Part shown: positions 1-64,000 of the stretch, piece by piece
How positions within the stretch are numbered: the first letter of the stretch is position 1
Layout of the letters: each line of letters begins with the position of its first letter
Assembly: GCA_944391745.1 (NCBI GenBank)
Contig: CALXUS010000001.1
Location: forward strand, 81,425-145,424
DNA: 64,000 bases
Source: an uncultured Clostridia bacterium
GTDB taxonomy: Bacteria; Bacillota; Clostridia; TANB77; CAG-508
Direction: 5' to 3'
The notes under the pieces: model-generated
Databases searched by the model: none
The model's input: only the letters and a program-made list of their open reading frames with translations
What the model was told of the DNA's origin: nothing
Position numbers and translations under genes: made by a program

Positions 1-2389
1 GGCCTTCTGGAATTAACCTATTTCCTGCAGCTTTAGTTTCTACTAGTCTATATTCTTCATTTATTGGTAAGTCCTGTAAATTCATTTCACCCGTTGCTGA
101 TGTTGTATAATTTCCTACTAATTCCCAACAGTCTTGTGGATTGTTTTTATTTATCAATTCGTCTTTTTCATCAGAATTTTTATCTACTAATTTATATAAT
201 CTGAATCTTGTATCTGGTAATACTTCGTCATAATCTTCTTCTGCAACTTTTGTTATTGTTAAACTTGCAGTTTTTACTTTATAGTAATATATTACTTCAG
301 TATTATCTTGTATATATCCCTGGGTATTGTCTGTTTCATCTACTAATTCGTACACATTGTAGTCTATTTTATCTTCTGAAGCTTCATTTGTTGTGTATCT
401 TTCATTTTTTACTAGCCCTTCTATTAATTCGTCTTCAACGACCTCTCCATCATTACCATCTTTTAGTGGAACTCTTTGTTCTGTTCCATATATATAATGG
501 TGTACTGTTACAGTATAAGTCTTTACTTTATAATAATATGTTACTACTTGTGCTTCTCCATCTTCATAAGTTCCTGTACTATTTTCTGGTATATATGAAT
601 CTGTGCCTACTACGTTGTCTGGTAGTGGTTCTCCTTTTGCATTATAGTACTCTTCATTAGTTATTAGTACATATTCTAAGTCTGTTTTTGGTGAAGTTTC
701 ATAATCTTCTCCTATTGTACCTTTTAAATGTTCTGTATCAGCAATAGTTAAATCTGTTAATCCATCATCTTTTGTATATAAATAATGGTTTACATCTACT
801 TTTCCTATTGTATTTTCAAAAGTTACAACAATTTCTTTATTTTCTTTTACATTCAAGAAAGCATCTAATGTATAGCTTTCATCCAGTTCTGGTTCAAACT
901 CTATATCTTCATCATTTATCTTTATACTTTTTATTATATACCCTTCATCTGGAGTTATTACTATCGGATACTTACTATTTTCTCCATGAACAACTTTTTC
1001 ATAAGGTGTTTGACCTGCACCTGATATTGTTCCTCCTATGCCATCAACTCTTGTTGTTATATCATAAGTTTTAATCCTATAGTAGTATGTTACTACAACT
1101 TCTGATTCAATGGCTGTTCCATTTGCATTAACTGGTGTTTCTACTAATTCATATTTTTCATCTAGGTTTTGTGCTGGTGATGTTTCATAATAATCGCCAA
1201 TTTCCATCTTATAGAGCTCATCTGGTGCAATGCTAGTTTCTGTATCTTCTAAATAATGATGAACTGTCACATTGGCATCACGTACTATTTGTGGTAAGTT
1301 ATATTGAATTGCACAGTTTGCACTACCACCACCACGTTCTAAGTAGAATATGCTTAATGTGTGTTCAACTGTAGCATTGTCTCCTAAATCTGTACCTAAT
1401 AAATCGTCTAGACTTTCTGTTTTACCTATTACTCCTCCTGATTTTTTTCCTAAATATGTATTAACTTCTTTAGTAGCGAAATTTATTTCTGCTGAAATAG
1501 GATCATGTATACCGCCTAGGTCAATAACTAGTTTTCCATCAATAAATATCCAAAGATCATCATCTCCTGTAAATTGAAAGATAATATCTTCTTTATTTTC
1601 ACCTTGTGTTTTACCATCACTAGTCATATAGAAATTTATATCTGTTTTTAATCCAAAATGGTATACAGCCTCTTGGTTATTATAATAATTAAATGGAAAG
1701 AATCCTTTCCAGGTTCCACCGTCTCCTCTATAAGTATTTTTATTCTCATTTCTAACTAAATTTGTATTGCTAGCAGCTCTCCCGTTAGGGAAATTTATAT
1801 CTTCAATATCACTATCTATTCTATAGGTTCCATCTCCCAAACTATAAAAAGGAATTCCAACATTTGTGTAAATTTCTTTTCCTTCAGTAGTGGTTGCATC
1901 GAAAATTCCAGCTTCAGGATGAGTGAATACTATATTTCCATCCCCATCAAACTCTGATTCAACTAAGCCAGTGTATGGCTTATTTTGATTTCCAATTTCT
2001 GCTGCATTTTTTGTCCAAATATTATAACCTCTGTTATTAACAGTTGTACCTCCTATTTCTGTTGTAGCAGCACCATTATTAAAGTACATTCCTTGATCAT
2101 TATGCCATCTACCTTCTAGATTATACGTTAATTGATTGAATGCATCAGTATCATATTTAAAAATTGTGGATGATATATATTTTATTTCTCCTGCTGGTAG
2201 TATTTCATCATCTACTGCATCAGTAGCCCTTGCATCTTCAATTGCCTTTTCACTATTACGCAATTGAGCTATTATAGGCAACTCAGATTGATAAAATAGA
2301 TTTACTAATACTAAAATTAATACTATTATAAAGCCTATAGTTGATACTTTAATTGATAATTGTTTTTTGTTCTTCTTATTATTTTCCAT
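1..2389 (-). CDS. Large surface adhesin-like protein (PA14-like domain, MucBP-like HHY repeats, Cna-B-like domain). The C-terminus runs off the window start. Paralog of the next gene.
   Basis: Start ATG is the reverse complement of 2387-2389. Manual translation gives MENNKKNKKQLSIKVSTIGF..., collinear and highly similar to the 2602..5319 protein. Long blocks of DNA identity between the two genes. No in-frame stop found as far as the frame was manually translated towards position 1. Confidence 0.75.
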   Translation of the reverse strand, partial: MENNKKNKKQLSIKVSTIGFIIVLILVLVNLFYQSELPIIAQLRNSEKAIEDARATDAVDDEILPAGEIKYISSTIFKYDTDAFNQLTYNLEGRWHNDQGMYFNNGAATTEIGGTTVNNRGYNIWTKNAAEIGNQNKPYTGLVESEFDGDGNIVFTHPEAGIFDATTTEGKEIYTNVGIPFYSLGDGTYRIDSDIEDINFPNGRAASNTNLVRNENKNTYRGDGGTWKGFFPFNYYNNQEAVYHFGLKTDINFYMTSDGKTQGENKEDIIFQFTGDDDLWIFIDGKLVIDLGGIHDPISAEINFATKEVNTYLGKKSGGVIGKTESLDDLLGTDLGDNATVEHTLSIFYLERGGGSANCAIQYNLPQIVRDANVTVHHYLEDTETSIAPDELYKMEIGDYYETSPAQNLDEKYELVETPVNANGTAIESEVVVTYYYRIKTYDITTRVDGIGGTISGAGQTPYEKVVHGENSKYPIVITPDEGYIIKSIKINDEDIEFEPELDESYTLDAFLNVKENKEIVVTFENTIGKVDVNHYLYTKDDGLTDLTIADTEHLKGTIGEDYETSPKTDLEYVLITNEEYYNAKGEPLPDNVVGTDSYIPENSTGTYEDGEAQVVTYYYKVKTYTVTVHHYIYGTEQRVPLKDGNDGEVVEDELIEGLVKNERYTTNEASEDKIDYNVYELVDETDNTQGYIQDNTEVIYYYKVKTASLTITKVAEEDYDEVLPDTRFRLYKLVDKNSDEKDELINKNNPQDCWELVGNYTTSATGEMNLQDLPINEEYRLVETKAAGNRLIPEG

Positions 2390-2601
2390 AACTTTACCCT
2401 TAGTTTATAATTTTACATGATTTATACTACCATTATTTAGATGTAGAGTCAATATAATGAAAATATGCTAAATACTTGCTTTTTCCACTATTTATCCATT
2501 TATTTGCTTTTTGTTACAATTTTATTATTTTTTCTTTACTTTTTTGTTACATAAAAGAGTAACCCTTATTTTTAATATTATATAAAGGTTACTCTTTTCT
2601 A

Positions 2602-5319
2602 TTATTTTTGTTTTCTATCATGTTTTGTCTTTATTTTTACTAATGGTTTTAATCCTTTTTCTTTTCTATTGCTATCTATTATTACTAATGCCTTTCTTGT
2701 TATTAAGAAGATTCCGCCTGCTATCATTATTCCTAGGCCTATTTCATATATTTCTTTGGTTCCTAGGCTTCCGCTCGATGGAAATACAAACATTTTTTTA
2801 TTTGGTAATAATAATTCTTTTGAATCTGTTTCTGCTAAAGCTGGTGGATTGCCAATCGCTGTTATTCTTATATTAGTACCATTTATTCTTACAATTGTGT
2901 TATCTTCTGTATCATAATTTCCATATATAAATTCCATTTTCCACTGCCCGTCAGGTATTAATCTATTTCCTGTAGCTTTAGTTTCTACTAATCTATATTC
3001 TTCATTTATTGGTAAGTCTGGTAAAGTTATTTTTCCTGTTTCTGATGTTACATATTCATCTACTAATGTCCAACAATCTTGTGGATTAATTTTATTTATT
3101 AATTCGTCTTTTTCTGATGAGTCTTTATTAGTTAATCTATATAATTTAAATTTTGTATTTGGTAATACTGTTTGATAGTTTTCTTCGGCCACTTTAGTTA
3201 TTGTTATACTTGCAGTTTTTACTTTATAATAATATGTTACTTCTGTATTATCTTGTATATATCCATTAGCATTATTAGGTTCTTCTACTAATTCATATAT
3301 ATCATAATCTATTTTATCTTCTGAAGCTTTACTTGTTGTGTATTCTTCATTTTTTATCAAACCTTCTGTTATTTCGTCTTCTACTACTTTTCCTTCAGTA
3401 CCACCTTTTAATGGAACTTTTACTTCAGTACCCTCCAAATAATGATGTACTGTTAATGTATAGGTCTTTACTTTATAATAGTAATTTACTATTTGTGTTT
3501 CTCCATCTTCATAAGTTCCTATACTATTTTCTGGTATATATGAATCTGTTCCTATTACTCCTTCAGGTAGTTCTTCACTAATTGCATCATAGTATTCTTC
3601 ATTTGTTATTAATACATATTCCAAATCTGTTTTTGGTGAAGTTTCGTAGTTCTCTCCTATTTTTCCTTTTAAATGATCTGTATCTGTTATTGTTGTAGTA
3701 GTTAAGCCATCTTCTTTTGTATAAAGATAATGGTTTACATCTACTTTTCCTATTGTATTTTCAAAAGATACTACGACTTCTTTATTTTCTTTTACATCTT
3801 GAAATTTGTCTAATGTGTAACTACCATCATAATCTGGTTCAAATTCTATTTCTTCACCATTTATAGTTATTGTTTTTATTATATACCCTTCATCTGGTGT
3901 TATTATTATCGGCTTTGTACTATCTTCTCCATATTCTACAATTTCATACGGAGTATCTCCTGCTCCACTAATATTGCCCCCTGTTCCATCAATCTTTGTT
4001 GTTATATTATAAGATTTTATCATGTAATAATAAATTACTTCTACTTCTGTCGATGTTACTATTCCGCTAGCATTTGAAGGAGTTTTGATTAATTCATATT
4101 TTTCGTCTAAATTTTCAGCAGGTTTTGTTTCATAAGAATCCCCTACTTTATATTCGTAACTTTCATCTGGTGCTACTAACTCTTCTGTATTTTCAATATA
4201 ATGATGTACTGTAAGCTGTGCAGGTTCAAATGTTTTTGGTAAGTTAAATTCGATTGTACAGTTTGAACCACCTTGACCACGCTCTAAATAGAATATACTT
4301 AATGTATGTTCTTTTGTTTCATCAGAATATAAATCGTCTCCTATTAAATCGTCTAAATTGGCTATAGTCGTTTCGCTAGATGATCCTCCCCACCATGAGT
4401 TAGTATATCCAATTACTTTTCTAGTAGCGAAATTTATTTCTTGTTCTAATTTATCATGTATTCCACCTAAATCTATTACTAATTTTCCATCGATAAATAC
4501 CCATAAATCATCATCACCTGAAAACCTAAAGATTATATCTTCTGGATTTTCTGTTTTTGTCTTTCCATTAGATGACATATAAAAATTAATCTCTGTTTTT
4601 ACTCCAAAGTGATATATTGCATCTTCACCATTTTTTGAATTAAATGGAAAAAATCCATTTACATTCCTACTTCCCCAAACAGTAGCTTCAGTTGCATTAT
4701 TATATGTATTTTTATTTTCATTTTTTTCTAATTTTACACCACTTTGAGGGATTCCATTTGTAAAGTTTATATCTTCATTATCACTATCCATTATATATGT
4801 ACCATTACCTTGGCTTGTAAATGGCAATAATACATTTTGATAAACTGTTTTCCCTCTATTTGTAGTTTCATCAAATATTCCAATTTCAGGATAATTAAAT
4901 TGTATATTTCCTGATGAATCTAGTTCATTCTTTACCATTCCTGTTGTTTGTGAGCTAGAATAATGATTATATGCCTCACAACTAATTCTACTATTTCCAT
5001 CTATTTCTATTGTATTATTTCCATTTCTATTATTAAAGTATATACCTTGTGTAGAACCTTCTTCTGCTCTTGTTAAACTATTAAATTCATCAGTATTATA
5101 TTTAAACATAGTTACTGGTAAGTATAGTATTTCTCCAGCAGGGTATACTGGTGGTGTATCTGCTAAAGCATCAGTTGTAATATCACTGTTTCTAAATTGT
5201 GAAACAATTGGTAACTCTGATTTGTACACTAAATTTATAATCACTATAACAACTATTATAAAAAAAGCTATTGTAGAAATTTTTAAAGATATTTGTTTTT
5301 TCTTTTTATTATTTCCCAT
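2602..5319 (-). CDS. Cell-surface adhesin-like protein, 905 aa. N-terminal signal/anchor, PA14-like domain (FRFSGDDDLWVFIDGKLVIDLGGIH ... FYLERGQGGS), about 4 MucBP-like repeats (TVHHY...), a Cna-B/prealbumin-like domain, and a C-terminal hydrophobic segment with a basic tail (cell-wall or membrane anchor).
   Basis: ORF-track translation. PA14 and MucBP motifs recognised by eye. C-terminus ...GLGIMIAGGIFLITRKALVI...KTKHDRKQK. Confidence 0.7.
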   Translation of the reverse strand: MGNNKKKKQISLKISTIAFFIIVVIVIINLVYKSELPIVSQFRNSDITTDALADTPPVYPAGEILYLPVTMFKYNTDEFNSLTRAEEGSTQGIYFNNRNGNNTIEIDGNSRISCEAYNHYSSSQTTGMVKNELDSSGNIQFNYPEIGIFDETTNRGKTVYQNVLLPFTSQGNGTYIMDSDNEDINFTNGIPQSGVKLEKNENKNTYNNATEATVWGSRNVNGFFPFNSKNGEDAIYHFGVKTEINFYMSSNGKTKTENPEDIIFRFSGDDDLWVFIDGKLVIDLGGIHDKLEQEINFATRKVIGYTNSWWGGSSSETTIANLDDLIGDDLYSDETKEHTLSIFYLERGQGGSNCTIEFNLPKTFEPAQLTVHHYIENTEELVAPDESYEYKVGDSYETKPAENLDEKYELIKTPSNASGIVTSTEVEVIYYYMIKSYNITTKIDGTGGNISGAGDTPYEIVEYGEDSTKPIIITPDEGYIIKTITINGEEIEFEPDYDGSYTLDKFQDVKENKEVVVSFENTIGKVDVNHYLYTKEDGLTTTTITDTDHLKGKIGENYETSPKTDLEYVLITNEEYYDAISEELPEGVIGTDSYIPENSIGTYEDGETQIVNYYYKVKTYTLTVHHYLEGTEVKVPLKGGTEGKVVEDEITEGLIKNEEYTTSKASEDKIDYDIYELVEEPNNANGYIQDNTEVTYYYKVKTASITITKVAEENYQTVLPNTKFKLYRLTNKDSSEKDELINKINPQDCWTLVDEYVTSETGKITLPDLPINEEYRLVETKATGNRLIPDGQWKMEFIYGNYDTEDNTIVRINGTNIRITAIGNPPALAETDSKELLLPNKKMFVFPSSGSLGTKEIYEIGLGIMIAGGIFLITRKALVIIDSNRKEKGLKPLVKIKTKHDRKQK

Positions 5320-5465
5320 ATATTTTCCTTATTTTATAAATTTGTATATTAAATACTATCATTCTTTTGAAATAGCGTCAATACGAATTATTTTTTAAGA
5401 GTATATCCTTATTGTTTTTTTGCTATATTATAGCATTTTTATAGTTTATTACATTTTGATTACAA

Positions 5466-5497
5466 ATAAAAAAAGACCCTTCAAAAGAAGGGTCCCC
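5466..5497 (-). terminator. Rho-independent terminator (GACCCTTC-AAAA-GAAGGGTC followed by a T-run on the minus strand)
   Basis: Perfect 8-bp GC-rich inverted repeat at 5475-5494. A-run at 5467-5474 on the plus strand, which is a U-run on the minus-strand RNA. Confidence 0.65.
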
Positions 5498-5659
5498 AAA
5501 TTTTCATCTAGTCTGCATATAGCAAACAAATCTCCCCAATGAAAATTTGTAATGCTCAGTAATTCCCGTTTTGCCCGAAAAATTGGAGTGAGGAATGGCA
5601 AATGGTTGTGATTCTTTCAAAACGAGAAAAACCTTTTATCATTATAAAATGATAGCACT
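5466..5659 (-). ncRNA. Candidate small RNA (about 190 nt) running from a consensus sigma-A promoter to the intrinsic terminator. The class is not identified.
   Basis: TTGACA-17 nt-TATAAT on the minus strand (-35 = 5689-5694, -10 = 5666-5671). No ORF. Locally higher G+C. Ends at the terminator at 5466-5497. Confidence 0.35.
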
Positions 5660-5665
5660 TCAATT

Positions 5666-5694
5666 ATTATAGCATCTTTTTAAACTTATGTCAA
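5666..5694 (-). promoter_or_regulatory. Perfect-consensus sigma-A promoter (TTGACA, 17 nt, TATAAT) directly after the recN stop codon
   Basis: Read directly on the minus strand: ttgacataagtttaaaaagatgctataat. Confidence 0.55.
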
Positions 5695-5696
5695 CC

Positions 5697-7316
5697 CTAT
5701 GCTGACTTTCTTAATTCCATGGCATGCTTTCTAGCTGTTTCAGTAATTTCTCCATTAGATATTCTTGCTACTTCATTAATAACCTCATCTTCAGTTAATT
5801 TTTTTACCTGAGTAAAAGTTCTACCATTCTTTGATAATTTACTAATGTAAAAGTTTTCATCACCTTTAGCTGCAATACTTGGTTGATGTGTAATACAAAG
5901 TACTTGATGATTTTTTCCAATTAACTTTAATTTTTCTCCTACTGATTTAGCAGCCTTTCCACTAATACCTGTGTCTATTTCATCAAATATAAGAACAGGT
6001 GTACTATCTGTATTAGCTAAAACGGTTTTTATTGCTAACATTATTCTTGACATTTCTCCACCAGATGCTATTTTAGCTAATTCTTTTTCATTTTCACCTA
6101 TATTAGTAGATATATAATATTCAACATCATCAGTTCCATTTTTATTGAATTCTACTGTGTTAATATGTGTTATAAATGTGCTATTAGGCATTTCTAAATC
6201 GGCTAATTCTTTATTTATTTTGCTATCTAATATCTTTGCATTAGTCATTCTGATTTCATGCATTTTATTAGATAATTCTAGCATTTTTTGCTCTATATCA
6301 TTAAGCTCTTTTTTTAATTCATTATTATATTCATCTAAATTATTTATTCTATTAATCTCTTTTTCTGTTTTTTCTTTATAATCTAATATTTCTTCTATGC
6401 TATTTCCATATTTTCTTTTTAAAGAATATATTAAATCTAGTCTTTCTTCTACTTCGTTTCTTTCGTTTTCGTCAAAATACATATCTGAATTTAAAGATGA
6501 TATATCTCGTGAAAGCTCTTGCACTTCATAATAAATACTTTTTAAATTATTTAAAGTGTTATCATACTTTTTATCTAAATCGCTGATTTTTTCTACTGCT
6601 CTTATTGCCTCATTAATTTTATCTATTGCACCTTCTCCTAGTGCTAAATCTGCTTGATTTAAGCTTTTTCCTATTTTTTCTGAATTCATAAAGAACTTTC
6701 TTTTTTCTTCTAATTCTTCTTCTTCACCAAGTTTTAAGTCTGCATTTTCTATTTCGTCAAATTCATATTGTAGTAAACTTAGTTGCCTTTGCTTTTCTTT
6801 GTCATCTCCTAAATTAGCTTTTAACTCTTTTTTTATTTCTTGTCTTTTATTATATAAATTTCTATATTCATTTTTTGCAACTATAATTTCGTTACCTATA
6901 AAATTATCTAGGTACTTAATATGATATTTGGGGTTAAGTATTTTTTGATTATCGTTTTGACCATGAATATCTATTATATTATTCATAAATTCTTTTAATT
7001 CTGTCAAAGTAACTAGTCTACCATTAATTTTGCATGAATTTCTTCCATTTAAATGAATTTCTCTACTTACTATTATATTATTTTCTATAGCTAAATCATT
7101 ATTTGGAAGATATAAATTAAGTTCTACAAAAGAGTAATCTTCACCTTTTCTTATCATTTCCTTTGAGAATCTACCTCCACATATTATGCTTATAGAATCG
7201 ATTATAAGTGTTTTACCTGCACCAGTTTCACCTGTAAGTACATTAAATCCTTCACCTAGTTCGATGCTTAAATCATCTATTATTCCTATATTTTTTATAT
7301 GTAGAGTTGTTATCAT
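5697..7316 (-). CDS. recN: DNA repair protein RecN
   Basis: 539 aa. N-terminal Walker A (GETGAGKT), SMC-like coiled-coil middle, C-terminal signature and Walker B. Confidence 0.9.
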   Translation of the reverse strand: MITTLHIKNIGIIDDLSIELGEGFNVLTGETGAGKTLIIDSISIICGGRFSKEMIRKGEDYSFVELNLYLPNNDLAIENNIIVSREIHLNGRNSCKINGRLVTLTELKEFMNNIIDIHGQNDNQKILNPKYHIKYLDNFIGNEIIVAKNEYRNLYNKRQEIKKELKANLGDDKEKQRQLSLLQYEFDEIENADLKLGEEEELEEKRKFFMNSEKIGKSLNQADLALGEGAIDKINEAIRAVEKISDLDKKYDNTLNNLKSIYYEVQELSRDISSLNSDMYFDENERNEVEERLDLIYSLKRKYGNSIEEILDYKEKTEKEINRINNLDEYNNELKKELNDIEQKMLELSNKMHEIRMTNAKILDSKINKELADLEMPNSTFITHINTVEFNKNGTDDVEYYISTNIGENEKELAKIASGGEMSRIMLAIKTVLANTDSTPVLIFDEIDTGISGKAAKSVGEKLKLIGKNHQVLCITHQPSIAAKGDENFYISKLSKNGRTFTQVKKLTEDEVINEVARISNGEITETARKHAMELRKSA

Positions 7317-7404
7317 AAATGTTTCCTCCTTTAATTTATACAGAACTTATGTTCGTTTATATTATACATACACTTGTTTGGTTTGTCAATACATTTTTTT
7401 ATAT

Positions 7405-7440
7405 TTATAAAAAAAATAAGTATGCTTATTTGCATACCTA
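7405..7440 (-). terminator. Intrinsic terminator downstream of rplQ (end of the alpha operon)
   Basis: Hairpin aggtatgc/gcatactt, followed on the minus strand by a long T-run (A-run at 7405-7416 on the plus strand). Confidence 0.45.
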
Positions 7441-7484
7441 TTTTTATATTATATTACGAAAAGACCTGTTCTTAACGTAAAATA

Positions 7485-8006
7485 TTAGACTAATTTTAAG
7501 ATAACTGTTTCTGCAGCATCTCCTCTACGTTGACCTAATTTAATTATTTGAGTATATCCACCAACTCTATCTGCATATCTTGGTGCAATAACATTAAATA
7601 ATTTATCTGTTAAGTCTATTGGAGTACCTTCATTATCTTTTACTTTATTTAATTTTGTCATCATTTTTCTTCTAGCATTTAATCTAGATGGTCTGTCTTT
7701 TTGTCTTTTTTCCATTTTCTCTTCTTTAACAACTTTTAGGAATTCTTTTCCATTTTTGCTTTTTACTAATTCAGTTTCTTTATTTCCTTTGCTGTCACGT
7801 TTTGCTTTAACAACTTTTACTTCAACTTCATCAAAGTTATCTTTTTCTTTAACAGCTAGTGAAATTAAGCTATCTACAATTGCTTTTACTTCTTTAGCTC
7901 TAGCTTCAGTTGTTTGTATTTGTTCATGCCAAATTAGGTCTGTTGACAAGTTTTTTAGCATTGCTAGTCTTATGTCAGTAGTTTTTCCTAATTTTCTATT
8001 TGCCAT
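7485..8006 (-). CDS. rplQ: 50S ribosomal protein L17, with a roughly 50-aa Lys/Glu-rich internal expansion
   Basis: Conserved N-terminus (RKLGKTTDIRLAMLKNL) and C-terminus (RYADRVGGYTQIIKLGQRRGDAAETVILKLV). 173 aa versus about 120 typical. Confidence 0.9.
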   Translation of the reverse strand: MANRKLGKTTDIRLAMLKNLSTDLIWHEQIQTTEARAKEVKAIVDSLISLAVKEKDNFDEVEVKVVKAKRDSKGNKETELVKSKNGKEFLKVVKEEKMEKRQKDRPSRLNARRKMMTKLNKVKDNEGTPIDLTDKLFNVIAPRYADRVGGYTQIIKLGQRRGDAAETVILKLV

Positions 8007-8029
8007 TTTACCTTTCCTCCTATTCTTGC

Positions 8030-8977
8030 TTATTCTTCTTCTTTGGCTAAATCTAAGCCTAACTCATGTAATTTTGCAATTACTTCTTCTAATGATTTCT
8101 TACCTAAGTTTTTAACTTTCATCATATCTGTTTCTGTTTTATTAGCTAAATCTTCAACTGTTGATATTCCTGATCTCTTTAGGCAGTTGAATGATCTTAC
8201 AGATAATTCTAGTTCTTCTATAGGCATTTCTAAGATTTTTTCTTTCTTATTTTCTTCTTTTTCAATCATTATTTGAGTATTTTTTGCTGTTTCTGATAAA
8301 TCTACAAATAGTTTTAAATGTTCTGTTAAAACTTTAGCAGCTAAGCTTAATGCTTCATAAGGCTCTAAGCTTCCATCAGTCCATAGTTCTATTGTTAGTT
8401 TATCATAATCAACCATTTGTCCAACTCTAGTATTTTCTACTGAGTAGTTTACTTTTTTTACTGGTGAGTAAATAGAATCTATTGCTATTACTCCTATTGG
8501 TTGATTTGGTACTTTATTTTTTTCAGCTGTATTATATCCTCTTCCCCTATCTGCAACCATTTCCATGTTAAGCTTTCCACCTTTAGAAACTGTTGCAATA
8601 TGTAAGTCTGGATTTAATACTTCTACTGTACCATCAGTAATAATGTCTCCTGCTTTTACTTCACCTTCACCTTCGAAATTAATTCTAAGTGTTTTTTCTT
8701 CGTTTTTGTCCATTTTGATTCTAACCATTTTTAGGTTAAGTATTATTTCAGGTACATCTTCAACAACATTTGGTATTGTAGTAAATTCATGTTGAGCTCC
8801 ATCTATTTTTACGCTCTTAATTGCACATCCTGGTAATGATGAAAGTAGTATTCTTCTTAAAGAATTTCCGATAGTGATACCATAACCACGTTCTAGTGGC
8901 TCACATACAAATTTTGCATATTTTTTTTCATCATCTATCTCCAAACATTTAATATTTGGCTTTTCGAATTCTATCAT
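8030..8977 (-). CDS. rpoA: DNA-directed RNA polymerase alpha subunit
   Basis: 315 aa. Classic RpoA N-terminal and C-terminal domain motifs. Position after rpsD. Confidence 0.95.
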
Positions 8978-9067
8978 TTTTACCTCCTAATAAATTTGAG
9001 ATTTATTCTCATTATATAAATCCTAGTAATTATGAGATTCATTCTCATTATACTATTTAAAACTTTA

Positions 9068-9694
9068 TTATTTAGAGTAAAGCTCTACTATTAAATGCTC
9101 TTCAACTGGTAGATCTACATCTTCTCTATCAGCTAATCTGACTACTTTACCGCTTAATTTTTCGCTATCTTTTTCTAACCATGTTGGAACTGGTCTTGAG
9201 CTATTTGACTCAACTGCTTGTTTTATTGTTCCATTATCTTTTTTAATTTCTCTTACTGATATTACATCTCCAGCTTTTACAATGTATGATGGAATATTAA
9301 CTTTCTTTCCATTTACATCAAAAGCTCCATGTGTTACAAGCATTCTTGCTTGTGTTCTAGAACTAGCAAATCCTAATCTATATACAACATTATCTAATCT
9401 GCTTTCTAGTAATTGTAGTAAAATTTCACCTGTTTTACCTTTTGTATTAGATGCCATTTCAAAGTATTTTCTGAATTGTTTTTCTCCAACACCATAGAAT
9501 GACTTTGTTTTTTGTTTTTCTCTTAATTGTGTACCGTATTCAGATAATTTTGATTTCTTTTGACCATTTTGTCCTGGAGCATAGTTTCTTCTATTTATGC
9601 TGCATTTGTCTGAATAACATCTTTCGCCTTTAAGGAATAATTTTTGTCCTTCTCTACGGCATATACGGCACTGTTCGTCCTTATATCTTGACAT
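9068..9694 (-). CDS. rpsD: 30S ribosomal protein S4 (zinc-ribbon type)
   Basis: 208 aa. N-terminal C-x2-C...C-x4-C. S4 domain. Confidence 0.93.
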
Positions 9695-9716
9695 TTTATT
9701 TCCTCCTTATTTAGAA

Positions 9717-10115
9717 TTAAACTCTTCTTCTTTTTGGTGGTCTACAACCATTATGTGGGATTGGTGTTACATCTTTGATTGATGTAATTTCTAATCCTGC
9801 TGTTTGTAAAGCTCTTATTGCAGATTCACGTCCTGCTCCAGGGCCTTTTACATATACTTCTACTGTTTTTAGTCCATGTTCCATTGCAGTTTTTGCTGCT
9901 GTTTCAGCAACTTCACCTGCTGCAAAAGGTGTACTTTTTCTTGAACCTTTGAATCCTAAACCTCCGGCACTTGCCCAAGATATAACATTACCTTGAACAT
10001 CTGAAATTGTAACTATTGTATTATTAAAACTAGAATGGATATGTGCTTTTCCACTTTCAATGTTTTTGCTAACTCTTCTTCTAGTTGTAACTTTTTTTGC
10101 TGACTTTGTAGCCAT
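9717..10115 (-). CDS. rpsK: 30S ribosomal protein S11
   Basis: 132 aa, canonical S11 sequence. Confidence 0.95.
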
Positions 10116-10146
10116 TATTTTTCTCCTTTCAATAATTATTCACTTT

Positions 10147-10518
10147 CTATTTTGCTGCTTTGCTCTTGCTAACCAATTTTCTTGGTCCTTTTCTTGTACG
10201 AGCATTAGTTTTTGTTCTTTGTCCTCTAACTGGTAATCCTTTTCTATGTCTTGTTCCTCTATAGCATCCCATTTCAACAAGTTGTTTTATATTTAAAGCT
10301 ACTTCTCTTCTTAAATCACCTTCAACAGTGTATCCGTCCATAGCTTTTCTTATTGCTTGTTCTTGTTCTGCTGTTAAGTCCTTAACTCTAGTATCTGGAT
10401 TAACTCCAGCTTCTTTTAGTATTTTTTGAGAACTTTTTAAACCTATACCATAAATGTATGTTAGTCCTATTTCTACCCTTTTTTCTTTAGGTAAATCTAC
10501 TCCTGCTAAACGAGCCAT
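10147..10518 (-). CDS. rpsM: 30S ribosomal protein S13
   Basis: The ORF-track ORF extends to 10584. The conserved start [10 protein letters not shown] corresponds to the ATG at 10518. Confidence 0.9.
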
Positions 10519-10650
10519 ATTTGCACCTCTTTCTAAATATTTTGTATTTTGTTTGTTTATATTCGTTCTAAAGGTGAAATGCATTAAATATTTTATATAA
10601 ATATGGTTAGAAAGGTTTTAGCATAATTTATAAAAAATATTTAATCTTTA

Positions 10651-10710
10651 GAAAAAAATAAACATATATATAAACACAAATCTAAAATCAGCCGCTTGCT
10701 AGATTTGTGT
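10651..10710 (-). terminator. Terminator or attenuator-like hairpin between rpmJ and rpsM
   Basis: 11-bp inverted repeat acacaaatcta/tagatttgtgt (10674-10710), followed on the minus strand by a T-rich run. Confidence 0.35.
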
Positions 10711-10732
10711 TGATACCAAAAAAATAATTAAA

Positions 10733-10846
10733 TTAACCTTGTCTTTGTTTATGCTTTGGATTTTCGCATATAACTCTTATTACACCTTTTCTTTTGATTA
10801 CTTTGCACTTGTCGCACATTTTCTTTACAGATGGTCTTACCTTCAC
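10733..10846 (-). CDS. rpmJ: 50S ribosomal protein L36 (GTG start). Not in the ORF track.
   Basis: Manual translation: [40 protein letters not shown] ggagg upstream. Confidence 0.9.
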
Positions 10847-10974
10847 TTTGAACACCTCCTACTACTTTAGCCTTAAGCTTATATGTGAAGTCAAGTACCT
10901 TTAGTACCTCACTTCACACTAAAGCTCTAAGCTTTTATTTTATAATTAAATATTTATTTTAATTGTTGCTATTA

Positions 10975-11193
10975 TTATTTAGCTCTCCAAGTTATTCTTC
11001 CTTTTGTTAAATCATAAGGTGATAATTCAACTTTAACTTTATCTCCTGGTAATATTTTTATATAATTCATTCTTAATTTTCCAGAAATATGAGCTAGAAT
11101 TTCATGTCCATTTTCTAGTTTAACTTTAAATAGAGTATTAGGTAATGCTTCTGAAACAACACCTTCTACTTCAATAACATCTTCCTTAGACAT
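10975..11193 (-). CDS. infA: Translation initiation factor IF-1
   Basis: 72 aa, canonical IF-1 S1-like sequence. Confidence 0.95.
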
Positions 11194-11279
11194 TAATTTA
11201 ATTTCCCCCTAATAATAGTTTACATAGTGAAAATACATAAAACATATTTTCACAATAGCTATTATATTATATAATATTT

Positions 11280-12050
11280 TTATGATAATGTCAATATTTC
11301 TGGCTCTTTTTCTGTAATTAAAATTGTATTTTCATAGTGTGCAGATAAACTTTCATCCACTGTCCATATTGACCAGCCATCGTCACCTTCGCAAATTTCT
11401 GGTGATCCTGCTACTACCATTGGCTCAATTGCTAGAGTCATGCCAGGTTCAAGTCTTATTCCTTTTCCAGCTTTTCCGTAGTTTGGAATTCCTGGATCTT
11501 CATGCATTTCTCTTCCAATTCCATGTCCTTGGAATTCTCTTATTACATCAAATCCATTTTCTTGAACAAAGCTTCCAATAGCATGACTTATGTCACCTAA
11601 TCTGTTTCCTTTTTTAGCAAATTTTATTCCTTCAAAAAATGCTTGTTTTGTTATTTCTACTAATCTTTTTGCTTCGTCTGAAACTTCTCCAACGCAATAA
11701 GTTCTTGCGCAATCACCATTAAAACCATCCTTATATGCAACTAAATCAATACTTATAATATCTCCTTCTTTTAGTATTGCATATTTTGAAGGAATCCCAT
11801 GAATTATATTATCATTTATTGATGCACAAATTGAAGCTGGGAAATCTGGAACTCCTTTCATTCCACTTGGATATCCTTTTTCAGCGGGAATTGCTCCATT
11901 TTCCCTCATTGTTGTTTCAGCAATTTGGTCTAATTCATAAGTTGAAACTCCTGGTTTAATCGCTCTTTCTATAGCTTTTTGTGCTAAGTTTGCTACTCTA
12001 CAAGCTTCTCTCATTTTTTCTATTTCATTTTTTGATTTAATATATACCAT
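11280..12050 (-). CDS. map: Methionine aminopeptidase, type I
   Basis: The conserved start MVYIKSKNEIEKMREA corresponds to the ATG at 12050. Metal-binding residues present. Confidence 0.9.
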   Translation of the reverse strand: MVYIKSKNEIEKMREACRVANLAQKAIERAIKPGVSTYELDQIAETTMRENGAIPAEKGYPSGMKGVPDFPASICASINDNIIHGIPSKYAILKEGDIISIDLVAYKDGFNGDCARTYCVGEVSDEAKRLVEITKQAFFEGIKFAKKGNRLGDISHAIGSFVQENGFDVIREFQGHGIGREMHEDPGIPNYGKAGKGIRLEPGMTLAIEPMVVAGSPEICEGDDGWSIWTVDESLSAHYENTILITEKEPEILTLS

Positions 12051-12069
12051 TTTTATTACCTTCTTTACG

Positions 12070-12155
12070 AAGCTGCTTTTGGGGACACCATCCAAAAACA
12101 GCTTATTTATTTTTTACTTTTTAGCTGTTTTTGGAAGGTGTCCCTGAAAACAGCT
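12070..12155. repeat. Two inverted copies of a roughly 33-nt hairpin-forming element in the adk-map intercistronic region
   Basis: Copy 1 at 12070-12104 and copy 2 at 12123-12155 are near-perfect reverse complements of each other (agctgtttttgga(a/t)ggtgtccc...aaaacagct). Each is itself a 9-bp stem-loop. Confidence 0.5.
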
Positions 12156-12813
12156 ATTTTCTATTGTCTATTCTTCTTTCAGCCTCAAGGGTTGTATCTT
12201 CTTTTGTTGTTTCTGAATATATATTTATTGGAATAGATTCTAATAAATTTTCATTTTTATAATATTCAATTAATGGTTCTGTATTTTCATGATATACTTC
12301 AAGTCTTTGTTTGATTGTTTCTGGTTCGTCATCTTTTCTTTTTATTAATGGAGAACCACATCTGTCACATATTCCTTCAACCTTTGGAGGCATAAATACT
12401 GTATTATATGATGCTCCACATTCTTTATTTGAGCAAATTACTCTGCTTGATGTTCTTGTAATTATATCCTTATCTGGAACGTCTAAGTTTATTACTGCTG
12501 TTATCTTTTTACCTTTAGATTCTAAATATTTATCTAAAGCTTCTGCTTGTGGTATTGTTCTTGGGAATCCATCTAATAATACATTTTCAAGTTTATCTAG
12601 TTTTCCTTCTACCATAGCTATTGTTACTTCATCTGGTACTAGATTTCCTTTAGATATATATTCTTCAGCTTTTTTACCAAGTTCTGTTTGCCTTTTCATT
12701 TCATCTCTGAAAATATCTCCTGTTGCTAAATGTACTAAATTAAATTTATCACATATCTCATTTCCTATTGTTCCTTTTCCGCTTCCTGGAGCACCTAACA
12801 TTATTATATACAT
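12154..12813 (-). CDS. adk: Adenylate kinase (long type, with zinc-finger lid CxxC...CxxC)
   Basis: Start MYIIMLGAPGSGKGT (P-loop). Lid cysteines CSNKEC...CDRC. Confidence 0.92.
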   Translation of the reverse strand: MYIIMLGAPGSGKGTIGNEICDKFNLVHLATGDIFRDEMKRQTELGKKAEEYISKGNLVPDEVTIAMVEGKLDKLENVLLDGFPRTIPQAEALDKYLESKGKKITAVINLDVPDKDIITRTSSRVICSNKECGASYNTVFMPPKVEGICDRCGSPLIKRKDDEPETIKQRLEVYHENTEPLIEYYKNENLLESIPINIYSETTKEDTTLEAERRIDNRK

Positions 12814-13126
12814 ATTCTTTCTTCCTTTCATTTAATTTACTCTTAATTGTATTATTACTATTATTTTTTATAAAGTTTTCATTTCGCATTTTATATTTTA
12901 GTACTTTTTTTTGTGTTTGTCAATTGTATATTTTTCAAGTCTTGTTTGCTTTCTTGTTCGCATATTTTTCTAGATTCTTTCTATTTTTATTTGAGGTACT
13001 AAGCTTTTGCATTACTAAAAATTTGCTTTTTTTTGTAATTTATGATATAATTATTTAAATCGGATCGTCTGATTATTCCTTCCTCTTGGATGGAATTCGG
13101 CACATTGAAAAAAGGAGCGTAAAAAA

Positions 13127-13552
13127 ATGAAAAAAACTTACATCAGCAAGACCCTCGTTACCGTAATTGTCATGATTGTCGCAATTGTATGCGTCAGCAT
13201 CCATATGTTCGACAATCGCATCACGGCATTTGATGAGGGAACTTACACCCGGGTTGTCTACTCCAATGGAACGTGGAAAGCTTATGACACTGTTACCACC
13301 AGTGTTGATTACGAGTACCGCGTCAGTTCAGAACAAGTAAAGGACTTCATCGAAAATGCAGTGTTAAAGGCAAATGGTGATGTTAAAATCACCGCTCGAG
13401 CAAACGGTATGGACTTGATTGTCTATGTTGAAGGCAGTAAATTTTCTGACAGTCAATACTTTAAAGCTCGTTTCATCGATTTGATTCTCAACCCTTACGC
13501 ATTTGATGTGCGGGATGCAATTAGAGATGTAAGCTCTGCAACCCAAGTTTAA
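13127..13552 (+). CDS. Hypothetical membrane-anchored protein (141 aa), encoded on a GC-rich insertion inside the ribosomal superoperon
   Basis: Strong RBS aaaaaggagcg. N-terminal TM. Codons such as ccg, cgc, cgg that are rare elsewhere in the window. Own terminator downstream. Confidence 0.6.
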   Translation: MKKTYISKTLVTVIVMIVAIVCVSIHMFDNRITAFDEGTYTRVVYSNGTWKAYDTVTTSVDYEYRVSSEQVKDFIENAVLKANGDVKITARANGMDLIVYVEGSKFSDSQYFKARFIDLILNPYAFDVRDAIRDVSSATQV

Positions 13553-13562
13553 ATGTGTCGAT

Positions 13563-13616
13563 AGGCTTTCACTTCTTTCCAATAATTTGGAACTGGTGAA
13601 AGCCTGTCGTTTTTAT
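13563..13616 (+). terminator. Intrinsic terminator of the inserted gene
   Basis: aggctttcac ... gtgaaagcct, followed by gtcgttttta. Confidence 0.6.
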
Positions 13617-13732
13617 TTATTAATTTAAGTATTAGATATTTCTTATTTTCAATAATATTTTATCTATAAAATTTAAAATTCTTTTATAAAAAAATGAACT
13701 TCAAGGAGTATCCCCAAAGTTCAAATTATAGT

Positions 13733-15055
13733 TTATTCTAAGAAACCTTTGTAATGTCTCATTACTAATTGTGATTGAAGTTGTTGTCCTAATTCTATTG
13801 CAACACCAACAACTATTAGAATTGATGTTCCACCAAATGCTGTATTAAATCCAGTAAATCTAATTAACATTGGTAATATAGCTATTACTGCTAAGAATAG
13901 ACCACCGAATAGTATTACTTTTGATAATACTGATGATAAGTAATCAGCAGTTGGTTTTCCGGCTCTAATTCCTGGTATAAATCCACCGTTTTGCTTAATA
14001 TTGTTAGCAACTTCTGCTGGATTAAATGTTGCATAAGTATAGAAATAGGTAAATCCTACAATTAACAATAAGTATACTATTGCATTTATTATTGTATATT
14101 GCCATCCAACATCTGATGATGATGTAGCAATTGAAAAATTATATAATACTTTTAAGAAACCTGTTAGTGATCCAACATCACTTACAAATAATTGGATTAT
14201 CATTGCTGGGAATGTCATGAATGATGATGCAAAAATTATTGGCATAACACTAGCCATTGCAGGTTTAATTGGAATATGTGTATTTTGAGCTCCAACCATT
14301 CTTCTTCCAACAACTTTTTTAGAATATTGTACTGGTATTCTTCTTTCAGATAGTTGTACAAATACAACTCCTATTATTAATACTAATACTCCTATTAATA
14401 TTCCTATGGCAGTTAATAGCCCTGTTGTACTAAATGCTCCATCAACTACTATATTGCTAGCTATAGCAACAACTGCACTTGGTAAAGATGATACTATACC
14501 AGCAAATATTAACATTGATATACCATTACCAATTCCTTTTGATGTGATTTTATCTCCTAACCACATTAATAATGAAGTTCCTGCCATTAATGCAACAACT
14601 ACAACAACTCCAGTAAGTATATTTTCATCAACGAATAGTCCTGAAGATCTATATGATAAATATATTCCTAGACCTTCAACTAAAGCTAGTGCTAAAGTTA
14701 TAAGTTTTGTATATCTATCAACTTTCTTTCTACCTTCTTCTCCACCTTCCATTGTTAATTTTCTAAGTGGAGGTATAATTATTCCTAATAATTGTATTAC
14801 AATTGATGCTGTAATATATGGTGTTATTGACATTGCGAAAATAGATAATCTTGAGAATGCACCACCTGAAATCATATTAATTAATCCAGTAACTGTATTT
14901 GAATATGATTCCATTGATGATTCCAATGATACTATATCAACACCAGGTACTGTTATGTAGCAACCTAATCTAAAGATTACTAACAATAATAATGTGTATA
15001 ACATTTTCTTTCTTATTTCAGGAGTTTTAAAAGCGTTTTTTATTGTCTTTAGCAA
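13733..15055 (-). CDS. secY: Preprotein translocase subunit SecY
   Basis: 440 aa, 10-TM SecY sequence. Confidence 0.95.
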   Translation of the reverse strand: MLKTIKNAFKTPEIRKKMLYTLLLLVIFRLGCYITVPGVDIVSLESSMESYSNTVTGLINMISGGAFSRLSIFAMSITPYITASIVIQLLGIIIPPLRKLTMEGGEEGRKKVDRYTKLITLALALVEGLGIYLSYRSSGLFVDENILTGVVVVVALMAGTSLLMWLGDKITSKGIGNGISMLIFAGIVSSLPSAVVAIASNIVVDGAFSTTGLLTAIGILIGVLVLIIGVVFVQLSERRIPVQYSKKVVGRRMVGAQNTHIPIKPAMASVMPIIFASSFMTFPAMIIQLFVSDVGSLTGFLKVLYNFSIATSSSDVGWQYTIINAIVYLLLIVGFTYFYTYATFNPAEVANNIKQNGGFIPGIRAGKPTADYLSSVLSKVILFGGLFLAVIAILPMLIRFTGFNTAFGGTSILIVVGVAIELGQQLQSQLVMRHYKGFLE

Positions 15056-15490
15056 CTATATCACCTCTGCCTTTCCGCCTAAAGCTTCAATTTGTTCTTT
15101 AGCAGATTTAGTGAATCTCACAGCTTTGACATTTAATTTTTTGTCAAGTTTTCCAGTTGCTATAACAACTATTCCGTCATTTTCTTTGCTTATTATTCTA
15201 TCTTTTATTAAGCTTTCAGCTGTAACATCTGTTACTGTAGATTTATTAAGCATTGTTAATGTTACTTCTGTATAATTTTTAGCAAATTTGTTTGTGAATC
15301 CTCTCTTTGGTAATCTTCTATATAATGGTGTTTGACCACCTTCAAATCCACGTCTAACTCCTCCGCCAGATCTTGCTTTTTGACCTTTATGTCCTCTACC
15401 AGATGTTTTTCCAAGTCCTGAACCGATTCCACGTCCAACTCTTGTTCTTGCTGTTTTTGCTTGTGCTGGTTTTAATTCGTCTAATTTCAT
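15056..15490 (-). CDS. rplO: 50S ribosomal protein L15
   Basis: 144 aa, Gly/Arg-rich N-terminus. Confidence 0.95.
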
Positions 15491-15610
15491 ATAGATTACA
15501 CCTCCTTAATTAATTTTTAGAGTTTCCATTCTGTAGAATATTTTACATTTTCCTAATTAATTATTCAATAAGAATTTTAATATTCCTCAGAAAATTTCAG
15601 ATATTTTTTA

Positions 15611-16099
15611 TTATTTGATATCTTCTACTTTTTTTCCTCTTTTTTTAGCTACTTGTTCGATAGTTTGCATACTCTTTAATCCTTCTATTGTTGCATATAC
15701 AACATTTCTTGGATTGTTTGTTCCTAGAACTTTAGTTCTAACATCTCTGTATCCGGCAAGTTCTAGAACTGGTCTTACACTACCTCCAGTAATAAGTCCA
15801 GTACCTTCTGCAGCTGGCTTAAGCATTACGCTTGCACTACCGAATTTTCCTATATATTCATGAGGTACTGTTGTTCCTACGATTGGAACTTCTACTAAAT
15901 TCTTCTTAGCATCTTCGATTGCTTTTTTGATAGCATCTGGAACTTCAGCTGCTTTTCCATTTCCTACGCCTACTTTTCCTTTTCCATCTCCAACAACAAC
16001 TACTGCGCTAAATCTGAAAGTTCTACCACCTTTTACAACTTTAGCAACTCTGCTGATGGCTACAACTTTTTCTTTTAATTCAGTTTCGTTTTCTTGCAC
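15611..16099 (-). CDS. rpsE: 30S ribosomal protein S5
   Basis: 162 aa. Conserved [16 protein letters not shown]. Confidence 0.95.
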
Positions 16100-16117
16100 T
16101 TGATTTTCCTCCTTCTC

Positions 16118-16477
16118 TTAAAAATTTAATCCGCCTTGTCTTGCGCTTTCAGCTAATTCTTTTACAACTCCATGATATTGATATCCACTTCTATCAAATA
16201 CAACGTCAACTATTTTCTTGTCTTTTGCTCTTTTTGCTATTAGAGCTCCAACTTCTTTAGCTGCTTCTTTATTTGCATGCTTTGTTTTTACTTCTTTGTC
16301 CATTGTTGAAGCACTTACTAAAGTATTTCCATTAACGTCATCTATAATTTGAGCATAGATATTTGTATTACTTCTATACATACATAGTCTTGGGCATTCA
16401 GGTGTTCCACTGATTTTTCTACGAACTCTTGCATGTCTTCTATCTCTTTCAAATTTTCTATCTGTTTTAGAAATCAT
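16118..16477 (-). CDS. rplR: 50S ribosomal protein L18
   Basis: 119 aa, canonical. Confidence 0.95.
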
Positions 16478-16540
16478 TGATTTTCTCCTTTCTATAATTA
16501 TTGGTATTGTAAGAAACTCAAATTAGTATATTGCTAATTT

Positions 16541-17074
16541 TTATTTCTTACCAGTTTTACCTTCCTTACGTCTAATATGTTCTTCAACATATTTGATACC
16601 TTTTCCTCTATAAACTTCTGGTGGTCTCTTGCTTCTTACAACAGCAGCTGTTTGACCAACTAGCTCTTTGCTTACACCTCTAACAATTATAGAGTTTGCA
16701 CTTGGTACATCAAATGTAATTCCTTCTGGTGCTTCCATCTCTACTGGATGTGAGTAACCTAAATTCATTACTAATTTTGTTCCTTGTTTTTGTGCTCTGT
16801 AACCTACACCATTGATTTCAAGTGCTCTTGTAAATTCTTTTGTTACACCTTCAATCATGTTGCTTATTAATGTTCTTGTTAGTCCGTGTAAGTTTCCATA
16901 TTCTTCTGATGGAATTTCTACTTTTACTTCTTTGTCTTCTACTTTTACAGTAACATTATGATTTAAGTCTCTTTCTAATGTTCCTTTTGGTCCTTTTACA
17001 GAAATGTGACTTCCATTAACTGTTACTTCAACACCATCAGGTATTGCTATAGGTTTCTTTCCTATTCTTGACAT
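16541..17074 (-). CDS. rplF: 50S ribosomal protein L6
   Basis: 177 aa, MSRIGKKPIAIP. Confidence 0.95.
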   Translation of the reverse strand: MSRIGKKPIAIPDGVEVTVNGSHISVKGPKGTLERDLNHNVTVKVEDKEVKVEIPSEEYGNLHGLTRTLISNMIEGVTKEFTRALEINGVGYRAQKQGTKLVMNLGYSHPVEMEAPEGITFDVPSANSIIVRGVSKELVGQTAAVVRSKRPPEVYRGKGIKYVEEHIRRKEGKTGKK

Positions 17075-17520
17075 TTGGATTCTCCTCCTTCTTTTAATTT
17101 TTTTGATTTTTTATTTATACGTGTATATAAAATAATGTTTAGTATTGTTGGTATTGTATATAATACCAATAATGCACATAACTCACCCTTAGCACTTTTT
17201 GGCATGCCAGTTGCTAAATTTATTATAATATTAAAGGTCCAATGTGCAAGTATTACTAATAATGCAACAAAAACTATATAAATAAAATATTTGATTTTAG
17301 TCTTCATGTTCTTTATTTTTATAGTTTTTATAATAGATTTTACTATTAGCACTAAGTTAATAAGTAGTAATACTATTCTTAAAATACCAATTATATACCA
17401 AATCCAATTTTCTGTTTCATTTATATTTGGTACTGGCTCTAGTGACTGATTTGCCGTTACCTTACTTGTTAATATTATCATTATTACTATAATCAATACT
17501 ACACTAAGTTTTTTTACCAA
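17062..17520 (-). CDS. Hypothetical 4-TM membrane protein (152 aa, TTG start) that fills an atypical 480-bp spacer between rpsH and rplF
   Basis: Long same-strand ORF in an AT-rich region, with four predicted TM helices. Ends at the rplF RBS and start. Begins at TTG. The nearby ATG is out of frame because of an A7 tract. Confidence 0.3.
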   Translation of the reverse strand: MVKKLSVVLIIVIMIILTSKVTANQSLEPVPNINETENWIWYIIGILRIVLLLINLVLIVKSIIKTIKIKNMKTKIKYFIYIVFVALLVILAHWTFNIIINLATGMPKSAKGELCALLVLYTIPTILNIILYTRINKKSKKLKEGGESKCQE

Positions 17521-17557
17521 TTTTTTTCATTATTTTATCCCACTTTAAATTTATATA

Positions 17558-17956
17558 TTACCAAACATAAGCTAAAACTTCTCCACCTAAACCTTCTTTT
17601 CTAGCTTCTTTATCTGTTTTTATTCCTTTAGATGTTGAAATTAATGCTATACCTAAACCATTTAATACTTGTGGTAATTCATCTTTGTTAACATATATTC
17701 TTAAACCTGGTTTACTAATTCTTTTTAAACCATCTATTACTCTTTTTCCGTTTTCATCGTATTTTAGAGTAATTCTTAACATTCCTTGTTTTTCATCTTT
17801 TATTTCTTCAAAAGATGCTATATATCCTTCATCAAGTAAGATTTGAGCTATAGCTCTTTTCATATTTGATGCTGGAACGTCAACTTCCTTATGTTTAGCA
17901 CTATTTGCATTTCTTATTCTTGTTAGCATATCTGCTATTGGGTCTGTTGTATTCAA
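17558..17956 (-). CDS. rpsH: 30S ribosomal protein S8
   Basis: 132 aa, canonical. Confidence 0.95.
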
Positions 17957-18123
17957 TTCTTTTCCCTCCTTTTTTTATTTTTTAATGCTTATTTGTTTAA
18001 ACTTATTTAAATTAGTATATTGCAAGGAAAGCAAGTAAAAAATTTTGAAATAATATTATTATATATTGAAAAATTTTTTACGCCGCTTGACGAAGCAAGA
18101 TGCTGATTAAAATAAGTTTAGGA

Positions 18124-18309
18124 TTACCAGCTAGCTTTCTTAACACCAGGAATTTCACCCTTATGTGCTAATTCTCTAAAGCATATACGGCAAATTCCAT
18201 ATTTTCTGATGTAAGCATGTGGTCTTCCGCAAATTTTGCATCTGTTATATTCTCTTGTCTTATATTTTTGTGGTCTAGCTTGTTTTACTTTTAAAGATTT
18301 CTTAGCCAT
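18124..18309 (-). CDS. rpsZ: 30S ribosomal protein S14, type Z (zinc-binding)
   Basis: 61 aa, [20 protein letters not shown]. Confidence 0.95.
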
Positions 18310-18338
18310 TTGCTTTTAATTTCCTCCTTCATTCAAAT

Positions 18339-18878
18339 TTATTTCTTGAATGGCATTCCAAGAAGAGTTAATAATTCTTTTGCCTCTTCATCTGTCTTAG
18401 CAGTTGTAACAAATATTATGTCCATGCCTCTAACTTTATCTACCTTATCATATTCGATTTCTGGGAATATTAATTGTTCTTTAATACCCATTGAGTAGTT
18501 TCCTCTTCCATCAAATGAATCGCTTGATACTCCTCTAAAATCTCTAACTCTAGGAAGTGCTACATTGAATAGTTTGTATGCAAAATCATACATTTTTCCT
18601 TTTCTTAATGTAACTTTAACTCCTACATTTACACCAGCTCTTAGTTTGAAAGCTGCTATTGATTTTTTTGATTTTGTTATAACTGGTTTTTGACCTGTTA
18701 TTGCCATAATATCTCTTACAGCTCCATCTAATGATTTAGGATCTTCTTTTGTATCACCTAAACCTATATTTAAAACTATTTTTTCTAATCTTGGAACTTC
18801 CATAATTGATTTATAGTTAAATTTTTTCATCATTGCTGGAATAATTTCTTTCTCATATTGTTCTCTTAAAATTTCCAT
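18339..18878 (-). CDS. rplE: 50S ribosomal protein L5
   Basis: 179 aa, canonical. Confidence 0.95.
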
Positions 18879-18905
18879 AAGTCTTAAATAGACCTCCTTT
18901 CCCTA

Positions 18906-19223
18906 CTATTTAACTTTTTTTAATTCTGCTCCGCAAGATTTGCATACACGTACTTTGCCATTTTCTGTTACTTTGTAACCTATTCTTACTGCTTTTCCGC
19001 ATTTTGGGCATACTATTGCAACATTACTTGAGTTAATAGGATGTTCTGATGCAATAATTCCTCCTTCATCTCCTGCTTTTCTTGGCTTTGTTGCTCTTTT
19101 TCTTATATTAACGTCTTTTACAACGATTCTATTTTTCTTAGGAATTACTTCAAGTATTTCTCCAGTTTTTCCTTTATCGTTTCCAGATAATACTTTTACA
19201 TTATCTCCTTTTCTTAATTTCAT
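18906..19223 (-). CDS. rplX: 50S ribosomal protein L24 (C-terminal zinc-ribbon-like CxxC...CxxC)
   Basis: The KOW motif start MKLRKGDNVKVLSG is the ATG at 19223, with RBS gaggtg upstream. Confidence 0.9.
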   Translation of the reverse strand: MKLRKGDNVKVLSGNDKGKTGEILEVIPKKNRIVVKDVNIRKRATKPRKAGDEGGIIASEHPINSSNVAIVCPKCGKAVRIGYKVTENGKVRVCKSCGAELKKVK

Positions 19224-19295
19224 GTATTTCACCTCTTTCACATTTATCATTTTTGATAATGTATTTTATTTTTGTTTGCACATTTTGGCTTGCAA

Positions 19296-19664
19296 TTATA
19301 AAACTTCTGGTGCTAGAGATAATATTTTCATGTAATCATTATCTCTTAATTCTCTTGCAACAGGTCCAAATATACGTGTTCCTCTTGGTGTTTTGTCATC
19401 TTTTATTATAACTGCTGCATTTTCATCAAATCTTACCATTGTTCCATCTGCTCTTCTTATAGGTTTCTTTGTTCTAACAACAACTGCTTTAACAACTTCA
19501 CCTTTTTTTACAACGCCACCTGGTGTTGCACTTTTAACAGAAGCAACTATTACATCACCAACTGATGCATATTTTCTATATGAACCACCTAGAGCTCTTA
19601 TAACCATTATTTCTTTTGCTCCAGTGTTATCAGCTACTTTAAGTATAGTTTGTTGCTGTACCAT
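19296..19664 (-). CDS. rplN: 50S ribosomal protein L14
   Basis: 122 aa, [18 protein letters not shown]. Confidence 0.95.
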
Positions 19665-19698
19665 AGCTTGATTCCTCCTTTTTTAATATTTTTTGCTC

Positions 19699-19962
19699 TT
19701 ATTTTATTACTGCCTTTTCAGTTATTTCAACAACTCTCCATCTTTTATCTTTAGATAAAGGTCTTGTTTCCATAACTCTAACTGTATCTCCAACTTGGCA
19801 TTTATTTTCTTCGTCATGAGCTTTTAATTTGTATGTTGATTTTTTAATCTTTCCATAAGTTTTATCCATTTTTCTTGTTTCAACAGCTACAACGACTGTT
19901 TTATCCATTTTGTCAGATACAACTTTTCCAACCATTGTTTTACGAAGATTTCTCTCTACCAT
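19699..19962 (-). CDS. rpsQ: 30S ribosomal protein S17
   Basis: 87 aa, canonical. Confidence 0.95.
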
Positions 19963-19979
19963 TATGGTATCTCCTTTCT

Positions 19980-20183
19980 TTATTTTTTACTTTCTTCTAA
20001 CTTTCTTTCTGTTAGAATTGTATTTATTCTTGCAATGTCTTTCTTTACTTCCTTGATTTTCATAGGATTATCTAATCCGTTTGTAGCTAAACTAAATCTT
20101 AATTTAAATAATTCAGTCTTTAGTTCGCTTAATTCTTTTTCTAAATCAGGTGAAGACATTTCTCTTATTTTATTAATCTTCAT
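19980..20183 (-). CDS. rpmC: 50S ribosomal protein L29
   Basis: ATG at 20183 ([10 protein letters not shown]) with RBS aggtgg. The ORF-track start at 20195 is an in-frame GTG. Confidence 0.9.
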
Positions 20184-20613
20184 CTTTATCACCACCTATT
20201 TCAGTTTCTTTTTTTACAAATTTAGCTTTAACAGATAGTTTGTTTCCAGCAAGACGTAGTGCTTCTCTTGCAACATCTTCTGAAACTCCTCCCATTTCAA
20301 ACATTATTCTTCCTGGTTTAACAGGGGCTACCCAATATTCAACATTACCTTTTCCTTTACCCATACGAGTTCCAATAGGTTTGCTTGTTATTGGTTTGTC
20401 TGGGAATATTTTAATCCAAACTTTTCCACCTCTTTTAATATATCTTGTCATAGCAACACGGGCTGCTTCTATTTGATTTGAGGTGATTAATCCTAATTCT
20501 AATGCTTGTAAACCATATTCTCCATCTGTTACTTTATTTCCTCTAGTAGCTTTTCCTCTAATTCTACCTTTTTGCATTTTTCTATATTTAGTCTTTTTTG
20601 GCATCAATGGCAT
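20173..20613 (-). CDS. rplP: 50S ribosomal protein L16
   Basis: Conserved start [12 protein letters not shown] at 20613 (RBS ggagga). The ORF-track 5' extension is non-coding read-through of the rpsC 3' end. Confidence 0.9.
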
Positions 20614-21274
20614 GATTATCTCCTCCTTCCGCTTTATTCTTTTTTGCTGGAAGAACTTCTCCTTTATATATCCAAACTTTAACACCAACTTTTCCATAAG
20701 TTGTATTTGCTTCAGCAAATCCATAGTCTATATCTGCTCTTAAAGTTTGAAGAGGAACTGTTCCTTCTTTATAGAATTCAGTTCTAGCCATGTCTGCTCC
20801 ACCTAATCTTCCAGATACTGAAGTTTTTATACCTAAAGCACCTGATTTCATAGCTTTTTGCATACATTGTTTCATAGCACGTCTGAATGAAATTCTTCTT
20901 TCTAGTTGTCCAGCGATGTTTTCTGCTACTAATTGAGCATTTGTATCAACATCTTTAACTTCAACTATATTTAAATTTACTTGTTTATTAATCATTTTTT
21001 CAATTTCTGATTTTAAACTTTCAGCTAAGTTTCCACCTTTACCAATTACTAGACCTGGTTTTGCTGTGTAAACATTAACTTTAACAAATTTTGGTGTTCT
21101 TTCAATTTCTATTTTTGAAATTCCACTAACATATAATTTTTTCTTAACATATTCACGGATTTTGTGGTCTTCAACTAGATAGTCGCTGTAATGTTTTTTG
21201 TCTGCATACCATTTTGAGCTCCAATCATTGATAACACCAACTCTGTATCCACGTGGGTCTACTTTTTGTCCCAT
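20588..21274 (-). CDS. rpsC: 30S ribosomal protein S3
   Basis: 228 aa, KH domain plus S3 C-terminal domain. Confidence 0.95.
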
Positions 21275-21297
21275 TTGTCTATGCCTCCTTCTTTATT

Positions 21298-21855
21298 TTA
21301 TACACGTTCTTTTAATACTATTGTAGTATTACTTGTTCTTTTTCTAATTCTAACAGCTGAACCTTTTGCTGCTGGTCTGATTCTTTTTAATGTAGGACCT
21401 TGATTTGAGAATATTTCAGCTATATATAATTTTGAATGACTCATTTGATTATTGTTTTCAGCATTTGCTATTGCTGATTTTAATAATTTTTCTAGTACTT
21501 CAGCTCCTGCTTTTGGTGTAAATTTTAATATTGCTAATGCTTCATCAACATTTTTTCCTCTAATTAAGTTTGCAACAATAGCAATTTTTCTGCTAGAAAT
21601 TCTTGCATATTTAACTGTAGCTTTTGCTACTAATTCTTCAGTTTCAGATTTATTTTCAGTTTTCTCAACTTTAACTGTATTTTTTGTTTCTTCTACTTTC
21701 TTTGCTGCAGTTTTTGTTTCTTCTTTTTTTACTGTTTCTTTCTTTTCAGCTGTTTTAGCTGTAGTTGTTTTTGAAGAAGTTGCTTTTGTTGTTTTCTTTG
21801 TTTCTGCTGGTTTTTTTGAAGTAGTAGTTTCTTTCTTTTCTTTTTCGTCTGCCAC
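21298..21855 (-). CDS. rplV: 50S ribosomal protein L22, with a roughly 75-aa Lys/Thr/Glu-rich N-terminal extension (GTG start)
   Basis: Core [23 protein letters not shown]...; no internal Met precedes the core. GTG at 21853-21855 with RBS aggagg. Confidence 0.85.
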
Positions 21856-21924
21856 TGTAAATTACCTCCTTTTTACAATTTTATTATTTTAATTGTAGAT
21901 TCTTAATATTTATCTTCTTAATTA

Positions 21925-22206
21925 TTATTTTGTTGTAGTTGTTGTTTTGTCTCCTGAATGTCCTTTAAAAGTTCTTGTAGGAGCAAACTCACCTAGTTTA
22001 TGTCCAATCATTTCTTCAGTGATATAAACTGGAACATGTTTTCTACCGTCATGAACAGCTATTGTGTGTCCAACCATTTGTGGGTATATTGTTGAAGCTC
22101 TTGACCATGTCTTTAAAACTTCTTTGTTTCCACTTTCATTCATAGCTTCAATTCTTTTTAATAATTCTGGTGCTACATAAGGTTTTTTCTTGCTTGATCT
22201 TGACAT
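21925..22206 (-). CDS. rpsS: 30S ribosomal protein S19
   Basis: 93 aa, canonical. Confidence 0.95.
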
Positions 22207-22280
22207 CGTAATCTCCTTTCTACCTTTTCTTTAAGAGAAGCATGAGTTTTACTCTCTTCTCTTAAAATTTTGGCAATTAA

Positions 22281-23108
22281 TTATTTTCTTCTCTTTGTAA
22301 TTAATCTATTAGATTTTTTGTGTTTTGCTCTTGTCTTGTATCCAAGTGCTGGTTTGCCCCAAGGAGTCATTGGTCCAGCGTGACCAACTGGTGCTTTACC
22401 TTCACCACCACCATGTGGGTGATCTACTGGGTTCATAACAGAACCTCTAACTGTAGGACGAACTCCTAAGTGTCTTGTTTTACCAGCTTTTCCTAATTTT
22501 ACGTTTTCATGTTCTTCATTTCCGATAACACCTATTGTTGCTTTACAACAAGCTAAAACTAATCTCATCTCTCCTGATGGTAATCTTAAATGAGCATATT
22601 TACCTTCTTTAGCCATTAATTGAGCTGATTGACCAGCTGCTCTAACTAACTTACCACCTTGATTTGGATTTATTTCTACATTATGAACTAATGTACCAAC
22701 TGGTATATTTTCTAATTTTAAGCAGTTTCCTGGTTTAATATCTGCTGTATCTGCAGATACAACTTTATCTCCATCTTTTAATCCTTTTGGAGCTAAAATA
22801 TAGCTTAATGTTCCATCTGTATATTTAATTAATGCTATATTTGCACTTCTGTTTGGATCATATTCGATTCCGATAACTTCTGCTTCCATATCTAATTTAT
22901 TTCTCTTGAAATCTATTTTTCTATATTTTTGTCTGTTTCCTCCACCTTGATGTCTAACTGTTATTTTTCCTTGTGCATTTCTTCCTGATTTAGCTTTTTT
23001 TACTTCTAATAATGATTTTTCAGGAGTTTTCTTTGTTATTTCAGAAAAATCTGATACAGCCATTCCTCTTAATGATGGAGTAATTGGTCTAAATTTCTTT
23101 GTTCCCAT
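22281..23108 (-). CDS. rplB: 50S ribosomal protein L2
   Basis: 275 aa, canonical. Confidence 0.95.
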
Positions 23109-23213
23109 TTTTCTTTCTCCTTTTTTATTTTAGTAGATTTTTTCCTGCTCTACTTAGACAGATATTTTTTATTATCCGAGTTATGTCTCGATATTTTTCA
23201 ATTCAATTATTTA

Positions 23214-23560
23214 TTATGCACCTGCAAATTCATCAATTGAATCTTTGTATTTTTTAGAAACTTTTGTTACTTTTCCGCCTTTAGCTATATATGATAAATC
23301 TCCTGGATTTGTATCTATTGTAACTATAGCTTTTTTCCAGTCAGAAGTTTTTCCAACATTTCTTCCAACTCTTTTTTCTTTTCCTTTTACAGTCATTGTA
23401 TTAACTTTTAATACTTTAACTTCAAATAATTTTTCTATTGCTCTCGCAATATCTACCTTTGTAGCATTTTTATTAACTTTAAAGGTATACTTACCAAGAT
23501 TAATTTGGTCATTGCTCTTTTCTGTAACAACTGGAGCAATTATAACATCTTCTGGTTTCA

Positions 23561-23561
<1 letters not shown>
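23214..23561 (-). CDS. rplW: 50S ribosomal protein L23 (C-terminal extension)
   Basis: 115 aa. Confidence 0.9.
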
Positions 23562-24184
<623 letters not shown>

Positions 24185-24200
24185 TTTCTTTCCTCCTTCC

Positions 24201-24830
24201 TTATGCTTTTACACTTGATTTAATTTTTAATATTGCACCTTTAGCTCCAGGAACGCTTCCTTTTACTAAAATTACATTTTTATCTAAATCAACTTTTACT
24301 ACTTCTAGATTTTGGATTGTAACTGTTTCTACACCCATGTGTCCTGGTAAGTTCTTACCTGGGAATACTCTACCTGGTGTAGATGTTGGTCCCATTGAAC
24401 CTGGTCTTCTATGATACATAGAACCATGTCCCATTGGTCCTCTAGATTGTCCATGACGTTTAATAACACCTTGGAATCCTTTACCTTTAGAAGTTCCTTG
24501 AACGTCAACTTTGTCACCTACTGCAAATACGTCTGCTTTAAGTTCATCGCCAACTTTCATTCCTTCTACTGAATCTAATCTAAATTCTCTTAAATATTTT
24601 TTTGGAGCTAATTTATTTTTATTTAAATGACCTAATTGAGGTTTATTTAACTTCTTTTCTTTAACATCTCCAAAACCTAATTGAACAGCTGTATATCCAT
24701 CTTGTTCTACAGTTTTAATTTGAGTAACTGTGCATGGTCCAACTTCAATAGCTGTTACTGGAATAACTTTTCCTTCTTCATCAAATATTTGAGTCATTCC
24801 AACTTTTCTTCCTATTAATGCTTTTTTCAT
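24201..24830 (-). CDS. rplC: 50S ribosomal protein L3
   Basis: 209 aa. Confidence 0.95.
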
Positions 24831-24901
24831 TTTTCCCTCCTATTGGCTGACATTTTGTTTTTGCTTTTTTGATTTGCTTATGCCAGCATAGCTTTAATTA
24901 A

Positions 24902-25258
24902 TTATAATTTAATTTCTATATCTACACCAGCTGGTAAGTCTATTTTCATAAGACTGTCAACTGTTTTTTGTGTTGGATAAAGAATATCGATAACTCTTTT
25001 ATGAGTTCTTAATTCAAATTGTTCTCTTGAATCTTTGTCTTTGTGTGGAGAACGAATAACTGTTACAACTTCCTTTTCTGTTGGAAGTGGAATAGGTCCT
25101 GAAACTTTTGCTCCTGTCTTTTTAGCAGTATCTACTATTTTCTCAGCAGACTGTTCTAAAACAACATGATCATAAGCTTTAAGTCTTATTCTGATCTTCT
25201 CGCTTTTTGCAGCACTTGTTTTTGTAACTGTTTTTTCTGAATTCTTCTTTGTTGCCAT
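24902..25258 (-). CDS. rpsJ: 30S ribosomal protein S10 (about 16-aa N-terminal extension)
   Basis: Core [16 protein letters not shown]...; first gene of the S10 operon. Confidence 0.92.
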
Positions 25259-25560
25259 ATTTTTACCTCCTTAAAATGATATTTTAGTCGGAAGTTATAA
25301 ACGCACCCTTGTGTTTCTTTTTCTTTCAACATAAAATCCCAAGTTTGCATGATATTCTTGGGATAAGTGCTTTTTATTTATACTTACCGCCTTGGTCTTA
25401 GCCATGACATACTCCATAGAAGTTCCCTCCATCGCTTACGTAAGTAAGTGTGTAGCCACATTCTACTTCAACGCATCTCTTTACATGCTTTTCTATTATA
25501 TACTAATTAATGCCTAAAGTCAAGGGGTTTAAGCTAAGTTTTTGTTAGATTTTTTGATAA
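25259..25560 (-). promoter_or_regulatory. About 300-nt S10-operon leader containing a GC-rich structured patch and an attenuator-like hairpin (atcccaag...cttgggat followed by a T-run)
   Basis: Non-coding. Hairpin tcccaag/cttggga followed by ttttatg on the minus strand, roughly 80 nt before the rpsJ start. Confidence 0.35.
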
Positions 25561-25563
25561 ATA

Positions 25564-25613
25564 AAAAATTCTCATTTTCTTTTAGCCTATTAACTAAAAA
25601 ATGAGAATTTTTT
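25564..25613 (-). terminator. Intrinsic terminator after the RCC1-repeat gene
   Basis: 15-bp inverted repeat aaaaattctcatttt/aaaatgagaattttt with flanking T-run. Confidence 0.6.
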
Positions 25614-25641
25614 ATTTTTACTTTATTATATGAACTTTATT

Positions 25642-27645
25642 TTAATTAGGTATTATAAAAAAGCCTGCATGCATTACATCTCCGTTTTCAAGTACATATA
25701 AAACATTAGAACCATTATTTACAAATTTTATTATTTTTTGATTATATAGTGGATTATTTTCAACTTTATTTAAACAAACAGGTGTTAAAAGATTTGTTTT
25801 ATCTACACCGCTTCCAGCCTGACCATGATCATTGTCTCCCCATAAATAAACATTATTTTCTTCATCTAATGCTATAACTGAATTAGCTTCTCTAGATGAT
25901 GCTTCAATTTGTATTATCTTCTTATTATATAGAGTGGAATTTTTCTGTGCAGTTAAGCATATTGGCGATGATACATTTTCTAATTCGCCATCTGCCACTT
26001 GACCATCTGTATCACTTCCCCACATATATAAGTTATTTTCATTATCTAATACCATTATTGTCGCATTATTGTTATAAAATTCTGTTACTTTTTTATCTTT
26101 TAAAGGACTATTTTCTATATCATTTATACAAATTGGTATATTCCTATTTTGCATGGTTCCGTCTCCGACTTGGCCTTCATCATTCCTTCCCCATGAATAA
26201 ATTTTTCCGTCTTCGCTAATTGCATAAGCCGTTCCTAAGTCATATACATATATTTCTTTTATTTTTCTATCTTTTAACAAATTATTAGATATATCACTTA
26301 TGCATACAGGATATCTTCTATTTGTAAAAGTTCCATCTCCTAGTTGACCCTCGTCATTTAATCCCCAAGAATATACTCTTCCTTCATCATCTAATGCATA
26401 AATTGAACTATCTATTATATTATTAACATATACAAATTTTCTGTCTTTAAGTTCACTAAATAAGTCATTTATACATACAGGTAAATATTTATCTTTTGTT
26501 GTTCCATCTCCTAATTGTCCTTGGCGATTGTATCCCCATGAATATAGTTTTCCATTTTCATCTATAGCATAAGCATTTCCCCAATAATTATCTATAAAAA
26601 TATTTTTTATTACTTTATTATTTAATGCACTCCCTGGAATATCACTTATACATTTAGGAATATATCTATCACTTTGAGTTCCATCTCCTAAACTTCCTGA
26701 AGTATTACTTCCCCATGAATATACTTTTCCATCTTTATCTAATGCAATTATGTTATGATGACTTGGATAAATATTAGTTATATATATATTATTTAGTTCA
26801 CTATTTTCAATATCACTTATACATATTGGTAAATTTCTATTTTCTTTAGTCCCATCACCTATAATCCCGTATTCATTATTTCCAAATGAATATACTTTTC
26901 CTTCGTCATCTATTACAAATATTGCATTTTCTGTAAATACCTTTTCTACTTTCTTTCCATATAGAGCATTTCCTTCTGAGTCAGTTAAACAAGTTGGTAA
27001 AAAATTTGAATAATTTTCTTCGCCAGTCCAAGCATATATTTTATTTTCATTATCAATAAATCCACCATTAAAAATTTGTTTTATTCCTGAGTTTGAAACA
27101 TTTTTTATTGTACTTTTATCAAGTTTTATTAACTCACTATTTGTATTTAATTTTTCATTTGAAAAACCTACCGTTCCATCCATTGTCTCAACATATATCA
27201 ATCCATATAACATTCCTGCATCAATAACTTTTTTAGCATCTTCTTCTGTTAAATCACTTATTTGTTCTACTTCTCCATTTTGGTTAACCTTATACCTATG
27301 ATTTGTATCTTTAAACCATACTATTAAATCATTTCCTGAAGCAGTAACTTGTACATTATCTTTGCTTTTTTCTAGTTCTTCCTGCATTGCACCTGCTGAA
27401 ACAATATTTGAATAATCACTCATTTTACAAGAACTATAGGCTAATTGTATTGATTCAATTTCATTTGCTATAATAGTTTTTTCACGTGCTCCAATTGTTC
27501 TTGATATAATTCCATTTTCTCCAATAGTTAATGAAATAGCTACAGAAGCCAAAATTAATAATATTATAATTGTTACTACTAATGCAATTAATGTTATACC
27601 TTTAGCTTGTTTTAAAAATTTATTTTTTTCATATAAGTTACCCAT
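25642..27645 (-). CDS. RCC1-repeat (beta-propeller) protein with a type IV prepilin-like N-terminus (leader ...KQAKG, then ITLIALVV...)
   Basis: More than 7 repeats of YSWGxNxxGQLGDGT. ATG at 27645 has a perfect RBS aggag. GITLIA motif with Ala at +5. Confidence 0.7.
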   Translation of the reverse strand: MGNLYEKNKFLKQAKGITLIALVVTIIILLILASVAISLTIGENGIISRTIGAREKTIIANEIESIQLAYSSCKMSDYSNIVSAGAMQEELEKSKDNVQVTASGNDLIVWFKDTNHRYKVNQNGEVEQISDLTEEDAKKVIDAGMLYGLIYVETMDGTVGFSNEKLNTNSELIKLDKSTIKNVSNSGIKQIFNGGFIDNENKIYAWTGEENYSNFLPTCLTDSEGNALYGKKVEKVFTENAIFVIDDEGKVYSFGNNEYGIIGDGTKENRNLPICISDIENSELNNIYITNIYPSHHNIIALDKDGKVYSWGSNTSGSLGDGTQSDRYIPKCISDIPGSALNNKVIKNIFIDNYWGNAYAIDENGKLYSWGYNRQGQLGDGTTKDKYLPVCINDLFSELKDRKFVYVNNIIDSSIYALDDEGRVYSWGLNDEGQLGDGTFTNRRYPVCISDISNNLLKDRKIKEIYVYDLGTAYAISEDGKIYSWGRNDEGQVGDGTMQNRNIPICINDIENSPLKDKKVTEFYNNNATIMVLDNENNLYMWGSDTDGQVADGELENVSSPICLTAQKNSTLYNKKIIQIEASSREANSVIALDEENNVYLWGDNDHGQAGSGVDKTNLLTPVCLNKVENNPLYNQKIIKFVNNGSNVLYVLENGDVMHAGFFIIPN

Positions 27646-27709
27646 TACTTTAATTCTCCTTTGTTCGCTTAATATAGTCTTTTCATTATTATATATAAAA
27701 TATAATAAA

Positions 27710-29339
27710 CTATTCAAAATAGCCTATTTTTCTTTTGTAATCATCATAATCTCCAATATATGAAGTAGCCTTACCATTTTTAAATTCTACTACTTTATTT
27801 GCAAATTTATTTATAAAATATCTATCATGGCTTACAAATATAAGTGTACCATCAAAATCGCTTAAAGCCTCTTCTAATACTTCTTTAGTTGGAATATCTA
27901 TATGATTTGTTGGTTCATCTAAAATTAATGTATTTATTCTTTTTTGAAGTAATTCTGCTAGTTTTACTTTCATTCTTTCGCCACCTGATAAACTTCCCAC
28001 TTTTCTTATTACATCTTCTCTATAAAATTGAAAGTTTGCAAGTATTTGTCTAGCTTTTTGTTCATTTATTTCGGCTGCCATTTCAAAATATTCTAGTAGT
28101 GTCTGATTTTCTTTAGGAAAAGTTATTATTTGTGGTAAATACCCTATAATTACACTTGGTCCTATTTCAATATTTCCTTGTACTGGTAGTTCTTGAATTT
28201 TAAGTACAGACTTTACAAATGTTGATTTTCCGCTTCCATTATTGCCTATTATCGCAATTCTTTCCTTTGAGAAAATTTCTAAACTTATTTCATCTAAAAT
28301 CTTGTTGCCATCAGGTGCTTTTACTGATAAATTTTCCACATTAATTATTCTTTTACTTGATTTTCTTTCTTCTTTGAATTCTACATTAATTTTTTTATGT
28401 TCTTTAGGTTTGTTTACTGCTATCTTTTTTAGTCGGTCAATTTGCGTTTGAAGGCTATGAGCTCTGTCACATAAAGTTGAACTATTTGTTGCCATTCCTC
28501 TTTCTGCAAAATATTTCCTTTGCTCTTCAAGTCTTTTAATTATTGCCTGTTGATCTTTATAATTCTCCATCTGCTTTTCGAAATCTTTTTTCTTTTGTTC
28601 TAAATATTCAGAATAATTTGAATAATAAACTTTGCCAGTTCCATCATCTAAATCTAATATTTTGTTTGAAACTTTATCTAAAAAGTATCTATCATGTGAT
28701 ACAATAACTGATGCTCCTTTAAAAGATTTTATATAGTTTTCAAGCCATTCAATTCTTCCTATATCTAAATGATTAGTAGGTTCATCTAATAATATTAAAT
28801 CAGGTTTTTTTATAAGTATTTTAGCTAGTTGTATTAATGTTTTTTCTCCTCCACTTAAGTCATTATAACTTTGATTTAATATTTTCCTATCTATTTTTAG
28901 TCCTTCTATAACTGTATTTATATTTATATCAATATCATATCCTCCTTTTTCAGAGAATTTTTCTATTAATTTACAATATTTGTTCAATTTATTAGGATCT
29001 TCATTGTTTTCTAATTGTTTTTGTAATTTTTTTATTTGGTTTTCCATTTCTATTAAATCACTAAAACCGTCTTTTATTATTTCATAAGCTATTCTGTTAT
29101 CTATGATACTAGAACCAGTTTGATTTAAATAACCTACTTTAGCATCTTTCTTTATATTTACTTGTCCTGTATCGGCTTTTTCTATTCCTGCAATAATTTT
29201 CAGTAAAGTAGATTTTCCACATCCATTTGGACCTACTATTGAAATAGATTCTCCTTCATTTAATGAAAAAGATACATTTTCAAATAATTGTCCATAGCCG
29301 AAAATTTATCCCCAATTTATTTACATCTAGTATTATCAT
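27710..29339 (-). pseudogene. ABC-F family ATPase (two ABC cassettes), disrupted by a +1 frameshift about 13 codons into the gene
   Basis: The upstream frame encodes MIILDVNKLGINF. Deleting one C at about 29298-29300 joins it to GYGQLFENVSFSLNEGESISIVGPNGCGKSTLLKII..., in frame with the 27710..29047 ORF. Confidence 0.65.
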
Positions 29340-29384
29340 TTTTAATTCCCCTTTTTTATTTGAGAATCATCCAAAATTGAAAAA

Positions 29385-31448
29385 TTATATAGTTAACTCC
29401 GCCTTTGATGTAAAGTTTTCTCTTACTAGTAATCTTAGAGGCTGATTTTCTTCTTTTTCTAATTTTGGGTCTTTTTGTATTATTTCAATAGCTAATGCTT
29501 GAACTTCTTTTAGTTCTTGCATATCTTGAAATAAATTTGCAATTTTAAATTCTGGAAGTCCATGTTGTTTTGTTCCAAAAAATTCACCTGATCCTCTTAA
29601 TTCTAAATCTTTTTCTGCAATAATAAAGCCATTATCTGTTTTTGTCATCGTTTCCATTCTTTGTCTTGTTATATCACTTCCACCATTGTATTTTAGAATA
29701 CAGTATGACTTATATTCTCCTCTTCCAACTCTTCCTCTTAATTGATGTAATTGTGCTAGTCCAAATCTTTCAGCATTTTCAATTACCATAACACTAGCAT
29801 TTGGCACATCAACTCCAACTTCTATTACAGTTGTTGATATTAAAATTTGAATTTCTCCATTTTTAAATCTAGTCATTATATCATCTTTATCTTTTGACTT
29901 CATTTTTCCATGTAAGTATTCCACTTTAAAATCTTTAAAAACTTCAGTTTTATATTTTTCATATAATTCTGTAACCGCCTTTAGGTTTGCTGTGCTTTCG
30001 TCTTCCCCTTCTTCTACAAGAGGACATACAATATAGGCTTGTCTTCCATTTAAGACTTGTTCTTTAATAAAGTTATTAACTCTTTCTTCATATCTTTTAC
30101 TTACGGCATAAGTTTCTACTTTCTTTCTATTAGGTGGTAATTCATCTATTATTGAAATATCCAAATCTCCATATAGTATTAGTGCTAAAGTTCTTGGTAT
30201 TGGTGTTGCTGTCATTACTAGAACATCTGGATTATCTCCTTTTGCAACTATTTTTGCTCTTTGTTTTACTCCAAATCTGTGTTGCTCATCTGTTACAACT
30301 AAACCTAATTTTTTAAATACTACATTTTCTTCTAATAATGCATGTGTTCCTATTAAAATATCTACTTCTCCATTTTCTACTTTTTCTAGTACTTCTCTTT
30401 TTCTTTTTGCAGTCATTCCACCTACTAATTCTTCACATACTATCCCATATTGTTCTAGTGTTTTTTTGTAATTTTGAACATGTTGCTTTGCCAATATCAT
30501 CGTAGGGGCTAAAACCGCTACTTGATAACCACTTTTCACAGCTTTATATGCTGCAATCATTGATACAACTGTTTTTCCTGATCCAACATCACCTTGAAGT
30601 AATCTATTCATAGGTTTCTCATTTTCCATGTCCTTATTTATATCTTCTAATACTCTTAATTGGGCTTTAGTTAATTTAAATGGTAGATTATTTATTACAT
30701 CAGACATTTGTACTTTTTCATCATATTTGATACCCTTTACCTGTTCATTATTTTCATACTTTAATGCTAGTAGTCCTAATTGCATTGATAAAAGTTCATC
30801 AAATACTAATCTTTTTCTTGCATCTTTAAAACTTTGAAAATCTATTGGAAAATGAATCTCTTTAGTAGCTTCATTTATTCCCATCAAATTATATTTTTTT
30901 ATTAAGTATTCTGGTAGTACTTCAGGTAATTCATTATTTACTAGTTTTATTCCGTTTTCCATTATTTGTCTTATATTATTTTGTGATAATGAGTTTGTTA
31001 ATGGATATAAAGGTATTATTTTTCCTGTGTTCTTGTTTTTTTCTATGCTATCATAAATTGGACTATTTAATTCTATTACCCCATTTTTTATAGAGAATTT
31101 GCCGTAAAATCTATATTTTTGACCTTTTTTTATATTATCTTTTACATAGGGTTGGTTAAACCATGTAACTACACAATTATCTGTATCATCTTTAATTAAT
31201 AATTTTTCCAGACTTCTGTTTCTATTAATGTATCTAATATTTAATTCTGTTAAAGCTACTGCCTCAATAGTATATTTTTCACCGTCTTTAACATCTCTTA
31301 GTTTTGTTATAACGCTTCTATCCTCATAATCTCTTGGATAATATGTAATCAAATCTTTTAAAGTATATATATTTAATTTATTTAGTAACTTAACTCTATT
31401 AGGCCCTACACCTTTAATATATTTAACATCTTTATTTAAATCCATCAT
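29385..31448 (-). CDS. recG: ATP-dependent DNA helicase RecG
   Basis: 687 aa. Wedge domain plus helicase motifs ([15 protein letters not shown]). Confidence 0.92.
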
Positions 31449-31621
31449 TGATTTTCCTCATACTTTCAAAAATAAATTTTATTGTACTGTAATTTTACCA
31501 CACGAACATAGGTTTGTAAACATTAATTTTTAAGACCTTAATTAAGAAAATATAATTTATTTTTAATATTGTCTTGATTAAATCGTAATTTTGTGTTATT
31601 ATTATATCTGTTACTAGTCAT

Positions 31622-31696
31622 AGGGGTATGATGTTAATGGTAGCATTCCGGTCTCCAAAACCGTGCGTGAGGGTTCAAATCCTTCTACCCCTGCCA
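31622..31696 (+). tRNA. tRNA-Trp (anticodon CCA), with encoded CCA end
   Basis: 7-bp acceptor stem aggggta/tacccct. Anticodon loop cuCCAaa. T-loop GGTTCAAATCC. Confidence 0.85.
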
Positions 31697-31728
31697 AATT
31701 TGTGGGAGCATTAAAGATAGGAGTTTTT

Positions 31729-32320
31729 ATGGTTAAATTCTTTTCTAAATGCTTTCTTTTTTTATTTATTTTTATTTTAGTTTTATCCATATTTTCAGTA
31801 TCATTTTTTTACTCTTCTATTCCTGTAAATTCTGATGAATACTTTGAACAACTAGTATTATCCAATGATGGCTTTTTTTGGCCATTGCCTGGTTATTATT
31901 ATATTTCTTCTTACTTTGGAAAACGTGAATCGCCAACTTCTGGTGCATCTACTTATCATTCTGGTATTGATATTCCTGCATCTAATGGAACTAATATATA
32001 TGCTATTGAAAGTGGTACCATTACTTTTGCTAGCTGGGGCGCTGGCGGGCGGGTATACCATTGTGTTAAAGTTAGATAATCCTAGTAATATTTCTGTTTC
32101 CTATTGCCATTTGTCGCCTAATTACATAGTAAATAGAAATGACCATGTTGAAAAAGCTGAACTAATAGGCTTTGTTGGTCCCAAAAATGTGTATGGAATA
32201 AATAATAATCCATATAAAGATTCTGAAGGGAAACCGACAAATGGTGCAACAACGGGTAGTCATTTGCATTTAACAATTAAAGTAAATAATTTACCTGTTA
32301 ATCCTCTAAATTTCTTTTAA
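31729..32320 (+). pseudogene. M23 family metallopeptidase (signal-anchored), broken by a +1 frameshift in a G-run at about 32047-32053
   Basis: N-terminal half in one frame (FWPLPGYYYISSYFG...HSGIDIPASNGTNIYA...FASWGAGG). C-terminal half (YTIVLKLDNP...HLHLTIKVNNLPVNPL) is in the +1 frame. Confidence 0.65.
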
Positions 32321-32368
32321 AAAACACTAATCATATTATGTTTATACACAATACAATTAGTGTTTATT

Positions 32369-33070
32369 TTACATATCATCTTCATTTTCATTATTTTGAA
32401 TATTAGAATTGTTTTGATTGTCGTTCAAATCTTGATTTTGCTGTTTTTTCTTTTTAGATGTATTTTTCGTTGTGTTCTTATTTTCATCTTGAACTTTTTT
32501 TGAATTGTTTTCGTCTTTATATTCATTTTCTTCTTCTTTTAATACATCTGATTCTAATTTTTTATCATAGCAAATGTTATCACAATGACCACATTCACCA
32601 TCGCAATAATCATCCCAATCAAGTTCAATTTCTTTATGACATTTTGGACATTCTATAATATCTTTTAAATTTGCCTCCGGACCTATTACAAATTCATAAT
32701 TGCAATAAGGACATTTTATTTCAAAATCATAGTCATCATAACTGATATTTAATTCATTGTCATGCATTTGATCACCTATTTTGTCATAGATGTTCTCTTT
32801 ATCATCTTTCTCTTCATCTTCATCAATATAAATGTCAGCTTCTATTTTCTCTATAGACTTTTGAAGTTTTTCAACCTTATTGTATAAATCTTCATAAGCC
32901 CCATTATTAGTTTCTACATTTTTATTGTTCATGTCTATAAACATCATGCAAACTTCTAAGATTTTGTTTTTTGCAATTTCCAAATCCTTTGGATCTTTAA
33001 TTTCTTTTTCTAGTTCACCTAGAATTTTAGCAAATTTATCTCTTTTATCTATCATAGAATCTCCTTTCAC
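32369..33070 (-). CDS. Hypothetical acidic protein with double CxxC zinc-ribbon motifs and an N/Q/K-rich tail
   Basis: 233 aa. CPYC...CPKC...CDGECGHCDNIC. Confidence 0.5.
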   Translation of the reverse strand: MKGDSMIDKRDKFAKILGELEKEIKDPKDLEIAKNKILEVCMMFIDMNNKNVETNNGAYEDLYNKVEKLQKSIEKIEADIYIDEDEEKDDKENIYDKIGDQMHDNELNISYDDYDFEIKCPYCNYEFVIGPEANLKDIIECPKCHKEIELDWDDYCDGECGHCDNICYDKKLESDVLKEEENEYKDENNSKKVQDENKNTTKNTSKKKKQQNQDLNDNQNNSNIQNNENEDDM

Positions 33071-33073
33071 ATA

Positions 33074-33640
33074 CTAAATTCTTTCCATGTATTCACCAGT
33101 TCTAGTATCTACTCTGATTATATCTCCTATATTTACAAACATTGGAACTGTTAATTCATAACCATTTTCAAGTGTTGCTGGTTTTCCAGATGTTGTTGCT
33201 GTATTTCCAGAAAATCCTGGTTCTGTATATGTAACTTCTAATTCTACGAATATTGGTGGTTCTATTGAAAATACTTTTCCTTTATATGATAATACCTTTA
33301 CATTCATATTTTCCTTTAAGAACTTTAAGCTATCTCCTAATTGTTCTTTATTTAAAGGAATTTGTTCGTAAGTTTCGTTATCCATAAAGTAATATAATCC
33401 ACTGTCTTCATATAAGTATTGCATTTCTTTCTTTTCAATTTCTGCTGCTGAAAATTTCTCTGATGGGTTAAATGTTTTTTCTAGAACACTTCCTGTTATA
33501 ACATTTTTTATTTTTGTTCTAACGAATGCTGATCCTTTTCCTGGTTTTACGTGTTGAAATTCAACAACTCTATAAACATTTCCATCCATTTCAAATGTTG
33601 TTCCATTTCTAAAATCTCCTGCTGAATATACTGTTGCCAT
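33074..33640 (-). CDS. efp: Elongation factor P
   Basis: 188 aa, canonical EF-P. Confidence 0.95.
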
Positions 33641-33849
33641 TATTATTCCCCCTTAATAAAATTTTATTCATAAACATATAATTTATTTTACACTACTTTT
33701 GCCTAAAAATCAAGCTTTTATGTAAATTTATTCGTTATTATTATTTTTTATGCCATGCAAATGTTTTTATTGCATATCATAAAAATAAACCCTTATTATC
33801 ATTTTTTCTAATAACTAGGGTTCATTTACTATTATTTTTAACTAAGTTA

Positions 33850-34266
33850 TTATTTTTTATTTATATAACTTTCTAAAATATAAACTGCCGAAATAGTATC
33901 TACTATTTGTTTTTTCTTTTTATTGTTTATATTTAATAGATTCATTGTTTTATGGGCCTCTACTGTTGTTAATCTTTCATCAATCTTTACAATTTGAATT
34001 TTATTAAATCTAGATTTTAATTTATGTATGAATGCTTCAGTTTCTAGTGATCTTTGACTTTGCGTTCCATCCATATTTAAGGGATTACCTATTACAAATG
34101 TATCAATATTATATTGTTCAACTATTTCAGCTAAGCGTCTCAATATAATTTTATCATTTCCATTTGAATTAATAGTTTCTAATCCTTGTGCTGTTATGCC
34201 CAATTCATCTGTTATGGCAATACCAGTTCTTGATACTCCATAATCTATTCCTAATTTTCTACTCAT
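33850..34266 (-). CDS. ruvX: Holliday-junction resolvase-like RuvX/YqgF
   Basis: 138 aa. [16 protein letters not shown]. Confidence 0.9.
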
Positions 34267-34507
34267 CTATATATTCCTTAACCATTTTTTCTAATAATTC
34301 GTCTCTTTCGATTTGTCTAATTAAATTTCTAGCTCCTTTATGGCTAGTTATATAAGTTGGGTCTCCTGAAAGTATATATCCAACAATTTGATTTATTGGA
34401 TTATATCCTTTTTCTTTTAAAGCCTCATATACTTCTTTTAATATTTCTTTAGCTTTTGTGTTTTGCTCTTTTTCAACATCAAATCTCATTGTTTCATCCA
34501 TATTCAT
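34259..34507 (-). CDS. UPF0297 / IreB-family small regulatory protein
   Basis: 82 aa. Conserved upstream partner of ruvX. Confidence 0.8.
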
Positions 34508-34535
34508 AGAAAGAATCCTCCTTTTGTATAAAATT

Positions 34536-35627
34536 CTAAATAACTTTTATTGTATTTTCATTTGATGAATCTATGTATTGTTCTAGTTTTTTGAAAGCTC
34601 CATCTAAAGCTGTTCCTTTATAGTATGTTGAAATAACTACTCTTATTTTTGGACTTACTATAACCTCTTCTTCATCACTATGTATATAATCAGATTGAGC
34701 AGTTATATCTAAATTTTCCATTTTTGTTTTTAAATCATTCATAAATGTCATTACGCCATCTTTATCTGCTCCTGAAAATACAATTGCAAATTTTGGTCCC
34801 ATGTATCTAACAAATATATATTCTTTTGATAGATTATTTTTTACAAAATTTGAAATAGTAGTTATTGTAGCATCTCCTGTTTTTCTGCTAACTTGAGTAT
34901 TTATTTCTGGTAAATTAACTATTTTGAAAAGGCATATAGCAGAAGTTGTGTATTTATCTATTGTTTTCTTGCCTTCTCCATATAAATACTCTGCAGATTT
35001 TAAACCTGAATATAAATCATTTCTAACTATATTCTCTATAGTAGCCTGGTTTTCAATTGTTTTTAAAATAGTAACTATATTATTTCTTACTACTTCAAGA
35101 ATTGTAGTATCAATATGATCAAATTCATGTGGCATACTACCTTCAATAATCCAATATCCTATATATACATTATCTACATAAAGAGGAAAGAACATTGCAC
35201 ATTTTGCCCTTCCGAATTCCATTTTCTGATATGGTAGTTTTTCATTTTCATTTTCTACAGTAACATATTTAGGTGTAGCTGTTTTTATACTATCACTGAA
35301 AACAGGATCATTTTGTAAACTTTTAAGAGCATCCCAATGCTTTTTATCTACATTAGAGGCTTTTACAACATATTCAGCGCCATCAAATACTACTATGGTA
35401 GAGTATTTAATTGAATATTTGCTTATTAGTATATCATTTATTGTTTCAAGCTTTTCTTGAATTGTACTATTTTCACCTAATGTTTTCATAAATTCTTGTA
35501 AAACATTTAAACTTGTTATTCTTTGATTTAGGTTACTATATGTTTCTATTTTCTTGTGTACTGAATAGTTGTAAACAATTAATGTTAAAACAATAATAAC
35601 TAATACTGTTATAACACCTATTATCAC
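34536..35627 (-). CDS. N-terminally membrane-anchored protein, possibly with a degenerate GGDEF-like domain
   Basis: 363 aa. Single [13 protein letters not shown] resembles a degenerate GG(D/E)EF. Confidence 0.4.
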
Positions 35628-35647
35628 TATTTATCACCTCTTTATCT

Positions 35648-38600
35648 TTAATAGTTTGCTCTCATTTTATTTAAAGTTCCATTTACTCCTGATGAAAATT
35701 GTGTTTTTGATTGCTTTTTACTTTTTCCTCTAAATAATCCTCTTTTTTCCGCCTTTTCATAGTTTGGCGAATAATTATTATAATTACTTGATCCTGGTAA
35801 TAATGGATAAACCATACTTGCTAATTTTTCTAGACTATTTAAGAACTCCTGTGAATAACCATTTAATGAAACCTGACATAATGCTATAGCTTCCAAATAT
35901 CTTGCATAAGTCTGCATTTCAAATGGTATTGTTGTGTATTTTATATTATTAGGATCAAATAAGTCTCTTTGTAAAGTCATAGATGGTTCATTATATTTTG
36001 CCATTCCACCTAAAATCATTTTATTATTAACTAATTTTAGTTTCATTTCTTTGTTAATTACTACTCTTAATTTAGATTCATCTAAAGCATTTTTCATTTT
36101 TAATTCGCTTAAAAATTGTGTAAGTGGTTGAATTGTAAGCGCATCCATTGATTGTACTAAATATATTTCTGTAGCTTTAACAAAATAATTTATATCTGTA
36201 TTAAAATCACAATCTATTAATACTGCAGAAAAATTATTATCCAATGTTTGTAATACAGATTCAAAGTTTTCATCATCATTTATCTCTTCTGGAACTGATG
36301 TAAATACTGTTAAATTTTTATTTACTTGTACGCCTTCTGCATTTCCTCTAGCAAGATTACTTATACTTTGTCTTGCAAGATCCATTAATTTTTGATCATT
36401 ATCTGTAAACATATAATACGAATTCTTATTTTTTGTTAAATCAAGTATCGCTGTTTTTATACCTTTTTGAGATAAAAGCTCAGCTAAGTTATTTACGATA
36501 AATGATGTACCATTTTTTGTAGTTCCTACAAATGCAACAATTTTATTTTGTGCTATAAAATTACTTGGAATTACATTATTTCGTTGTCTTGTTCTAGTTA
36601 AATCTTGTGTTTCTCCTCCGACATTAAATAAATCATTGTTAAATTGTGGTGTTTGACTATAAGCCATTCCAAATCCATTTTGATTTTCACTTTCATTATT
36701 TACTTCTGGTGTGTAATTTTGTTGTGCATTATTAAATTGATTTTCATTATTTAATTCATTTCCATAAGGTAAATTTGCATCATTCTCATAAGGTGTTTGT
36801 TCTTTTTCATTTTCAAAAGATGTTGATTGAAAAGGATTTACATTATAAGAATCTGATTGCATTGTATTTACATCATAAGGATTTGATTGCATAGAACTAA
36901 CTTCATAAGGACTTGTTGGTTGATTATTATTTACTTCACTATGATTCATTTCGTTTGTTGCATTATTAAATGTATCATAAGGATTTACTGGCGAATTATT
37001 TAAGTCATTATTTATATAATTTTGTTGAGTTCCATTTACTGGATCTTGTTCTTGTATTGTACTTGATGTATTATCATCAGCCATTCCAAATAAGTTAAAA
37101 TCATCATTTGAATTTCCAGCTTGATTATTAGTATTATTATTTAATGTATTAGCTGTATTATTTATAGTATTTGTATCATGAGGATTTACTTGATTATTTT
37201 CAACATTTGGACTTACATTATTTGTTTCATATTGACTTGTTTGAGTTGGTTCATTTCCTAAATCAAATAAATTAAATGTATCATTATTTGATGTTTGTCC
37301 ATTTTGAATTTCAGTATTTTGACTATTTGCATTTGGAATTTCAACATTTTGAGCTGGTATATTTTCTGTAGTATTTAAAACATTTTGTGGCATTGTTTCC
37401 ACTGAAGTTGATGCATTTTCCAAATCGCTTGCAATAACATTTGTATTTTTTCTTGGTCTTCCTCTTCCTCTTTTTGGTTGCTGAGGAACGGCTTCTTCAT
37501 TTGTAACAATTTTTCTTGGTCTTCCTCTTTTTCTAGGTTGAGGTTCTACTACTGGGTTTTGTATAGTAGGTGCTTGACTTTCATTATTGTTATTTAGAGT
37601 TGTATTTTCACTTACCCCCATTGGTTCTACTTTGAACATATCTTGTGGTTGTGCATTATTCATTATATTATCTTGATATACACTTTGATTTTGCATTCCC
37701 ATTGGTTCTGGATTATATACTTCTTGTGGTTGTACATTATTCATTGTATTGTCTTGATATACATTTTGATTTTGCATTCCAACTGGTTCTGGATTGTATA
37801 CTTCTTGTGGTTGTACATTATTCATTGTATTATCTTGATATACATTTTGATTTTGCATTCCCATTGGTTCTGGGTTATATACTTCTTGTGGTTGTACATT
37901 ATTCATTGTATTATCTTGATATACACTTTGATTTTGCATTCCAACTGGTTCTGGATTGTATACTTCTTGTGGTTGTACATTATTCATTGTGTTATCTTGA
38001 TATACACTTTGATTTTGCATTCCCATTGGTTCTGGTTGATATATATTTTGTGAATTTGACATATTCATTGTTGGTTTTGAAAAATAGTTATTATTTGAAT
38101 TAATGCTAGTTTCTCCGTAAGAATTCAATGGCTGTATGTTGCTATTTTCTTGGTTATTATAATTATTATTCATTATATTTGAATTTCTATTATTATTTTG
38201 ATTAACCGCTGGTGCAACTGTTTGAGCAGTAGTTATATCCATTGTTGATGGTATAATAACTTGTCCTTTTATTGTTGGCTTTTCTATATCTACAGTTAAT
38301 ATGTCCCTCTTTGAAGAAGGCTTATTATTTGTTGGACTATAAGGTTTATATTGTCCATTTGAAAGCACTGTTCCTCCATTAACTAATTTTTGATATTTTT
38401 CTGATTTTTTTTCTAACACATTTTTTACATTGTTAGGTAAAAATTTAATGATTATTCTTAATTGTGTATCATTATATTGACTAGCTATACTGTCAAAACT
38501 TTCAACATACTTTTTCTCATTATTTCCTAATTTTTTATAATGTGATAATATATTTTTTATCTCATTTTCACTAACTTCTGATTCATTTCCTGGCTCATAA

Positions 38601-39067
38601 TTTACTTCATCTGAACCTATTTTATAGTAACTTTTTGCTTCTTTTTTGCTTCTAGGTTTATAAATCAAATTACATACAGTTTCAACATTTCTATCATTAC
38701 CTAATAAAGCATTATAAATACCTATTCCAAATAATTTAACTAGTAATTGATCTGATTTTGTTCTACGATCAGAACAAATTAAAATAATTGGAATATCTTC
38801 TCCTGTTGTTTTATAAGCTTCATCACTTATATTATCTAATTTATCAAATAAAAATTTATCTATAGAATCATAATTATTATTTGATATTGGTTCTAAATCT
38901 TCTCCTATTACTATTGCATCATAAGTTTTATCCTTTTGTAGTTCTTTTATTATTGCATTAAAGTAATAAACATTTTTGCTTGTTATTATCTCCTTATATT
39001 TTTCAGAATATTTTTTTATTATCAATGATGATTGATTATCATTACTTACTGCAAATAAAACTTTCAT
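35648..39067 (-). CDS. Giant (1139 aa) TadZ/CpaE-like protein: N-terminal receiver-like domain, a roughly 600-aa N/Q/P-rich low-complexity region with 29-aa tandem repeats and two AT-hook motifs (RGRPRK), and a C-terminal ParA/MinD-like ATPase domain with a deviant P-loop
   Basis: C-terminal IVAFVGTTKNGTSFIVNNLAELLSQKGIKTAILDL ... AVLIDCD. AT-hooks PRKRGRPRKIV and KRGRGRPRKN. Confidence 0.6.
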   Translation of the reverse strand: MKVLFAVSNDNQSSLIIKKYSEKYKEIITSKNVYYFNAIIKELQKDKTYDAIVIGEDLEPISNNNYDSIDKFLFDKLDNISDEAYKTTGEDIPIILICSDRRTKSDQLLVKLFGIGIYNALLGNDRNVETVCNLIYKPRSKKEAKSYYKIGSDEVNYEPGNESEVSENEIKNILSHYKKLGNNEKKYVESFDSIASQYNDTQLRIIIKFLPNNVKNVLEKKSEKYQKLVNGGTVLSNGQYKPYSPTNNKPSSKRDILTVDIEKPTIKGQVIIPSTMDITTAQTVAPAVNQNNNRNSNIMNNNYNNQENSNIQPLNSYGETSINSNNNYFSKPTMNMSNSQNIYQPEPMGMQNQSVYQDNTMNNVQPQEVYNPEPVGMQNQSVYQDNTMNNVQPQEVYNPEPMGMQNQNVYQDNTMNNVQPQEVYNPEPVGMQNQNVYQDNTMNNVQPQEVYNPEPMGMQNQSVYQDNIMNNAQPQDMFKVEPMGVSENTTLNNNNESQAPTIQNPVVEPQPRKRGRPRKIVTNEEAVPQQPKRGRGRPRKNTNVIASDLENASTSVETMPQNVLNTTENIPAQNVEIPNANSQNTEIQNGQTSNNDTFNLFDLGNEPTQTSQYETNNVSPNVENNQVNPHDTNTINNTANTLNNNTNNQAGNSNDDFNLFGMADDNTSSTIQEQDPVNGTQQNYINNDLNNSPVNPYDTFNNATNEMNHSEVNNNQPTSPYEVSSMQSNPYDVNTMQSDSYNVNPFQSTSFENEKEQTPYENDANLPYGNELNNENQFNNAQQNYTPEVNNESENQNGFGMAYSQTPQFNNDLFNVGGETQDLTRTRQRNNVIPSNFIAQNKIVAFVGTTKNGTSFIVNNLAELLSQKGIKTAILDLTKNKNSYYMFTDNDQKLMDLARQSISNLARGNAEGVQVNKNLTVFTSVPEEINDDENFESVLQTLDNNFSAVLIDCDFNTDINYFVKATEIYLVQSMDALTIQPLTQFLSELKMKNALDESKLRVVINKEMKLKLVNNKMILGGMAKYNEPSMTLQRDLFDPNNIKYTTIPFEMQTYARYLEAIALCQVSLNGYSQEFLNSLEKLASMVYPLLPGSSNYNNYSPNYEKAEKRGLFRGKSKKQSKTQFSSGVNGTLNKMRANY
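37590..38050. repeat. Intragenic 87-bp tandem DNA repeat (about 5 copies) encoding YNPEP(V/M)GMQNQ(S/N)VYQDNTMNNVQPQEV
   Basis: Direct near-identical 87-nt units are visible in the sequence. Confidence 0.8.
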
Positions 39068-39070
39068 TTG

Positions 39071-39481
39071 TTAACCCCTCCAACCTTTGACTACTATTGC
39101 GAAAATAAGTGGTAATACTTGACAAATAATTAACATAGTAACTATACCTATCATCGCGCCAAATCCTTTATCTCTTACATCTAATTTTCTGATACCTATA
39201 ACATATTGGTAGATTGCTGCTATTGCTATTCCTAAAAAAGCTACTGGTATACTAAATACTCTTACTTTATCTAGTATATATGCAACTAATCCATAGGTAG
39301 TACTTCCGTAAGCCTCATTGTAATCTTCTATTGATTGAAGCTCTTTGTCTTTTATTTCTACAAGTTGGCTTTTAGTTTCTTCTGATATAATTTCTCCTTC
39401 CACATTATTATTTGTAGCATAAACACAATTTATACCGATTATACAAATAATAACTGCAAAAGTCACAAGAACTTTTTTCAT
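39071..39481 (-). CDS. Small secreted/membrane protein (signal peptide plus C-terminal TM helices)
   Basis: 136 aa. Translationally coupled to the giant gene. Confidence 0.5.
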   Translation of the reverse strand: MKKVLVTFAVIICIIGINCVYATNNNVEGEIISEETKSQLVEIKDKELQSIEDYNEAYGSTTYGLVAYILDKVRVFSIPVAFLGIAIAAIYQYVIGIRKLDVRDKGFGAMIGIVTMLIICQVLPLIFAIVVKGWRG

Positions 39482-39576
39482 CTTTTTACTCCCTTCATTA
39501 TTATTGCTCTAATGCGATTTTCTATTAATCATTATATATAATAATACACTAATGCTCTTAAAATATCAAGTAAATT

Positions 39577-40815
39577 TTACAATTTATTGTATAAATAAGT
39601 CATCCACTTAAATACTGCATTTGCCCAATTTTTATCAGAAGCATATCTGGTATTTACTGCTGTTAAAGTTGCTCCTTCAAAATATGAACCTGTTGCTATT
39701 TCACCACCATAAATTGGTGTTCCTGGTGGGTTTAAATAATACTTAACAAAAACACGTGCTACTAAGTCTATTCCTTCAGAATAAGATTGAAATGTATTTG
39801 CACAACCAGAAGGATCTCTATCATAAGCTCCATAACCAAATAAGTTCTTTTTATTTTTTGATATTGATGATGTTCCCCATCCACTTTCATGAATTCCTAC
39901 TGCTGCAACAAATATACCATTAATATTATATTGCTGTTCTATGTAATAGAAATACTCTGCATTATCTGCAAATACATGATTAACATCATTAGGGTCATTT
40001 TCTAGAATTTGTTTAAATTGTTCTAATGTTAATCCACTTGGTTTATTTAATAACATACTGAATCCTAAATTTTGTGTAAGCTGTTCTCTAGTATATTGTA
40101 TGTTATTCTCATCTCCGTCTCCTGTACCATTTGGATTTACATATTCTAGATTTTCTGATTTTGCCCAACCTAGTTGATCATTATATGATACATAGTACCA
40201 ATTTCCTTGTTTTGCTTGTAAAATTACTAATTCTCCTTTATTTAAATTAACTATTTCGTTGGAATTATCATCTGGATCAGCTTTGATTGATAAAGTATTT
40301 GAAGTAACTTTTAGCTCATCCCCCACAACTGGGACATAGTTATTTGAATTTGCTGCAGTTCCAACTTGTACTATTTTATCTACTGAAGCTTTAGTTATTT
40401 GTGAAGATATCTGTACTGAAGAAATTAAATTTCCTCCTTCATAAACATTTTTTATTACTGCATTCTGTTTACCATCTACGCCTTCTTGTAATACTTGTAT
40501 TTTTCCTTTTGCAAGAGAATTATTTTCTATATATTGAGTAGTAAATTCTACGTCTATTTCTTGCGTCTCCATAGATTCAACCCTTGTAACTTTTGTATTA
40601 TTTTCTACAATATCATCCACATTTATTTTTTTTCTTTTATCTACAGGAGTAATTGGAATTTCCACTGCAATAACTTTTGATTGTTCATTATTTGATGCGT
40701 AAGATATATTTTTTGTAATATATATACCAAAAATAATAGCTATAACTATTGCTATGGCTATTATTAAAACTAATATATACATCCATAATTTCGACTTTTT
40801 TACCATAATATTCAC
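39577..40815 (-). CDS. Cell-wall hydrolase: TM anchor, G5 domain, SH3b-like domain, and a C-terminal GH73 N-acetylglucosaminidase domain
   Basis: G5 motif KGKIQVLQEGVDGKQ. GH73-like GIFVAAVGIHESGWGTS. Confidence 0.7.
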   Translation of the reverse strand: MNIMVKKSKLWMYILVLIIAIAIVIAIIFGIYITKNISYASNNEQSKVIAVEIPITPVDKRKKINVDDIVENNTKVTRVESMETQEIDVEFTTQYIENNSLAKGKIQVLQEGVDGKQNAVIKNVYEGGNLISSVQISSQITKASVDKIVQVGTAANSNNYVPVVGDELKVTSNTLSIKADPDDNSNEIVNLNKGELVILQAKQGNWYYVSYNDQLGWAKSENLEYVNPNGTGDGDENNIQYTREQLTQNLGFSMLLNKPSGLTLEQFKQILENDPNDVNHVFADNAEYFYYIEQQYNINGIFVAAVGIHESGWGTSSISKNKKNLFGYGAYDRDPSGCANTFQSYSEGIDLVARVFVKYYLNPPGTPIYGGEIATGSYFEGATLTAVNTRYASDKNWANAVFKWMTYLYNKL

Positions 40816-40915
40816 CTAATATTATTGTAATATTAAAGCACTTTTTTGTCAATTCATGTTTTAAAAATGTAATAATTAGTAAAAGTTTTAAATTATGGAT
40901 GTATTATAAATATTT

Positions 40916-41644
40916 TTATTCTACATCTTTAGATAATTGTTCTAATACATCTAACATTCGGTTCAAACCTGGGAATAATCCATCAATTAGATTGTCATCC
41001 ACATTAACCTTCCATAGAATTCCATCTCTAGTCACATTTAATATTACCTCGTTTTGTGTAGTTTCAACATTTTGCAAACTTTCTTCTAATAGTTGAAAAT
41101 ATTGTTCTTGAGAAATATTATCTTGTTGTTCAATTACTTTAGAAATTTTATCTATCCAATTTAATAAAACTTGTCTATAATCCTTATTTGTAATATCTAC
41201 TGTAACAGTTGCTACAGAATCTTGTATATTTTCATTTTTTATTTCCCATGATAAGTCTGAAAAAAATGCTTTTTCTAGTGTTGACATTTCACTACTATCA
41301 CTATTAAGCGAAGAATCTATTTCTGTTATTAAATTATTATAGTCGACATTTAAATTTGCTATAAATTTATTTCCATTTTTTAGGTTTGAAAGCATTAAAT
41401 TAACCGCAAACTTAGGTGTAATTGCATTATATAAAAATACCAATACTAATAAAATTAGTATTACAATTATAATTAGTGCTACAATTATTTTCTTTCCACT
41501 TTTTTCTTTTTTCACTTTTGCCTTTTGATTTTTATTTGATTTGTCAGTGTTTTTTTCTTTATTATCTTTTTTTAATTCTGACTTATTGCTTGGCTTTTGC
41601 ATCTTCTCATTTTTTCTTTTTGTTTCTTTCTTTTTTTCTTCCAT
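40916..41644 (-). CDS. Hypothetical membrane-anchored protein with a Lys-rich N-terminus
   Basis: 242 aa. Single TM after the basic N-terminus. Confidence 0.5.
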   Translation of the reverse strand: MEEKKKETKRKNEKMQKPSNKSELKKDNKEKNTDKSNKNQKAKVKKEKSGKKIIVALIIIVILILLVLVFLYNAITPKFAVNLMLSNLKNGNKFIANLNVDYNNLITEIDSSLNSDSSEMSTLEKAFFSDLSWEIKNENIQDSVATVTVDITNKDYRQVLLNWIDKISKVIEQQDNISQEQYFQLLEESLQNVETTQNEVILNVTRDGILWKVNVDDNLIDGLFPGLNRMLDVLEQLSKDVE

Positions 41645-41709
41645 ATTCTTACCTCATCATTTTTTATTTTATAATATACTATTAAAATTTTTATTTCAAG
41701 TATTTCAAT

Positions 41710-42258
41710 TTATTTATTTAATAATATTTTTATTGCTATTATTATTAATATTATTCCACCTAAGACCTGTGAAATTTTTCTATATTTTTCTCCAAAAACA
41801 TTTCCTATTTTTACCCCTAAAATGGATAAAGAAAAGGTTATTATTCCTATTGAGGTAATTGATATTAGTAATTTTTCTTTTAAACAAGCTATAGAAATTC
41901 CCACTGCTAATGCATCAATACTCGTTGCTAAAGCAAGAATACTCATTGTTTTAAAATCTACATTTTCATTTGAATCTTCTTCTTCATTTTTTATTGTTTC
42001 TTTAATCATATTAATTCCTATTGCAAATATAAGAAAAAAAGCTATATAATTAGCTATTTTTTCTATAGTTTTGTAAAAATGATTACCTAGTAAGTATCCT
42101 ATAACTGGCATTAATGCTTGGAAAATTCCAAAATATAAAGCAATAATTAATGCTTTTTTCCAATTCATCTTAGTCATAGATAAGCCTTTACATATTGATA
42201 CTGCAAAAGCATCCATGCCTAATCCAATACTCATAAATATAATTTCGGTAAATCCCAT
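41710..42258 (-). CDS. mntP: Manganese efflux pump MntP
   Basis: 182 aa. Duplicated DUF204 halves (GLGMDAFAVS / SIDALAVG). Confidence 0.85.
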   Translation of the reverse strand: MGFTEIIFMSIGLGMDAFAVSICKGLSMTKMNWKKALIIALYFGIFQALMPVIGYLLGNHFYKTIEKIANYIAFFLIFAIGINMIKETIKNEEEDSNENVDFKTMSILALATSIDALAVGISIACLKEKLLISITSIGIITFSLSILGVKIGNVFGEKYRKISQVLGGIILIIIAIKILLNK

Positions 42259-42352
42259 ATTATTTCTCCACTATTTCTAATATTTCTTTAGTGACTTACC
42301 TATTTATTCATTTAGTATTTTGAAAAATGACTATTAATTATTGCTTTTATTT

Positions 42353-43192
42353 TTAAAGAATTCCAAGTAATATAATGACAATTATTCCTAATGCTATTCT
42401 ATACCAGCCAAATACTTTGAAATCGTGTTTCTTTATATAACTCATTAAGAATTTGATTACAAAAATAGATACTAAAAATGCAACTATCATTCCTATTAAT
42501 AAAACAGCTAATTCCATTCCTGTAAAACTTAAACCAAATTTCAATATTTTTAATAAACTTGCTCCAAACATTACTGGTATTGCTAAGAAAAATGTATATT
42601 CTGCAGCTACTGTTCTAGAAATACCTATTAATAATGCTCCAATTATTGTTGCACCTGAACGAGATGTACCTGGAAATATTGCAGCAATTAATTGAAATAA
42701 ACCTATAATTAAGGCATCTTTATATGTTAATTTATTTATATCATCTACTCTAGGTTTCATATTTTTCTTTTTATTTTCTATGACGATAAATGCAATACCT
42801 ACTAAAATAAGCATTGTTGCTACTACATAAGAATTATATAAATATTCATTTAGTATATCATCAAATAACAAGCCAACAATTGCTGCAGGTATACATGCTA
42901 CTAAAATTTTTGCCCACAAAATTAATATATTCTTATCCCATACAATTTTTGATCCTCCATGCTTACTTTTATGCATTTTTAAAGGCCAAATATTTTTAAA
43001 ATATAATACAACAACGGCTAAAATTGCACCTAATTGTATTACTACTTCAAACATATCAAAAAAGCCTTCAGATAATCCTTCAAATTTCAAAAAGTTTTCT
43101 GCTAATATAAGGTGACCTGTGCTGCTTATAGGTAACCACTCTGTTATTCCTTCAATAATTCCATATATTATTGAGTATAAAATATTTAACAT
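42353..43192 (-). CDS. uppP: Undecaprenyl-diphosphatase
   Basis: 279 aa. EWLPISSTGHL motif. Confidence 0.9.
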   Translation of the reverse strand: MLNILYSIIYGIIEGITEWLPISSTGHLILAENFLKFEGLSEGFFDMFEVVIQLGAILAVVVLYFKNIWPLKMHKSKHGGSKIVWDKNILILWAKILVACIPAAIVGLLFDDILNEYLYNSYVVATMLILVGIAFIVIENKKKNMKPRVDDINKLTYKDALIIGLFQLIAAIFPGTSRSGATIIGALLIGISRTVAAEYTFFLAIPVMFGASLLKILKFGLSFTGMELAVLLIGMIVAFLVSIFVIKFLMSYIKKHDFKVFGWYRIALGIIVIILLGIL

Positions 43193-43407
43193 TTTGCTCC
43201 TCCTAATATTGTTTTTTTTACTTATACAATCTTTTTATCCACATTTTATTCACATAAGTTTAATGATATTCAGATTTTGTATAAATTAATTGACATTGAA
43301 AATTATAACATTATGATTATACTATTGTAAATATTTTTTTATAATGTTATAATTTTTATAAACTTATGAATAATTAAAGTTAGTATGCGAAAGGAATTGA
43401 TTTAATT

Positions 43408-44286
43408 ATGAATGATAATGATGTATTAAATTTAGTAAATAATAACCATGAAAGAGCAGTTTGGGAAAGAAATAATAGATTAAGAAGAAACTATCCTGTA
43501 CAAGATCCTGTTTTACCTAAAAAGCCTTATACTCTAAAAAAATATAAAAGCAAATCTAGATTATCTAAAATGCATCCTCATTTAAAAAAATCTCTAATTT
43601 TTCTTTTATCTGCTGCTATGGGGGTAGGTGTTCTTACTTATAAAGCTCCTGATATTTTGCAGACTATTTCTCAAGCAAGAACTGCAATTTCAGATATTTT
43701 TACATCAGATTCTAAAGACTCAGAAAGTTTAGGATATGAATATTATTCTGAGGATTTTCCTGAACTAAGATCTCTTAATAATAATTATAAATATATTACT
43801 GAAGAAGTAAAACCAGATGAAGCTTATGGACACACTAGAGGTTTAATACTTATTTATGATGATGTTGCTAACAACATAGTATTTACTAAAGTTGCTAATG
43901 CATATAATAAATATTTTGCACAAAAAGGTGAAGATAAATCTCTTTCACCTGATGATTTAAATTTCGGTTATAATAAAAATGATGATTCATATTATATATA
44001 TACTGACAAAACTGGAACAAAATTAAATTTAGGAAATAATGCAGTAATTTCTGATTATGCTAAATCTAGTAAAGAAATGATAAATACATTATCTGGATAT
44101 GAAGTGTCAACTAATTTACAGCTTCAATATTTGCAAGATAATTTAGCGAAATTAAATAACATTGCTAATTCAGAAATTCAATTTGAAGAAAATGAAAAAG
44201 GAGATTTATCATTTAGTGTTAATTCTCCTGAGCAAGAACAGGATGGTAATACATTAAATAATGAAGAAGAAGATTTAGAATTATAA
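43408..44286 (+). CDS. Hypothetical N-terminally anchored protein
   Basis: 292 aa. TM at about residues 62-80. Confidence 0.5.
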   Translation: MNDNDVLNLVNNNHERAVWERNNRLRRNYPVQDPVLPKKPYTLKKYKSKSRLSKMHPHLKKSLIFLLSAAMGVGVLTYKAPDILQTISQARTAISDIFTSDSKDSESLGYEYYSEDFPELRSLNNNYKYITEEVKPDEAYGHTRGLILIYDDVANNIVFTKVANAYNKYFAQKGEDKSLSPDDLNFGYNKNDDSYYIYTDKTGTKLNLGNNAVISDYAKSSKEMINTLSGYEVSTNLQLQYLQDNLAKLNNIANSEIQFEENEKGDLSFSVNSPEQEQDGNTLNNEEEDLEL

Positions 44287-44291
44287 TTTAT

Positions 44292-44343
44292 AAAAACAGG
44301 AAAAGGGGCGGCTACAAAGGTAACCTCCCCTTTTCCTGTTTCC
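44292..44343. terminator. Bidirectional intrinsic terminator (14-bp stem aacaggaaaagggg/ccccttttcctgtt)
   Basis: Perfect long GC-containing inverted repeat between convergent genes. Confidence 0.65.
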
Positions 44344-44363
44344 TTATTTAGGAATCAGATACT

Positions 44364-44888
44364 TTAAGCGACAGAATAAATCCTCATCAACTTCCTTCCC
44401 GTCTCACGACTTTCTTCTTTATCAATCTTGATAGTCTCGTTAACCACCTTAACTACCAAATTGCCATGTTGAACCAATGGTTCCCAGCCATCATTTTCAA
44501 CATCGGAATGAGAAGCTTTTTGGATTTCCCAGACATCAACATCCGGAACGGGTTTTGCCTCTTTTTCTACATACTGATTGAAAAAGTCAATCAGTACAGG
44601 ACGAATTGTGTCGTCCTTAAGAGCCTTAAACAAAAGGAAACTCCTTCCATCGTCCGTTTCGTTTTTGTTTCGAACGTAAATATTTTTGAGTTGCCCCCTT
44701 GTCAAGGTCAGATAATCAAGCATTTTTCCAATGCCTTCAGGCTCTTTGTTCAAGTTTTCCCTCTCGCTGTCAGTGAGCTTACGCATTTTGCGTTTTCTTG
44801 CGTAAACTGTAACATTGGTAGGTTTTTTCTTGACAAAACCTAATTCCTCTGCTGCCTTCCGTTTTACCGTATTGAAGAATGTAGCCAT
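44364..44888 (-). CDS. Hypothetical basic/acidic 174-aa protein encoded on a second GC-rich (foreign-looking) segment
   Basis: Markedly higher G+C and GC-rich codons compared with the flanks. Stand-alone gene with a terminator. Confidence 0.55.
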   Translation of the reverse strand: MATFFNTVKRKAAEELGFVKKKPTNVTVYARKRKMRKLTDSERENLNKEPEGIGKMLDYLTLTRGQLKNIYVRNKNETDDGRSFLLFKALKDDTIRPVLIDFFNQYVEKEAKPVPDVDVWEIQKASHSDVENDGWEPLVQHGNLVVKVVNETIKIDKEESRETGRKLMRIYSVA

Positions 44889-45037
44889 CCTTCATCACTC
44901 CCTTCAGTAAAGTATCTTATCTATTATACCACTATTAACATAAAAAATCAACCAATAAGTAAAATTTACTTATTGGTTTAATAAATTTTCATTTCATTAC
45001 CCCTTAAATGTAGTATTTACTTACTGGTTGATATTTA

Positions 45038-45343
45038 TTATTCTTCTGAACTTGTAGCTTCAGCTTCTGGCTTTGCTTCAGGTTCAGGGGTATTATTGTA
45101 TACTTCTAATATAGCTTTTTGGATTTTTTCTCTAGTAGCAGGATTTATAGGATGTGCTATATCCTTATGTTCTCCAGTGCTCTTAATCTTTTTGCTAGGC
45201 ATAGCAATAAATAATACTCCTTCAGGATTTTTGATAACTTTGATTTCATGTACTACGAATTCGTTATCAAATGTTACAGATGCAACAGCTTTTAATCTGT
45301 TCTCTGAATTTACTTTTCTTAATCTTACGTCTGTTATTTCCAT
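45038..45343 (-). CDS. spoVG: Septation protein SpoVG
   Basis: Conserved start [11 protein letters not shown] at the ATG 45343 (RBS ggagaac). The ORF-track 5' extension is unlikely. Confidence 0.9.
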
Positions 45344-45554
45344 AATATGTGTTCTCCTTCCAAAGTTATGAATTTTATGAAAAATATCTCTATTTTTCAT
45401 ACTACTTTATATATTCGCTAATAAACTCCTTTTTCCTTCTTATTTTTACAAAAAATTTTTATGGTTTTATGTAACCATATATATTGTTTTTTTTAGCTTT
45501 GTGTAATATAATAGTTAAGCATATTATATAATTAATTAAGGAGCGTGAATTTTT

Positions 45555-46940
45555 TTGGCAAACTTGCAAGAATTAAAAAGATATAAAAACATTTATATGA
45601 TAGGCATTGGTGGAATTAGTATGAGCGGTATAGCTGAAATTCTTAAAAATTGGGGATTTCATGTTTCTGGGTCAGATATTAATTCATCTGATGTCATTGA
45701 TAAATTAGTAAGCAATGGCATATCTGTTACTATTGGTCATAATTTAAGTGCTATTGCCAAAGCTGATTTAGTGGTTTATTCAGCTGCAATTAAGCCAACG
45801 GATGTTGAACTAGTTAAAGCTCGCGAACTGGGCATTCCAGTTGTTGAAAGGGCTGATTTTTTAGGTGAAATAACTAAATGTTTTAGAAATACAATATGTG
45901 TTTCTGGTACACACGGTAAATCTACTACTACATCTATGGTTTCAATGTGCTTTTTAGAAGCTCATAAGGATCCCACTATACAAATTGGAGCTTCTCTAGA
46001 TGATATTGGTGGTAATTATAAAATTGGAAATAGCGATTATTTTATTTTAGAAGCTTGTGAATATGTTGAAAGCTTTTTGAAGTTCTTTCCTAAAGCAGAA
46101 ATTATTTTAAATATTGATAATGATCATTTAGATTATTATGGAAGTATTGAAAATATAAAAGAAGCTTTTATTAAATATGTTAAATTATTACCTGATGATG
46201 GTATATTAGTTTATAATGCGGATGATGTAAATTGTGCTCATTTATCAAAATATACCAAAGCGAAAAGTTTAACCTTTGGTATTAATTCGTCAAATGCTAA
46301 TTTTGTAGCCAAAAACATTTCTTTTGATAAAAATGGTTACCCATCATTTGATGTATATTATAATAATAGTTTTTATAAAACAATGAAACTTTCTATTCCT
46401 GGTAAGCATAATGTTTTAAATGCTTTATCTTGCATTGCTCTTTGCAATGAATTTGGTATAGATAAAAATGATATAAAAAATGCTTTACAAAAATATAGAG
46501 GTGCTCACAGAAGATTTGAATATATTGGTGAATTTAATAATGTTAAAGTTTATGATGATTATGGCCATCATCCTACAGAGATAGAAGCTGTAGCTCAAGC
46601 TTTAAAGAAAAAACAATATAATCATTCTTGGATTATATTTCAACCTCATACATACAGTAGAACCAAAAATTTGTTAGATGATTTTGCTAAATGCTTATTA
46701 AATTTTGATAATATTATAGTAACTGATATATATGCAGCTAGAGAAAATAATACCTATGGTGTTTCTGCCAAAGATATTGTTGAGAAAATTGATTCTTTAG
46801 GTAGAAAAGCTTATTACATTTCTAATTTTGATGATATAGTAGAATTTGTTAAAAGAAATGCTAAACCTTTTGATATTGTTCTTACTCAGGGTGCTGGTAC
46901 GGTTACTCAAATAGGTCCGAAATTAGTAGATAAAAAATAA
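45555..46940 (+). CDS. murC: UDP-N-acetylmuramate--L-alanine ligase
   Basis: 461 aa. GIGGISMSGIAEIL, GTHGKSTTT. Confidence 0.92.
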   Translation: MANLQELKRYKNIYMIGIGGISMSGIAEILKNWGFHVSGSDINSSDVIDKLVSNGISVTIGHNLSAIAKADLVVYSAAIKPTDVELVKARELGIPVVERADFLGEITKCFRNTICVSGTHGKSTTTSMVSMCFLEAHKDPTIQIGASLDDIGGNYKIGNSDYFILEACEYVESFLKFFPKAEIILNIDNDHLDYYGSIENIKEAFIKYVKLLPDDGILVYNADDVNCAHLSKYTKAKSLTFGINSSNANFVAKNISFDKNGYPSFDVYYNNSFYKTMKLSIPGKHNVLNALSCIALCNEFGIDKNDIKNALQKYRGAHRRFEYIGEFNNVKVYDDYGHHPTEIEAVAQALKKKQYNHSWIIFQPHTYSRTKNLLDDFAKCLLNFDNIIVTDIYAARENNTYGVSAKDIVEKIDSLGRKAYYISNFDDIVEFVKRNAKPFDIVLTQGAGTVTQIGPKLVDKK

Positions 46941-46941
46941 C

Positions 46942-46985
46942 AAAAAAGCATATATTACTTTTAAAGTAATATATGCTTTTTTTAG
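46942..46985. terminator. Bidirectional terminator between murC and the transglutaminase-like gene
   Basis: 15-bp inverted repeat aaaagcatatattac/gtaatatatgctttt with flanking A- and T-runs. Confidence 0.6.
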
Positions 46986-48109
46986 TTTATTTTGTAATCA
47001 TCTTTAGATAATTCTGGATATATGAAATTTTGTCCTGTTCCAGATACATCACCGTCATTTTGATGATTTTTATTAAATGTATTTGCACCTTTCAAAAAAT
47101 AGTTATATTTATATGAACTATTCGAAATTGTATTGCTATTTCCACCAATTATAAGAGGATCATCCCAAGTTGCATCAATAGCATACCACTTTCCATTTTC
47201 CATTTTTACATAATTCCATGCATGCGCTTCTATATTACCATGTTCATCATAACCATTACCATAGACTAAGACACAAGGTATATTTAATTTATCTAATAAA
47301 TATTTTAAAGCTTCTGCATATCCTTCACAAACAACTTTTCTATTTATAAATGTTCCATATATATTATCATTATTTGCCGTATTATCATTATCATATTCAA
47401 CATTATCTACTAGCCAATCATGTACATATAAAATTTTCTGATATCTAGTTCCTTTTGCCTTAGATAAAATTTCATTAACTACTTCATCTATTTTTGTAAA
47501 TGCTTCGTTTATATCTTCCTCTGTATTAAAAGAAGAATTGTAATATTTTTTTCCTGTTTGAGGTCCTAAAGTATACTCATAAGATTTATAACTAAGTAAT
47601 GTTGTCGTTTTTGTTGAAATGGATAAATTATTAGTATCAACATAAAACAAATTTAAATTATCTAATGTAAGTGCATCCCATGCTGATTGAAAATAATTAC
47701 TATTTTCATCTCCGCCTAAATTTTTTACACTATCTCCGACTGAAGTTGGAAATTTTATTTCTTTAATTCCACTTTTAAGTGCATCTTCATTTTCTAAAAT
47801 AGTTGTATACATTATTTTAGCTGGTTCTTCCAACTGATTATAATAATATCTTAAAGCCTCATTTTCAGTATCTTCATATTCATCATTATAGTATGTTTCG
47901 TAATTTATTTTTTCTGCGTTAGCTTTTTGAGCAGACATTGATGCTATATAAATGCACCCTGCAAAAAGCATTACAATAATTAGTATTAATAATATAAGGC
48001 TTATACCCTTTTCTTTTTTTCTTAAGTTATTCATCAAATTCTCCATTGTGTTCATTCCTTTTTTATTGTTTATCACAAATATTATATTAAATTTTTTTTG
48101 AATTATCAA
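46982..48109 (-). CDS. Transglutaminase-like (Cys-His-Asp) domain protein, membrane-anchored
   Basis: VCEGYAEALKYLLDKLNIPC ... HAWNYVKMENGKWYAIDATWDD. Confidence 0.75.
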   Translation of the reverse strand: MIIQKKFNIIFVINNKKGMNTMENLMNNLRKKEKGISLILLILIIVMLFAGCIYIASMSAQKANAEKINYETYYNDEYEDTENEALRYYYNQLEEPAKIMYTTILENEDALKSGIKEIKFPTSVGDSVKNLGGDENSNYFQSAWDALTLDNLNLFYVDTNNLSISTKTTTLLSYKSYEYTLGPQTGKKYYNSSFNTEEDINEAFTKIDEVVNEILSKAKGTRYQKILYVHDWLVDNVEYDNDNTANNDNIYGTFINRKVVCEGYAEALKYLLDKLNIPCVLVYGNGYDEHGNIEAHAWNYVKMENGKWYAIDATWDDPLIIGGNSNTISNSSYKYNYFLKGANTFNKNHQNDGDVSGTGQNFIYPELSKDDYKIN

Positions 48110-48126
48110 TAGTATTTTTATTTATT

Positions 48127-49167
48127 TTATCTCATCATCATATCAGCAAAAATAGCATATCCTTCTGTTGGTGAATTTAATAATACATTTGTAATTGCAC
48201 CAATAAATTTATTGTTTTGAATAATTGGAGTTCCACTCATTCCAGGTATTATTCCTCCTGTTTTATTTATTAATTCTTCATCAGTAATTTCAATTAGCAT
48301 ACTTTTATTATCCTTCGAATTTTTATAAATTTTTTTAATCTTTATTTTATATTCAGAGACCTTTCCATTTTCTAATTCGCATAGTATTTTTGCATCACCT
48401 GTTGTTATTTCTTTTCTACTAGCAACTTCAACTTCTTTTTGTTTTATAGAGTTAATGAATTCAATATTTGTAGTAGTTCCATACACACCAATACCAGTAT
48501 TACTTTCTATAGTTCCTATTTTATATCCATTATCTATTATTCCCCTTATTTCTCCTACTCTACCTTTTACACCTTTTACTATAGATACTATTTGAGCAGT
48601 TACTAATTCTCCATTAGAAATGTTTAATAAATTTCCTGTATCTACATCTGTTATTCCATGTCCAAGTGCAGCAAAAGTTTTTGTTGCTTCCTCATAATAG
48701 GTCAAAGTTCCTATTCCAGCTGCTGCATCTCTTACCCATAAGCCTAACATGTAATCTTCATTTTTTCCTTTAATAGGCATTATATTTGTATAAATTAGCT
48801 CATTATTTCTTTCATATTTTATAGATATTTCTTGTCCATCTGAAGAATTCACTATATTTATTAATGTTTGTGTATTATTTATTTCCTGTCCATTAATTTC
48901 TTTTATCATATCTCCTTCTTTAATCCCAGAATTTTCATAAGGCTTATATTTATTTCCATCTATGCCATCAACCTCTGACATACCAACAACTAATACCCCA
49001 TTCGTATACAATTTTAATCCCACAGTTCTACCTATAGGATTTACATATCTATTTGTTCCTGTACTAACCGATTTTGCGTAAATATTGTATTGTATCATAG
49101 TAGTGTATATATACAAGCTTAAACAAACTATAATTAAAATAGTTGATATAATTTTATTTTTTTTCAT
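48127..49167 (-). CDS. spoIVB: Stage IV sporulation protein B (SpoIVB, S55 peptidase with PDZ domain)
   Basis: 346 aa. PDZ region plus GMSGTPIIQNNKFIGAITNV catalytic motif. Confidence 0.88.
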   Translation of the reverse strand: MKKNKIISTILIIVCLSLYIYTTMIQYNIYAKSVSTGTNRYVNPIGRTVGLKLYTNGVLVVGMSEVDGIDGNKYKPYENSGIKEGDMIKEINGQEINNTQTLINIVNSSDGQEISIKYERNNELIYTNIMPIKGKNEDYMLGLWVRDAAAGIGTLTYYEEATKTFAALGHGITDVDTGNLLNISNGELVTAQIVSIVKGVKGRVGEIRGIIDNGYKIGTIESNTGIGVYGTTTNIEFINSIKQKEVEVASRKEITTGDAKILCELENGKVSEYKIKIKKIYKNSKDNKSMLIEITDEELINKTGGIIPGMSGTPIIQNNKFIGAITNVLLNSPTEGYAIFADMMMR

Positions 49168-49180
49168 AAACTTTCCTCTA

Positions 49181-49220
49181 AAAAAATAGTTACTCTTTAC
49201 TTAGAGTAACCATTTTTTTT
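49181..49220. terminator. Terminator at the distal end of the pilus-like operon
   Basis: tagttactct/agagtaacca stem, flanked by A7 and T8. Confidence 0.6.
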
Positions 49221-49239
49221 ATTTTTATGAAATTATATT

Positions 49240-51141
49240 TTAAGTAGCATATTCATTAAAATATTCACTTACTTTATATAAAGCTTCTTTCTCTCTTGCA
49301 AGAGCAGTAATATAAGCTTTTCTTACATCATCATTAGGATTTTGTCCTTCGTATTCTGCATGCACACCTTCATTAGAGCTTTTAAATGGTGTTCCTTCAA
49401 GTAAATTATCTGTTGTGAATACAATATCTTCTCTTCCTATTATACATTCATAAGCACCTGAACCAGAATGAGGATAATAATAGAATGATAGTGTTGTTGA
49501 CTTATAACTTGATGGATCTACCTCATCATAAGAGGCTAATTGTTGTAAGTAATCTATACTATTATATCCTATTAATTGTCCACCAGTATATCCTCCATTA
49601 TTTAATTCTATACATCTTGGACTATGGTAAGTACCAGAAACATCATTATCTCTATTTCCAGTTTCAACTTCTCTTAAAATAATTGAATCCCTTGAAACAA
49701 ATTCTTTATTTTTTGTATTAGCTACTATTGCATAATTACTATAATATTTAAAGTTTCCTATTGGAAGTCCTTGCATGAAAGAAACAACAGTTACATTATT
49801 AGTAATTTTATACCAATCATCTTCGCTTAATACTGGTAATGTAAATTCATACCCCGAATTTTGATGAATATTAAAGTTAGCAATAATACTCATCAAATTA
49901 GATTCTATTGAACTAATTATAACATCCATTCTATGTTCATTAAATGTTGAATCTTCTGCTTCAGGATCATTATCAGGATCTTTTATATCAAAAGCATCTG
50001 TTATATCATAATCATAACGTTCATGTATAGGGACTATCTCTCCTGTTGATTCTTCTACTTTAGTATAATTTAACTGATTATTATAACTATCTGTTACAAC
50101 ATTAATCGTTGATAATCCCCCAAAAATATCCCAAAATTTTTCAGAGAATTCTTTTGCTTTTGTATAGTAATTTATTGCACTTTGATCTAAAAAGTTTCCC
50201 TCATTTAGCTGAGTATAATCAGCATTCTCGTCATTTAATACATATTTTGCTAAAGAATTTGCTTCATTAGCATTTAAATATACTCTTAAATTGTTATTAA
50301 GTCTAAAAAAGTTTATTCCTGTAACATAAGTACTACTTCCTTTTCCTATATTAGCAGAATTATCTATATAATATTTATTATTATTAAAATATACATATTG
50401 AAAATATTCTGGTTCACAAGGACTGTATTCAGTTCCAGTAGAACCATCTGTCTTAGGTATTGTATCGATAGTAACAATATATTCTCCTAGTTTTTCTTTT
50501 TCTACTAAAACACCATGAGCATTGACTGTGCCATCAATATTTACTGTAATATTATCTGGATTTACTAAATATCCTGATAAATTTATTACATCTGATCCAT
50601 TTACGCCCATCATAGTAATATAATTATCTAGTGTATAATTAATAACTATATCTAAATTACCAGAATTTGAAGTATATTCACAAGTATAATAAATAAATGG
50701 TTTTACACCATTACGTGAAGCTAATTCATTTGAATTAACTGTTAAGTATTCTTGTTTTCCATCAGTTATTGTTACAGCATTTTGATAATCACCATATAAG
50801 TAATATCCATCATATAAAGTAAATAACATTGCTGGTATATAGCCTTGTAAATCTTCTCTTCTGTATCCTGATGAGCCCATGCCTGATGCTAAACTATTGT
50901 AAAATGTATTTACAGTTGCAGATATATCTCTTATTTTTGAATCATTTACAGTTGAATAACCATTTCTTAAAGTATTCATTTGATATGCATATACGGCATC
51001 ATTAGTAGCACTTAGTAAAATGTCATCATAGGCTGCTTCTTCGGCAATGACTTTTTGATTGTTATCTACATACATATTAATTACTAATGATATTGGCAAT
51101 ATAATTACTATAAATACTACTGCTAATTGTTGTAATTTCAT
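49240..51141 (-). CDS. Large (633 aa) N-terminally anchored protein; candidate filament tip or adhesin component of the Tad-like locus
   Basis: N-terminal hydrophobic segment MKLQQLAVVFIVIILPISLV. Last gene of the operon. Confidence 0.5.
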   Translation of the reverse strand: MKLQQLAVVFIVIILPISLVINMYVDNNQKVIAEEAAYDDILLSATNDAVYAYQMNTLRNGYSTVNDSKIRDISATVNTFYNSLASGMGSSGYRREDLQGYIPAMLFTLYDGYYLYGDYQNAVTITDGKQEYLTVNSNELASRNGVKPFIYYTCEYTSNSGNLDIVINYTLDNYITMMGVNGSDVINLSGYLVNPDNITVNIDGTVNAHGVLVEKEKLGEYIVTIDTIPKTDGSTGTEYSPCEPEYFQYVYFNNNKYYIDNSANIGKGSSTYVTGINFFRLNNNLRVYLNANEANSLAKYVLNDENADYTQLNEGNFLDQSAINYYTKAKEFSEKFWDIFGGLSTINVVTDSYNNQLNYTKVEESTGEIVPIHERYDYDITDAFDIKDPDNDPEAEDSTFNEHRMDVIISSIESNLMSIIANFNIHQNSGYEFTLPVLSEDDWYKITNNVTVVSFMQGLPIGNFKYYSNYAIVANTKNKEFVSRDSIILREVETGNRDNDVSGTYHSPRCIELNNGGYTGGQLIGYNSIDYLQQLASYDEVDPSSYKSTTLSFYYYPHSGSGAYECIIGREDIVFTTDNLLEGTPFKSSNEGVHAEYEGQNPNDDVRKAYITALAREKEALYKVSEYFNEYAT

Positions 51142-51220
51142 TTTTATCCTTTCTCAAATTATTTTCATAATTTGACAAAATGGAGTAGATTAATAACCTA
51201 CCCCATTTCTTTACTTTAGT

Positions 51221-51745
51221 CTATTTTCCATTTACACTTACAATTCCGCTATGTTGAGCAGTTATGCTTGCAGTATTATTTCCAGTTACACGGTAGACAA
51301 AATCTTTTAATATAGTTCCAATAGTTCTGTTTGTATTTTTTACACTAACTGTTACCATATCACCTTGTTTTAAGTACATTGCACCTGCTTCAGAATTTAC
51401 TTCATCTAATATTTGGGTAGTGTACTTACTATAATAATAGTTTTCTCCAACTTTTGTGTATTCAGCCTCTGTAACCTTTTTTCCTGGGTTATCATCTAAT
51501 ACTTGAACTTCCATTTCAACATTATAACTATTTCCTGTTGAAGACAATATTTGAACAAAATTATCATAGTTATCTTGTGTTATTTGCCCTGTAGATCTAA
51601 TTTCATCAACAAAATCTGTTGTTGCTGCATCAACAGCTTGAGTTGTAATATCATCAGTTCTTTCAGAGGTTGACATTAGTGGAAATATGAACATTAATAT
51701 AGCAGCTAAAAATATTGCTACCACCGTTATAACTGTATCGCTCAT
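51221..51745 (-). CDS. Small N-terminally anchored protein (174 aa); pilin/pseudopilin-like candidate
   Basis: N-terminal hydrophobic helix, then a soluble domain. Operon context. Confidence 0.5.
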   Translation of the reverse strand: MSDTVITVVAIFLAAILMFIFPLMSTSERTDDITTQAVDAATTDFVDEIRSTGQITQDNYDNFVQILSSTGNSYNVEMEVQVLDDNPGKKVTEAEYTKVGENYYYSKYTTQILDEVNSEAGAMYLKQGDMVTVSVKNTNRTIGTILKDFVYRVTGNNTASITAQHSGIVSVNGK

Positions 51746-51762
51746 AACTACCTCCTTTAAAT

Positions 51763-52644
51763 TTAAGCTTCACTTTTTATATAAATGTATTGAATTACTC
51801 TTTTTGTAGTGCCTTTATTATTTGCTACAATTTCGCCATTATCTAGTTCATCTACTGAGTCTACAATATTTGAAAGAATATTTAACTGGCTTTCTGAGTT
51901 ACCTTCATCATCTTCATTTACATTTTGTACATTATTATAATTATATTCGCCATATCTTTCGACAAATTCGTAGTCCTTGCCTATTATGCCATCACTACCA
52001 CCATTGAAACTACCATATTGAAATTTTATTTGATAATATGGGTATGGTTCGTCAGGCGGATTATATGTAAATTGATTTATTGTTCCATTATATAAACTTG
52101 CTGTTCTACTAGTATAGTATTTTTCTGTAAGAGTACCATTAACAAATGCTTTAATAAACTCAAAAGAAGTTTTTTGTGTAGCACTCCATGGTTCTCTTCT
52201 AACTTGTTCATCTTGAATGTCAAAACCATATACTTTTCTTGTTTGGCTTCCAGCTTCTGTTGTGGTTATAGTAGAACCAGGTAAATATGTAGCATCAGTT
52301 TCTGTATAATAAAGAGTCATAGGCTCAATAGTAGCAAAGTTACCTGTAGTTCTATCATAGCCTGTACCTACATAAAATAATATAGTATAATTTTCTTTAT
52401 AATATCTATATAATGTAGGAATAATGGTTTCAGGCCCCACAATTCTGCTTGATAAAGCATTTACACTACCTTCACCAGTTGCATCTAATGCTAATTGTTG
52501 ATAATATTCTTTTATATCTGCATTTTGTGCTAAATTGGCAGAAGTTTGCCTTACTCTATTAAAAGAATAGACTGCTAAAGATAATGCTGCAACAAATACT
52601 AAAACTGCAAAAGCCATTTTTATGGCATGAACTGCATTCTCCAT
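51763..52644 (-). CDS. MENA-family pilin-like protein (293 aa)
   Basis: N-terminus MENAVHAIKMAFAVLVFVAALSLAVYSF, related to the three MENASKALIIAG paralogs. Confidence 0.55.
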   Translation of the reverse strand: MENAVHAIKMAFAVLVFVAALSLAVYSFNRVRQTSANLAQNADIKEYYQQLALDATGEGSVNALSSRIVGPETIIPTLYRYYKENYTILFYVGTGYDRTTGNFATIEPMTLYYTETDATYLPGSTITTTEAGSQTRKVYGFDIQDEQVRREPWSATQKTSFEFIKAFVNGTLTEKYYTSRTASLYNGTINQFTYNPPDEPYPYYQIKFQYGSFNGGSDGIIGKDYEFVERYGEYNYNNVQNVNEDDEGNSESQLNILSNIVDSVDELDNGEIVANNKGTTKRVIQYIYIKSEA

Positions 52645-52667
52645 ATTTACCCTTTCTTTATATTAAA

Positions 52668-53180
52668 TTAATCTTGATTTGCTTCAATATATATTGTTTT
52701 AACGTAACCATTTGACCAATATGTTTGTAAACCTTGTCCTGCTGTTTCATTATCATCATCACCATAAGATTCTACACCATCTTCGTCATAAGTTCCACCA
52801 TCTGTATTTGATGTTGTATATGCTCTAACTTTATATGTTCTACCAGTTTTTATAGCTGTTCCACTTGTAATTGTAGCCTCAGCAGTACTTCCATCTACTA
52901 ATCTAACTTGGATACGATTTCCTATATTTTCATCATTAGCTGCTGCTGATCTATTATTTGCACTAACTGCTGTCATTAAAGCTCTAACATTTGAACCTGA
53001 TTGACTTTCACCATAATATCCTTCAAATGGTGAATTATGTGTTGAAATTGCTTGAGTATCCATATTTGCATCAGTTGCTATTCCTGAAACATTATTGTAA
53101 ATTATAACTCCTAAACCAACTATTAAAATTGAAATTAATATTGCACCTGCAATAATAAGTGCTTTTGACGCATTTTCCAT
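52668..53180 (-). CDS. MENA-family pilin-like protein (about 170 aa)
   Basis: Start MENASKALIIAGAILISILIVGL at the ATG 53180 with a strong RBS aaaggagg. The ORF-track 5' extension lacks support. Confidence 0.6.
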   Translation of the reverse strand: MENASKALIIAGAILISILIVGLGVIIYNNVSGIATDANMDTQAISTHNSPFEGYYGESQSGSNVRALMTAVSANNRSAAANDENIGNRIQVRLVDGSTAEATITSGTAIKTGRTYKVRAYTTSNTDGGTYDEDGVESYGDDDNETAGQGLQTYWSNGYVKTIYIEANQD

Positions 53181-53293
53181 AAAATAATTCCTCCTTTGAT
53201 TTTTAATTTTTATATAATATTTAGTTTGCGTAACTAAATCTAAAAACATATAAATTTATCTATTGTTTACTTAACTTCATTTGAGTTTGCATT

Positions 53294-53737
53294 TTATTTT
53301 TCACTATTAACATCTATTTCATCAAAATGTAAATAGCTAATTAAATTAGTATTTTTATGATATTCTATTTTTGTACATTTAAAAATTCTATTTGAATATA
53401 GATTAATAAATTGACTTAAATCAGCTTGGTAAATAGATTCAATTTTAAATGTACTATCATTATCAATAAATTTTATATCTGCAATAATTGAATTAGTGTC
53501 ATTTTCGATAAAGAAATTATTTTCATCTTTACTTACTCCATTTTTTTGATTAGTATCGTAAATTTTATTAATATATGTTGCAAGATCTGTTCCAGTAATT
53601 TCCTTATTTAGTAATTTTTCATAATTAGCATTATAACTAATTACTTGTCTTTCATTTTCAGAATAGTTAAAATATAAGTACCCTATTCCTGCTATAATTA
53701 TTACAACTACTACAAAAAATATTAAGAATTTTTTCAT
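53294..53737 (-). CDS. Small N-terminally anchored protein (147 aa)
   Basis: MKKFLIFFVVVVIIIAGIGYLYF. Confidence 0.5.
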   Translation of the reverse strand: MKKFLIFFVVVVIIIAGIGYLYFNYSENERQVISYNANYEKLLNKEITGTDLATYINKIYDTNQKNGVSKDENNFFIENDTNSIIADIKFIDNDSTFKIESIYQADLSQFINLYSNRIFKCTKIEYHKNTNLISYLHFDEIDVNSEK

Positions 53738-53795
53738 TTTTTCCTCTTCTGAATTATAACATTTATTATTTTTTTATGCAATAATTTTTTACATT

Positions 53796-54359
53796 TTATC
53801 CATTTTCAAACAATATTGTTTCATTTTGTAGTATAGCATTAACGTAAGTTTCGTCATCAATTGGGGTAAAATTTATTGATGATATCATCTTTGTATCGTC
53901 ATTATATACTATATCTGTATCTTTAAATGTTCTTTTTACTGTGACAGTACCTGTAGAGCTATCACCATTAATATGACTAATTTCTACATTACATTGATAA
54001 TATGTAGAATTTCTATTATCTGTTAAATAATCATTTATATCAAAAGAATCACCTAATACTGATGAGTTATTAATTTTTACATCTACATAGTATTGATCTC
54101 CAGGTTCAGCTTCGTAGTCCGCATTATGTCTTTTAGAATAATTAATAATTGATACTACTTCTTGCATACTTATATTAGCTCTTCCTGAAAAATTTGTATA
54201 TCTAACATTAAAACTATCAATTTGGGTTTGGCTAATTTCATCATTAACATGCCTTGAATAATTTCCAAATAATACAATCATATAGCTAGCTAATGAAAGA
54301 ACTAAAATACCAATTAGTATTTCACCTGCTATAATTAAAGCTTTTGATGCATTCTCCAT
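53796..54359 (-). CDS. MENA-family pilin-like protein (187 aa)
   Basis: MENASKALIIAGEILIGILVLSLASY. Confidence 0.6.
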   Translation of the reverse strand: MENASKALIIAGEILIGILVLSLASYMIVLFGNYSRHVNDEISQTQIDSFNVRYTNFSGRANISMQEVVSIINYSKRHNADYEAEPGDQYYVDVKINNSSVLGDSFDINDYLTDNRNSTYYQCNVEISHINGDSSTGTVTVKRTFKDTDIVYNDDTKMISSINFTPIDDETYVNAILQNETILFENG

Positions 54360-54382
54360 TAGCTCACCTCATTTCTATAAAT

Positions 54383-54856
54383 TTAATCATTAACAACTTC
54401 TAATCTATGAAAGTGCATTGAAATAACTCTTGAATTTAATGCATCATATTGAACATCATCACATTCATAATATCTTTGTTTAAATTCATTTTTAGTATCA
54501 CTATCCCAAGTATCATAATCGGCTAAATAAGCATTAAGGTCCTCATTTGTAGCTGTTTCACTCGATAGTCCATCTACGGTTACTGATACTGGCTTATATC
54601 CTTCTTCGTCAGTGAATCTTGTGTTTGTATCTGTAACAAGATTTGATAATGATATTAGTTGATAACCTCTAACCGATCTTCTATTATATCCTTCAAACCT
54701 CTTATTGAATTCAAGAACTTCTTGTTGTCTTTCAGTATCGGCTTCAGCTCTTTGGTAATTTCTAATTTGTGTGTAGCCGAAAGTTAGTAGACCAACAATC
54801 ATCATTGCTATAAGTATTCCACCTGCAATAATTAAAGCTTTACTTGCATTTTCCAT
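54383..54856 (-). CDS. MENA-family pilin-like protein (157 aa)
   Basis: MENASKALIIAGGILIAMMIVGLLTF. Confidence 0.6.
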   Translation of the reverse strand: MENASKALIIAGGILIAMMIVGLLTFGYTQIRNYQRAEADTERQQEVLEFNKRFEGYNRRSVRGYQLISLSNLVTDTNTRFTDEEGYKPVSVTVDGLSSETATNEDLNAYLADYDTWDSDTKNEFKQRYYECDDVQYDALNSRVISMHFHRLEVVND

Positions 54857-54876
54857 TCTTTTACCTCTATTAATTA

Positions 54877-56955
54877 TTATGTCATTGCAGACATTGAGTC
54901 AAATGATGAAGTCATACTTGTTAGACCAATTACAACTAATGGAGCAACTAAGTAAGCAACAAATAGGCCAACAAGTGGTGTAAATCCAATCGCTCTACCT
55001 ATCATTCCTCTCTTAGAAATTAATCTATCATTTGCCTCTTTTCTCTTATCTTGATAATACTCTCTATCTGATTCTAGTTCGTCGAAAGCCTCTCTAATAG
55101 GAACTTTTTCAACGGCTGTTTGTAAACTTTCTACTATTCTAATTAGTGGTTGGAATGAAATTTCTTCTTTCATATCTTCTAATGATTCCCAAGCACCACT
55201 TTCGTAGTTATTTAAACATTTACTAATTGGCTCTTTGAAAATATCTGCATATCTCTCCATCCATTCAAGTATCATTTCAACATCAACTCTTTCAAGTCTC
55301 ATAAGCATTAATATAATTGTTTGATATTGCATTACTTCATCTTCCATTGACATTTTTCTAATAATAACTTGGAATTTTAACATAAGAATTGGTGCTGCAT
55401 ATCCAATTATCGCAAATACCATAGCCATTAATATTTCAAACCACTTTAGGTATTCAGAGTTAACAGTTTGCAATTTATCTAATATTTTTGCTGCATTAGT
55501 AGAAATTGTATTTGCATCTGCATCCTCATAATATTTAGAATCTCTCATTGCATCTTCTATATCTTCTTGGGTAGTATCTAACTTACCTCTAAACATATCT
55601 AGGAAATAGTTATGTATTTGAGTAGTTTCCATTGCTTTTTTGTAATCTTTACCATCCAGTTCACCAATTAAGTCATAATCTGTTGTGGGTTCAGTATAAA
55701 TATAGTTAATCTGAACATTGTGAAGCATAATAAATATAAATATTGATGCAACAAATACAACTACTGTTAGACACAATCTATTAATATACAGCCATTCAAT
55801 TTTCTGTTTTGAAGCAGCAGCTTTTAATGTTTCTTTAAGCTTTCTTCTTTCTTTTGTTCCATCTTTAGGAATAAATAAATCCACAAATTTCTTAACAGGC
55901 TTAATTTTATATAATTTAGCTTGCCAAGGATTTTGATTATTTTCAAGTTTAATATTAACTGCTCCATTGTCTTTTAGTTTTCTAATTAATATATAGCATA
56001 TAAATGTAACAAGTAATATTAATATTTGTATAATCATACCTAATTTACCATTATAGAATGATTTAGTAAATGAGAAATTGCTTAGTGCCCAACTTTTAAA
56101 TGGCTCTAGTAAAACCATAGGTACTATTGCTATAAAAGATAAGCTTTGAAATGTATAATTAAGTTTATCCCTTTTTAATATTTCAAGCTGCATTTCCTGT
56201 GTAATATTATCTAGGTTTTTTAGATATAATGATGTTCCATCTACTTTTCTATCACCAAACTCTTGTGTAAGGTATGATATACCAGCAAATTCTTTTAAAT
56301 AATTATTTGGTGCTACATCATAATACTTTTCAAGTTCCACTTCTGGATCATCAGAATTTAAAATATTATATATTTTTTCAGCTTGTCTAGATATTTCAAC
56401 ATGTTCATCATCTTGAGCGGTTTGATATATTGCTTCTCCAACCATGTTTGTTTCATGATATGAGTGTCTCATTGCAGCGAAAAAGTCTACCTGTTGATTT
56501 AACAAATTATTATCTAGTTTATCCACCATTCCATCTACCAAAGAATCTACTATAAATAGTTCGAAAACTAATATAATAAACATTATAAGTGGATTACTTT
56601 TTGTCATAAATATAACAGCAAATGTAACAGGAATAATTATAATTAAAGCTTTTGTTATAATTTGAGCTGTTTGTAATCTTGTTAAAAATTCATCATCTAT
56701 ATTAATAATTTCTAGTCTTCTTCTTATTTTTAATAAATATCTTCTTAATGGAGGAAACTTTAAATATTTTACATATAGTTTTTGGTACATTACATCTTTA
56801 GAAAAATTGCTTTCTCTTGTACCTTTTCTTAATTGCTCGATTCTTACAACATCAGAGCTTTGCATTTTCTTTCTTAAAGCAAGATATGCAATTATTACTA
56901 TTGCAAATATGCCTAATACAACCCCCATCATGATAAAAATTGTATCATTAGACAT
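54877..56955 (-). CDS. Polytopic inner-membrane protein (692 aa); putative fused TadB/TadC (GspF-like) platform protein
   Basis: Multiple TM helices interspersed with two large cytoplasmic domains. Position immediately after the secretion ATPase. Confidence 0.45.
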   Translation of the reverse strand: MSNDTIFIMMGVVLGIFAIVIIAYLALRKKMQSSDVVRIEQLRKGTRESNFSKDVMYQKLYVKYLKFPPLRRYLLKIRRRLEIINIDDEFLTRLQTAQIITKALIIIIPVTFAVIFMTKSNPLIMFIILVFELFIVDSLVDGMVDKLDNNLLNQQVDFFAAMRHSYHETNMVGEAIYQTAQDDEHVEISRQAEKIYNILNSDDPEVELEKYYDVAPNNYLKEFAGISYLTQEFGDRKVDGTSLYLKNLDNITQEMQLEILKRDKLNYTFQSLSFIAIVPMVLLEPFKSWALSNFSFTKSFYNGKLGMIIQILILLVTFICYILIRKLKDNGAVNIKLENNQNPWQAKLYKIKPVKKFVDLFIPKDGTKERRKLKETLKAAASKQKIEWLYINRLCLTVVVFVASIFIFIMLHNVQINYIYTEPTTDYDLIGELDGKDYKKAMETTQIHNYFLDMFRGKLDTTQEDIEDAMRDSKYYEDADANTISTNAAKILDKLQTVNSEYLKWFEILMAMVFAIIGYAAPILMLKFQVIIRKMSMEDEVMQYQTIILMLMRLERVDVEMILEWMERYADIFKEPISKCLNNYESGAWESLEDMKEEISFQPLIRIVESLQTAVEKVPIREAFDELESDREYYQDKRKEANDRLISKRGMIGRAIGFTPLVGLFVAYLVAPLVVIGLTSMTSSFDSMSAMT

Positions 56956-56977
56956 TTAAAGCTCCCCTCCTTTTTTA

Positions 56978-58882
56978 TTAAATATCACGGTTTGCACTTA
57001 TTTTATCTCCCCATATTCTTTCAATAAATTTACAAAAATCTTTTGCATCATTATCATCCATATTAAGTAGCATTTCTTTTAAGTTTGTATCAGAAATTCT
57101 ATTTGTCATTACATATTTTCCGTCTTGGTATTCAAGAATATTTACATATTTATATAATTCTTTATTTGTTTGTTTTGTATAATATCTTGTTGTATTATCT
57201 GCAAATTTATCGAATTTTCCTTCTAACGTTTTTTCTTTTCTATGATCATAATTGTAATCATTAACATCTTCTACTGGAATACATTCTGTAATTCTTTCAA
57301 CATATCTTTTTCCTTTGAAATCTTTTGTTAAGTGAATATCAAAGTTTAAAACTTGTACAACCTGCTCTTCTGCAGTTTTTTCATTAGTGAAAACACCAGT
57401 TCTAAGCATTGAGTTACGAAGAGCTGTAACTAAGTTAGGGAATGTTTTAGCGTGGTGAGTAAATAATGTAAACTTAGAAGCAACCTGTGCTGCCTGAATC
57501 ATCCAAGATGCTACGGGGTCAGTTGCAACCTCACCAATGATATTTACAGAACCATCAGTCTTTTTCTGAACATCTAGACCTTGCTGTCCTGAAATTGTAT
57601 CTGTTTCCCTAAAAGTTAATATATTTCTTGTAGGGTATATTTTTCTTAAGTGAAGCTCGAAAGCTGTTTCCTGAACACGAATGTTCATTGTTTCATATAT
57701 GTTTTCTATCATACCCATAAGCATTGTTGTTTTACCACAACCCTGCTCACCAGTTATTGATATAATTCTTGCTCCTTTAACTAAATATTTTAATAGTTCT
57801 ATTGTATCAGCGCTTCCCTCTTCACCTTTAAACCATTGTTCTAGAGTTGAACGCTTAACATCGAATTTTCTTACGAAGAATGCCCATGTTTCTGAGAAAC
57901 TTGGTCTAACAACAACGACACGTGAACCATCTTTCATTTCATTAATCTTATAACCATTTGTATCTGAAAGTTGTCCTGGGTTATTGTATTTATATATGTT
58001 TTGGCATACTCTTTTTAATTCTGCTTCAGTTCCAAATGATAAGCAAGCAAGTCTAATTGATTTACCTTGGAAGAATATCCATATACTATCACAAGCTCTA
58101 GGTACTTTATGTTCCATAACTTGTGATAAATAACTTGAATCTGATTGTGCAACTTGGCTTAAGAAACTTTCTGGCATACCTGATACACCACCTGATACAC
58201 CATCTATGTTCATATCTCTTACTTCATCAATTGAGCTGTATCCTTTGTATTTTTGATAAATTCTTTGGACAATAACATTTAATTTATCATCAAAAGTTAG
58301 ATTGTAGTTTTCTTTTTCATATATTTCGTTTATTTCTTCTGGAGTTATAACATAAGAAGGTTTAGATTCTCCAGAAGTATATTTTAATCTAGCTAAATCA
58401 TACTTCTTAATAAGTTCTGTTAAAGCTTCATATCCATAGTCTTTTTTATACATATATATTAAAATATCAAATTTATCCTGTGCTGTAAGCAATGATGGTA
58501 CATCAAATGGAATTGCTTTAGAAATATTTGTTTCATCAACACCATATTCTTGTGATAATAAATCATATATTAATTCTTTAACATATTTCTTATCATTAAC
58601 ATCACCATAAGTACAACCTTTTAATGCTTTCTTTAATTCGTATTTTTTATTTTTTCTTCTTTTTAATTCTTCTTCTGAAAGTCCTAAGTCATAAAGGTTA
58701 ACTTTAGTGATTTCATCCATTCTTTTCTTAACAAAGTTCATCATCATATCTAAAGTGTAAGTTTTATCATCTACTACTACTTGTTCTTCTACTTTAGCAT
58801 TTTGATTTTTCTTTATCATTCTCATAACAAGCATTACCGCAATAACTACTACAGCAATAATTAAAATTACATTAAGAAACAT
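56978..58882 (-). CDS. TadA/CpaF-family (VirB11-like) secretion ATPase with a roughly 330-aa N-terminal extension
   Basis: Walker A GEQGCGKTT. Asp box. IIGEV ... FTHHAKT His-box-like region. Confidence 0.7.
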   Translation of the reverse strand: MFLNVILIIAVVVIAVMLVMRMIKKNQNAKVEEQVVVDDKTYTLDMMMNFVKKRMDEITKVNLYDLGLSEEELKRRKNKKYELKKALKGCTYGDVNDKKYVKELIYDLLSQEYGVDETNISKAIPFDVPSLLTAQDKFDILIYMYKKDYGYEALTELIKKYDLARLKYTSGESKPSYVITPEEINEIYEKENYNLTFDDKLNVIVQRIYQKYKGYSSIDEVRDMNIDGVSGGVSGMPESFLSQVAQSDSSYLSQVMEHKVPRACDSIWIFFQGKSIRLACLSFGTEAELKRVCQNIYKYNNPGQLSDTNGYKINEMKDGSRVVVVRPSFSETWAFFVRKFDVKRSTLEQWFKGEEGSADTIELLKYLVKGARIISITGEQGCGKTTMLMGMIENIYETMNIRVQETAFELHLRKIYPTRNILTFRETDTISGQQGLDVQKKTDGSVNIIGEVATDPVASWMIQAAQVASKFTLFTHHAKTFPNLVTALRNSMLRTGVFTNEKTAEEQVVQVLNFDIHLTKDFKGKRYVERITECIPVEDVNDYNYDHRKEKTLEGKFDKFADNTTRYYTKQTNKELYKYVNILEYQDGKYVMTNRISDTNLKEMLLNMDDNDAKDFCKFIERIWGDKISANRDI

Positions 58883-58897
58883 AATTTGCTCCTTTCT

Positions 58898-59737
58898 CTA
58901 TAATAAGCCATTCTTTTTTTCTTGCATTTTATATTCTAGTGAATTTGTCGTTTCCCTTAGTTGCTTAATAAAATAAGTGTCTTTATTGTCATATCCGTCT
59001 AATCTTTGAATTTTTAAAAAGTAATCTATTATTCTTCCATCTGAGCACTCATCTGAAAATAATATATTATATGGCACAACAAGTGGAATATTTTTTTCTT
59101 TTAAAAATCTTGCAACATTTTTATTAGTATATTTTGAATTAGGATTATATCTTCCCATCATTAATAGTACATTACTTTTTCTATAAAATTCATTATTGAG
59201 TTTAAGTTTCAAAAAGTTGTTAATTGAAGCCATATTTTGTGAAAAATTTACAACAACCAAATCTGAAACTCCTAATATTTTTTCTTTACTTTCTTTTGGA
59301 ACTTTTTTGCTTAAATCTATGAGAACTATATCATAAGTTTGATTAGCAACATCAGCAATTTGTGAAAAATAATTTGAAATATTTGCATATTCCTTATAAT
59401 CTACTGTTTTGGGTCCCTGTAAAATGTCTAATCTATCTTTTAATACTGGTTTTGTATAGCTTCTTATAACTTCTCCTGATGCTCTATTACTTGCAAAAGT
59501 TCTAACTAATCCTTCAAGTCCATTTGATACGTCCATGACATTAGCATTTGCAAATAATCCTCTTCTTCTATTGTTAGGATTCCAAAAACAGTTTTCCAAC
59601 GTTTTATCAATGAATTCAGTTGAAAACAATAAGATTTTATAGTTATGTTCAATAGCCATAGCTGTTGCTATGGCAGAAATCGAACATGTTTGAGCAGTTT
59701 CTTTTAAATCTTCACTTACAAATGTTATAACTGACAT
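58898..59737 (-). CDS. ParA/MinD-like protein with a degenerate P-loop (TadZ/CpaE-like)
   Basis: VITFVSEDLKETAQTCSISAIATAMAIEH ... YDIVLIDLS. Confidence 0.5.
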   Translation of the reverse strand: MSVITFVSEDLKETAQTCSISAIATAMAIEHNYKILLFSTEFIDKTLENCFWNPNNRRRGLFANANVMDVSNGLEGLVRTFASNRASGEVIRSYTKPVLKDRLDILQGPKTVDYKEYANISNYFSQIADVANQTYDIVLIDLSKKVPKESKEKILGVSDLVVVNFSQNMASINNFLKLKLNNEFYRKSNVLLMMGRYNPNSKYTNKNVARFLKEKNIPLVVPYNILFSDECSDGRIIDYFLKIQRLDGYDNKDTYFIKQLRETTNSLEYKMQEKKNGLL

Positions 59738-59751
59738 TTTTTATCCTTTCA

Positions 59752-60432
59752 TTATTTTCTTCTAATAATTTTTCTAATTTCAGATTGTTCTATTATTCCT
59801 TCCATCATTAAAGACATTAAATATTCTAAACATTCTTTATACAAATTTGTATATGGTCTAATATCTATTTGTTTTATTAATTGATTAGATAAATTTGCAT
59901 TTCTATCTCGATCAGAGTCTGGAAATTGTACTATATTGCTATTCCACTTTACTTGAAATGATTCTAATAAGTGATTTAAATATTCATCATGTTTGTTATT
60001 TAAATCCGATGATATTATTACTTTCGTTAGTTCTATAGGAGTTCTTAATACTCCTAATATTTCTAAACTTCTTTGCAATTCATATTCGTCATAAGAAGTA
60101 CTGTAAAAAATCTTCCTTGAGTTTGGTAAAGCAAATGATGTAAATGTTTGTGGATTGTCAGTATCGATTATAACAATATCATAATTTAATGTCTGCGTAC
60201 CTAGATATTGGCATATTTGTCCTAGATTCATGAAGCCTAGTGCAACATCCACTCCATCGTACTCACTAACATAAGTAGGAGTAGATGCTACTCTTGGTAC
60301 AATATATCTAAGTCTTTGCATTATAGTAGCATCAACTAGTAGAACACTTTTATTTAATTTAGATAATATCTTTGCTATATTTAATAGCAAATCTTTTTTA
60401 TCGTTTACTCCTACAAAACCTATTTGCTCCAC
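59752..60432 (-). CDS. Second ParA/MinD-like degenerate protein
   Basis: IGFVGVNDKKDLLLNIAKILSKLNKSVLLVDAT ... YDIVIIDTD. Confidence 0.5.
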   Translation of the reverse strand: MEQIGFVGVNDKKDLLLNIAKILSKLNKSVLLVDATIMQRLRYIVPRVASTPTYVSEYDGVDVALGFMNLGQICQYLGTQTLNYDIVIIDTDNPQTFTSFALPNSRKIFYSTSYDEYELQRSLEILGVLRTPIELTKVIISSDLNNKHDEYLNHLLESFQVKWNSNIVQFPDSDRDRNANLSNQLIKQIDIRPYTNLYKECLEYLMSLMMEGIIEQSEIRKIIRRK

Positions 60433-60464
60433 AATTAATTTCCTTTCTATATCTTTAGTTTAAA

Positions 60465-61550
60465 TTATTCTAATGAGTCTAAATATGTTTGTCTTGCAGC
60501 CTCAGCATCGCTTATTTCTTGCTGTACTCCTGAATTTGCTTTTGAATCTCTTTCTTCTTGTTGCATTTTGTTTAATTCAGCATTTATATTTTCTCTGTTT
60601 ATTCCTTGTGTTCCTAATCTATTGCTTAATTCTGAAATTTCTTCAGCTACTACATTAGGATCTCTATTTCCTATCAAATCTTGTACTTCTCCATTTGGTA
60701 CATAAGTAAGTGTTGCTTCTGTTTGAAGTCCTGGTTCAACATATCTTGTTATATATAATCTGCTTCCATCTATCATATATGATTCTACTATAGCATTACT
60801 CATAAGTAAAATTTCATCTTCTGTAAGATTCAAAGTAAATGTATTTACTGAAGGTATTCCTCCTTCATCTAATATTGTTATTCTTTTTTTAGAAACTACT
60901 ATGTAATCTGTACCATCTGGTAATCTTAATCTTACATCTATAACATCATCTGTTTCTATATCTGCAGGTAAAGATATCATATTATATTCTTGTTTTCTTG
61001 TTGAATCTGATGTTAATTCGAAACTTCTAGCTATTGAATCTGTAGTTAATACTGTATTTTTATTCATGTTAATTTTAGCCATAGCTGGTGTTCCTTCAAC
61101 TATAACAGTTCTGTTTACACCATCCCTTGTAGTAATAGTACCAGTTTGTGTATCTTCATTAAGTCCTTCTATTTGAAAGTTTTCTCCATCTATAGTAACA
61201 TAAGTTATTACATTTCCATTTGTATCTACTCCACTTTGTACTGGGTTTCCGTCTTGATCAGTTAGAAAATAATCTCCAACTTCAGAAACATAGTTGCTTG
61301 GAATAGTATCTGGGTCAATTTCGTCTTTTAAAGTTAGCATATCTGGTGTAATTAATTGTCCTGCTTTTACATCTTGATTAAGAGTATATACTTTTACCAA
61401 TCTTGCCACTCTTTCTTCTTCTGCTCTTCTCATTTGCATAATAAATATTACTAGAGCAATAATTGCTATTAATCCAAATGCTCCAGCTATTACTAAACCT
61501 TTTATAAATGAATTACGCGCTTTTCTTTCCAATGGATTTGTTGTTGCCAT
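60465..61550 (-). CDS. CpaB/RcpC-like Flp pilus assembly protein (N-terminal TM plus SAF domain)
   Basis: TM GLVIAGAFGLIAIIALVIFI. SAF-like YTLNQDVKAGQLITPDMLTLKDE. Confidence 0.6.
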   Translation of the reverse strand: MATTNPLERKARNSFIKGLVIAGAFGLIAIIALVIFIMQMRRAEEERVARLVKVYTLNQDVKAGQLITPDMLTLKDEIDPDTIPSNYVSEVGDYFLTDQDGNPVQSGVDTNGNVITYVTIDGENFQIEGLNEDTQTGTITTRDGVNRTVIVEGTPAMAKINMNKNTVLTTDSIARSFELTSDSTRKQEYNMISLPADIETDDVIDVRLRLPDGTDYIVVSKKRITILDEGGIPSVNTFTLNLTEDEILLMSNAIVESYMIDGSRLYITRYVEPGLQTEATLTYVPNGEVQDLIGNRDPNVVAEEISELSNRLGTQGINRENINAELNKMQQEERDSKANSGVQQEISDAEAARQTYLDSLE

Positions 61551-61668
61551 CGTTAATTCCTCCTTAATATCATAAAATCTTGATTATAATTTTATATCAT
61601 AGTTTTTTAAAAAACAATAAATATATTAATTATTACTTTTTTTTAATAATGTTGTAATATTTGTAATA

Positions 61669-62793
61669 TTAATTTGCTATTTTATATGGATTCTCCAGTG
61701 TTCCCATACCTTCTGAGAAATTAAATCTATCTAATATTACTACAGGTAAAATATTCATTGTACTACTTGAACTTTTGTCTGATGAATCATATAACTTGCT
61801 TCCATTAATTGTAATATCATCATTTACGCTTATATTATTTATCAAAAATTCTGCATTTTCGCTATTATTTATACTTCTTGTTGAAAGCCAATATTGTCCA
61901 TAAGGTATAATTTCTAAATAGTCTTCCTTGTAAGTAACTTTTCCAGAATAAAATGAATTACTTAATACTAATTTTCTTGTTTTTTCTATTCCATTATAAA
62001 ATTTACTTTGTTCATAATCATTATCTTCTTCTAAAATCACTAATGGATAACTAGCATTATCATATTCTTTTTTGGATTCGTATAAGTTCCCCTTTTGCTC
62101 TTCAATATTGCTCCCTAATTTTTCTATATCATTTAAATTAATGTTTCTCGCTTTTGTACCTAGACTTTTATTTGAGAAAATCTCATTACAAGCATCGTTT
62201 AAAACTTTTACTGCATTATTGTATCCATTAGCTCCTGTAAGCTTTAATGCACTTGTAGTTAAATTGGTTGGTGTAATTTTAACTACATTATTGTTATTCT
62301 CAACATCTATAACTCTCCATGTTATACCTCCATTATAAGGTATATTTATTTGAACTTCTGCAGAGTTTCCTATTACATTTGATTCTATTGTATAATTTCC
62401 ACCATCATAGGTATATTGAATGTAATCTCCTATTTTTACACCTACACTTTTTGCATTTAAATTCCAAAGTTCATTTATTTTCATACTATATCCACCTTGA
62501 GTTGTTACAAGTGCTGCTATTTCTTGATTATCTTTGTTTTCTATTGTTCCATATTTTTTTAATCTTTCAATAAGTTCATCATAATTATTCGGAGGATTCT
62601 CTGATAAGTCTAATTGTATTTCTTCTTTTAAAGAAAGTTTTTCGGTTTCTTCTTTTTTTCTATTAGCAATATCAACAATTTCTTCATTTTTTGAGTTTGA
62701 AGCTATTAAAATTCCTGTTATAATTGTAAGTATAACAACTGTAATTACTAAAATAATTAAAGTTACACCTTCATTTTTCTTAAAATCTATCAT
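61669..62793 (-). CDS. Prepilin-like N-terminal domain protein (374 aa) with a large C-terminal domain; Ile instead of Glu at +5
   Basis: MIDFKKNEG then VTLIILVITVVILTIITGILIAS. Confidence 0.55.
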   Translation of the reverse strand: MIDFKKNEGVTLIILVITVVILTIITGILIASNSKNEEIVDIANRKKEETEKLSLKEEIQLDLSENPPNNYDELIERLKKYGTIENKDNQEIAALVTTQGGYSMKINELWNLNAKSVGVKIGDYIQYTYDGGNYTIESNVIGNSAEVQINIPYNGGITWRVIDVENNNNVVKITPTNLTTSALKLTGANGYNNAVKVLNDACNEIFSNKSLGTKARNINLNDIEKLGSNIEEQKGNLYESKKEYDNASYPLVILEEDNDYEQSKFYNGIEKTRKLVLSNSFYSGKVTYKEDYLEIIPYGQYWLSTRSINNSENAEFLINNISVNDDITINGSKLYDSSDKSSSSTMNILPVVILDRFNFSEGMGTLENPYKIAN

Positions 62794-62808
62794 TTTTTCT
62801 CCTTTGCA

Positions 62809-63306
62809 CTAATTTTCACTATTTTCATTTGCTATTTTCTTTTCATTCTTTGCTTTTATAACTTCTTTTATTTTTAAAACTAACATAACTAATAATATTC
62901 CAAATATTACTCCAAGTGTATCAATTATTACATCATTTATACTAGGATGTCTGCCATTTGAAAATATTTGATGAATTTCATCAGTACTAGCATATATAAT
63001 TCCCCATAAAGTTATAATTATTATTCTTATCTTTTCTTTTATATTAAATGTTGTAATAAATGCATAAGAAAAAATTCCTAATGTTGTATATATGCCAAAA
63101 TGTGCTAATTTTCTAATTACTTGTTCTCCTATTCTAATAAATTCTTCCCTATTTTCTTCTATATTTAATATATCTGCAATTTTTATTGTTATAGTTTTAC
63201 TTAAGTTACCTGATTTTTCTCCGTTTTGGGCAGAAAATCCAAATATTATTAGTGAATTTAAAATAATTAATATTAAAAAGATTATTCTTATTATTTGCTT
63301 TTTCAT
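62809..63306 (-). CDS. VanZ-like family membrane protein; first gene of the locus
   Basis: RKLAHFGIYTTLG ... DEIHQIFSNGRHPSINDVIIDTLG. Confidence 0.65.
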   Translation of the reverse strand: MKKQIIRIIFLILIILNSLIIFGFSAQNGEKSGNLSKTITIKIADILNIEENREEFIRIGEQVIRKLAHFGIYTTLGIFSYAFITTFNIKEKIRIIIITLWGIIYASTDEIHQIFSNGRHPSINDVIIDTLGVIFGILLVMLVLKIKEVIKAKNEKKIANENSEN

Positions 63307-63447
63307 TTTTTATCCTCTTTTTTTGTTTTTTATCATTATATACATAAATTTATTGTAGTTTCAATACTAAAAGTCTTTATTTTTTTCTATTTTTATGTTA
63401 TAATTATGTTATGTGATAATTTTGTGATAATAAAATAGGAGGTTTTT

Positions 63448-64000
63448 ATGTGGGTTTTATTATTAATCCTAGCAATATTAATAGTACTTGCTTGCTTTAG
63501 TATTAAAATAGTTAGACAATCTGAGGTGTACATTATTGAAAGACTTGGTAAATTTCACAAAGTAGCTGATGCTGGTCTTACTTTAATTATACCATTTATA
63601 GATCATGTTCGTAGTATAGTCAGTTTAAAACAACAAACGATGGACATACCACCTCAAGATGTTATTACCAAAGATAATGTTACAATTACAATTGATACTG
63701 TTGTATTTTATAGAATTTTAGAACCTGCAAAAGCAGTGTATGAAATTCAAAGCTTAAAAAAAGGTATTGAATATCTTTCTGTAACCACAATACGTGATAT
63801 TGTTGGTAAAATGGATTTAGACTCAACATTCACATCAAGAGATGCAATTAATGATAAATTAAGATCAATTTTAGATGAAGCCACTGATAGATGGGGATGC
63901 AAAATTGATAGAGTTGAAATACAAGATATTACTCCTCCACCAGATGTTAAGGATGCTATGGAGAAGCAGATGAATGCTGAAAGAAATAAAAGAGCTTCTA
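63448..64000 (+). CDS. SPFH/Band-7 (stomatin/QmcA-like) membrane protein; 3' end beyond the window
   Basis: RBS aggagg. IVRQSEVYIIERLGKF ... SPFH core. Confidence 0.85.
   Translation, partial: MWVLLLILAILIVLACFSIKIVRQSEVYIIERLGKFHKVADAGLTLIIPFIDHVRSIVSLKQQTMDIPPQDVITKDNVTITIDTVVFYRILEPAKAVYEIQSLKKGIEYLSVTTIRDIVGKMDLDSTFTSRDAINDKLRSILDEATDRWGCKIDRVEIQDITPPPDVKDAMEKQMNAERNKRAS

Follow-up and report, generated by a model that had tools for sequence, protein, structure and literature searches.

In enterobacteria, the 'type I' 3'-UTR sRNAs such as DapZ and MicL are transcribed from their own promoter, and in Staphylococcus aureus the Rsa RNAs carry UCCC motifs, generalised as a class of C-rich motifs. 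Pairing of C-rich unpaired motifs with Shine-Dalgarno regions, as described for RsaE and RoxS, is an established mode of action of Firmicute sRNAs (PMC6158497, PMC5419742). The regulatory RNAs of uncultured gut Clostridia with small genomes are essentially uncharted. Here, in a window of 64 kb (the whole stretch of DNA that was analysed) from an uncultured Clostridia bacterium, we describe a region between recN and an adhesin gene that very probably encodes a structured small RNA as a stand-alone gene, with its own sigma-A promoter and a strong intrinsic terminator; the transcript is predicted from the sequence. All features of this locus lie on the minus strand.

The perfect sigma-A promoter that had been reported directly after the recN stop codon is indeed there: at 5694-5666 the sequence TTGACA-17-TATAAT matches the consensus at 12 of 12 positions and has a TG-extended -10 element (TGcTATAAT, 5666-5674), and the -35 box begins 3 nt after the TAG stop of recN (5699-5697). 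Only three perfect sites of this form occur in the 64 kb, compared with 0.07 expected, and the remaining two lie upstream of recN (7389-7361) and of the ribosomal protein operon (the infA-rpsM-rpoA-rplQ cluster). The -35 box together with the invariant TAA behind it spans 5686-5694; the resulting string, TTGACATAA, occurs once in the window and is the same in all 15 homologous loci. Throughout the 15 variants the promoter has the form TTGACATAA-N13/14-TA(T/A)AAT, mostly with the TGn extension, behind upstream spacers that are unalignable. At the other end lies an intrinsic terminator (5466-5497), defined by the site call at 5497-5472 together with the pairing of 5496-5487 with 5482-5473 ahead of a U-run. 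Its position agrees with the preliminary description but its loop does not: on the transcribed strand it reads GGGGACCCUUC-UUUU-GAAGGGUCUUU plus the U-run, the AAAA given earlier being a plus-strand reading. No other terminator-like site occurs in 1.5 kb (0.2 in shuffled sequences), and its helix is 99% paired, with five compensatory pairs among 15 sequences. We predict a transcript of ~194 nt (5466-5659), with both ends predicted: a start at A5659, 7 nt after the -10 element, and a 3' end within the U-run. The adhesin gene begins with an ATG at 5319, 153 nt beyond the terminator, very close to the distance of about 150 bp first given.

The interval is richer in GC than its surroundings, as had been noted (34.5%, compared with 28.5% for the window and 17.8% for the downstream spacer), and its predicted minimum free energy of -57.2 kcal/mol compares with -39.0 +/- 3.8 for shuffled sequences (z = -4.8). 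A scan of the whole window against Rfam 15 at gathering thresholds returned only a tRNA at 31622-31693, and scans of the window, L007 and L114 copies of the RNA at E<=10 returned only terminator-driven matches of 9-29 bits, to families whose gathering scores are 37-440. With no Rfam 15 match at or above the gathering threshold, we rejected membership in 6S RNA (RF00013), the c-di-GMP-I/II riboswitches, T-box, RsaE, SRP and tmRNA. The judgement by eye that this is neither 6S RNA nor a c-di-GMP riboswitch therefore stands, and the Rfam scan that had been suggested as a means of reclassifying the element points to no known family. The conserved sequence strings had no match in our literature search or in 200 of the 408 supplementary files of a catalogue of structured RNAs from the human microbiome (PMC8040213). 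We regard the sRNA as a genuinely new family, with no match in Rfam 15 or in the literature searched, of a general kind that is already known.

The distribution of the gene was assessed with a RecN-anchored scan of one genome per species, which returned 80 loci from metagenome-assembled genomes (MAGs) of uncultured gut Clostridia. The proposed unit is conserved: 15 sequence variants carry it directly after recN, and they stem from MAGs of related gut Clostridia or from metagenome contigs, with RecN 84-100% identical. The carriers are L001-L003, L005-L009, L102 (one metagenome contig), L112-L119 and the five contigs of the window species, L103-L107. RecN identity is 88-91% in L001-L003 and L005-L009, and a RecN protein search combined with contig look-ups added L112/113, L114, L115/116, L117, L118 and L119, extending the range down to 84%. 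The family was uncovered by direct reading of the spacers 3' of recN; blastn of the window RNA against the relatives gave almost no matches, because the primary sequence diverges so fast that blastn is nearly blind to the homologues. What the units share is gTTGACATAA-N14-TATAAT, a 5' GUGCU, a short hairpin, a long-range helix, a C-rich tract, the string AGCAYUACAAAGUCUC...GAGACUUUGG and the terminator, within a length of ~194 nt in the window and 186-305 nt among relatives. For copy searches we used two covariance models of the 5' domain, R1 and R2 (the window 5' domain, 5659-5548, scores 84 bits with R1). Together with nhmmer, these found no second copy in the window and none within +/-6 kb of recN in L010-L080, where RecN is <=81% identical. 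Scans of viral contigs gave no family member, and a metagenome pattern scan for the promoter plus the 5' hairpin gave 22 loci, of which L102 was the sole member and the others were unrelated strong promoters.

In some close relatives the gene is missing or reduced. In L004 and L110 there is no sRNA and recN is followed by an ABC transporter (an ABC-transporter/MacB-FtsX pair). In L108 (4120-4352) and L109 the -35 box TTGACATAA is fused to the final ~50 nt of an L009-type RNA and its terminator, which indicates that the sRNA gene decayed there through deletion of the -10 element and most of the RNA. Since the gene has been lost or has decayed in L004, L110 and L108, it is not essential. Across the five contigs of the window species the RNA has 0 SNPs, while its flanks (promoter spacer and downstream spacer) have 2-5. 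As far as these data reach, gut Clostridia of one genus-level clade are the only carriers of the family, and it is dispensable in some sister lineages.

The RNA has six helices on which RNAalifold and explicit pair counts agree (P1, P1a, P2, P3, P3b and the terminator, helix 6), and each sequence folded singly gives the same architecture. The closing helix P1 (5551-5659) pairs AGUGCU (5659-5654) with AGCAUU (5556-5551) over 6 bp, begins exactly at the predicted transcription start and encloses a three-way junction; its UGC/GCA core is invariant, and UGCU/AGCA changes to UGCCU/AGGCA in the L114 group in a compensatory manner. Inside it, hairpin P1a (5638-5653, AUCAUU-UUUA-AAUGAU, with the conserved loop motif UUAU) has all six of its pairs changed on both sides in a 14-sequence alignment. 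This is the first of two hairpins proposed earlier, and it proved to be real and covarying. The second (ccaau...auugg around cgggcaaaacggg) was rejected because its bases form strands of three different conserved helices, belonging to P2 and P1 on the 3' side of each and to P3 on its 5' side. The long-range helix P2 (5558-5633) joins 5633-5618 to 5573-5558 and has compensatory changes at 10 of 11 pairs in MAFFT alignments and at 12 of 13 in the model-fitted alignment of the 5' domain, around a variable interior that ranges from ~40 to 110 nt across lineages. Downstream of the junction, P3 (5497-5549) pairs 5549-5538 with 5508-5497 and holds an internal loop with GGGGAGA (5537-5531) as well as P3b (5527-5511). 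GGGGAGA is present in 10 of the 15 variants and is replaced by branched inserts of ~110 nt in L001, L003 and L007 and of ~70 nt in L008 and L009. The RNA expands at two points, in the interior of P2 and in the internal loop of P3.

Covariation in the homologous spacers, one of the checks suggested at the outset, was abundant. With nine sequences (MAFFT), 97% of the cells were paired and 21 of 41 pairs had changed on both sides, compared with 8.8 +/- 2.1 in shuffled alignments (0 of 500 reached the observed value) and 1-5 when the partners were slid. With 15 sequences (MAFFT), 89% of the cells were paired and 32 of 51 pairs had changed on both sides, against 18.8 +/- 2.3 for shuffles and 10-13 for slid partners. 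A model-fitted alignment of the 5' domain from 14 sequences gave 92% paired cells and 21 of 25 pairs, against 13.4 for shuffles and with the slid control not used; being fitted to the model, it leans towards the structure. The slid-partner control is the fairer comparison because it preserves relatedness, and, as all sequences come from one narrow clade, neither the cells nor the counts are independent events.

Several further structural features were considered and rejected. The 'cggg-caaaa-cggg' stem is a direct repeat. A pseudoknot of CCUCC with GGGGAGA, or with the UUGGGAG before the terminator, could form no more than ~4 bp, the partners show no covariation, and GGGGAGA is missing where CCUCCAAG is strongest. 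A kink-turn in the P3 internal loop was dismissed because the required G-A is missing on the non-bulged strand, CsrA-type GGA sites are inconsistent among the variants, and a mini-ORF (UUG-CAA-UAG) after GGGGAGA is an unconserved by-product of the P3b hairpin. As a separate observation, L114, L117, L118 and L119 form a subgroup with UGCCU/AGGCA in P1, a TAAAAT -10 element in two of them, CCUUCU in place of CCUCC and an ORF of 25-32 codons from an AUG at the RNA 5' end; these shared traits probably reflect close relatedness.

The genes on either side bear on whether the RNA has a gene of its own. Directly upstream lies a recN-like gene (5697-7316, 539 aa, SMC_N/AAA_23 domains), whose perfect promoter (7389-7361) is directly followed by a Cheo/LexA-type box, CGAACATAAGTTCT (7355-7342). 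Relatives keep this box ahead of recN, in the form CGAACAAAAGTTCA or ...TTTG, and its conservation implies that recN is under SOS control. No terminator was found between the recN stop and the sRNA, and recN transcripts should therefore enter the sRNA and stop at its terminator. The sRNA terminator would thus also end the recN unit that bears the LexA box, and read-through from recN could raise the level of the sRNA after DNA damage. In L112, a DDE transposase gene (332-2077, 581 aa) is inserted between the ribosomal protein cluster and recN. Downstream, adhesins are found in the window species only, lysS in most relatives and an ABC transporter in lineages without the RNA. The adhesin ORF (5319-2602, MucBP and PA14 domains) has a promoter-like site of its own, TTGACG-17-TAGTAT with TG (5353-5381), and is the first of two tandem MucBP/PA14 paralogues, the other running from ~2390 to past the window start. 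In the relatives, lysS has a conserved TTTACA-17-TATAAT promoter block, which also stands directly after recN where the RNA is missing. A block of ~35-40 nt, aaaGGTTTACAAAAAGTGGAATATAAGGTATAATA, lies upstream of lysS in L001-L009, L011 and L015 (for example at ~4690-4730 in L002); it is kept in relatives without the sRNA and missing from the window, and, being longer than a promoter requires, it may also contain an operator. The spacer between recN and lysS is a hotspot of gain and loss, of the sRNA gene, adhesins or transporters.

Against this background we weighed three alternatives to a stand-alone sRNA gene. The preliminary description had left it open whether the element is a stand-alone sRNA or a terminator-based leader, such as a riboswitch or attenuator, for the adhesin. 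Every locus does have a next gene on the same strand, adhesin or lysS, that such a leader could control via the terminator, and a three-way junction closed by P1, with a terminator behind it, looks on the surface like an aptamer with its expression platform. However, the next gene is not conserved, an independent promoter lies between the terminator and that gene (for lysS the promoter block persists in relatives without the RNA), and the interior of the junction is hypervariable, which would not be expected of a ligand pocket. Junction and terminator are set apart by the stable P3 hairpin, and the terminator's 5' half is uncontested in the nascent fold of each of the 15 sequences, being unpaired or self-paired with no upstream partner. 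Nor did nhmmer, R1 or R2 find a copy of the sRNA before the second adhesin, where a similar element had been thought worth looking for. As the downstream gene varies and there is no competing antiterminator, we conclude that this is a stand-alone sRNA rather than an adhesin leader; the cis-regulatory reading is very improbable and already largely refuted. A second alternative dispenses with an independent gene altogether and takes the stretch as a structured 3' UTR or terminator module of the SOS-type recN mRNA, concerned with its stability or processing, the promoter being incidental. The conserved Cheo/LexA-type box and the missing terminator after recN would suit this, as would the start of the unit only 3-10 nt after the stop codon in the window, L009, L114, L117 and L118. 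We nevertheless consider it quite unlikely, given that the promoter is kept in all 15 variants while the recN spacer varies from 3 to ~200 nt and is unalignable, that P1 starts exactly where transcription is predicted to start, and that even the decayed L108 remnant retains the -35 box along with the terminator.

The interval might also encode a small protein, for instance from a leaderless ORF whose first codon would be the GUG or AUG at RNA positions 2-4, and a GUG or AUG within P1 does open an ORF in most variants, of 25-32 codons in the four L114-group sequences. Yet the start is mostly GUG without a Shine-Dalgarno sequence, and neither the lengths nor the stops of these ORFs are conserved, with 13 codons in the window, 5 in L005, 12 in L002 and a range of 5 to 61 overall. 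More generally, the interval holds only mechanical ORFs, none of them preceded by a Shine-Dalgarno sequence or of conserved length or stop position among the relatives, as the first reading of the interval as free of ORFs had implied. The substitutions track RNA pairing (in pair counts with 15 and with 14 sequences), being paired helix changes and not synonymous-site changes. We rejected the leaderless peptide on its unconserved lengths and stops, and judge a coding function extremely improbable. The stand-alone sRNA, one of the two options first put forward, is the reading that accounts for the joint conservation of promoter, folded body and terminator in 15 variants and for the many compensatory changes among them.

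As to what this stand-alone sRNA does, our tentative preference, held somewhat short of even confidence, is for a trans-acting riboregulator that may base-pair through an exposed pyrimidine-rich tract. This candidate seed, CCUCACUCCAA (5583-5593), is anti-Shine-Dalgarno-like and lies in the P2 interior, just 5' of the 3' strand of P2, a position that is conserved, and it is the most conserved unpaired element of that interior. The equivalent tract is ACCUCCAAG or CUCCA (CCUCC/CUCCA type) in 11 of the 15 variants, with a predicted unpaired probability of 0.58-0.99, and CCUUCU in the four of the L114 group, where the accessibility varies and the tract is predicted to be mostly paired in L117 and L119. 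The tract is similar to the 16S anti-Shine-Dalgarno sequence; in target mRNAs it would base-pair with ribosome-binding sites of the GGAGG type and block or modulate translation initiation, with the conserved helices acting as a scaffold and a stabilising 5' end. We scanned 81 translation-initiation regions in the window for targets, and the top two were the ORF at 44888-44364 (174 aa) and rplQ. In the former, UCACUCC:GGAGUGA and the start codon are covered (7 + 6 nt, including the Shine-Dalgarno sequence); in rplQ (start 8000-8030), AUUUGCCAU:AUGGCAAAU is joined by UUCCUC:GAGGAA (9 + 6 nt). The extended complementarity involves 5583-5606 of the P2 interior, opposite 8000-8030 (rplQ) and 44880-44915. 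The rplQ pairing is particular to the window: relatives conserve the rplQ site but not the match to the sRNA. Among the 81 window regions and for rplQ in the relatives, then, the complementarity to Shine-Dalgarno sequences is generic, and no conserved specific target mRNA was established. On the genes themselves, ribosomal protein L17 (7485-8006, minus strand) has 173 aa, a length common to the relatives; its 97-position Pfam model is spread over residues 16-173, pointing to a sizeable insertion or extension. The ORFs at 44364-44888 (174 aa) and 35648-39067 (1139 aa), both on the minus strand, have no Pfam-A match at E<=0.001.

Several observations speak against base pairing: the tract is CCUUCU, not CCUCC, in the four L114-group variants, it is predicted to be mostly paired in L117 and L119, the target searches described above yielded no conserved target, and strong sequence conservation falls in helices and junctions (UGC/GCA, GCAYUACARAGUCUC, GGGGAGA). 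Such conservation and large structured inserts are met more typically in RNAs that bind proteins or serve as scaffolds than in simple seed-type sRNAs, and a protein-binding role is nearly as likely. The stand-alone RNA would then mainly bind, sequester or scaffold a protein or the ribosome instead of pairing with mRNAs, a possibility to which we would give about one chance in three. Its recognition surface could be formed, at the same level of confidence, by the conserved junction, the purine-rich internal loop of P3 (GGGGAGA facing AAAA) and the hairpin loops UUAU and AAUA, and, again with equal reserve, the C-rich tract could act as a mimic of the 16S 3' tail. This would agree with a primary sequence best kept in and around P1, P3 and the loops and not in one seed alone, with a strict architecture that tolerates inserts of 70-110 nt at defined points, as in many RNP RNAs, with a promoter of ribosomal-protein-operon strength, and with the outcome of the target searches (the window scan and the rplQ check in relatives). 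It agrees less well with the lack of a consistently linked protein gene, the neighbours being recN and a variable downstream gene, with GGGGAGA being missing in 5 of 15 variants, with the loss or decay of the gene in L004, L110 and L108, so that it is not essential, and with the lack of a match to known protein-binding RNA families in Rfam. A bolder reading, unlikely in our estimate, is that the sRNA might be a lineage-specific mimic of the 16S anti-Shine-Dalgarno tail, an abundant RNA showing ACCUCC on a rigid scaffold and co-transcribed with the SOS gene recN in addition to being made from its own promoter. If so, in gut Clostridia with small genomes it could adjust translation initiation globally or link translation to DNA damage, and its P2 and P3 modules would be free to grow into specificity domains that differ from species to species.

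We believe that the value of this sRNA, which overturns no principle, lies in an entry for RNA family databases: a family backed by covariation, with defined (predicted) ends, a candidate seed and natural knock-outs among its sister lineages. It would also offer a handle for studying how these gut Clostridia regulate genes post-transcriptionally, with a possible link to the SOS response.

Compared with known systems, the sRNA resembles RsaE/RoxS (RF01820) in its phylum, its stand-alone gene, its sigma-A-type promoter and its intrinsic terminator. RsaE and RoxS also have an unpaired C-rich motif complementary to the Shine-Dalgarno sequence (PMC6158497, PMC5419742), as the candidate tract here would be. 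There is no homology between them, as no match to RF01820 was found at E<=10, and the sRNA described here is about twice as long, has a three-way junction and an expandable 3' hairpin, carries one C-rich tract where the RsaE/RoxS class has several, and is found in a genus-level clade whereas that class extends across the Firmicutes. With the type I 3'-UTR sRNAs it shares a place directly after a stop codon, the use of the upstream gene's terminator and a promoter of its own, but the DapZ/MicL type belongs to another phylum, and the promoter here lies after, not inside, the recN coding sequence and 60-200 nt downstream in several relatives. The terminating riboswitches and attenuators likewise have a P1-closed multi-helix junction followed by an intrinsic terminator and a same-strand gene, whereas this sRNA has no antiterminator, an intervening promoter, an unconserved next gene and a hypervariable junction interior. 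Finally, 6S RNA (RF00013), to which Rfam gave no match at either threshold (gathering or E<=10), is alike in size (~190 nt), in its strong housekeeping-type promoter and in its high degree of structure. It is, however, rod-shaped, with a closing stem of the paired 5' and 3' ends and a bubble at its centre, while in the sRNA described here the 5' end pairs two-thirds along the RNA to form P1, and a separate hairpin and the terminator then follow.

Follow-up and report, generated by a model that had tools for sequence, protein, structure and literature searches.

A probable horizontally acquired single-gene islet between secY and adk in an uncultured Clostridia lineage

The gap between secY and adk in an uncultured Clostridia bacterium contains an insertion with a single orphan gene, here called orfX, which is foreign in composition and maintained by purifying selection. 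The stretch of DNA analysed (the window) comprises 64,000 nucleotides, and positions refer to it unless a related genome is named. The insertion is probably a horizontally acquired single-gene islet that lodged in a neutral slot between secY and adk, moved by recombination in its flanks, and encodes a selectively maintained product. The 764-bp cassette would form its own transcription unit, with an extended -10 promoter, a 68-nt leader with a Shine-Dalgarno sequence, a 141-aa ORF and a Rho-independent terminator. Transcription of the operon would end before the cassette, at the secY terminator, that of the cassette would end before running antisense into secY, and adk would retain its own dedicated promoter beside the cassette. 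Because the transcription units would be kept apart in this slot, insertion would cost little, and this low cost would account for the recurrent landing of unrelated accessory genes there in related species. The cassette most likely entered once, repeated acquisition being the alternative, and would then have moved between sister lineages by double homologous recombination, with the strongly conserved secY and adk/map serving as homology arms. The product most likely consists of an N-terminal helix anchor and a mixed alpha/beta domain of about 113 residues outside the cytoplasm.

Both adk and secY are encoded on the minus strand in a standard S10-spc-alpha cluster, with rplO, rpsE, rplR, rplF and rpsH on the upstream side and map, infA, rpmJ, rpsM, rpsK, rpsD, rpoA and rplQ downstream (Table 1). 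The spacer between them is 919 bp, measured from the called adk start; the mechanical adk ORF reaches 12831. This layout agrees with an earlier note, made from the sequence alone, which had placed adk and secY about 920 bp apart and had described a stand-alone gene on the strand opposite to the operon, with its own terminator.

Table 1. Features of the secY-adk region in the window, and contents of the corresponding region in related genomes (coordinates of the sequence named in the first column)
Sequence	Feature	Position	Strand	Details
Window	adk (adenylate kinase)	12154..12813	-	PF00406 ADK; called start MYIIMLGAPG on identical public contigs
Window	adk promoter, sigma-70-type	12895..12923	-	TTGACA-17-TAAAAT, 11/12 consensus; left border of slot
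Window	Insertion	12925..13688		764 bp; relative to empty site of sister genome L016 (L016 1724|1725)
Window	Left AT-rich arm	12925-13058		134 bp, G+C 0.22
Window	Putative orfX promoter	13023..13051	+	Extended -10 TGATATAAT at 13043-13051; weak -35 TTGCTT 17 nt upstream
Window	GC-rich core	13059-13615		557 bp, G+C 0.41
Window	Leader	13059..13126	+	68 nt; Shine-Dalgarno AAAGGAG at 13111-13117
Window	orfX, orphan CDS	13127..13552	+	141 aa; N-terminal signal-anchor at residues ~9-27, ectodomain ~113 aa
Window	orfX intrinsic terminator	13559..13621	+	15+6-bp stem, then U-run
Window	Right AT-rich arm	13616-13688		73 bp, G+C 0.08
Window	secY intrinsic terminator	13688..13723	-	13-bp stem (13723-13695) + TTTTTTT; right border of slot
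Window	secY	13733..15055	-	PF00344
L017	Element in adk leader	5420..5630		211 bp, GC-rich; 32-nt terminal inverted repeats (88% complementary)
L021	Slot content	4184..5462		AAA_14 + DUF4143 ATPase, split into two ORFs; matches PADLOC candidate PDC-S01
L024	Slot content	5260..5550		96-aa orphan, also GC-richer (0.375)
L026	Slot content	5534..6628		364-aa orphan
L036	Enlarged spacer (more distant relative)	5673..6470		PDDEXK_2 (Rpn-type) nuclease
L056	Enlarged spacer (more distant relative)	5418..6158		Membrane-anchored coiled-coil protein
L062	Enlarged spacer (more distant relative)	2874..3524		Membrane-anchored coiled-coil protein

The segment of 764 bp is an insertion. In L016, the closest relative found, the sequences corresponding to window 13689-13732 and 12892-12924 lie at adjacent coordinates, and the junction is clean, without a remnant of the insert. 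The insert consists of a GC-rich core between two AT-rich arms; the interval 13059-13620 singled out in the earlier note matches the core, whereas comparison with the empty site extends the insertion on both sides. No terminal inverted repeat (TIR) or target-site duplication (TSD) was found at 12925/13688, where only low-complexity A/T matches occur, and a search for insertion scars in the form of direct or inverted repeats at the flanks gave only A/T-rich chance matches. The insert contains no mobility gene, its single ORF being without a mobility domain. The hallmarks of an IS, a MITE or an integrative element (TIR, TSD, and transposase or integrase) are therefore absent.

The composition of orfX is foreign. 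Its G+C is 0.42 and its GC3 of 0.451 is the maximum in the window (mean 0.144, sd 0.063 for 64 ORFs; z 4.9), and its relative synonymous codon usage (RSCU) is uncorrelated with that of the neighbouring ribosomal-operon genes (r only 0.11). The GC-rich core has a G+C of 0.411 against 0.285 for the whole window and ranks second among all 557-bp windows (z 3.8), with one other place in the 64 kb this high. Windowed G+C and codon usage thus bear out the deviation that had been estimated by eye (about 40-45% against below 30% in the flanks). A second GC-rich orphan is encoded at 44364..44888 on the minus strand, directly downstream of spoVG (45038..45400), and forms the highest-GC stretch in the window (174 aa, G+C 0.40, GC3 0.417). 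It is fixed at its site, as shown by more than 20 contigs from the same species; only its own cluster was found among 5.8 billion proteins, and no Pfam or PHROG match was obtained. Its codon usage tracks that of orfX (r 0.47) and not that of the host genes (r 0.11), suggesting a donor of similar composition, and two GC-rich orphans in one window may point to a common donor. The third highest GC3 in the window (0.289) is that of a 151-aa ORF at 31865..32320 on the plus strand, which carries a Peptidase_M23 domain (E 8e-8).

A full set of expression signals can be recognized around orfX. The putative promoter, which like its use is predicted from sequence motifs, stands back to back with the adk promoter at a distance of about 100 bp; a stricter promoter scan missed it because its -35 element matches at only 3/6 positions. 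The Shine-Dalgarno sequence is situated 9 nt ahead of the ATG. No significant secondary structure was predicted for the leader (z -0.47), and a regulatory leader structure was rejected on this basis. The terminator hairpin (13559-13609) has a dG of -33.3 kcal/mol (z -9.5 vs shuffles) and is followed by UUUUUAUUUAUU; read on the opposite strand, the hairpin is without a U-run. The strong ribosome-binding site and the intrinsic terminator that had been noticed for this gene are thus both present.

The insert sits exactly between the secY terminator (dG -14.3 kcal/mol, z -5.1) and the adk promoter. The L016 sequence runs from secY through a 13-bp hairpin and a T-run directly to TTGACA-17-TAGAAT and then to adk. 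The adk promoter of the closest relatives is near-consensus, located about 45-50 nt upstream of adk, and is kept in L016, L017, L018, L021, L022, L024 and L026, five of which (L016, L017, L018, L022 and L026) also have a terminator-like hairpin after secY. In these close relatives the variable DNA is always situated between the end of secY and the adk promoter. Because simple criteria detect no such combination of terminator and promoter in more distant relatives, a pre-existing gap between the two signals is proposed for the close relatives only. The earlier note had read the insertion as a very unusual splitting of the secY-adk operon. This reading does not hold, because the lineage already has a secY terminator and an adk promoter at the junction, and the slot is reused in relatives. 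The insert appears to occupy the gap between these two predicted signals and to disrupt nothing. orfX points the opposite way, and its own strong terminator would prevent antisense transcription into secY.

Elsewhere in the cluster, a 152-aa ORF (called as 139 aa; G+C 0.24) with several hydrophobic helices is found at 17062..17520 on the operon strand, between rpsH (17558..17956) and rplF (16541..17074), overlapping the start of rplF. The gap between S8 and L6 measures 486 bp in the window against 20-170 bp in most of 70 relatives, and gaps of 360-527 bp also occur in L022, L026, L046 and L080. The ORF matches no Pfam family, and its sole match, 28% identical, is in L046. Unlike orfX, it lies truly within a co-transcribed stretch.

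For the comparison of slots, one genome per species was scanned with the window SecY, and the best 80 uncultured Clostridia metagenome-assembled genomes (MAGs) were taken (SecY identity 90-69%). No relative of orfX was found in these 80 genomes, even at tblastn E<10. The secY-adk spacer is mostly 50-350 bp and reaches 490-1530 bp in eight of the 72 relatives that have both genes on one contig. The slot is empty in L016 and L018, while the slot genes of the close relatives L021, L024 and L026 are mutually unrelated. More distant relatives have enlarged spacers with other genes, including those for two proteins of 216-246 aa in L056 and L062 that are homologous to each other (Table 1). The secY-adk gap thus behaves as a small insertion hotspot without mobility genes. 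In L017, an element unrelated to the window cassette lies between the adk promoter and the adk start codon, and looks like a MITE.

Many hotspots of horizontal gene transfer are flanked by core genes and lack mobile elements (Oliveira, Touchon, Cury & Rocha 2017, PMC5635113). The secY-adk slot has differing accessory content between two core genes and in this sense is a hotspot as defined by Oliveira et al. (2017). It shares with those hotspots the two bounding core genes, the varied accessory genes and the absence of integrase or transposase; homologous recombination in the core genes on either side and exchange of the cassette between lineages may be further points of likeness. On the other hand, the slot is tiny (one gene, 764 bp) and located inside the S10-spc-alpha cluster; it is defined by comparison of MAG lineages at species level and not inside a single well-sampled species, and recombination is proposed here on the basis of mosaic contigs.

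orfX is a real protein-coding gene under purifying selection. More than 30 independent metagenome contigs, which stem from several studies, carry the gene or close variants of it, invariably in the order adk-X-secY, and six DNA alleles were recovered. The window allele differs from the L098/L099 allele by 10 synonymous and 3 non-synonymous changes (pN/pS 0.08), and pN/pS is 0.19 between the window and L096/L097 alleles and 0.16 between the L098/L099 and L096/L097 alleles. Both indels among the alleles are of 3 nt and in frame. Alternative ORFs in the core, at 13176..13340 (+), 13364..13582 (-) and 13073..13204 (-), were rejected because most substitutions between alleles are at third codon positions of the 141-aa reading frame, which the indels also preserve. 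A spurious ORF was rejected in view of the purifying selection, and an RNA gene because no Rfam match reached the gathering score; on the spacer, Rfam returned only sub-threshold look-alikes of miRNA hairpins, on the terminator.

The cassette is present in at least three sister lineages. For the same pairs of lineages, pS amounts to 0.10-0.11 in orfX but to 0.36-0.37 in secY, 0.24 in adk and 0.46 in map. Synonymous divergence of the core genes on either side is 3-4 times that of orfX. In L098/L099, secY is 87-88% identical to the window (pS 0.36-0.37), whereas the cassette is evenly about 3% diverged throughout (orfX pS 0.11), with no excess conservation of its non-coding parts. In L096/L097, the adk-map region shares 96% identity with L016, where the site is empty, and only 87-92% with the window (pS 0.24-0.46), yet the cassette is present. 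The L096 sequence switches from L016-like to window-like in adk near 12400 and back near 13700. The cassette is 3-4 times younger than the split of its hosts and polymorphic within the L016-like lineage. Its lower divergence relative to the flanks fits spread by homologous recombination through these conserved flanks, by which the cassette appears to have passed between lineages. The claim of a recent horizontal acquisition, made when only this window had been read, is supported in its main part by the foreign composition, the empty site in L016, the restriction to few sister lineages and the lack of a homologue elsewhere. The word recent has to be qualified, because orfX has been resident long enough for about 3% divergence between lineages under purifying selection.

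The differences of L096 from the window are concentrated in orfX at 13335-13511. In the L096/L097/L100 alleles, and only in these, the non-coding parts of the cassette are more conserved than synonymous sites (1/338 vs 15/426; Fisher p 0.0015), and the clustering of their differences in 13335-13511 points to a mosaic tract. The L100 and L096/L097 alleles have six substitutions and a 3-nt deletion (Q70R, D73N, N77G, delV79) crowded into 29 nt at 13335..13363 (orfX residues 70-79), and no other difference occurs in the 5' half of orfX. The segment represents either a locally variable patch or a micro-conversion tract. On contigs L009 (equivalent to window 11765-15102) and L010 (equivalent to 12166-15355), blocks identical to the window alternate with L016/L017-like blocks of 97-98%. 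These mosaics could be inter-species recombinants or chimeric assemblies of co-occurring sister species.

The first residues of the orfX protein are MKKTYISK; a hydrophobic helix of some 19 residues (about 9-27) comes next, and the remaining 113 or so residues include 17 acidic and 13 basic ones. The protein is most likely an extracytoplasmic, N-terminally anchored (N-in/C-out) accessory envelope protein, possibly secreted. The description of a 141-aa membrane-anchored protein of unrecognisable family is upheld by the N-terminal hydrophobic helix and by searches of Pfam, NCBIfam, PHROG, PADLOC and PDB sequences, which gave sub-threshold matches only. The YxeA family (TIGR01655/DUF1093) scored 16.7 bits against a cut-off of 29.65 (E 0.008), which places orfX outside this family. 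A holin was rejected: the SPP1 holin family PF04688 scored 13.2 bits against a cut-off of 27, phrog_263 matched (E 0.029) over the TM helix only, and orfX has a single TM helix with no lysin nearby. PADLOC-DB 2.0 returned 0 families at E<=0.1, leaving orfX outside the known anti-phage defence families, and the best match in PHROGs was a sub-threshold one (E 0.009) to a family of function unknown.

Larger collections gave little more. Among 5.8 billion proteins, a word-indexed search recovered four clusters only, of at least 96% identity and from the same lineages, and an exhaustive HMMER (phmmer) search of 1.84 billion representatives found orfX itself and one repeat protein, P0005. The latter is a 5070-aa SLH surface protein with Ig-like repeats of about 95 aa, and the E of 1.4e-6 is the sum over 14 weak repeat matches; orfX residues 71-110 weakly resemble the C-terminal half of these repeats, and a single repeat matches at a pairwise E of about 6e-4 over only about 30-40 residues. 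There was no Pfam Ig or Big match at E<=10, so that orfX does not join the Big_2-type Ig-like proteins. This marginal motif resemblance is a hint of beta-rich surface-protein character and not homology. No match to the insert was found in phage and plasmid collections by blastn, and no orfX relative in protein-guided scans of IMG/VR and JGI metagenome contigs. AlphaFold2 gave a pLDDT of 38 for the full length with a shallow alignment, and 55 (pTM 0.49) for the ectodomain alone; Foldseek of the PDB with the ectodomain model returned nothing credible (best E 0.09).

In size and architecture, orfX is similar to small anchored or secreted Firmicute proteins such as the YxeA family and to the membrane-anchored superinfection-exclusion proteins of the Sie2009/Ltp type (about 115-170 aa, with a short basic N-terminus, a single hydrophobic helix and a small domain outside the cytoplasm), although no sequence or fold relation is detectable. 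Like lineage-restricted ORFans, it lacks homologues beyond a few sister lineages among the 5.8 billion (word-indexed) and 1.84 billion (exhaustive HMMER) proteins searched; in contrast to many ORFans, it is clearly under purifying selection, and its G+C lies above, not below, that of its host. Our best guess is that it plays an ecological part at the strain level on the cell surface, for instance by blocking phage or bacteriocin or by interacting with the host or gut matrix.

Phage morons are independent promoter-gene-terminator units of deviant composition in prophages, for example in lambdoid phages. The cassette is likewise an apparently autonomous unit of odd composition with a small non-essential product, and has its own promoter (recognized by the sequence match to TGATATAAT only) and Rho-independent terminator around a single ORF. 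This moron-like anatomy is among the reasons to consider orfX a defence or exclusion cargo, namely a membrane-anchored superinfection-exclusion, abortive-infection or immunity protein kept for protection against phage or bacteriocin. Many Sie-type proteins carry an N-terminal membrane anchor, as orfX does, and the purifying selection, the variable patch between alleles and the defence candidate in the same slot of L021 would also fit. In contrast to a moron, however, the cassette is outside any prophage, being flanked by adk and secY with no phage genes nearby, and has no relative in IMG/VR, GenBank phages or other phage and viral collections; it has no PADLOC match at E<=0.1 and only sub-threshold PHROG matches, and its likeness to Sie proteins is architectural only. 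We therefore consider a defence or exclusion role unlikely. The earlier suggestion of a selfish or defence-related cargo gene thus finds no backing, since PADLOC and PHROG matches, a mobility gene, TIR and TSD are all lacking. Less probable still is an extended version in which a previously undescribed family of protective proteins anchored in the envelope would start with orfX and would spread without mobility machinery, with secY/adk, among the most conserved bacterial genes, serving as homology arms across species, the slot as a dedicated 'safe harbour' and residues 70-79 as an arms-race interaction surface; if it were true, such protective cargo would block phage entry or contact-dependent/bacteriocin attack in small-genome gut Clostridia.

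Decay, vertical descent and assembly error must also be weighed against horizontal acquisition of an intact islet. It is quite doubtful that orfX is a degraded remnant with little function, whether of a decayed mobile element or prophage or of a larger foreign gene for a surface protein. The weak similarity of residues 71-110 to P0005, its only non-self match, and the AT-rich arms of the insert could be taken in this sense, but the purifying selection, the in-frame indels and the complete unit with Shine-Dalgarno sequence, start codon, signal-anchor and terminator argue otherwise, and the single repeat matches are weak and short, with no Pfam Big_2 or Ig domain. A native gene, ancestral to the clade and lost in most relatives, with its composition set by protein or codon constraints, would explain the occupation of the same site in at least three sister lineages. 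This very improbable reading is already contradicted here by the GC3 (0.45 vs 0.14) and RSCU of orfX, by the clean empty junction of L016, by a synonymous divergence 3-4 times below that of the flanks and by the lack of any homologue in the 80 related genomes. Finally, the window seemingly comes from an uncultured Clostridia MAG, and mosaic contigs exist, so that a chimeric join can be envisaged; it is hardly credible, since more than 30 contigs, which differ in sample, study and assembler, show the identical arrangement, and the lineage-specific alleles are each present on two independent contigs.

The event itself is of an ordinary kind, its address is eye-catching, and the orphan gene is new. 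Current understanding is unchanged by it, and its value lies in being a clean case, which shows neatly and on a small scale how accessory genes that lack mobility functions can settle in a permissive gap and can then be passed between related species when the highly conserved flanks recombine. It also corrects an over-reading, as an insertion inside the 'universally conserved' spc region does not here amount to disruption of an operon. As a selectively maintained orphan from an uncultured gut Clostridia lineage, orfX is a candidate for function discovery.

Follow-up and report, generated by a model that had tools for sequence, protein, structure and literature searches.

Sequence comparisons show that the gap between the ribosomal-protein genes rpsH (S8) and rplF (L6) in the 64-kb window, by which we mean the whole stretch of DNA that was analysed, is occupied by a genuine gene. 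It codes for a protein of an orphan family that is restricted to one lineage. We consider it rather probable that the gene is carried on the spc transcript and that its product, a small membrane protein, is a dispensable component of the envelope. The copy in the window is frameshifted by a seventh A in a poly-A tract (A7) next to its start codon.

Few bacterial gene arrays are as rigidly conserved as the spc operon, and documented insertions lie mostly between operons. The present locus shows that this operon tolerates accessory genes and may be exploited by them. It combines two things that are already known, passenger genes of ribosomal-protein operons and homopolymer-controlled on/off genes, and does not represent a new category. 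It provides a compact natural system of orphan-gene birth and decay and of translational coupling, and it brings to light a so far unannotated family of membrane proteins in gut Clostridia that are abundant but uncultured. In practical terms, the locus breaks metagenome assemblies, and ORF callers mis-start the gene at TTG or at an internal ATG because the lineage carries a genuine one-A frameshift in the 5' poly-A tract.

The gap between rpsH and rplF and its gene family

On the minus strand the operon runs ...rplE, rpsN (18124-18309), rpsH, gap, rplF, rplR, rpsE, rplO, secY, and the features of the region are collected in Table 1. The spacer measures 483 bp (17075-17557) at 23% GC. Among 80 species-representative genomes, chosen as those with the most similar S8, the median spacer is 38.5 bp; 50 have at most 60 bp, 27 have 61-200 bp and only three exceed 200 bp. 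This agrees with the first-pass annotation, which had called the spacer unusually long and had described a same-strand ORF of 152 codons that spans it and ends at the rplF start. The stop codon indeed lies 13 nt inside rplF, giving a 13-nt overlap, and the rplF Shine-Dalgarno (SD) sequence falls within the last ORF codons. The frame is also longer than expected in AT-rich DNA, as had been stated: a stop-free run of at least 150 codons appeared in one of 5000 dinucleotide-preserving shuffles of the spacer, where the mean was 54 codons. The 64-kb window holds no second copy of the ORF, and Rfam at gathering thresholds returned one tRNA elsewhere in the window and nothing else.

Table 1. Features of the rpsH-rplF region, in window positions
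Feature	Position	Strand	Basis or remark
rpsH (ribosomal protein S8), upstream neighbour	17558..17956	(-)	132-aa ORF
27-nt leader, rpsH stop to ORF ATG; weak SD-like GTGGGAT at 17537-17543	17531..17557	(-)	Sequence
True start codon ATG	17528..17530	(-)	All intact homologues begin MKK[L/I/T]VKK here
Poly-A tract, codons 2-3	17521..17527	(-)	A7 in window, A6 in in-frame alleles
Out-of-frame 8-codon mini-ORF MKKIGKKT*, from the extra A	17504..17530	(-)	Ends at TAG 17504-17506
ORF body, 152 codons from in-frame TTG 17518-17520	17062..17520	(-)	Same-strand open frame
Internal in-frame ATG	17479-17481	(-)	Gene-caller start giving a 139-aa product
Signal-peptide-like segment: basic n-region, 13-residue hydrophobic core, V-T-A before predicted cleavage site	17452..17520	(-)	Inspection
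Predicted TM helix 1, residues 35-67 of the 152-aa frame	17320..17418	(-)	AlphaFold2 pLDDT 86-92; hydropathy
Predicted TM helix 2, residues 72-105, after lysine-rich loop KSIIKTIKIKNMKTKIKY	17206..17307	(-)	Hydropathy; AlphaFold2
Predicted TM helix 3 and basic C-terminal tail, residues 110-145	17086..17193	(-)	Hydropathy; AlphaFold2
Divergent gene core	17142..17461	(-)	45-80% DNA identity to L095, sliding window
Junction with rplF	SD AGGAGGAG 17082-17089; rplF ATG 17072-17074; ORF stop TAG 17062-17064	(-)	Sequence
rplF (ribosomal protein L6), downstream neighbour	16541..17074	(-)	177-aa ORF

A search of 5.8 billion proteins returned 26 relatives, and the family profile extended these to 40, all of 122-172 aa and none with a Pfam domain. 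When 1.84 billion representatives were scanned exhaustively with HMMER, 35 family members were recovered, and the orphan family comprises about 35-40 sequence clusters in total. Every homologue with a readable contig sits between Ribosomal_S8 and Ribosomal_L6; these two Pfam domains were found in the homologous flanking genes of the related loci, and rpsH itself is 97-99% identical to its relatives. In most of the 35 remote representatives, the C-terminal peptide is the one encoded by the SD and start region of rplF. The ...KEGGESKCQE or ...KKEENPKCQE common to family members is the rplF junction read in the ORF frame. A remote clade with the N-terminus 'MNN...' has 126-144 aa and no signal peptide, and mostly ends in ...KKEENPKCQE or ...NVKNRK; one of its members (L099) was confirmed in the S8-L6 slot, and a profile scan of metagenome contigs with the 'MNN' sub-alignment gave no match. 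Outside the C-terminal 38 residues, the similarity between this clade and that of the window is weak and largely a TM pattern, and reversed sequences score similarly. It is known that T-rich frames in DNA of 23% GC readily give hydrophobic, K/N-rich peptides. Deep homology of the two clades is plausible rather than proven. A further weak remote match (P0064, E = 1.5e-4), whose gene is surrounded by an unrelated toxin-antitoxin system, is a probable false positive.

Known families did not account for the protein. Nothing in Pfam was significant (best E = 0.007, far short of the cut-offs), NCBIfam gave no significant match, and the profile search against PDB sequences reached a best E of 0.013, likewise not significant. 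When the AlphaFold2 model was compared with the PDB by Foldseek, the best E was 1.7, with generic helical bundles only. No ribosomal or ribosome-associated family was matched in Pfam, NCBIfam or PDB, and the product is polytopic and hydrophobic. A role in anti-phage defence or superinfection exclusion was considered but not supported, with PADLOC giving at best a generic 2TM effector at a non-significant E = 0.017 in one of 20 members and Pfam SieB E = 0.87. A literature search brought up no account of a gene located in the rpsH-rplF interval.

The first-pass annotation had proposed comparing the frame among relatives, and there it is conserved as an open frame with dN/dS below 1. Alleles whose proteins are 52-66% identical keep it open, their indels being multiples of three nucleotides long, and it persists across alleles that differ at 28-50% of DNA positions as well as in a tandem paralogue. 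Pairwise Nei-Gojobori estimates gave dN/dS of 0.30-0.64 for the ORF over dS of 0.14-0.95, compared with 0.06-0.12 for the flanking ribosomal-protein genes and 0.12-0.14 for secY. Between the same lineages, the dN of the ORF (0.24-0.35) exceeds that of SecY 4-5 times. We consider that the protein is under purifying selection but weakly so, a dN/dS of 0.3-0.65 indicating mild constraint.

Start codon, poly-A tract and predicted product

The TTG that was first taken as the start codon is not one. All intact alleles start at ATG, and the TTG is codon 4 of the intact gene. These alleles read ATG-A6-TT(G/A)-GTA..., giving MKK(L)VKK, and one related locus (L092) reads ATG-A7-TAGTA and is likewise in frame. 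The window reads ATG-A7-TTGGTA, so the earlier observation that the ATG is out of frame by one A (+1) was correct. The 27-nt leader ahead of the ATG is conserved in L090, L095 and L001 and also in a deletion remnant, L010.

The A7 state is found in the window and in nine independent contigs (L103-L111) from different samples and at least two studies, which are nearly clonal at 99.0-100% identity. The A6 state is found in four contigs from three studies (L112-L115), which, like L090 and L091, carry the window allele with A6 at 99.5-100% identity. Across 654 bp, L115 and the window are the same except for the single A. Because A7 recurs in nine independent contigs and A6 in four of the same allele, this is a true on/off polymorphism, with both forms circulating in natural samples, and not an assembly error. 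Another 64 homopolymer runs in the window (A/T of at least 7, G/C of at least 6) lie in intact frames. In the 90%-identity protein cluster of the window allele, six members are 139-aa forms that begin at the internal ATG and four are 155-aa forms; protein P0070 (139 aa) is identical to the window sequence from 17481. About 22 contigs are recorded for the 139-aa forms, and the frame is otherwise intact in all nine A7 contigs read as DNA.

Both A6 and A7 are present on the 17894-G background, and 139-aa and 155-aa forms occur, as judged by protein length, on the three amino-acid haplotypes E/F, E/L and K/L. Such a distribution would need recurrent slippage or recombination. A slippery or phase-variable start had been suggested earlier. 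The slippage-type A6/A7 polymorphism is real, and it is possibly phase variation; as for recurrent, reversible switching at high frequency, recombination would produce a like pattern, which might stem from a single inherited frameshift combined with recombination. Tracts of 6-7 nt slip rarely compared with classical contingency tracts.

In the window allele, the SD-like GTGGGAT lies 16 nt upstream of the TTG, which is not a usable distance, and the internal ATG has no SD. Because neither has a properly spaced SD, expression from A7 would be 'off' or strongly reduced. The exact wild-type protein would be regained if tRNA-Lys slipped by +1, or RNA polymerase slipped, on A7, but neither event is expected to be efficient with a tract this short.

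The intact product, of about 155 aa, is predicted to consist of a cleavable-looking Sec-type signal peptide and three TM helices. Its N-terminus reads MKKLVKK-LSVVLIIVIMIIL-TSKVTA, followed after the predicted cleavage site by NQSLEPVPNINETEN. Judged by inspection, this segment has the basic n-region, the h-region and the small residues at -3/-1 of a Sec signal peptide, and the V-x-A/G motif is kept in divergent alleles as VMA, VIA, VMG, VYA, VYG, VQG, VLA, IYA or VWA. Of the four TM segments that had been proposed, the first is thus better read as a signal peptide from its n-h-c layout and V-x-A/G motif, leaving three TM helices. The AlphaFold2 model (mean pLDDT 75.8, pTM 0.61) places helices at residues 2-24, 35-67, 72-105 and 110-145, with pLDDT of 86-94 in the core. 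The lysine-rich loop and a KIKYF motif are conserved across the family, and the best-conserved stretch is IPTILNIILYT.INKKSKK. The charges are arranged as an acidic, proline-containing short tail after the signal peptide, seven lysines in the TM1-TM2 loop and a basic C-tail; considering this pattern and the positive-inside rule, an N-out/C-in topology is predicted. Amino-acid variation within one allele group is only mildly enriched at predicted outside positions (11 of 31, against 4 of 32 inside).

Divergence, copy number and expression

When the window is compared with L095, rpsH and rplF are 97-100% identical; the identity drops abruptly to 45-80% in the divergent gene core and is back to 100% at 17101. 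The dS of the ORF is 0.41-0.95, against 0.05-0.07 in the seven flanking ribosomal-protein genes. However, secY is only 84-87% identical between the same lineages, with dS of 0.51-0.65 and an identity drop that starts at the rplO/secY border, and the compared lineages are therefore different species. The idea of a hypervariable cassette with alleles far older than their flanks is weakened, since secY is diverged too. The silent divergence of the ORF is about background, and it is the ribosomal-protein genes that are the unusually similar outliers. GC3 is 0.12-0.16, and because codon choice is alike in ribosomal-protein genes, secY and the ORF, codon bias is not obviously the explanation of their similarity. 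Recombination may have homogenised the ribosomal-protein genes. That alleles or paralogues do recombine follows from the second copy in L092, which is a mosaic, its N-half being like that of L001B and its C-half like the window allele; this copy also carries an 18-residue insert at the conserved KIKYF junction.

Related species carry zero, one or two copies of the gene, and the haplotypes differ even between lineages of one genus (congeneric lineages). It is single in the window, in L090/L091 and in L095-L097, and present as two tandem, mutually overlapping paralogues in L001-L008, L011 and L092-L094 (160/162 aa plus 153/171/122 aa). Of two copies, L098 shows the rplF-proximal one and a portion of that upstream. 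In more distant species (L012, L013, L102) there is one copy whose ATG overlaps the rpsH stop, and in L005 the first of two copies overlaps this stop by 11 nt (ATGTATGGTAA). L010 has no copy; because the leader, the ATG and the last ~60 bp remain, this is an internal deletion. The gene is not essential, as shown by L010 and by the 77 of 80 related species whose spacers measure at most 200 bp.

The first-pass annotation had offered a degenerated insertion remnant as an alternative. A remnant is what L010 holds, while an insertion in the sense of a mobile element is not supported. An IS or MITE was considered, but there are no terminal repeats at the gap borders, no target duplication relative to short-spacer relatives and no transposase, and the inverted repeats within the gap are AT-rich internal ones only. 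Neighbouring spacers of the operon carry a mobile-looking hairpin repeat, the sequence of which differs from the gap.

Within 17062-17557 the minus strand shows neither promoter-like nor terminator-like sites, and transcription therefore most likely reaches the gene by read-through from the spc promoter, as for the rest of the spc operon. The earlier proposal of a small membrane-protein gene co-expressed with ribosomal proteins is thus supported. In every family member the ORF stop overlaps the rplF start, which is the classical geometry of termination-reinitiation. Nevertheless, L6 synthesis does not require translation of the gap, because a strong SD serves rplF itself, L010 has lost the frame and the lineage with A7 thrives.

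Competing explanations and known systems

In the mechanism that we propose, the gene would be transcribed with the spc operon and translated from its own weak SD, and its translation would feed into rplF, ending 13 nt inside that gene and over the strong rplF SD. The extra A at codons 2-3 puts the ATG out of frame, and A7 would be the off or strongly reduced state of a slippage-prone start. The product would be a dispensable envelope component rather than a part of the ribosome, and encounters with phage, host or neighbours in the environment may drive the variation of its on/off state and sequence. Accounted for in this way, the locus most likely encodes a non-essential envelope protein that varies in presence, copy number, sequence and on/off state. 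We put forward more tentatively, as something that may well prove otherwise, that this is a contingency locus within an essential, highly transcribed operon. Here the orphan gene, possibly born in situ from the S8-L6 spacer, would have a poly-A slippage switch, would duplicate and delete by recombination via its conserved ends, and would be retained or swapped as a divergent cassette between the near-identical rpsH/rplF 'arms' of different species. If this is true, bacteria would be using the most conserved operon of the genome both to express a variable envelope protein and as a scaffold for recombination of its gene.

The A7 allele might instead be a young pseudogene, inactivated by the extra A in the window genome and on the way to loss as in L010, with no regulated or reversible switch. 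We regard this as a serious possibility, if an improbable one, considering that the gene was repeatedly lost in relatives, that near-identical A7 contigs fit one mutation spreading clonally, and that so short a tract slips rarely. Against it, all A7 contigs that were read, nine of them as DNA, have an otherwise undamaged frame, and A6 and A7 are found together on the 17894-G background and, by gene-call length, on three haplotypes. It is doubtful that the frame is kept open only for ribosome coverage and handover to rplF, providing coupling and protection from polarity or decay, with a functionless peptide as the product. The stop inside rplF in all members would suit such a translated spacer, as would the ATG overlapping the rpsH stop in L005, L012, L013 and L102, the weak constraint on the protein (omega up to 0.64) and a remote similarity that is mostly TM pattern and rplF-overlap region. 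However, the A7 lineage, in which ribosomes from the ATG stop after eight codons, is widespread and viable, the frame is removed altogether in L010, and rplF has a strong SD of its own. In terms of the protein, omega is below 1 by NG86, which is conservative in AT-rich DNA, and the signal-peptidase motif and positive-inside charges are conserved across alleles with saturated silent sites.

Two further readings are very improbable. If the gap were non-coding, an AT-rich insertion or mobile-element remnant with a long frame open by chance, its low GC (23%) and the mobile-looking hairpin repeat of the neighbouring operon spacers would be in keeping. But the comparative data contradict this reading: the frame is open in alleles 28-50% different in DNA and in the tandem paralogue, the shuffles reached its length only once in 5000, and the gap lacks terminal inverted repeats, a target-site duplication and a transposase, the hairpin repeat being a different sequence. 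There is equally little chance that the whole insertion or the extra A is an assembly or sequencing artefact. Homopolymers are a classical source of indel errors and many contigs break near the locus, yet the gene is present in dozens of independent assemblies, A7 is identical in nine independent contigs, and none of the other homopolymer runs of the 64-kb window disrupts a reading frame. Accordingly weighed, a dispensable membrane-protein gene that is frameshifted in the window remains the reading that we prefer.

Homopolymer-controlled surface protein genes are known as contingency genes in Haemophilus, Neisseria, Campylobacter and Mycoplasma. The present gene resembles them in that the homopolymer is at the extreme 5' end of the coding region and a length difference of one unit between otherwise identical alleles toggles the frame. 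Its product, like theirs, evolves fast, is dispensable, varies in copy number and has a predicted location in the envelope. On the other hand, 6-7 nt make a short tract by the standards of classical phase variation, the surroundings are an essential ribosomal-protein operon rather than a surface-antigen locus, and the gene has no homology to any known phase-variable family.

The possible de novo origin that we raised has a parallel in yeast, where TM segments are often encoded by de novo or orphan genes that arose from intergenic DNA rich in T. Similarly, the present family occupies one intergenic slot with no homologues elsewhere and is AT-rich and TM-rich, and the spacers of other species contain short proto-ORFs that end at the same rplF-internal stop. 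It differs in being old enough for divergence beyond easy recognition and for duplication.

Example gene insertions in a study of the S10-spc-alpha region lie between operons, or between rplL and rsmC within the rpoBC operon (Brandis 2021, PMC8046335). The passenger genes of S10-spc-alpha (secY, adk, map, infA) are, like the present gene, non-ribosomal and co-transcribed, and secY also encodes a membrane protein. However, those genes are universal, essential, slowly evolving and located at the operon end, whereas the gene here is lineage-specific, dispensable and placed between rpsH and rplF, overlapping rplF.

A holin was considered but not supported. The PHROG search gave nothing significant, its sole holin profile match having E = 0.54 in one of 20 members, Pfam gave no holin, and the neighbours are always rpsH and rplF. 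In terms of layout, the product shares with class I holins a mature size of ~125-130 aa, three TM segments, a predicted N-out/C-in orientation and a basic C-terminus, but it has no phage or lysis-cassette context and no endolysin neighbour. Such a holin-like layout is common to many unrelated small membrane proteins.

Divergence across the rplO/secY border

We compared the window with five related loci (L001, L095, L097, L010, and L005) over the ribosomal-protein genes and over the adjoining secY. The ribosomal-protein genes showed DNA identities of 97-99% with dS values of 0.05-0.07 (0.19 for L005), whereas secY showed an identity of only 84-87% to the relatives with dS values of 0.51-0.65, and the change in identity falls at the rplO/secY border. 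Both sets of genes have similar codon usage. We consider that either the silent sites of the ribosomal-protein block are under unusual constraint, or the block has been homogenised across species by recombination.

Alleles of the membrane-protein gene

P0002 (171 aa), found in the two-copy haplotype L092-L094, is a mosaic allele of the small membrane-protein gene between rpsH and rplF. It is nearly identical to the second copy of L001 in its N-terminal half and resembles the window allele in its C-terminal half, and its conserved K.KIKYF junction carries an insert of 18 residues (KEIIKYDINTTKIKEDKV). This structure is the trace of a recombination event, either between alleles or between paralogues. 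In the distant relative L102, the membrane-protein ORF closes with the peptide encoded at the rplF start in mutated form (...NQPKCEKV), and the start of the next gene lies 159 bp beyond it, which hints that the 5' end of rplF was duplicated or displaced.

Two 149-aa proteins, P0018 and P0015, represent the B-type allele of the two-copy haplotype and are called from a GTG at codon 5, and otherwise identical proteins have 153 aa and start with ATG. P0018 is on record in six contigs, the largest of 365 kb. Besides the frameshifted start of the window allele, these gene-call starts may reflect a second, independent frameshift of the start tract (ATG-A7-TAGTG) in another allele.

When the contigs encoding the family proteins P0013, P0002, and P0004 were tabulated by size, most had a length below 2 kb. 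Of the loci that were read, several (e.g., L090, L097, and L098) start inside the membrane-protein gene or just upstream of it. These observations suggest that the locus often breaks metagenome assemblies, as expected when strains that occur together carry different alleles or different numbers of copies.

Elements in the spacers of the operon

A hairpin-forming repeat with nested inverted repeats precedes rpsH in the window, and its RNA is predicted to fold at -28.1 kcal/mol (z = -3.3). Across the related loci it occurs 43 times, on the operon strand in every case, but in varying spacers: L6-L18 (18), S14-S8 (18), L5-S14 (5), L14-L24 (1), and S8-L6 (1, in L036). Lineages with nearly identical genes differ in having or missing it. 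The repeat matched no Rfam family. By its appearance it would be an element peculiar to ribosomal-protein operon spacers, either REP/MITE-like or RNA-level.

In other species, the S8-L6 spacer holds different conserved sequences of 70-185 bp. Some of these spacers contain inverted repeats (e.g., AATTAATCAAAACC...GGTTTTCATTAATT), and some contain mini-ORFs of 33-39 codons, several of which end, like the membrane-protein ORF, at the rplF-internal TAG (...KCQE). Inserted or structured elements seem to have a hotspot in the S8-L6 slot.

Between rpsE and rplO, rpmD (L30) is absent in the window, leaving the spacer alone; its length among relatives varies from 47 to 132 bp.

Features of the window and of related loci
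Feature	Location	Detail
secY	window 13733-15055	
Ribosomal-protein genes compared	window 15056-19962	
rpsE-rplO spacer	window 15491-15610	120 bp
Partial hairpin-repeat copy	window 16520-16534	15-mer, rplF-rplR spacer
Hairpin repeat	window 17995-18123	~105-130 nt, within rpsN-rpsH spacer 17957-18123
Arm pair 1	window 17998-18023 / 18095-18120	
Arm pair 2	window 18035-18052 / 18064-18081	
Mosaic allele P0002	L092-L094, 3001-3516	
Distant relative	L102, 1127-1860	
S8-L6 spacer sequence, first group	L029, L030, L035, L038, L048	
S8-L6 spacer sequence, second group	L024, L025, L046, L047	
S8-L6 spacer sequence, third group	L041, L052, L056

Follow-up and report, generated by a model that had tools for sequence, protein, structure and literature searches.

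A protein of predicted TadZ/CpaE-type architecture with conserved AT-hooks and a repeat-bearing disordered linker in uncultured gut Clostridia

RESULTS

Gene layout and intactness

The window analyzed here is a 64,000-nt stretch of DNA from an uncultured Clostridia bacterium. At 35648..39067, on the minus strand, it carries a gene with an ATG start that encodes 1139 amino acids (aa). From N to C terminus, the product is composed of a REC-like domain, a helical bundle, a disordered linker, a ParA/MinD-like domain, and a C-terminal tail. The gene is real and intact, and its large product is specific to a lineage of uncultured gut Clostridia (TANB77). ORF continuity was examined in 82 loci from different species; 79 have one continuous ORF (715 to 1208 aa), making 80 intact orthologues together with the gene described here, and the ORF is also uninterrupted in eight independent assemblies of the same species. 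These counts refute both the suspicion, raised with the original prediction, that a sequencing error had fused two genes and the candidate explanation of a decaying pseudogene. Indeed, with clear constraint on both domains, the hooks, and the tail, an artefact of either kind (two genes joined by sequencing or assembly error, or a dying gene filled with low-complexity sequence) has a negligible probability. What speaks for it is that nearly all family members are truncated in public protein calls, with none above 538 aa among the best 120 matches to the C-terminal domain, and that assemblies are often broken within the gene (N runs in L002, L086, and L087). We ascribe the truncated calls to the repeats described below, which break assemblies and confuse gene callers. 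At least 555 species, all uncultured gut Clostridia, carry the family, which includes a sister subfamily, larger than the TANB77-type subfamily, with proteins of about 580 aa.

The N-terminal region

The most conserved portion of the protein, at a median identity of 70%, is its N-terminal domain (aa 1-147; 38627..39067, minus strand), for which AlphaFold2 (AF2) gave a (beta-alpha)5 fold with a pLDDT of 80. Foldseek matched this model to DesR, to ComE-REC, and, among the top matches, to the N-terminal domains of CpaE (4n0p, 4myr, and 4dad). Pfam Response_reg did not match the protein, and an hhalign comparison with CheY was not significant. The residues of a phosphorylatable receiver were sought by strand position in the AF2 model. 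The acidic pair after beta1 and the Lys after beta5 are absent; beta1 is followed by VSN(D/E) and beta4 by C-S, and an invariant Glu56 ends beta3, at what the strand positions suggest is the place of the phospho-acceptor Asp. As modelled, the domain is an atypical, apparently non-phosphorylatable receiver, or pseudo-receiver. Behind it lies a conserved five-helix bundle in the AF2 model (aa 167-230; 38378..38569, minus strand), with many invariant columns.

The ParA/MinD-like domain and the C-terminal tail

The second folded domain (aa 842-1086; 35810..36544, minus strand) was modelled with a pLDDT of 82.5 and a pTM of 0.78. A Foldseek search of the PDB with this model returned, at a probability of 1.0, the ParA-family structure 3ea0 (E 9e-9), TadZ 3fkq (E 3e-7), MinD, ParA2, BcsQ, FlhG, and Soj. 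The domain thus scores as a ParA/MinD fold, and the models and searches confirm both of the folds that had been proposed, receiver-like at the N terminus and ParA/MinD-like at the C terminus. In searches with sequence models, the two domains score below threshold (Pfam MipZ, 14 bits; Pfam CbiA, 13.8 bits), with no match from NCBIfam or the PDB; CbiA matches 42 of 66 family members, likewise below threshold. Because a family profile run against all PDB sequences gave 0 matches at E<=10, reaching no solved ParA/MinD or TadZ protein, a specific tie to TadZ rather than to other ParA-like clades can be proposed only tentatively.

The deviant P-loop noted originally, GTTKNGTS, is found at aa 848-855 (36503..36526, minus strand) and follows a family-wide pattern, GxxKxGT[ST]. 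It is devoid of both ParA/MinD lysines and has a conserved Lys (K851) at position 4. The invariant columns of the domain are G19, T20, K22, N23, G24, T25, D47, D123, and D125. Since the P-loop, D47, D123, and D125 are all invariant, the ligand site is argued to be retained. The TadZ of E. rectale has lost both lysines and yet binds ATP and dimerises (PMC13170226; PMC10482377).

The tail (35651..35749, minus strand), aligned in 80 orthologues and conserved in 80/80, is a candidate membrane- or partner-binding element. It consists of a basic-hydrophobic patch, EKRGLFRGKSKK (aa 1107-1118), and a terminal, putatively amphipathic helix, FSSGVNGTLNKMRANY (aa 1124-1139). The hydrophobic moment of the tail has an orthologue median of 0.49 (z of 2.3 versus shuffles), and in this gene it is 0.39 (z of 1.1). 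Tails of the sister subfamily end in [KR][KR]G[LIF]F[GRK]; such KKGLFG-type basic-hydrophobic tails resemble the membrane-targeting sequence of MinD. Membrane association through a C-terminal amphipathic helix has been described for CpaE (PMC13170226).

An atypical receiver, a ParA/MinD fold whose Walker A motif is without the customary lysines, and an amphipathic tail at the C terminus are the hallmarks listed for TadZ/CpaE proteins (PMC13170226; PMC10482377, citing Xu 2012). The TadZ/CpaE architecture claimed for the gene product is backed by the predicted folds and agrees with this feature list, the tail as a candidate. By its models, then, the protein is an orphan from a previously undescribed family of uncultured gut Clostridia with TadZ/CpaE-type architecture.

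The linker, its repeats, and its AT-hooks

Between the folded parts is a disordered, acidic linker of 597 aa (aa 236-832; 36572..38362, minus strand), rich in Asn (21%), Gln (11%), and Pro (8%), with a net charge of -40. It had been called a huge insert. The linker is indeed long, but it is not a unique insertion: it falls near the top of the range of 193 to 676 aa (n=80) spanned by this hypervariable linker, an expansion confined to the TANB77-type subfamily. Five tandem repeats had also been reported and are present, but the unit is 27 aa rather than 29: the repeat (37641..38043, minus strand; TRF score 699) has a period of 81 nt, 5.0 copies, and 93% identity, and the peptide quoted for it likewise has 27 residues. 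A degenerate sixth copy follows the five full ones. Insert length varies between strains by repeat expansion, as had been suggested for checking: same-species proteins of 1112, 1139, and 1166 aa have 4, 5, and 6 full units, exactly one unit apart, with flanks 99.7 to 100% identical. We infer that the N/Q-rich repeats serve as a slippage-prone spacer rather than as a functional domain.

Both predicted AT-hooks are present, PRKRGRPRKIV at aa 511-521 (37505..37537, minus strand) and KRGRGRPRKN at aa 532-541 (37445..37474, minus strand), each with an RGRP core and basic flanks (PRKRGRPRK and KRGRGRPRK). At least two RGRP cores are conserved in 80/80 intact orthologues, where the hooks are the sole invariant elements within the linker. 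Their family consensus is K-[RK]-G-R-G-R-P-[RK]-K, and the spacing between them is most often 21 aa. The chance expectation of an RGRP core in this protein is 0.0013, and one was seen in 22 of 20000 shuffles. Pfam AT_hook (PF02178) scores 16 bits here, just under its cutoff of 17.4, and matches 14 of 66 relatives (best E, 6e-5). Downstream of the hooks are two short linear motifs, NLFDLG in acidic context (aa 599-604; 37256..37273, minus strand) and a second copy, NLFGMA (aa 658-663; 37079..37096, minus strand), both identified from sequence and orthologue comparison. The pattern x-N-L-F-[DGE]-[LM]-[GAD] downstream of the hooks, the pattern [IL]-L-P-G-[FL]-E, or both occur in 77/80 orthologues. 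At the sequence level, the TANB77-type linker carries an HMGA-like module, in which the acidic short motifs NLFxLG and LPGFE come after two canonical AT-hooks.

AT-hooks beside an acidic region are familiar from eukaryotic HMGA proteins and from the HMGA-like C-terminal portion of Myxococcus CarD. This resemblance, with the hooks as the only invariant linker elements, would suit an architectural chromatin or transcription factor, in which hooks and acidic region are the core and the folded domains are merely regulatory. We give that reading only a slim chance. RGRP hooks occur in 0/115 members of the sister subfamily, which nevertheless retain both folded domains along with tail and synteny; it is the N-terminal domain that is best conserved; and neither an HTH nor a sigma-interaction domain was detected by Pfam or by Foldseek of the N-terminal model. 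Because the sister subfamily has no hooks, hooks and long linker are a derived gain, and because it works without them, DNA contact cannot be the core function of the family.

The operon and its conserved partners

Directly upstream of the gene, in 83/83 loci, is a small membrane protein, here of 136 aa (39071..39481, minus strand), a co-transcribed and invariant partner. Its hydropathy profile predicts a signal or transmembrane (TM) segment at 1-23 and a TM hairpin (73-97 and 107-133) with a short basic loop. The translational coupling proposed for the pair is borne out by the junction, GGAGGGGTTAAcaaATG, with 3 nt from the upstream stop codon to the ATG and the Shine-Dalgarno sequence of the gene inside the last codons of its neighbour. 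Among the distant relatives, a homologue of the 136-aa protein was recognised by sequence in L094 only; three other distant loci have at this place an ORF of 106 to 108 aa, uncompared.

Downstream, in the same orientation, are a degenerate GGDEF protein of 363 aa (34536..35627, minus strand; Pfam GGDEF, 27 bits), IreB (34259-34507), and RuvX (33850-34266), the last two spanning 33850..34507 on the minus strand. The 363-aa protein has a hydrophobic, TM-like N-terminal segment, judged by eye from the sequence and unscored. It was aligned to WspR and DosC: its GGDEF motif is replaced by MGPKF, and an RxxD I-site upstream is absent. Among 47 matches, MGPKF occurs in 47/47 and RxxD in 0/47. Upstream of the membrane protein gene lies that of a peptidoglycan hydrolase (39577..40815, minus strand; Pfam G5, SH3_3, and Glucosaminidase), which occurs in 54/83 loci and likely opens the transcription unit; a promoter-like site, TTGACA-17-TACAAT, with 11/12 matches, stands at 40852-40824. 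No terminator-like site was found over 33000-42500, and so none between the gene and IreB/RuvX. The conserved order is small membrane protein, gene, (degenerate GGDEF protein), IreB, RuvX, with the GGDEF-derived partner in 81/83 loci and IreB and RuvX each in 77/83 and in all distant relatives examined. Four distant relatives have the same order of small upstream ORF, gene, IreB, and RuvX. The ireB-ruvX synteny may be a conserved neighbourhood rather than a sign of shared function.

These neighbours raise a reading that we consider unlikely, a regulatory module of the BcsQ/BcsE kind, in which the MinD-like protein with its degenerate REC domain and the degenerate GGDEF membrane protein would control an envelope enzyme or a secretion step. 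The set of parts (a MinD-like protein, degenerate REC and GGDEF domains, and a small partner) recalls BcsQ, BcsE, and BcsR; BcsQ stands near the top of the structural matches (ranks 5-9), the GGDEF-derived partner is nearly always present, and the hydrolase and IreB are wall-related. However, the RxxD I-site, which serves BcsE for c-di-GMP, is absent from that partner, the partner itself is missing from some distant relatives, no conserved glycosyltransferase or synthase is nearby, and the strict conservation of two AT-hooks is left unexplained. The co-transcribed peptidoglycan hydrolase and IreB-linked wall synthesis would be example targets for such a module, with DNA binding secondary.

Relation to the Tad-like pilus cluster

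At 49-63 kb, the window contains a Tad-like cluster that is the published TANB77 pilus locus, in which proteins 928 and 929 were classed, on structural grounds, as TadZ-like and CpaE-like (PMC11680825); the corresponding window ORFs are at 59752-60432 and 58898-59737, and the CpaF-like ATPase of the cluster is at 56978-58882. The functional link that had been proposed between the gene and this machine is unsupported: the cluster comes with TadZ-like and CpaE-like genes of its own, and none of 83 related loci has a Tad protein within 10 kb of the gene. It is improbable, in our estimate, that the gene product is the genuine TadZ/CpaE, in full architecture, of the TANB77 pilus, localising or ringing the CpaF-like ATPase while AT-hooks couple this machine to nucleoid or pole. 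All three structural hallmarks, atypical REC, lysine-less ParA fold, and putatively amphipathic tail, do argue for that role (PMC13170226), as does the size of the two ParA-like ORFs of the cluster, which at 226 and 279 aa are too short for a REC domain (PMC11680825). Moreover, gene and cluster are 10 kb apart in this window, and both are near-universal in TANB77, the cluster occurring in 122/129 species (PMC11680825) and the gene family in at least the 555 given above. Against this, upstream synteny ends at about 41-42 kb except in the closest relatives, and genuine tadZ genes are normally located within tad loci (PMC6668835). Four more distant relatives also have the small-ORF/IreB/RuvX context without Tad genes within 10 kb, whereas the pilus proteins are reported to be essentially absent outside TANB77 (PMC11680825).

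DISCUSSION

The original observation is confirmed after small corrections, and its interpretation is partly supported. To the reading that we prefer, built from motifs and analogy, we give somewhat less than an even chance: the protein would be a membrane-docking, nucleotide-dimerising scaffold, in TANB77 additionally tethered to the AT-rich nucleoid. The C-terminal domain would bind nucleotide and form a sandwich dimer, as in TadZ/CpaE and MinD, and the tail and membrane partners would dock this dimer onto the cytoplasmic membrane. The pseudo-receiver domains may make higher-order or partner contacts while the AT-hooks grip the AT-rich (28% GC) nucleoid. In the setting of cell envelope and division, the protein would then be a positioning hub or a flexible tether between chromosome and membrane. 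All members of the family come from uncultured organisms, and it is from motifs and by analogy that we infer dimerisation and the binding of nucleotide, membrane, and DNA.

More tentatively, and rather doubtfully, TANB77 might possess a novel chromosome-membrane tether or a nucleoid-positioning, nucleoid-occlusion-like system, in which a TadZ-derived, lysine-less dimeriser of ParA/MinD fold with a membrane-binding tail has captured an HMGA-like AT-hook module. The remaining elements of that tether are put forward with the same reserve: the module would sit on a disordered, repeat-expanding linker of 200 to 700 aa, and the small membrane protein and the dead GGDEF protein would be its partners in a cell-wall/division operon.

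Among known systems, TadZ/CpaE proteins, the ParA/MinD-family organisers of Tad/Flp pili (such as E. rectale TadZ, PDB 3fkq, and C. crescentus CpaE), are alike in their structural matches (3fkq and the CpaE N-terminal domains) and in the loss of both lysines, seen also in E. rectale TadZ (PMC10482377). Unlike them, the gene lies outside tad loci (0/83) with different partner genes, its P-loop is GxxKxGT[ST], and its product adds a disordered linker of 193 to 676 aa, AT-hooks, and a five-helix bundle after REC. Sequence searches revealed no similarity to solved TadZ: the PDB profile search gave 0 matches, NCBIfam none, and Pfam only the sub-cutoff CbiA and MipZ. The ParA/MinD fold is shared with MinD (4v02, 4v03, 1hyq, and 1g3q among the top Foldseek matches), but the gene product is without KGGxGK[ST] and its signature and catalytic lysines, having GTTKNGTS, and adds the REC domain, linker, and AT-hooks; neither minC nor minE is among its neighbours, which are instead the small membrane protein, the degenerate GGDEF protein, IreB, and RuvX. 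As for ParA/Soj partition proteins, no locus has a ParB-like neighbour, and the P-loop lacks both lysines. BcsQ-BcsE-BcsR offers a MinD-like fold (6yb5, 6yay, and 6ybb) with degenerate REC, degenerate GGDEF, and a small partner protein; here, in contrast, REC is fused to the MinD-like domain, the GGDEF-derived protein is separate, with a TM-like N terminus and no I-site, and the examined loci contain no cellulose synthase. HMGA-type proteins have the same K/R-G-R-G-R-P-R/K-K cores beside an acidic region, whereas here only two hooks are present, set between two folded bacterial domains. In B. subtilis, the nucleoid occlusion protein Noc combines DNA binding with membrane binding by an amphipathic helix and so brings the chromosome to the membrane, the logic proposed here for the tether. 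It is a functional analogue only: its fold is unrelated (ParB-like), and specific binding sites are lacking here. To our knowledge, including the literature searched, AT-hooks have not been described before in a member of the ParA/MinD family. If the proposed tether is real, this would be the first member of that family to contact DNA through AT-hooks rather than through the ATP-bound dimer surface.

One intact gene, truncated in databases

The original prediction placed a single 1139-aa protein at 35648..39067 (-), translationally coupled to a small membrane protein encoded directly upstream. Both points hold. The ORF list contains an intact frame with these limits, and the stop codon of the 136-aa upstream ORF (39071..39481 (-)) lies 3 nt from the ATG. 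Because the 3' end of that ORF reads ...GGAGGGGTTAA and is followed by caaATG, the RBS of the studied gene falls within the final codons of its upstream neighbor. An artifactual fusion of two genes by sequencing error had been raised as a concern. At the DNA level, both domains were found in 82 loci from different species, 79 of which have an uninterrupted ORF of 715-1208 aa (median 832), and the ORF is also continuous in eight independent same-species assemblies whose flanks are 99.7-100% identical to the window; this is one gene. Public protein calls for its relatives are nearly all truncated: the best 120 matches to the C-terminal domain include no full-length protein, the longest being at most 538 aa. 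The calls are short on account of the repetitive linker, within which assemblies break and gene callers start anew. Indeed, runs of N lie within the gene in one relative's locus (L002, 8229-9756), and contigs or scaffolds often end within the linker, as in the loci L086 and L087.

Two predicted domains and a deviant P-loop

Database profiles say little about the protein. Its Pfam matches, MipZ (14 bits) and CbiA (13.8 bits), fall below cutoff, NCBIfam gives no match, and sequence and profile searches of the PDB sequences returned nothing useful for either domain or for the family profile. The ParA/MinD-like C-terminal domain that had been proposed is nevertheless recovered by structure prediction. 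Its AlphaFold2 model (pLDDT 82.5, pTM 0.78; 66-sequence alignment) has the ParA/MinD fold with a Foldseek probability of 1.0; the top match is the Chlorobium ParA-family ATPase 3ea0 (E 9e-9), followed by MinD, ParA2, BcsQ, Eubacterium rectale TadZ 3fkq (E 3e-7), FlhG and Soj.

The N-terminal model (pLDDT 80) likewise agrees with the receiver-like domain expected there: a predicted (beta-alpha)5 receiver fold at aa 1-147, followed by a five-helix bundle at aa 167-230. Foldseek matches it to response-regulator receivers and to the receiver-like N-domains of CpaE (4n0p, 4myr, 4dad). Judged by strand position, a Glu (E56), invariant even in the distant subfamily, occupies the place of the phospho-acceptor Asp after beta3, and there is neither an acidic pair following beta1 nor a Lys following beta5, so that the modeled domain appears to be a pseudo-receiver. 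An hhalign comparison of the N-terminal family alignment with E. coli CheY was not significant; the receiver assignment therefore derives from predicted structure only, and for the same reason the residue correspondence to receiver sites is one that we infer. We considered the five-helix bundle as a candidate LuxR-type HTH; full-length NarL-family regulators do align over it in Foldseek, but with an rmsd of 11-16 Å and no improvement in TM-score.

The deviant P-loop GTTKNGTS that had been noted is located at aa 848-855. Family-wide, the loop reads GxxKxGT[ST], with GT[ST]KNGTS in the window's TANB77-type subfamily and GAPK[VAS]GTT in a sister subfamily of shorter proteins. When the loops are aligned on their G-x-[ST] end, the "signature" and the canonical ParA/MinD lysines are both replaced, and a conserved Lys stands at position 4. 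The loop is invariant, and so are D47, D123 and D125 (domain numbering), the Asp residues that occupy the switch I and Walker B positions, a pattern seen more typically where a ligand site has been kept than where it has decayed. E. rectale TadZ is a direct precedent for such a P-loop: according to passages in PMC10482377 and PMC13170226 that cite Xu et al. 2012, it has lost both lysines, yet binds ATP, dimerizes and has some ATPase activity.

A repeat-expanding linker with paired AT-hooks

The low-complexity region, put at roughly 600 residues, spans aa 236-832 (597 aa; N 21%, Q 11%, net charge -40). Linker length among orthologues varies between 193 and 676 aa, and composition differs by clade: short linkers are E/K/P-rich, and those of the window's clade are N/Q-rich. 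The repeat unit had been given as 29 aa. This was a miscount, the quoted peptide itself having 27 residues; Tandem Repeats Finder reports an 81-nt unit at 37641-38043 (5.0 copies, 93% matches) and hence a 27-aa repeat. A degenerate sixth copy follows the five units. The suggestion that insert length be compared between strains proved fruitful. Same-species proteins are 1112, 1139 or 1166 aa long, corresponding to four, five or six full copies, and since they differ by exactly one 27-aa unit, repeat-number polymorphism is observed, with the proviso that short-read assemblies can collapse repeats. Two antisense ORFs within the tandem repeat, 37643-38053 and 37645-38103 (+) (136 and 152 aa), are by-products of its periodicity and not genes. 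The linkers of other clades hold quite different repeats, such as charged ones of the RKEQERIARERAEAEAR type or acidic LPGLDDDEEDDETE ones (L002, 8229-8750; relatives' proteins P0353 and P0379); repeat expansion in the linker is recurrent and clade-specific.

Both AT-hooks that had been described are present in this variable region: aa 511-521 are PRKRGRPRKIV, and aa 532-541 are KRGRGRPRKN. The RGRP core has a chance expectation of 0.0013 in a protein of equal composition and appeared in 22 of 20,000 shuffles. All 80 of 80 orthologues carry two hooks (consensus K-[RK]-G-R-G-R-P-[RK]-K), most commonly spaced 21 aa apart. After the hooks come acidic motifs, x-N-L-F-[DGE]-[LM]-[GAD] and/or a repeated [IL]-L-P-G-[FL]-E, at least one of which is present in 77/80; the window's protein has the NLF motif twice and lacks LPGF. 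An ordered module, hooks and then acidic short motifs, is thus conserved within the variable linker. We considered the NLF motif as a candidate beta-clamp-binding-like motif and LPGF as a candidate FtsZ-C-terminal-peptide-like motif. Hooks beside an acidic region recall HMGA proteins; that the protein acts as an HMGA-like chromatin factor seems very improbable to us.

An isolated family with a conserved C-terminal tail

When 1.84 billion representative proteins were searched with the profile, only 424 relatives came out at E<0.001, which sets the family sharply apart from ordinary ParA/MinD proteins. The N- and C-terminal domain pair is present in all 87 of 87 full-length representatives (553-1434 aa). 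With one genome counted per species, the family spans at least 555 species, all of them uncultured gut Clostridia MAGs and Clostridium sp. CAG:508 among them; PMC11680825 describes CAG-508 as a major family within the order TANB77. In the sister subfamily, the 115 new proteins among the best 120 matches have a median length of 581 aa, and RGRP occurs in none of them. Hooks and long linker are thus derived in the TANB77-type subfamily.

Following a variable unstructured stretch, 80/80 TANB77-type orthologues end in a tail of the form F[ST]xx[MV]NxTL[NDE][KQR]M[KR]xx[YF]; the window's clade has EKRGLFRGKSKK as well. The tail is a helix in the AlphaFold2 model and is amphipathic, with a median hydrophobic moment of 0.49 (z 2.3 versus shuffles); the studied gene's own tail is lower (0.39, z 1.1). 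Proteins of the sister subfamily terminate in [KR][KR]G[LIF]F[GRK], which resembles the MinD membrane-targeting sequence. For CpaE, membrane association by way of an amphipathic helix at the C-terminus has been described (PMC13170226).

A conserved genomic neighborhood

A small membrane protein is encoded directly upstream in 83/83 related loci. Downstream, a membrane-anchored protein with a degenerate GGDEF domain (34536..35627 (-), 363 aa, in the window) is present in 81/83, followed by IreB and RuvX (each 77/83), and a G5-SH3-glucosaminidase lies upstream in 54/83. The GGDEF-like partner has MGPKF in place of GGDEF and lacks the RxxD I-site. The order small upstream ORF, gene, (degenerate GGDEF), IreB, RuvX is retained in four distant relatives, and in three of the four DUF1292 comes next; at L094, the sole distant locus compared, the small ORF is homologous to the 136-aa protein. 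No terminator-like site was found between 33.0 and 42.5 kb of the window, and the best promoter-like site is upstream of the glucosaminidase gene. A regulatory role like that of BcsQ/BcsE, the former being among the structural matches of the C-terminal domain, is another reading, which we consider unlikely.

More widely, the window is housekeeping (RecG, EF-P, BacA, MntP, SpoVG, Mur ligase, SpoIVB). Just downstream of an ABC-F-type ATPase gene, 25642-27717 (-) encodes 691 aa with strong RCC1-repeat/RCC1-like matches (Pfam E 3e-68). Directly downstream of efp, 32369-33070 (-) encodes a 233-aa protein with zinc-ribbon-like CxxC pairs and an N/D/E/K-rich low-complexity tail; it has no Pfam match and is present in 18/83 related loci. 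A 375-aa protein gene at 46982-48109 (-) adjoins SpoIVB (48127-49167), and the C-terminal half of its product matches the NCBIfam model for transglutaminase-related lipoproteins of the MAG6410 family (E 1e-30), with a score far short of the equivalog cutoff. Almost every long ORF of the window is encoded on the minus strand, and each 2-kb bin shows a negative GC skew (cumulative -6.1). The window is probably part of a single replichore, its genes being oriented in the direction of replication. At L097, a distant relative's locus, a capsule module (Wzz, CpsD-like ParA-type kinase, CpsB; 4511-6758) precedes the REC-ParA-like gene by 3-5 kb, probably by coincidence.

The Tad-like pilus cluster

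The original prediction was that the protein may link the Tad-like machine of the same window to the nucleoid or to cell-pole positioning. That cluster occupies 49240-61550 (-), possibly extending to 62793, with 12 ORFs (361, 226, 279, 634, 692, 157, 187, 147, 193, 293, 174 and 633 aa): a CpaB-like protein (361 aa), two ParA-like proteins (226 and 279 aa), a TM-anchored T2SSE-type ATPase (634 aa), a fused TadC/TadB-like protein (692 aa), six small pilin-like proteins and a 633-aa protein. Three pilin-like ORFs have the N-terminal sequence MENASKALIIAG in common. In order and size the cluster matches, gene for gene, the TANB77-exclusive pilus cluster published as proteins 927-938 (358, 231, 280, 640, 693, 165, 170, 143, 146, 237, 178 and 621 aa; PMC11680825), in which 928 and 929 are TadZ-like and CpaE-like by structural homology; the pilus machine therefore already has ParA-like components. 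The match also places the window in TANB77. The window's two ParA-like proteins (59752-60432 and 58898-59737 (-)) lack a receiver domain, and their P-loops, IGFVGVNDKKD and ITFVSEDLKET, are degenerate. With the C-terminal family profile as the hhalign query, the 226-aa protein gave a weak collinear match (E 0.025, probability 2%) and the 279-aa protein nothing, and close paralogy was rejected.

Could the studied protein nonetheless organize the Tad pilus? It has the complete TadZ/CpaE architecture, and the cluster's own ParA-like proteins are too short for a receiver domain. However, the cluster already encodes TadZ-like and CpaE-like proteins, and a Tad protein lies within 10 kb of the gene in 0/83 loci, so that the proposed link finds no backing in the neighborhood. 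We doubt this role.

A possible chromosome-to-membrane tether

The protein combines its folds and a constrained, deviant P-loop with a conserved tail and hooks, an invariant membrane-protein partner and a wall/division-flavored operon. We tentatively propose, at somewhat less than even confidence, a flexible chromosome-to-membrane tether or positioning hub. The ParA-like domain would undergo nucleotide-dependent dimerization, tail and partner proteins would dock it to the membrane, the pseudo-receiver might provide higher-order or partner contacts, and the AT-hooks could contact the nucleoid in this 28% GC genome. As hooks are absent from the sister subfamily, the family's core function would have to be that of a scaffold associated with the membrane, to which TANB77 would have added DNA tethering.

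TANB77, an abundant order of Clostridia from human and animal guts, has never been cultured, and its cell biology is almost wholly uncharted; it has been linked to cancer-immunotherapy response (PMC11680825). The studied protein is among its near-universal lineage-specific genes. Similarity-based surveys have probably missed the family because the linker is hypervariable and assemblies and gene callers break the gene; its systematic truncation in protein databases is a warning for annotation, and the 81-nt repeat offers a strain-level length marker. A literature search for AT-hooks with ParA or MinD, or in Clostridia, found nothing relevant. As far as we could find, no ParA/MinD-family protein has been reported with AT-hooks, with a giant disordered linker that expands by repeats, or with a helical bundle after its REC domain. 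If the tether reading is true, a ParA/MinD scaffold of the pilus-organizer type can be reused outside a pilus locus and gain DNA contact through eukaryote-style AT-hooks. The protein differs from TadZ/CpaE in genomic context and has no detectable sequence link to them, but its architecture is a variant of that kind.

Follow-up and report, generated by a model that had tools for sequence, protein, structure and literature searches.

In A+T-rich genomes, G+C-rich islands often mark RNA genes, and the vls locus of Borrelia, an antigenic-variation locus, is both G+C-rich and variable in a genome of 28% G+C. A G+C content and codon usage that depart from the host are routinely taken to prove a recent horizontal transfer; the gene described here carries the same signal and is syntenic across species. 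According to a large survey, orphan genes of gut bacteria normally have a host-like G+C content, and the virus-like ones a lower one (PMC11293555). Since gut orphan genes normally match their host in this way, the present family is unusual, its gene lying about 12 G+C points above the host. We found no description of this locus, or of such a phenomenon, in the literature.

The window, that is the whole 64-kb stretch of DNA analysed here (64,000 nucleotides from an uncultured Clostridia bacterium), carries this gene between spoVG and a convergent gene for a membrane protein. We refer to the gene of the window as X174, to its homologues in related genomes as versions of X, and to the related loci by L numbers.

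The G+C-rich unit beside spoVG

The unit and its immediate surroundings comprise the following features, in window coordinates.

43408..44286, plus strand: convergent 292-aa gene encoding a single-pass membrane protein (GC3 0.09; 25-69% identity between species)
44294..44341, unstranded: G+C-rich hairpin between the convergent X174 and 292-aa genes (inverted repeat, folding energy)
44364..44888, minus strand: X174 coding sequence, 174 aa (open reading frame; GC3 0.417; family search, alignment, AlphaFold2 model, dN/dS)
44873..44894, minus strand: predicted start-codon hairpin, UGAAGGAUG-GCUA-CAUUCUUCA (folds; covariation across seven versions)
44923..44951, minus strand: sigma-A-type X promoter with an extended -10 element (TTGATT, 17 nt, TGgTATAAT; promoter scan with 10/12 matches plus the TG; motif search)
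44950..44978, minus strand: intrinsic terminator hairpin of spoVG (AACCAATAAGTAAA / TTTACTTATTGGTT, then a T-run; inverted-repeat search, upstream regions)
45038..45343, minus strand: spoVG, the conserved upstream anchor of the slot (Pfam SpoVG, E = 7.8e-33; 90-100% identity in close relatives)

The G+C content of region 44290-44900 is 40.6%, compared with 28.5% for the window. Read in steps of 100 bp, its borders are sharp, with a rise of G+C from 0.26 to 0.42 at about 44300 and a drop to 0.21 at about 44900. The X174 coding sequence itself has 40.4% G+C, its left neighbour 26.2% and spoVG 31.1%. The G+C-rich stretch is exactly the X transcription unit. A second islet of the window, at 13059-13620 between adk and secY, has 40.7% G+C and is part of a longer insertion.

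12924..13690, plus strand: adk-secY islet, an insertion of about 760 bp between the secY terminator and the adk promoter (empty site in relatives)
13023-13051, plus strand: promoter of the islet
13127-13552, plus strand: 141-aa membrane-anchored open reading frame of the islet
13559-13609, plus strand: terminator hairpin of the islet

Over 66 open reading frames of the window, GC3 averaged 0.148 (sd 0.066), and the sole outliers were the genes of the two islets (0.417 for X174, 0.451 for the adk-secY islet gene). Codon choice departs from that of the host in the same direction in both: ATA makes up none of the Ile codons in either gene, compared with 0.60 in host genes, the AGA share of Arg codons is 0.08 in X174 and 0.14 in the adk-secY islet gene (host genes 0.88), and the TTA share of Leu codons is 0.07 and 0.20, respectively (host genes 0.65). 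The first-pass annotation had described 44290-44900 as compositionally foreign and as similar to the adk-secY islet in G+C and codons. Our comparison of codon usage and GC3 between both islet genes and the window's reading frames bears out the two statements, with both genes as outliers and a composition that is not uniform, and the two promoters are alike in type as well. The property extends beyond the window: all X versions, remote homologues included, have a G+C of 0.35-0.47 and a GC3 of 0.38-0.57, in genomes of 26-30% G+C. The GC3 of the convergent membrane-protein gene, which is exchanged together with X, is 0.09-0.16.

On the spoVG side, the -35 element of the X promoter overlaps the 3' arm and the T-tract of the spoVG terminator. 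In the upstream regions of 11 loci, this terminator and the overlapping promoter (TTGATTTTTTATGTAAAnTnTGnTATAAT then AGATAAGATAC) were nearly invariant between species, and the divergence between X loci began in the 5'UTR. The spoVG terminator is conserved host sequence and forms the spoVG-side border of the variable segment. The sequence 3' of spoVG shows some further structure: at 44943-45036 hairpins are nested, with an outer 21-nt pair (44943-44963 with 45016-45036) around the perfect 14-bp terminator hairpin, and between species a variable insert of 0-110 nt lies between the conserved left arm ATCAACCAGTAAG and the terminator, L015 representing the minimal form without insert.

On the side of the membrane-protein gene, the G+C-rich stretch ends at the hairpin 44294-44341. 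Its 22-nt arms (44294-44315 and 44320-44341) are 91% complementary, with the first 15 bp perfect, and its predicted energy is -36.1 kcal/mol (z = -7.15 against shuffles). Other X versions have differing hairpin sequences at this position. Since T-rich tracts flank it on both strands (TTTTTAT on the minus strand, TTTCCTTATTT on the plus strand) and the two genes converge on it, the hairpin is a plausible bidirectional terminator. The perfect hairpin reported in the first-pass annotation is thus present, and its further reading as a strong bidirectional terminator is plausible from the sequence; we consider the element to be probably a bidirectional intrinsic terminator.

A resident slot with exchangeable versions

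We sampled synteny by a MurC scan with one genome per species, which gave 80 loci; all come from uncultured Clostridia that live in the gut of humans, rabbits or ruminants. Loci with a MurC 85-94% identical had a common gene order (murC, spoVG, X, convergent membrane-protein gene, uppP, mntP), and the open reading frame at the X position was just 25-36% identical to X174. Divergent homologues filled the slot in L011-L016, L032, L091, L094, L097 and L119-L123, and remote homologues in L022, L024 and L025, from species with a MurC 77-78% identical; hhalign aligned these remote reading frames to X with E = 5e-5 over 97 columns and a probability of 68%. The slot was empty in L021 and L029 only, and was occupied by an unrelated A+T-rich gene in L020 and L028. 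All family members with fetched contigs sit in the slot after spoVG.

Looking for terminal repeats (inverted or direct) and for target duplications at X174, we obtained short matches at chance level only, and no att-like sites or mobility genes were found at the locus. Likewise, we did not find X relatives in phages and plasmids (blastn, tblastn), nor any match in viral contigs scanned for the X protein and the promoter motif. The first-pass annotation had proposed X174 as a recent single-gene insertion of mobile-element origin. This proposal does not hold, as the same slot is filled in sister species and homologues sought in phages, plasmids and viral contigs gave none. Conserved syntenic presence, which that annotation had itself held to speak against its reading, is what we observed for X174, in the form of divergent homologues behind a conserved promoter. 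Gene order and homology show X174 to be a resident hypervariable gene, not one that was imported once and recently.

In more distant relatives, the spoVG-adjacent slot contains other G+C-rich small genes of unrelated families, some of them convergent on spoVG. Their folding z-scores are between -2.3 and -4.9, and the genes are listed here.

L039 8961-9392: G+C-rich small gene
L045 9005-9397: G+C-rich small gene
L046 7254-7643: G+C-rich small gene
L078 8899-9315: G+C-rich small gene

Judged by its homologues, X174 is one species' version of a small, fast-changing and clade-restricted protein family. An exhaustive HMMER search of 1.84 billion representatives retrieved 10 proteins, 30-42% identical to X174, which align to it over the whole length and share the motifs MATFxNT, GLTKxQxKNIYFRN, PDLDVWEI and YMRIY. 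Profile searching added same-slot members only, and a word-indexed search of 5.8 billion protein clusters returned X174 alone. All members detected among about 15 billion proteins belong to A+T-rich genomes. X174 was seen on 31 contigs, and its context was identical in 23 of the 23 contigs read. The earlier description of the product as 174 aa long with a basic N-terminal part was correct; in the alignment, the basic stretch is an insertion specific to the X174 version.

We did not detect any significant match for X174, its neighbour or the other islet proteins in the family and structure searches (Pfam, NCBIfam, PHROGs, PADLOC and a PDB profile search). AlphaFold2 with the 10-sequence alignment returned an alpha/beta model with a pLDDT of 90.1 and a pTM of 0.81, while the single X174 sequence gave a pLDDT of 44, and Foldseek with the model retrieved nothing similar in PDB or BFVD. 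The dN/dS of X was about 0.3 in three pairs. Based on this ratio, the conserved motifs and the confident AlphaFold2 model, we conclude that X is a real protein-coding family. The model suggests a soluble alpha/beta protein without detectable relatives, and the family is new and previously undescribed, with a fold that is confidently predicted and unmatched among solved and viral structures.

We found that X versions are 24-69% identical to each other while UppP is 88-100% identical. The convergent membrane protein, for which neither Pfam nor any other family gave a match, is hypervariable as well (25-69% between species): a short N-terminal motif, DVLNLVN..H, is conserved and the remainder is highly variable. 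Loci L032 and L094 are 99-100% identical over 3.8 kb, apart from a block of 1.65 kb that begins in the X 5'UTR and reaches into the membrane-protein gene; within it, X is 26% identical. The X of L094 is 69% identical to that of L091, from another species (UppP 91%), and 26% identical to that of L032 (UppP 100%). The X tree disagrees with the flanking genes, and most of the 292-aa gene is exchanged together with X. Since the flanks of L032 and L094 are near-identical and the X of L094 is closest to that of L091, we conclude that X versions are swapped as a block; homologous recombination in the conserved flanks is the apparent route. Such block exchange, from the X 5'UTR into the membrane-protein gene, is the reason why near-identical genomes can carry X versions that are 26% identical.

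In the pair L091/L094, the dS of X (0.75) matches that of the flanks (0.42-0.87), which indicates that X has diverged in place here; its GC3 is still 0.42-0.47. Within-species diversity is about 0.1% with one SNP in X, too few for a mutation spectrum. We also noticed that many independent metagenome contigs (L004-L010, L091, L094, L097) start within the 3' end of spoVG, at 200-290 bp upstream of X; such breaks fit assembly graphs that branch where conserved sequence meets the hypervariable block.

Because of the hypervariability and the allele swapping, we propose a conflict-type role for X. By analogy, and as a conjecture, its function is probably conflict or recognition, such as phage defence, immunity or self/non-self discrimination. 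Since allele swapping is typical of conflict systems, X would be worth testing for phage defence and strain discrimination.

mRNA structure and the origin of the G+C-richness

Without its terminator, the X174 mRNA folds with a predicted energy of -170.9 kcal/mol, compared with -133.0 +/- 6.6 kcal/mol in dinucleotide shuffles (z = -5.75). The folding z was -1.8 to -7.4 in ten X versions and -1.75 to -6.7 in six more slot genes, with a mean of about -4.7 for the sixteen, and the antisense strands were less extreme in 7 of 8 cases. Over 59 open reading frames of the window, the mean was -1.58 (sd 1.77) and X174 ranked second lowest. The structure signal is not unique to X, since some host genes reach z values of -3 to -6, among them ribosomal-protein genes and spoVG at -3 to -4. 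Two host reading frames match X174 in folding z, 32369-33070 (-6.7), which encodes an acidic, low-complexity protein with CxxC pairs, and 17558-17956 (-6.1).

What the X versions have in common is the degree of structure and the hairpin at the start codon, not one fold: divergent versions are predicted to fold differently along the coding body, and outside the start hairpin RNAalifold gave a weak consensus. The 5' arm of this hairpin consists of the spacer after the Shine-Dalgarno sequence plus the AUG, and the 3' arm of codons 3-5; in the predicted folds of X mRNAs, the AUG is paired in a stem of 7-10 bp. Across the seven versions of the same geometry, from whose sequences the structure was also derived, 92% of the cells were paired versus 77% in shuffles, and 0 of 500 shuffles were as good. 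Compensatory changes occur in five of the nine pairs, and slid registers are 35-52% paired. In MVFANT-type versions, the AUG is buried in a differently built hairpin with one compensatory pair. The start hairpin is thus a predicted start-codon-sequestering element that appears to be kept by compensatory changes. Searches against Rfam gave sub-threshold matches to the hairpin only in the X region, and tRNA-Trp alone in the whole window. Next to this tRNA, an M23 peptidase gene appears split into two overlapping frames (31663-32079 and 31865-32320), by a frameshift that makes it a pseudogene or by a sequencing error.

Considering these results together, we regard it as fairly probable that X174 represents, in this species, a resident hypervariable gene that is restricted to the lineage and whose G+C-richness is maintained, with selection on the mRNA as the likeliest cause. 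The gene would be transcribed from its own near-consensus extended -10 promoter, with a start at about 44915, and the transcript would end at the hairpin shared with the membrane-protein gene. We infer that the G+C-richness is a maintained property rather than a sign of recent import, and that it most likely stems from selection on the structure of the X mRNA. The buried start codon would throttle translation or make it conditional, and the message would be long-lived. Parsimony-polarised third-position changes in X were 28 AT-to-GC versus 14 GC-to-AT; since parsimony is unreliable at such divergence (at a dS of about 0.7, parallel GC-to-AT losses can mimic AT-to-GC gains), we take these counts only as no sign of amelioration.

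In principle, X versions might instead come from a mid-G+C pool outside the sampled genomes and be imported from it again and again. The slot would then be an old hot spot, repeatedly refilled from that reservoir, and each version in it would be young. Allele replacement and tree incongruence, both shown above, would agree with this, as would the spread of GC3 between versions (0.32-0.57), which differing residence times would give, and the G+C-rich single genes of unrelated families that fill the X slot and other slots in relatives. However, no family member lies outside A+T-rich genomes among those about 15 billion proteins, and an A+T-rich partner gene is exchanged along with X, so that the exchange pool would be the A+T-rich clade itself. 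Moreover, the design of promoter and start hairpin is conserved, and the X of L091 and L094 diverged in step with its flanks. We therefore consider repeated import improbable, while giving it some weight.

The locus recombines, and its third-position changes lean towards G+C (the 28 versus 14 given above), so G+C-biased gene conversion at a recombination hot spot, or another mutation bias of this site, might also raise G+C with no need for selection on the RNA. Yet the adjacent gene is co-exchanged and equally variable and keeps a GC3 of 0.09-0.16; since this co-swapped neighbour is A+T-rich, recombination as such does not raise G+C. In addition, the limits of the G+C-rich stretch are exactly those of the X transcription unit, and the excess structure and the covarying hairpin would be left unexplained. 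We regard such a bias as an unlikely cause.

Very unlikely, in our view, is a recent single-gene horizontal acquisition, with X174 as a phage or plasmid remnant that is not yet host-like. The G+C and codon usage are indeed typical of a Firmicute of 40-45% G+C, the protein is an ORFan, and the adk-secY islet does behave in this way. Against it stand the same-slot homologues behind a conserved promoter in many species, the lack of mobile-element matches, repeats, att-like sites or mobility genes, and the pair in which X diverged in step with its flanks (dS 0.75). Finally, that the stretch is a large structured non-coding RNA, with the reading frame a by-product of few stops in G+C-rich sequence, has strong predicted structure on the sense strand in its favour and is hardly credible given peptide motifs kept across versions very different in nucleotides, a dN/dS of about 0.3, an AlphaFold2 pLDDT of 90 from 10 sequences, the presence of a Shine-Dalgarno sequence and a start codon, and the lack of any Rfam family at threshold or shared coding-body fold.

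The adk-secY islet has a different history. In relatives with an Adk 81-96% identical, the secY-adk spacer is empty (116-214 bp, with the secY terminator and the adk promoter only), and relatives of the 141-aa protein all have at least 96% identity. In a second species with the islet (L126 1950-3691), the block 12540-13700 is 96-100% identical at the nucleotide level and core genes are 84-94% identical, which indicates a recent passage of the islet between species, through recombination in its flanks. The differences between the two species cluster in the C-terminal half of the gene (13335-13511), and close to the 5' end of adk the second species carries 45 additional bases. For the mRNA of this islet, the folding z is unremarkable (-1.2 to -2.1). 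Of the two recent imports that the first-pass annotation had seen in the window, the adk-secY islet therefore stands, by its empty site in most relatives and its recent sharing, and X174 with its syntenic homologues does not. The two islets do not share a history, and a common donor for both is unsupported.

A common class for both islets is plausible; in each, a promoter, a gene and a hairpin form a self-contained unit. The 29-nt promoter pattern TTGNTTTTTTNTGTAANTTATGNTATAAT, derived post hoc from the adk-secY islet and an X promoter, matched only the two islet promoters in the 64-kb window with up to 3 mismatches, where shuffles expect none. In 1.49 Mb of related loci, it matched X-slot promoters, one islet of L068 and two ordinary sites. 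This G+C-rich single-gene islet, of the same promoter type, lies directly downstream of murC in L068 (11489-11960) and L067 (11500-11960), the two having a common 5'UTR ATCTCTCGTAGGTATAGCGAGTTAAACAATTATACCAC, homologous proteins of 94-106 aa and a G+C-rich hairpin terminator. TRTGnTATAAT promoters and terminators formed by G+C-rich hairpins also occur at other G+C-rich single-gene islets of relatives. A more distant relative (L102 3307-4001) has a 693-bp secY-adk spacer with moderately raised G+C and a different 96-aa reading frame (3492-3782); because of this different reading frame, the spacer may be a recurrent insertion slot.

More tentatively, and as a possibility that we hold to be rather less than even, the clade may maintain free-standing single-gene units for clade-restricted, fast-diversifying small proteins, with a non-host composition that is actively selected. 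Such units may combine a strong extended -10 promoter, a G+C-rich structured mRNA with a buried start codon and a G+C-rich terminator, and the selected composition may provide, for example, messages that resist RNases or are translated conditionally, as part of a conflict with phages or between strains.

Relation to known systems

The protein sequence of X changes very fast, yet the gene has apparently retained its odd composition. Should selection act on this composition, for instance by way of mRNA structure or controlled translation, X would be a clear counter-example to amelioration-based dating and would offer a handle on post-transcriptional control in uncultured gut Clostridia. If this is true, a "foreign" composition would be a functional trait of native genes and not the fading footprint of a transfer.

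Horizontally acquired islets and ORFans, as considered under the amelioration model of Lawrence and Ochman, resemble X in their atypical composition and in the taxonomic restriction of the family. The adk-secY islet fits this class well. Unlike such islets, X is syntenic across species, lacks mobile-element relatives and shows no sign of amelioration.

Polymorphic toxin/immunity pairs were considered because a neighbour with a conserved N-terminus and a variable C-terminus lies beside a small, very variable cytosolic protein, and the two are swapped together. We rejected this assignment, as the genes converge and are not in tandem, and Pfam and PADLOC detected no toxin or trafficking domain. 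The covariation is also imperfect, unlike in such pairs: L032 and L091 share 69% in the neighbour and 27% in X.

With RNA thermometers and the folded mRNAs of type I toxins, X shares, in its predicted folds, a paired AUG, a stem kept by compensation and a highly structured mRNA. In contrast to these start-burying hairpins, the structuring spans the whole X coding region, and in contrast to type I toxin-antitoxin systems, X has no antisense RNA or small hydrophobic toxin, its protein being 120-190 aa long.

The arrangement of the locus recalls capsule/O-antigen loci and the comQXP and agr pherotype loci. As in these, the flanks are conserved and deeply divergent versions are shared across species, and the block is replaced within one species, with a tree discordant with the flanks. 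The X unit differs in comprising one small cytosolic protein and part of a membrane protein, with one gene persistently G+C-rich and the other host-like.

The vls locus of Borrelia, finally, differs in mechanism, as the window contains no silent cassettes or repeats and X varies between strains and species by allele replacement, not within the cell. Like vls, X is a persistently G+C-rich and highly variable coding locus in a very A+T-rich genome.
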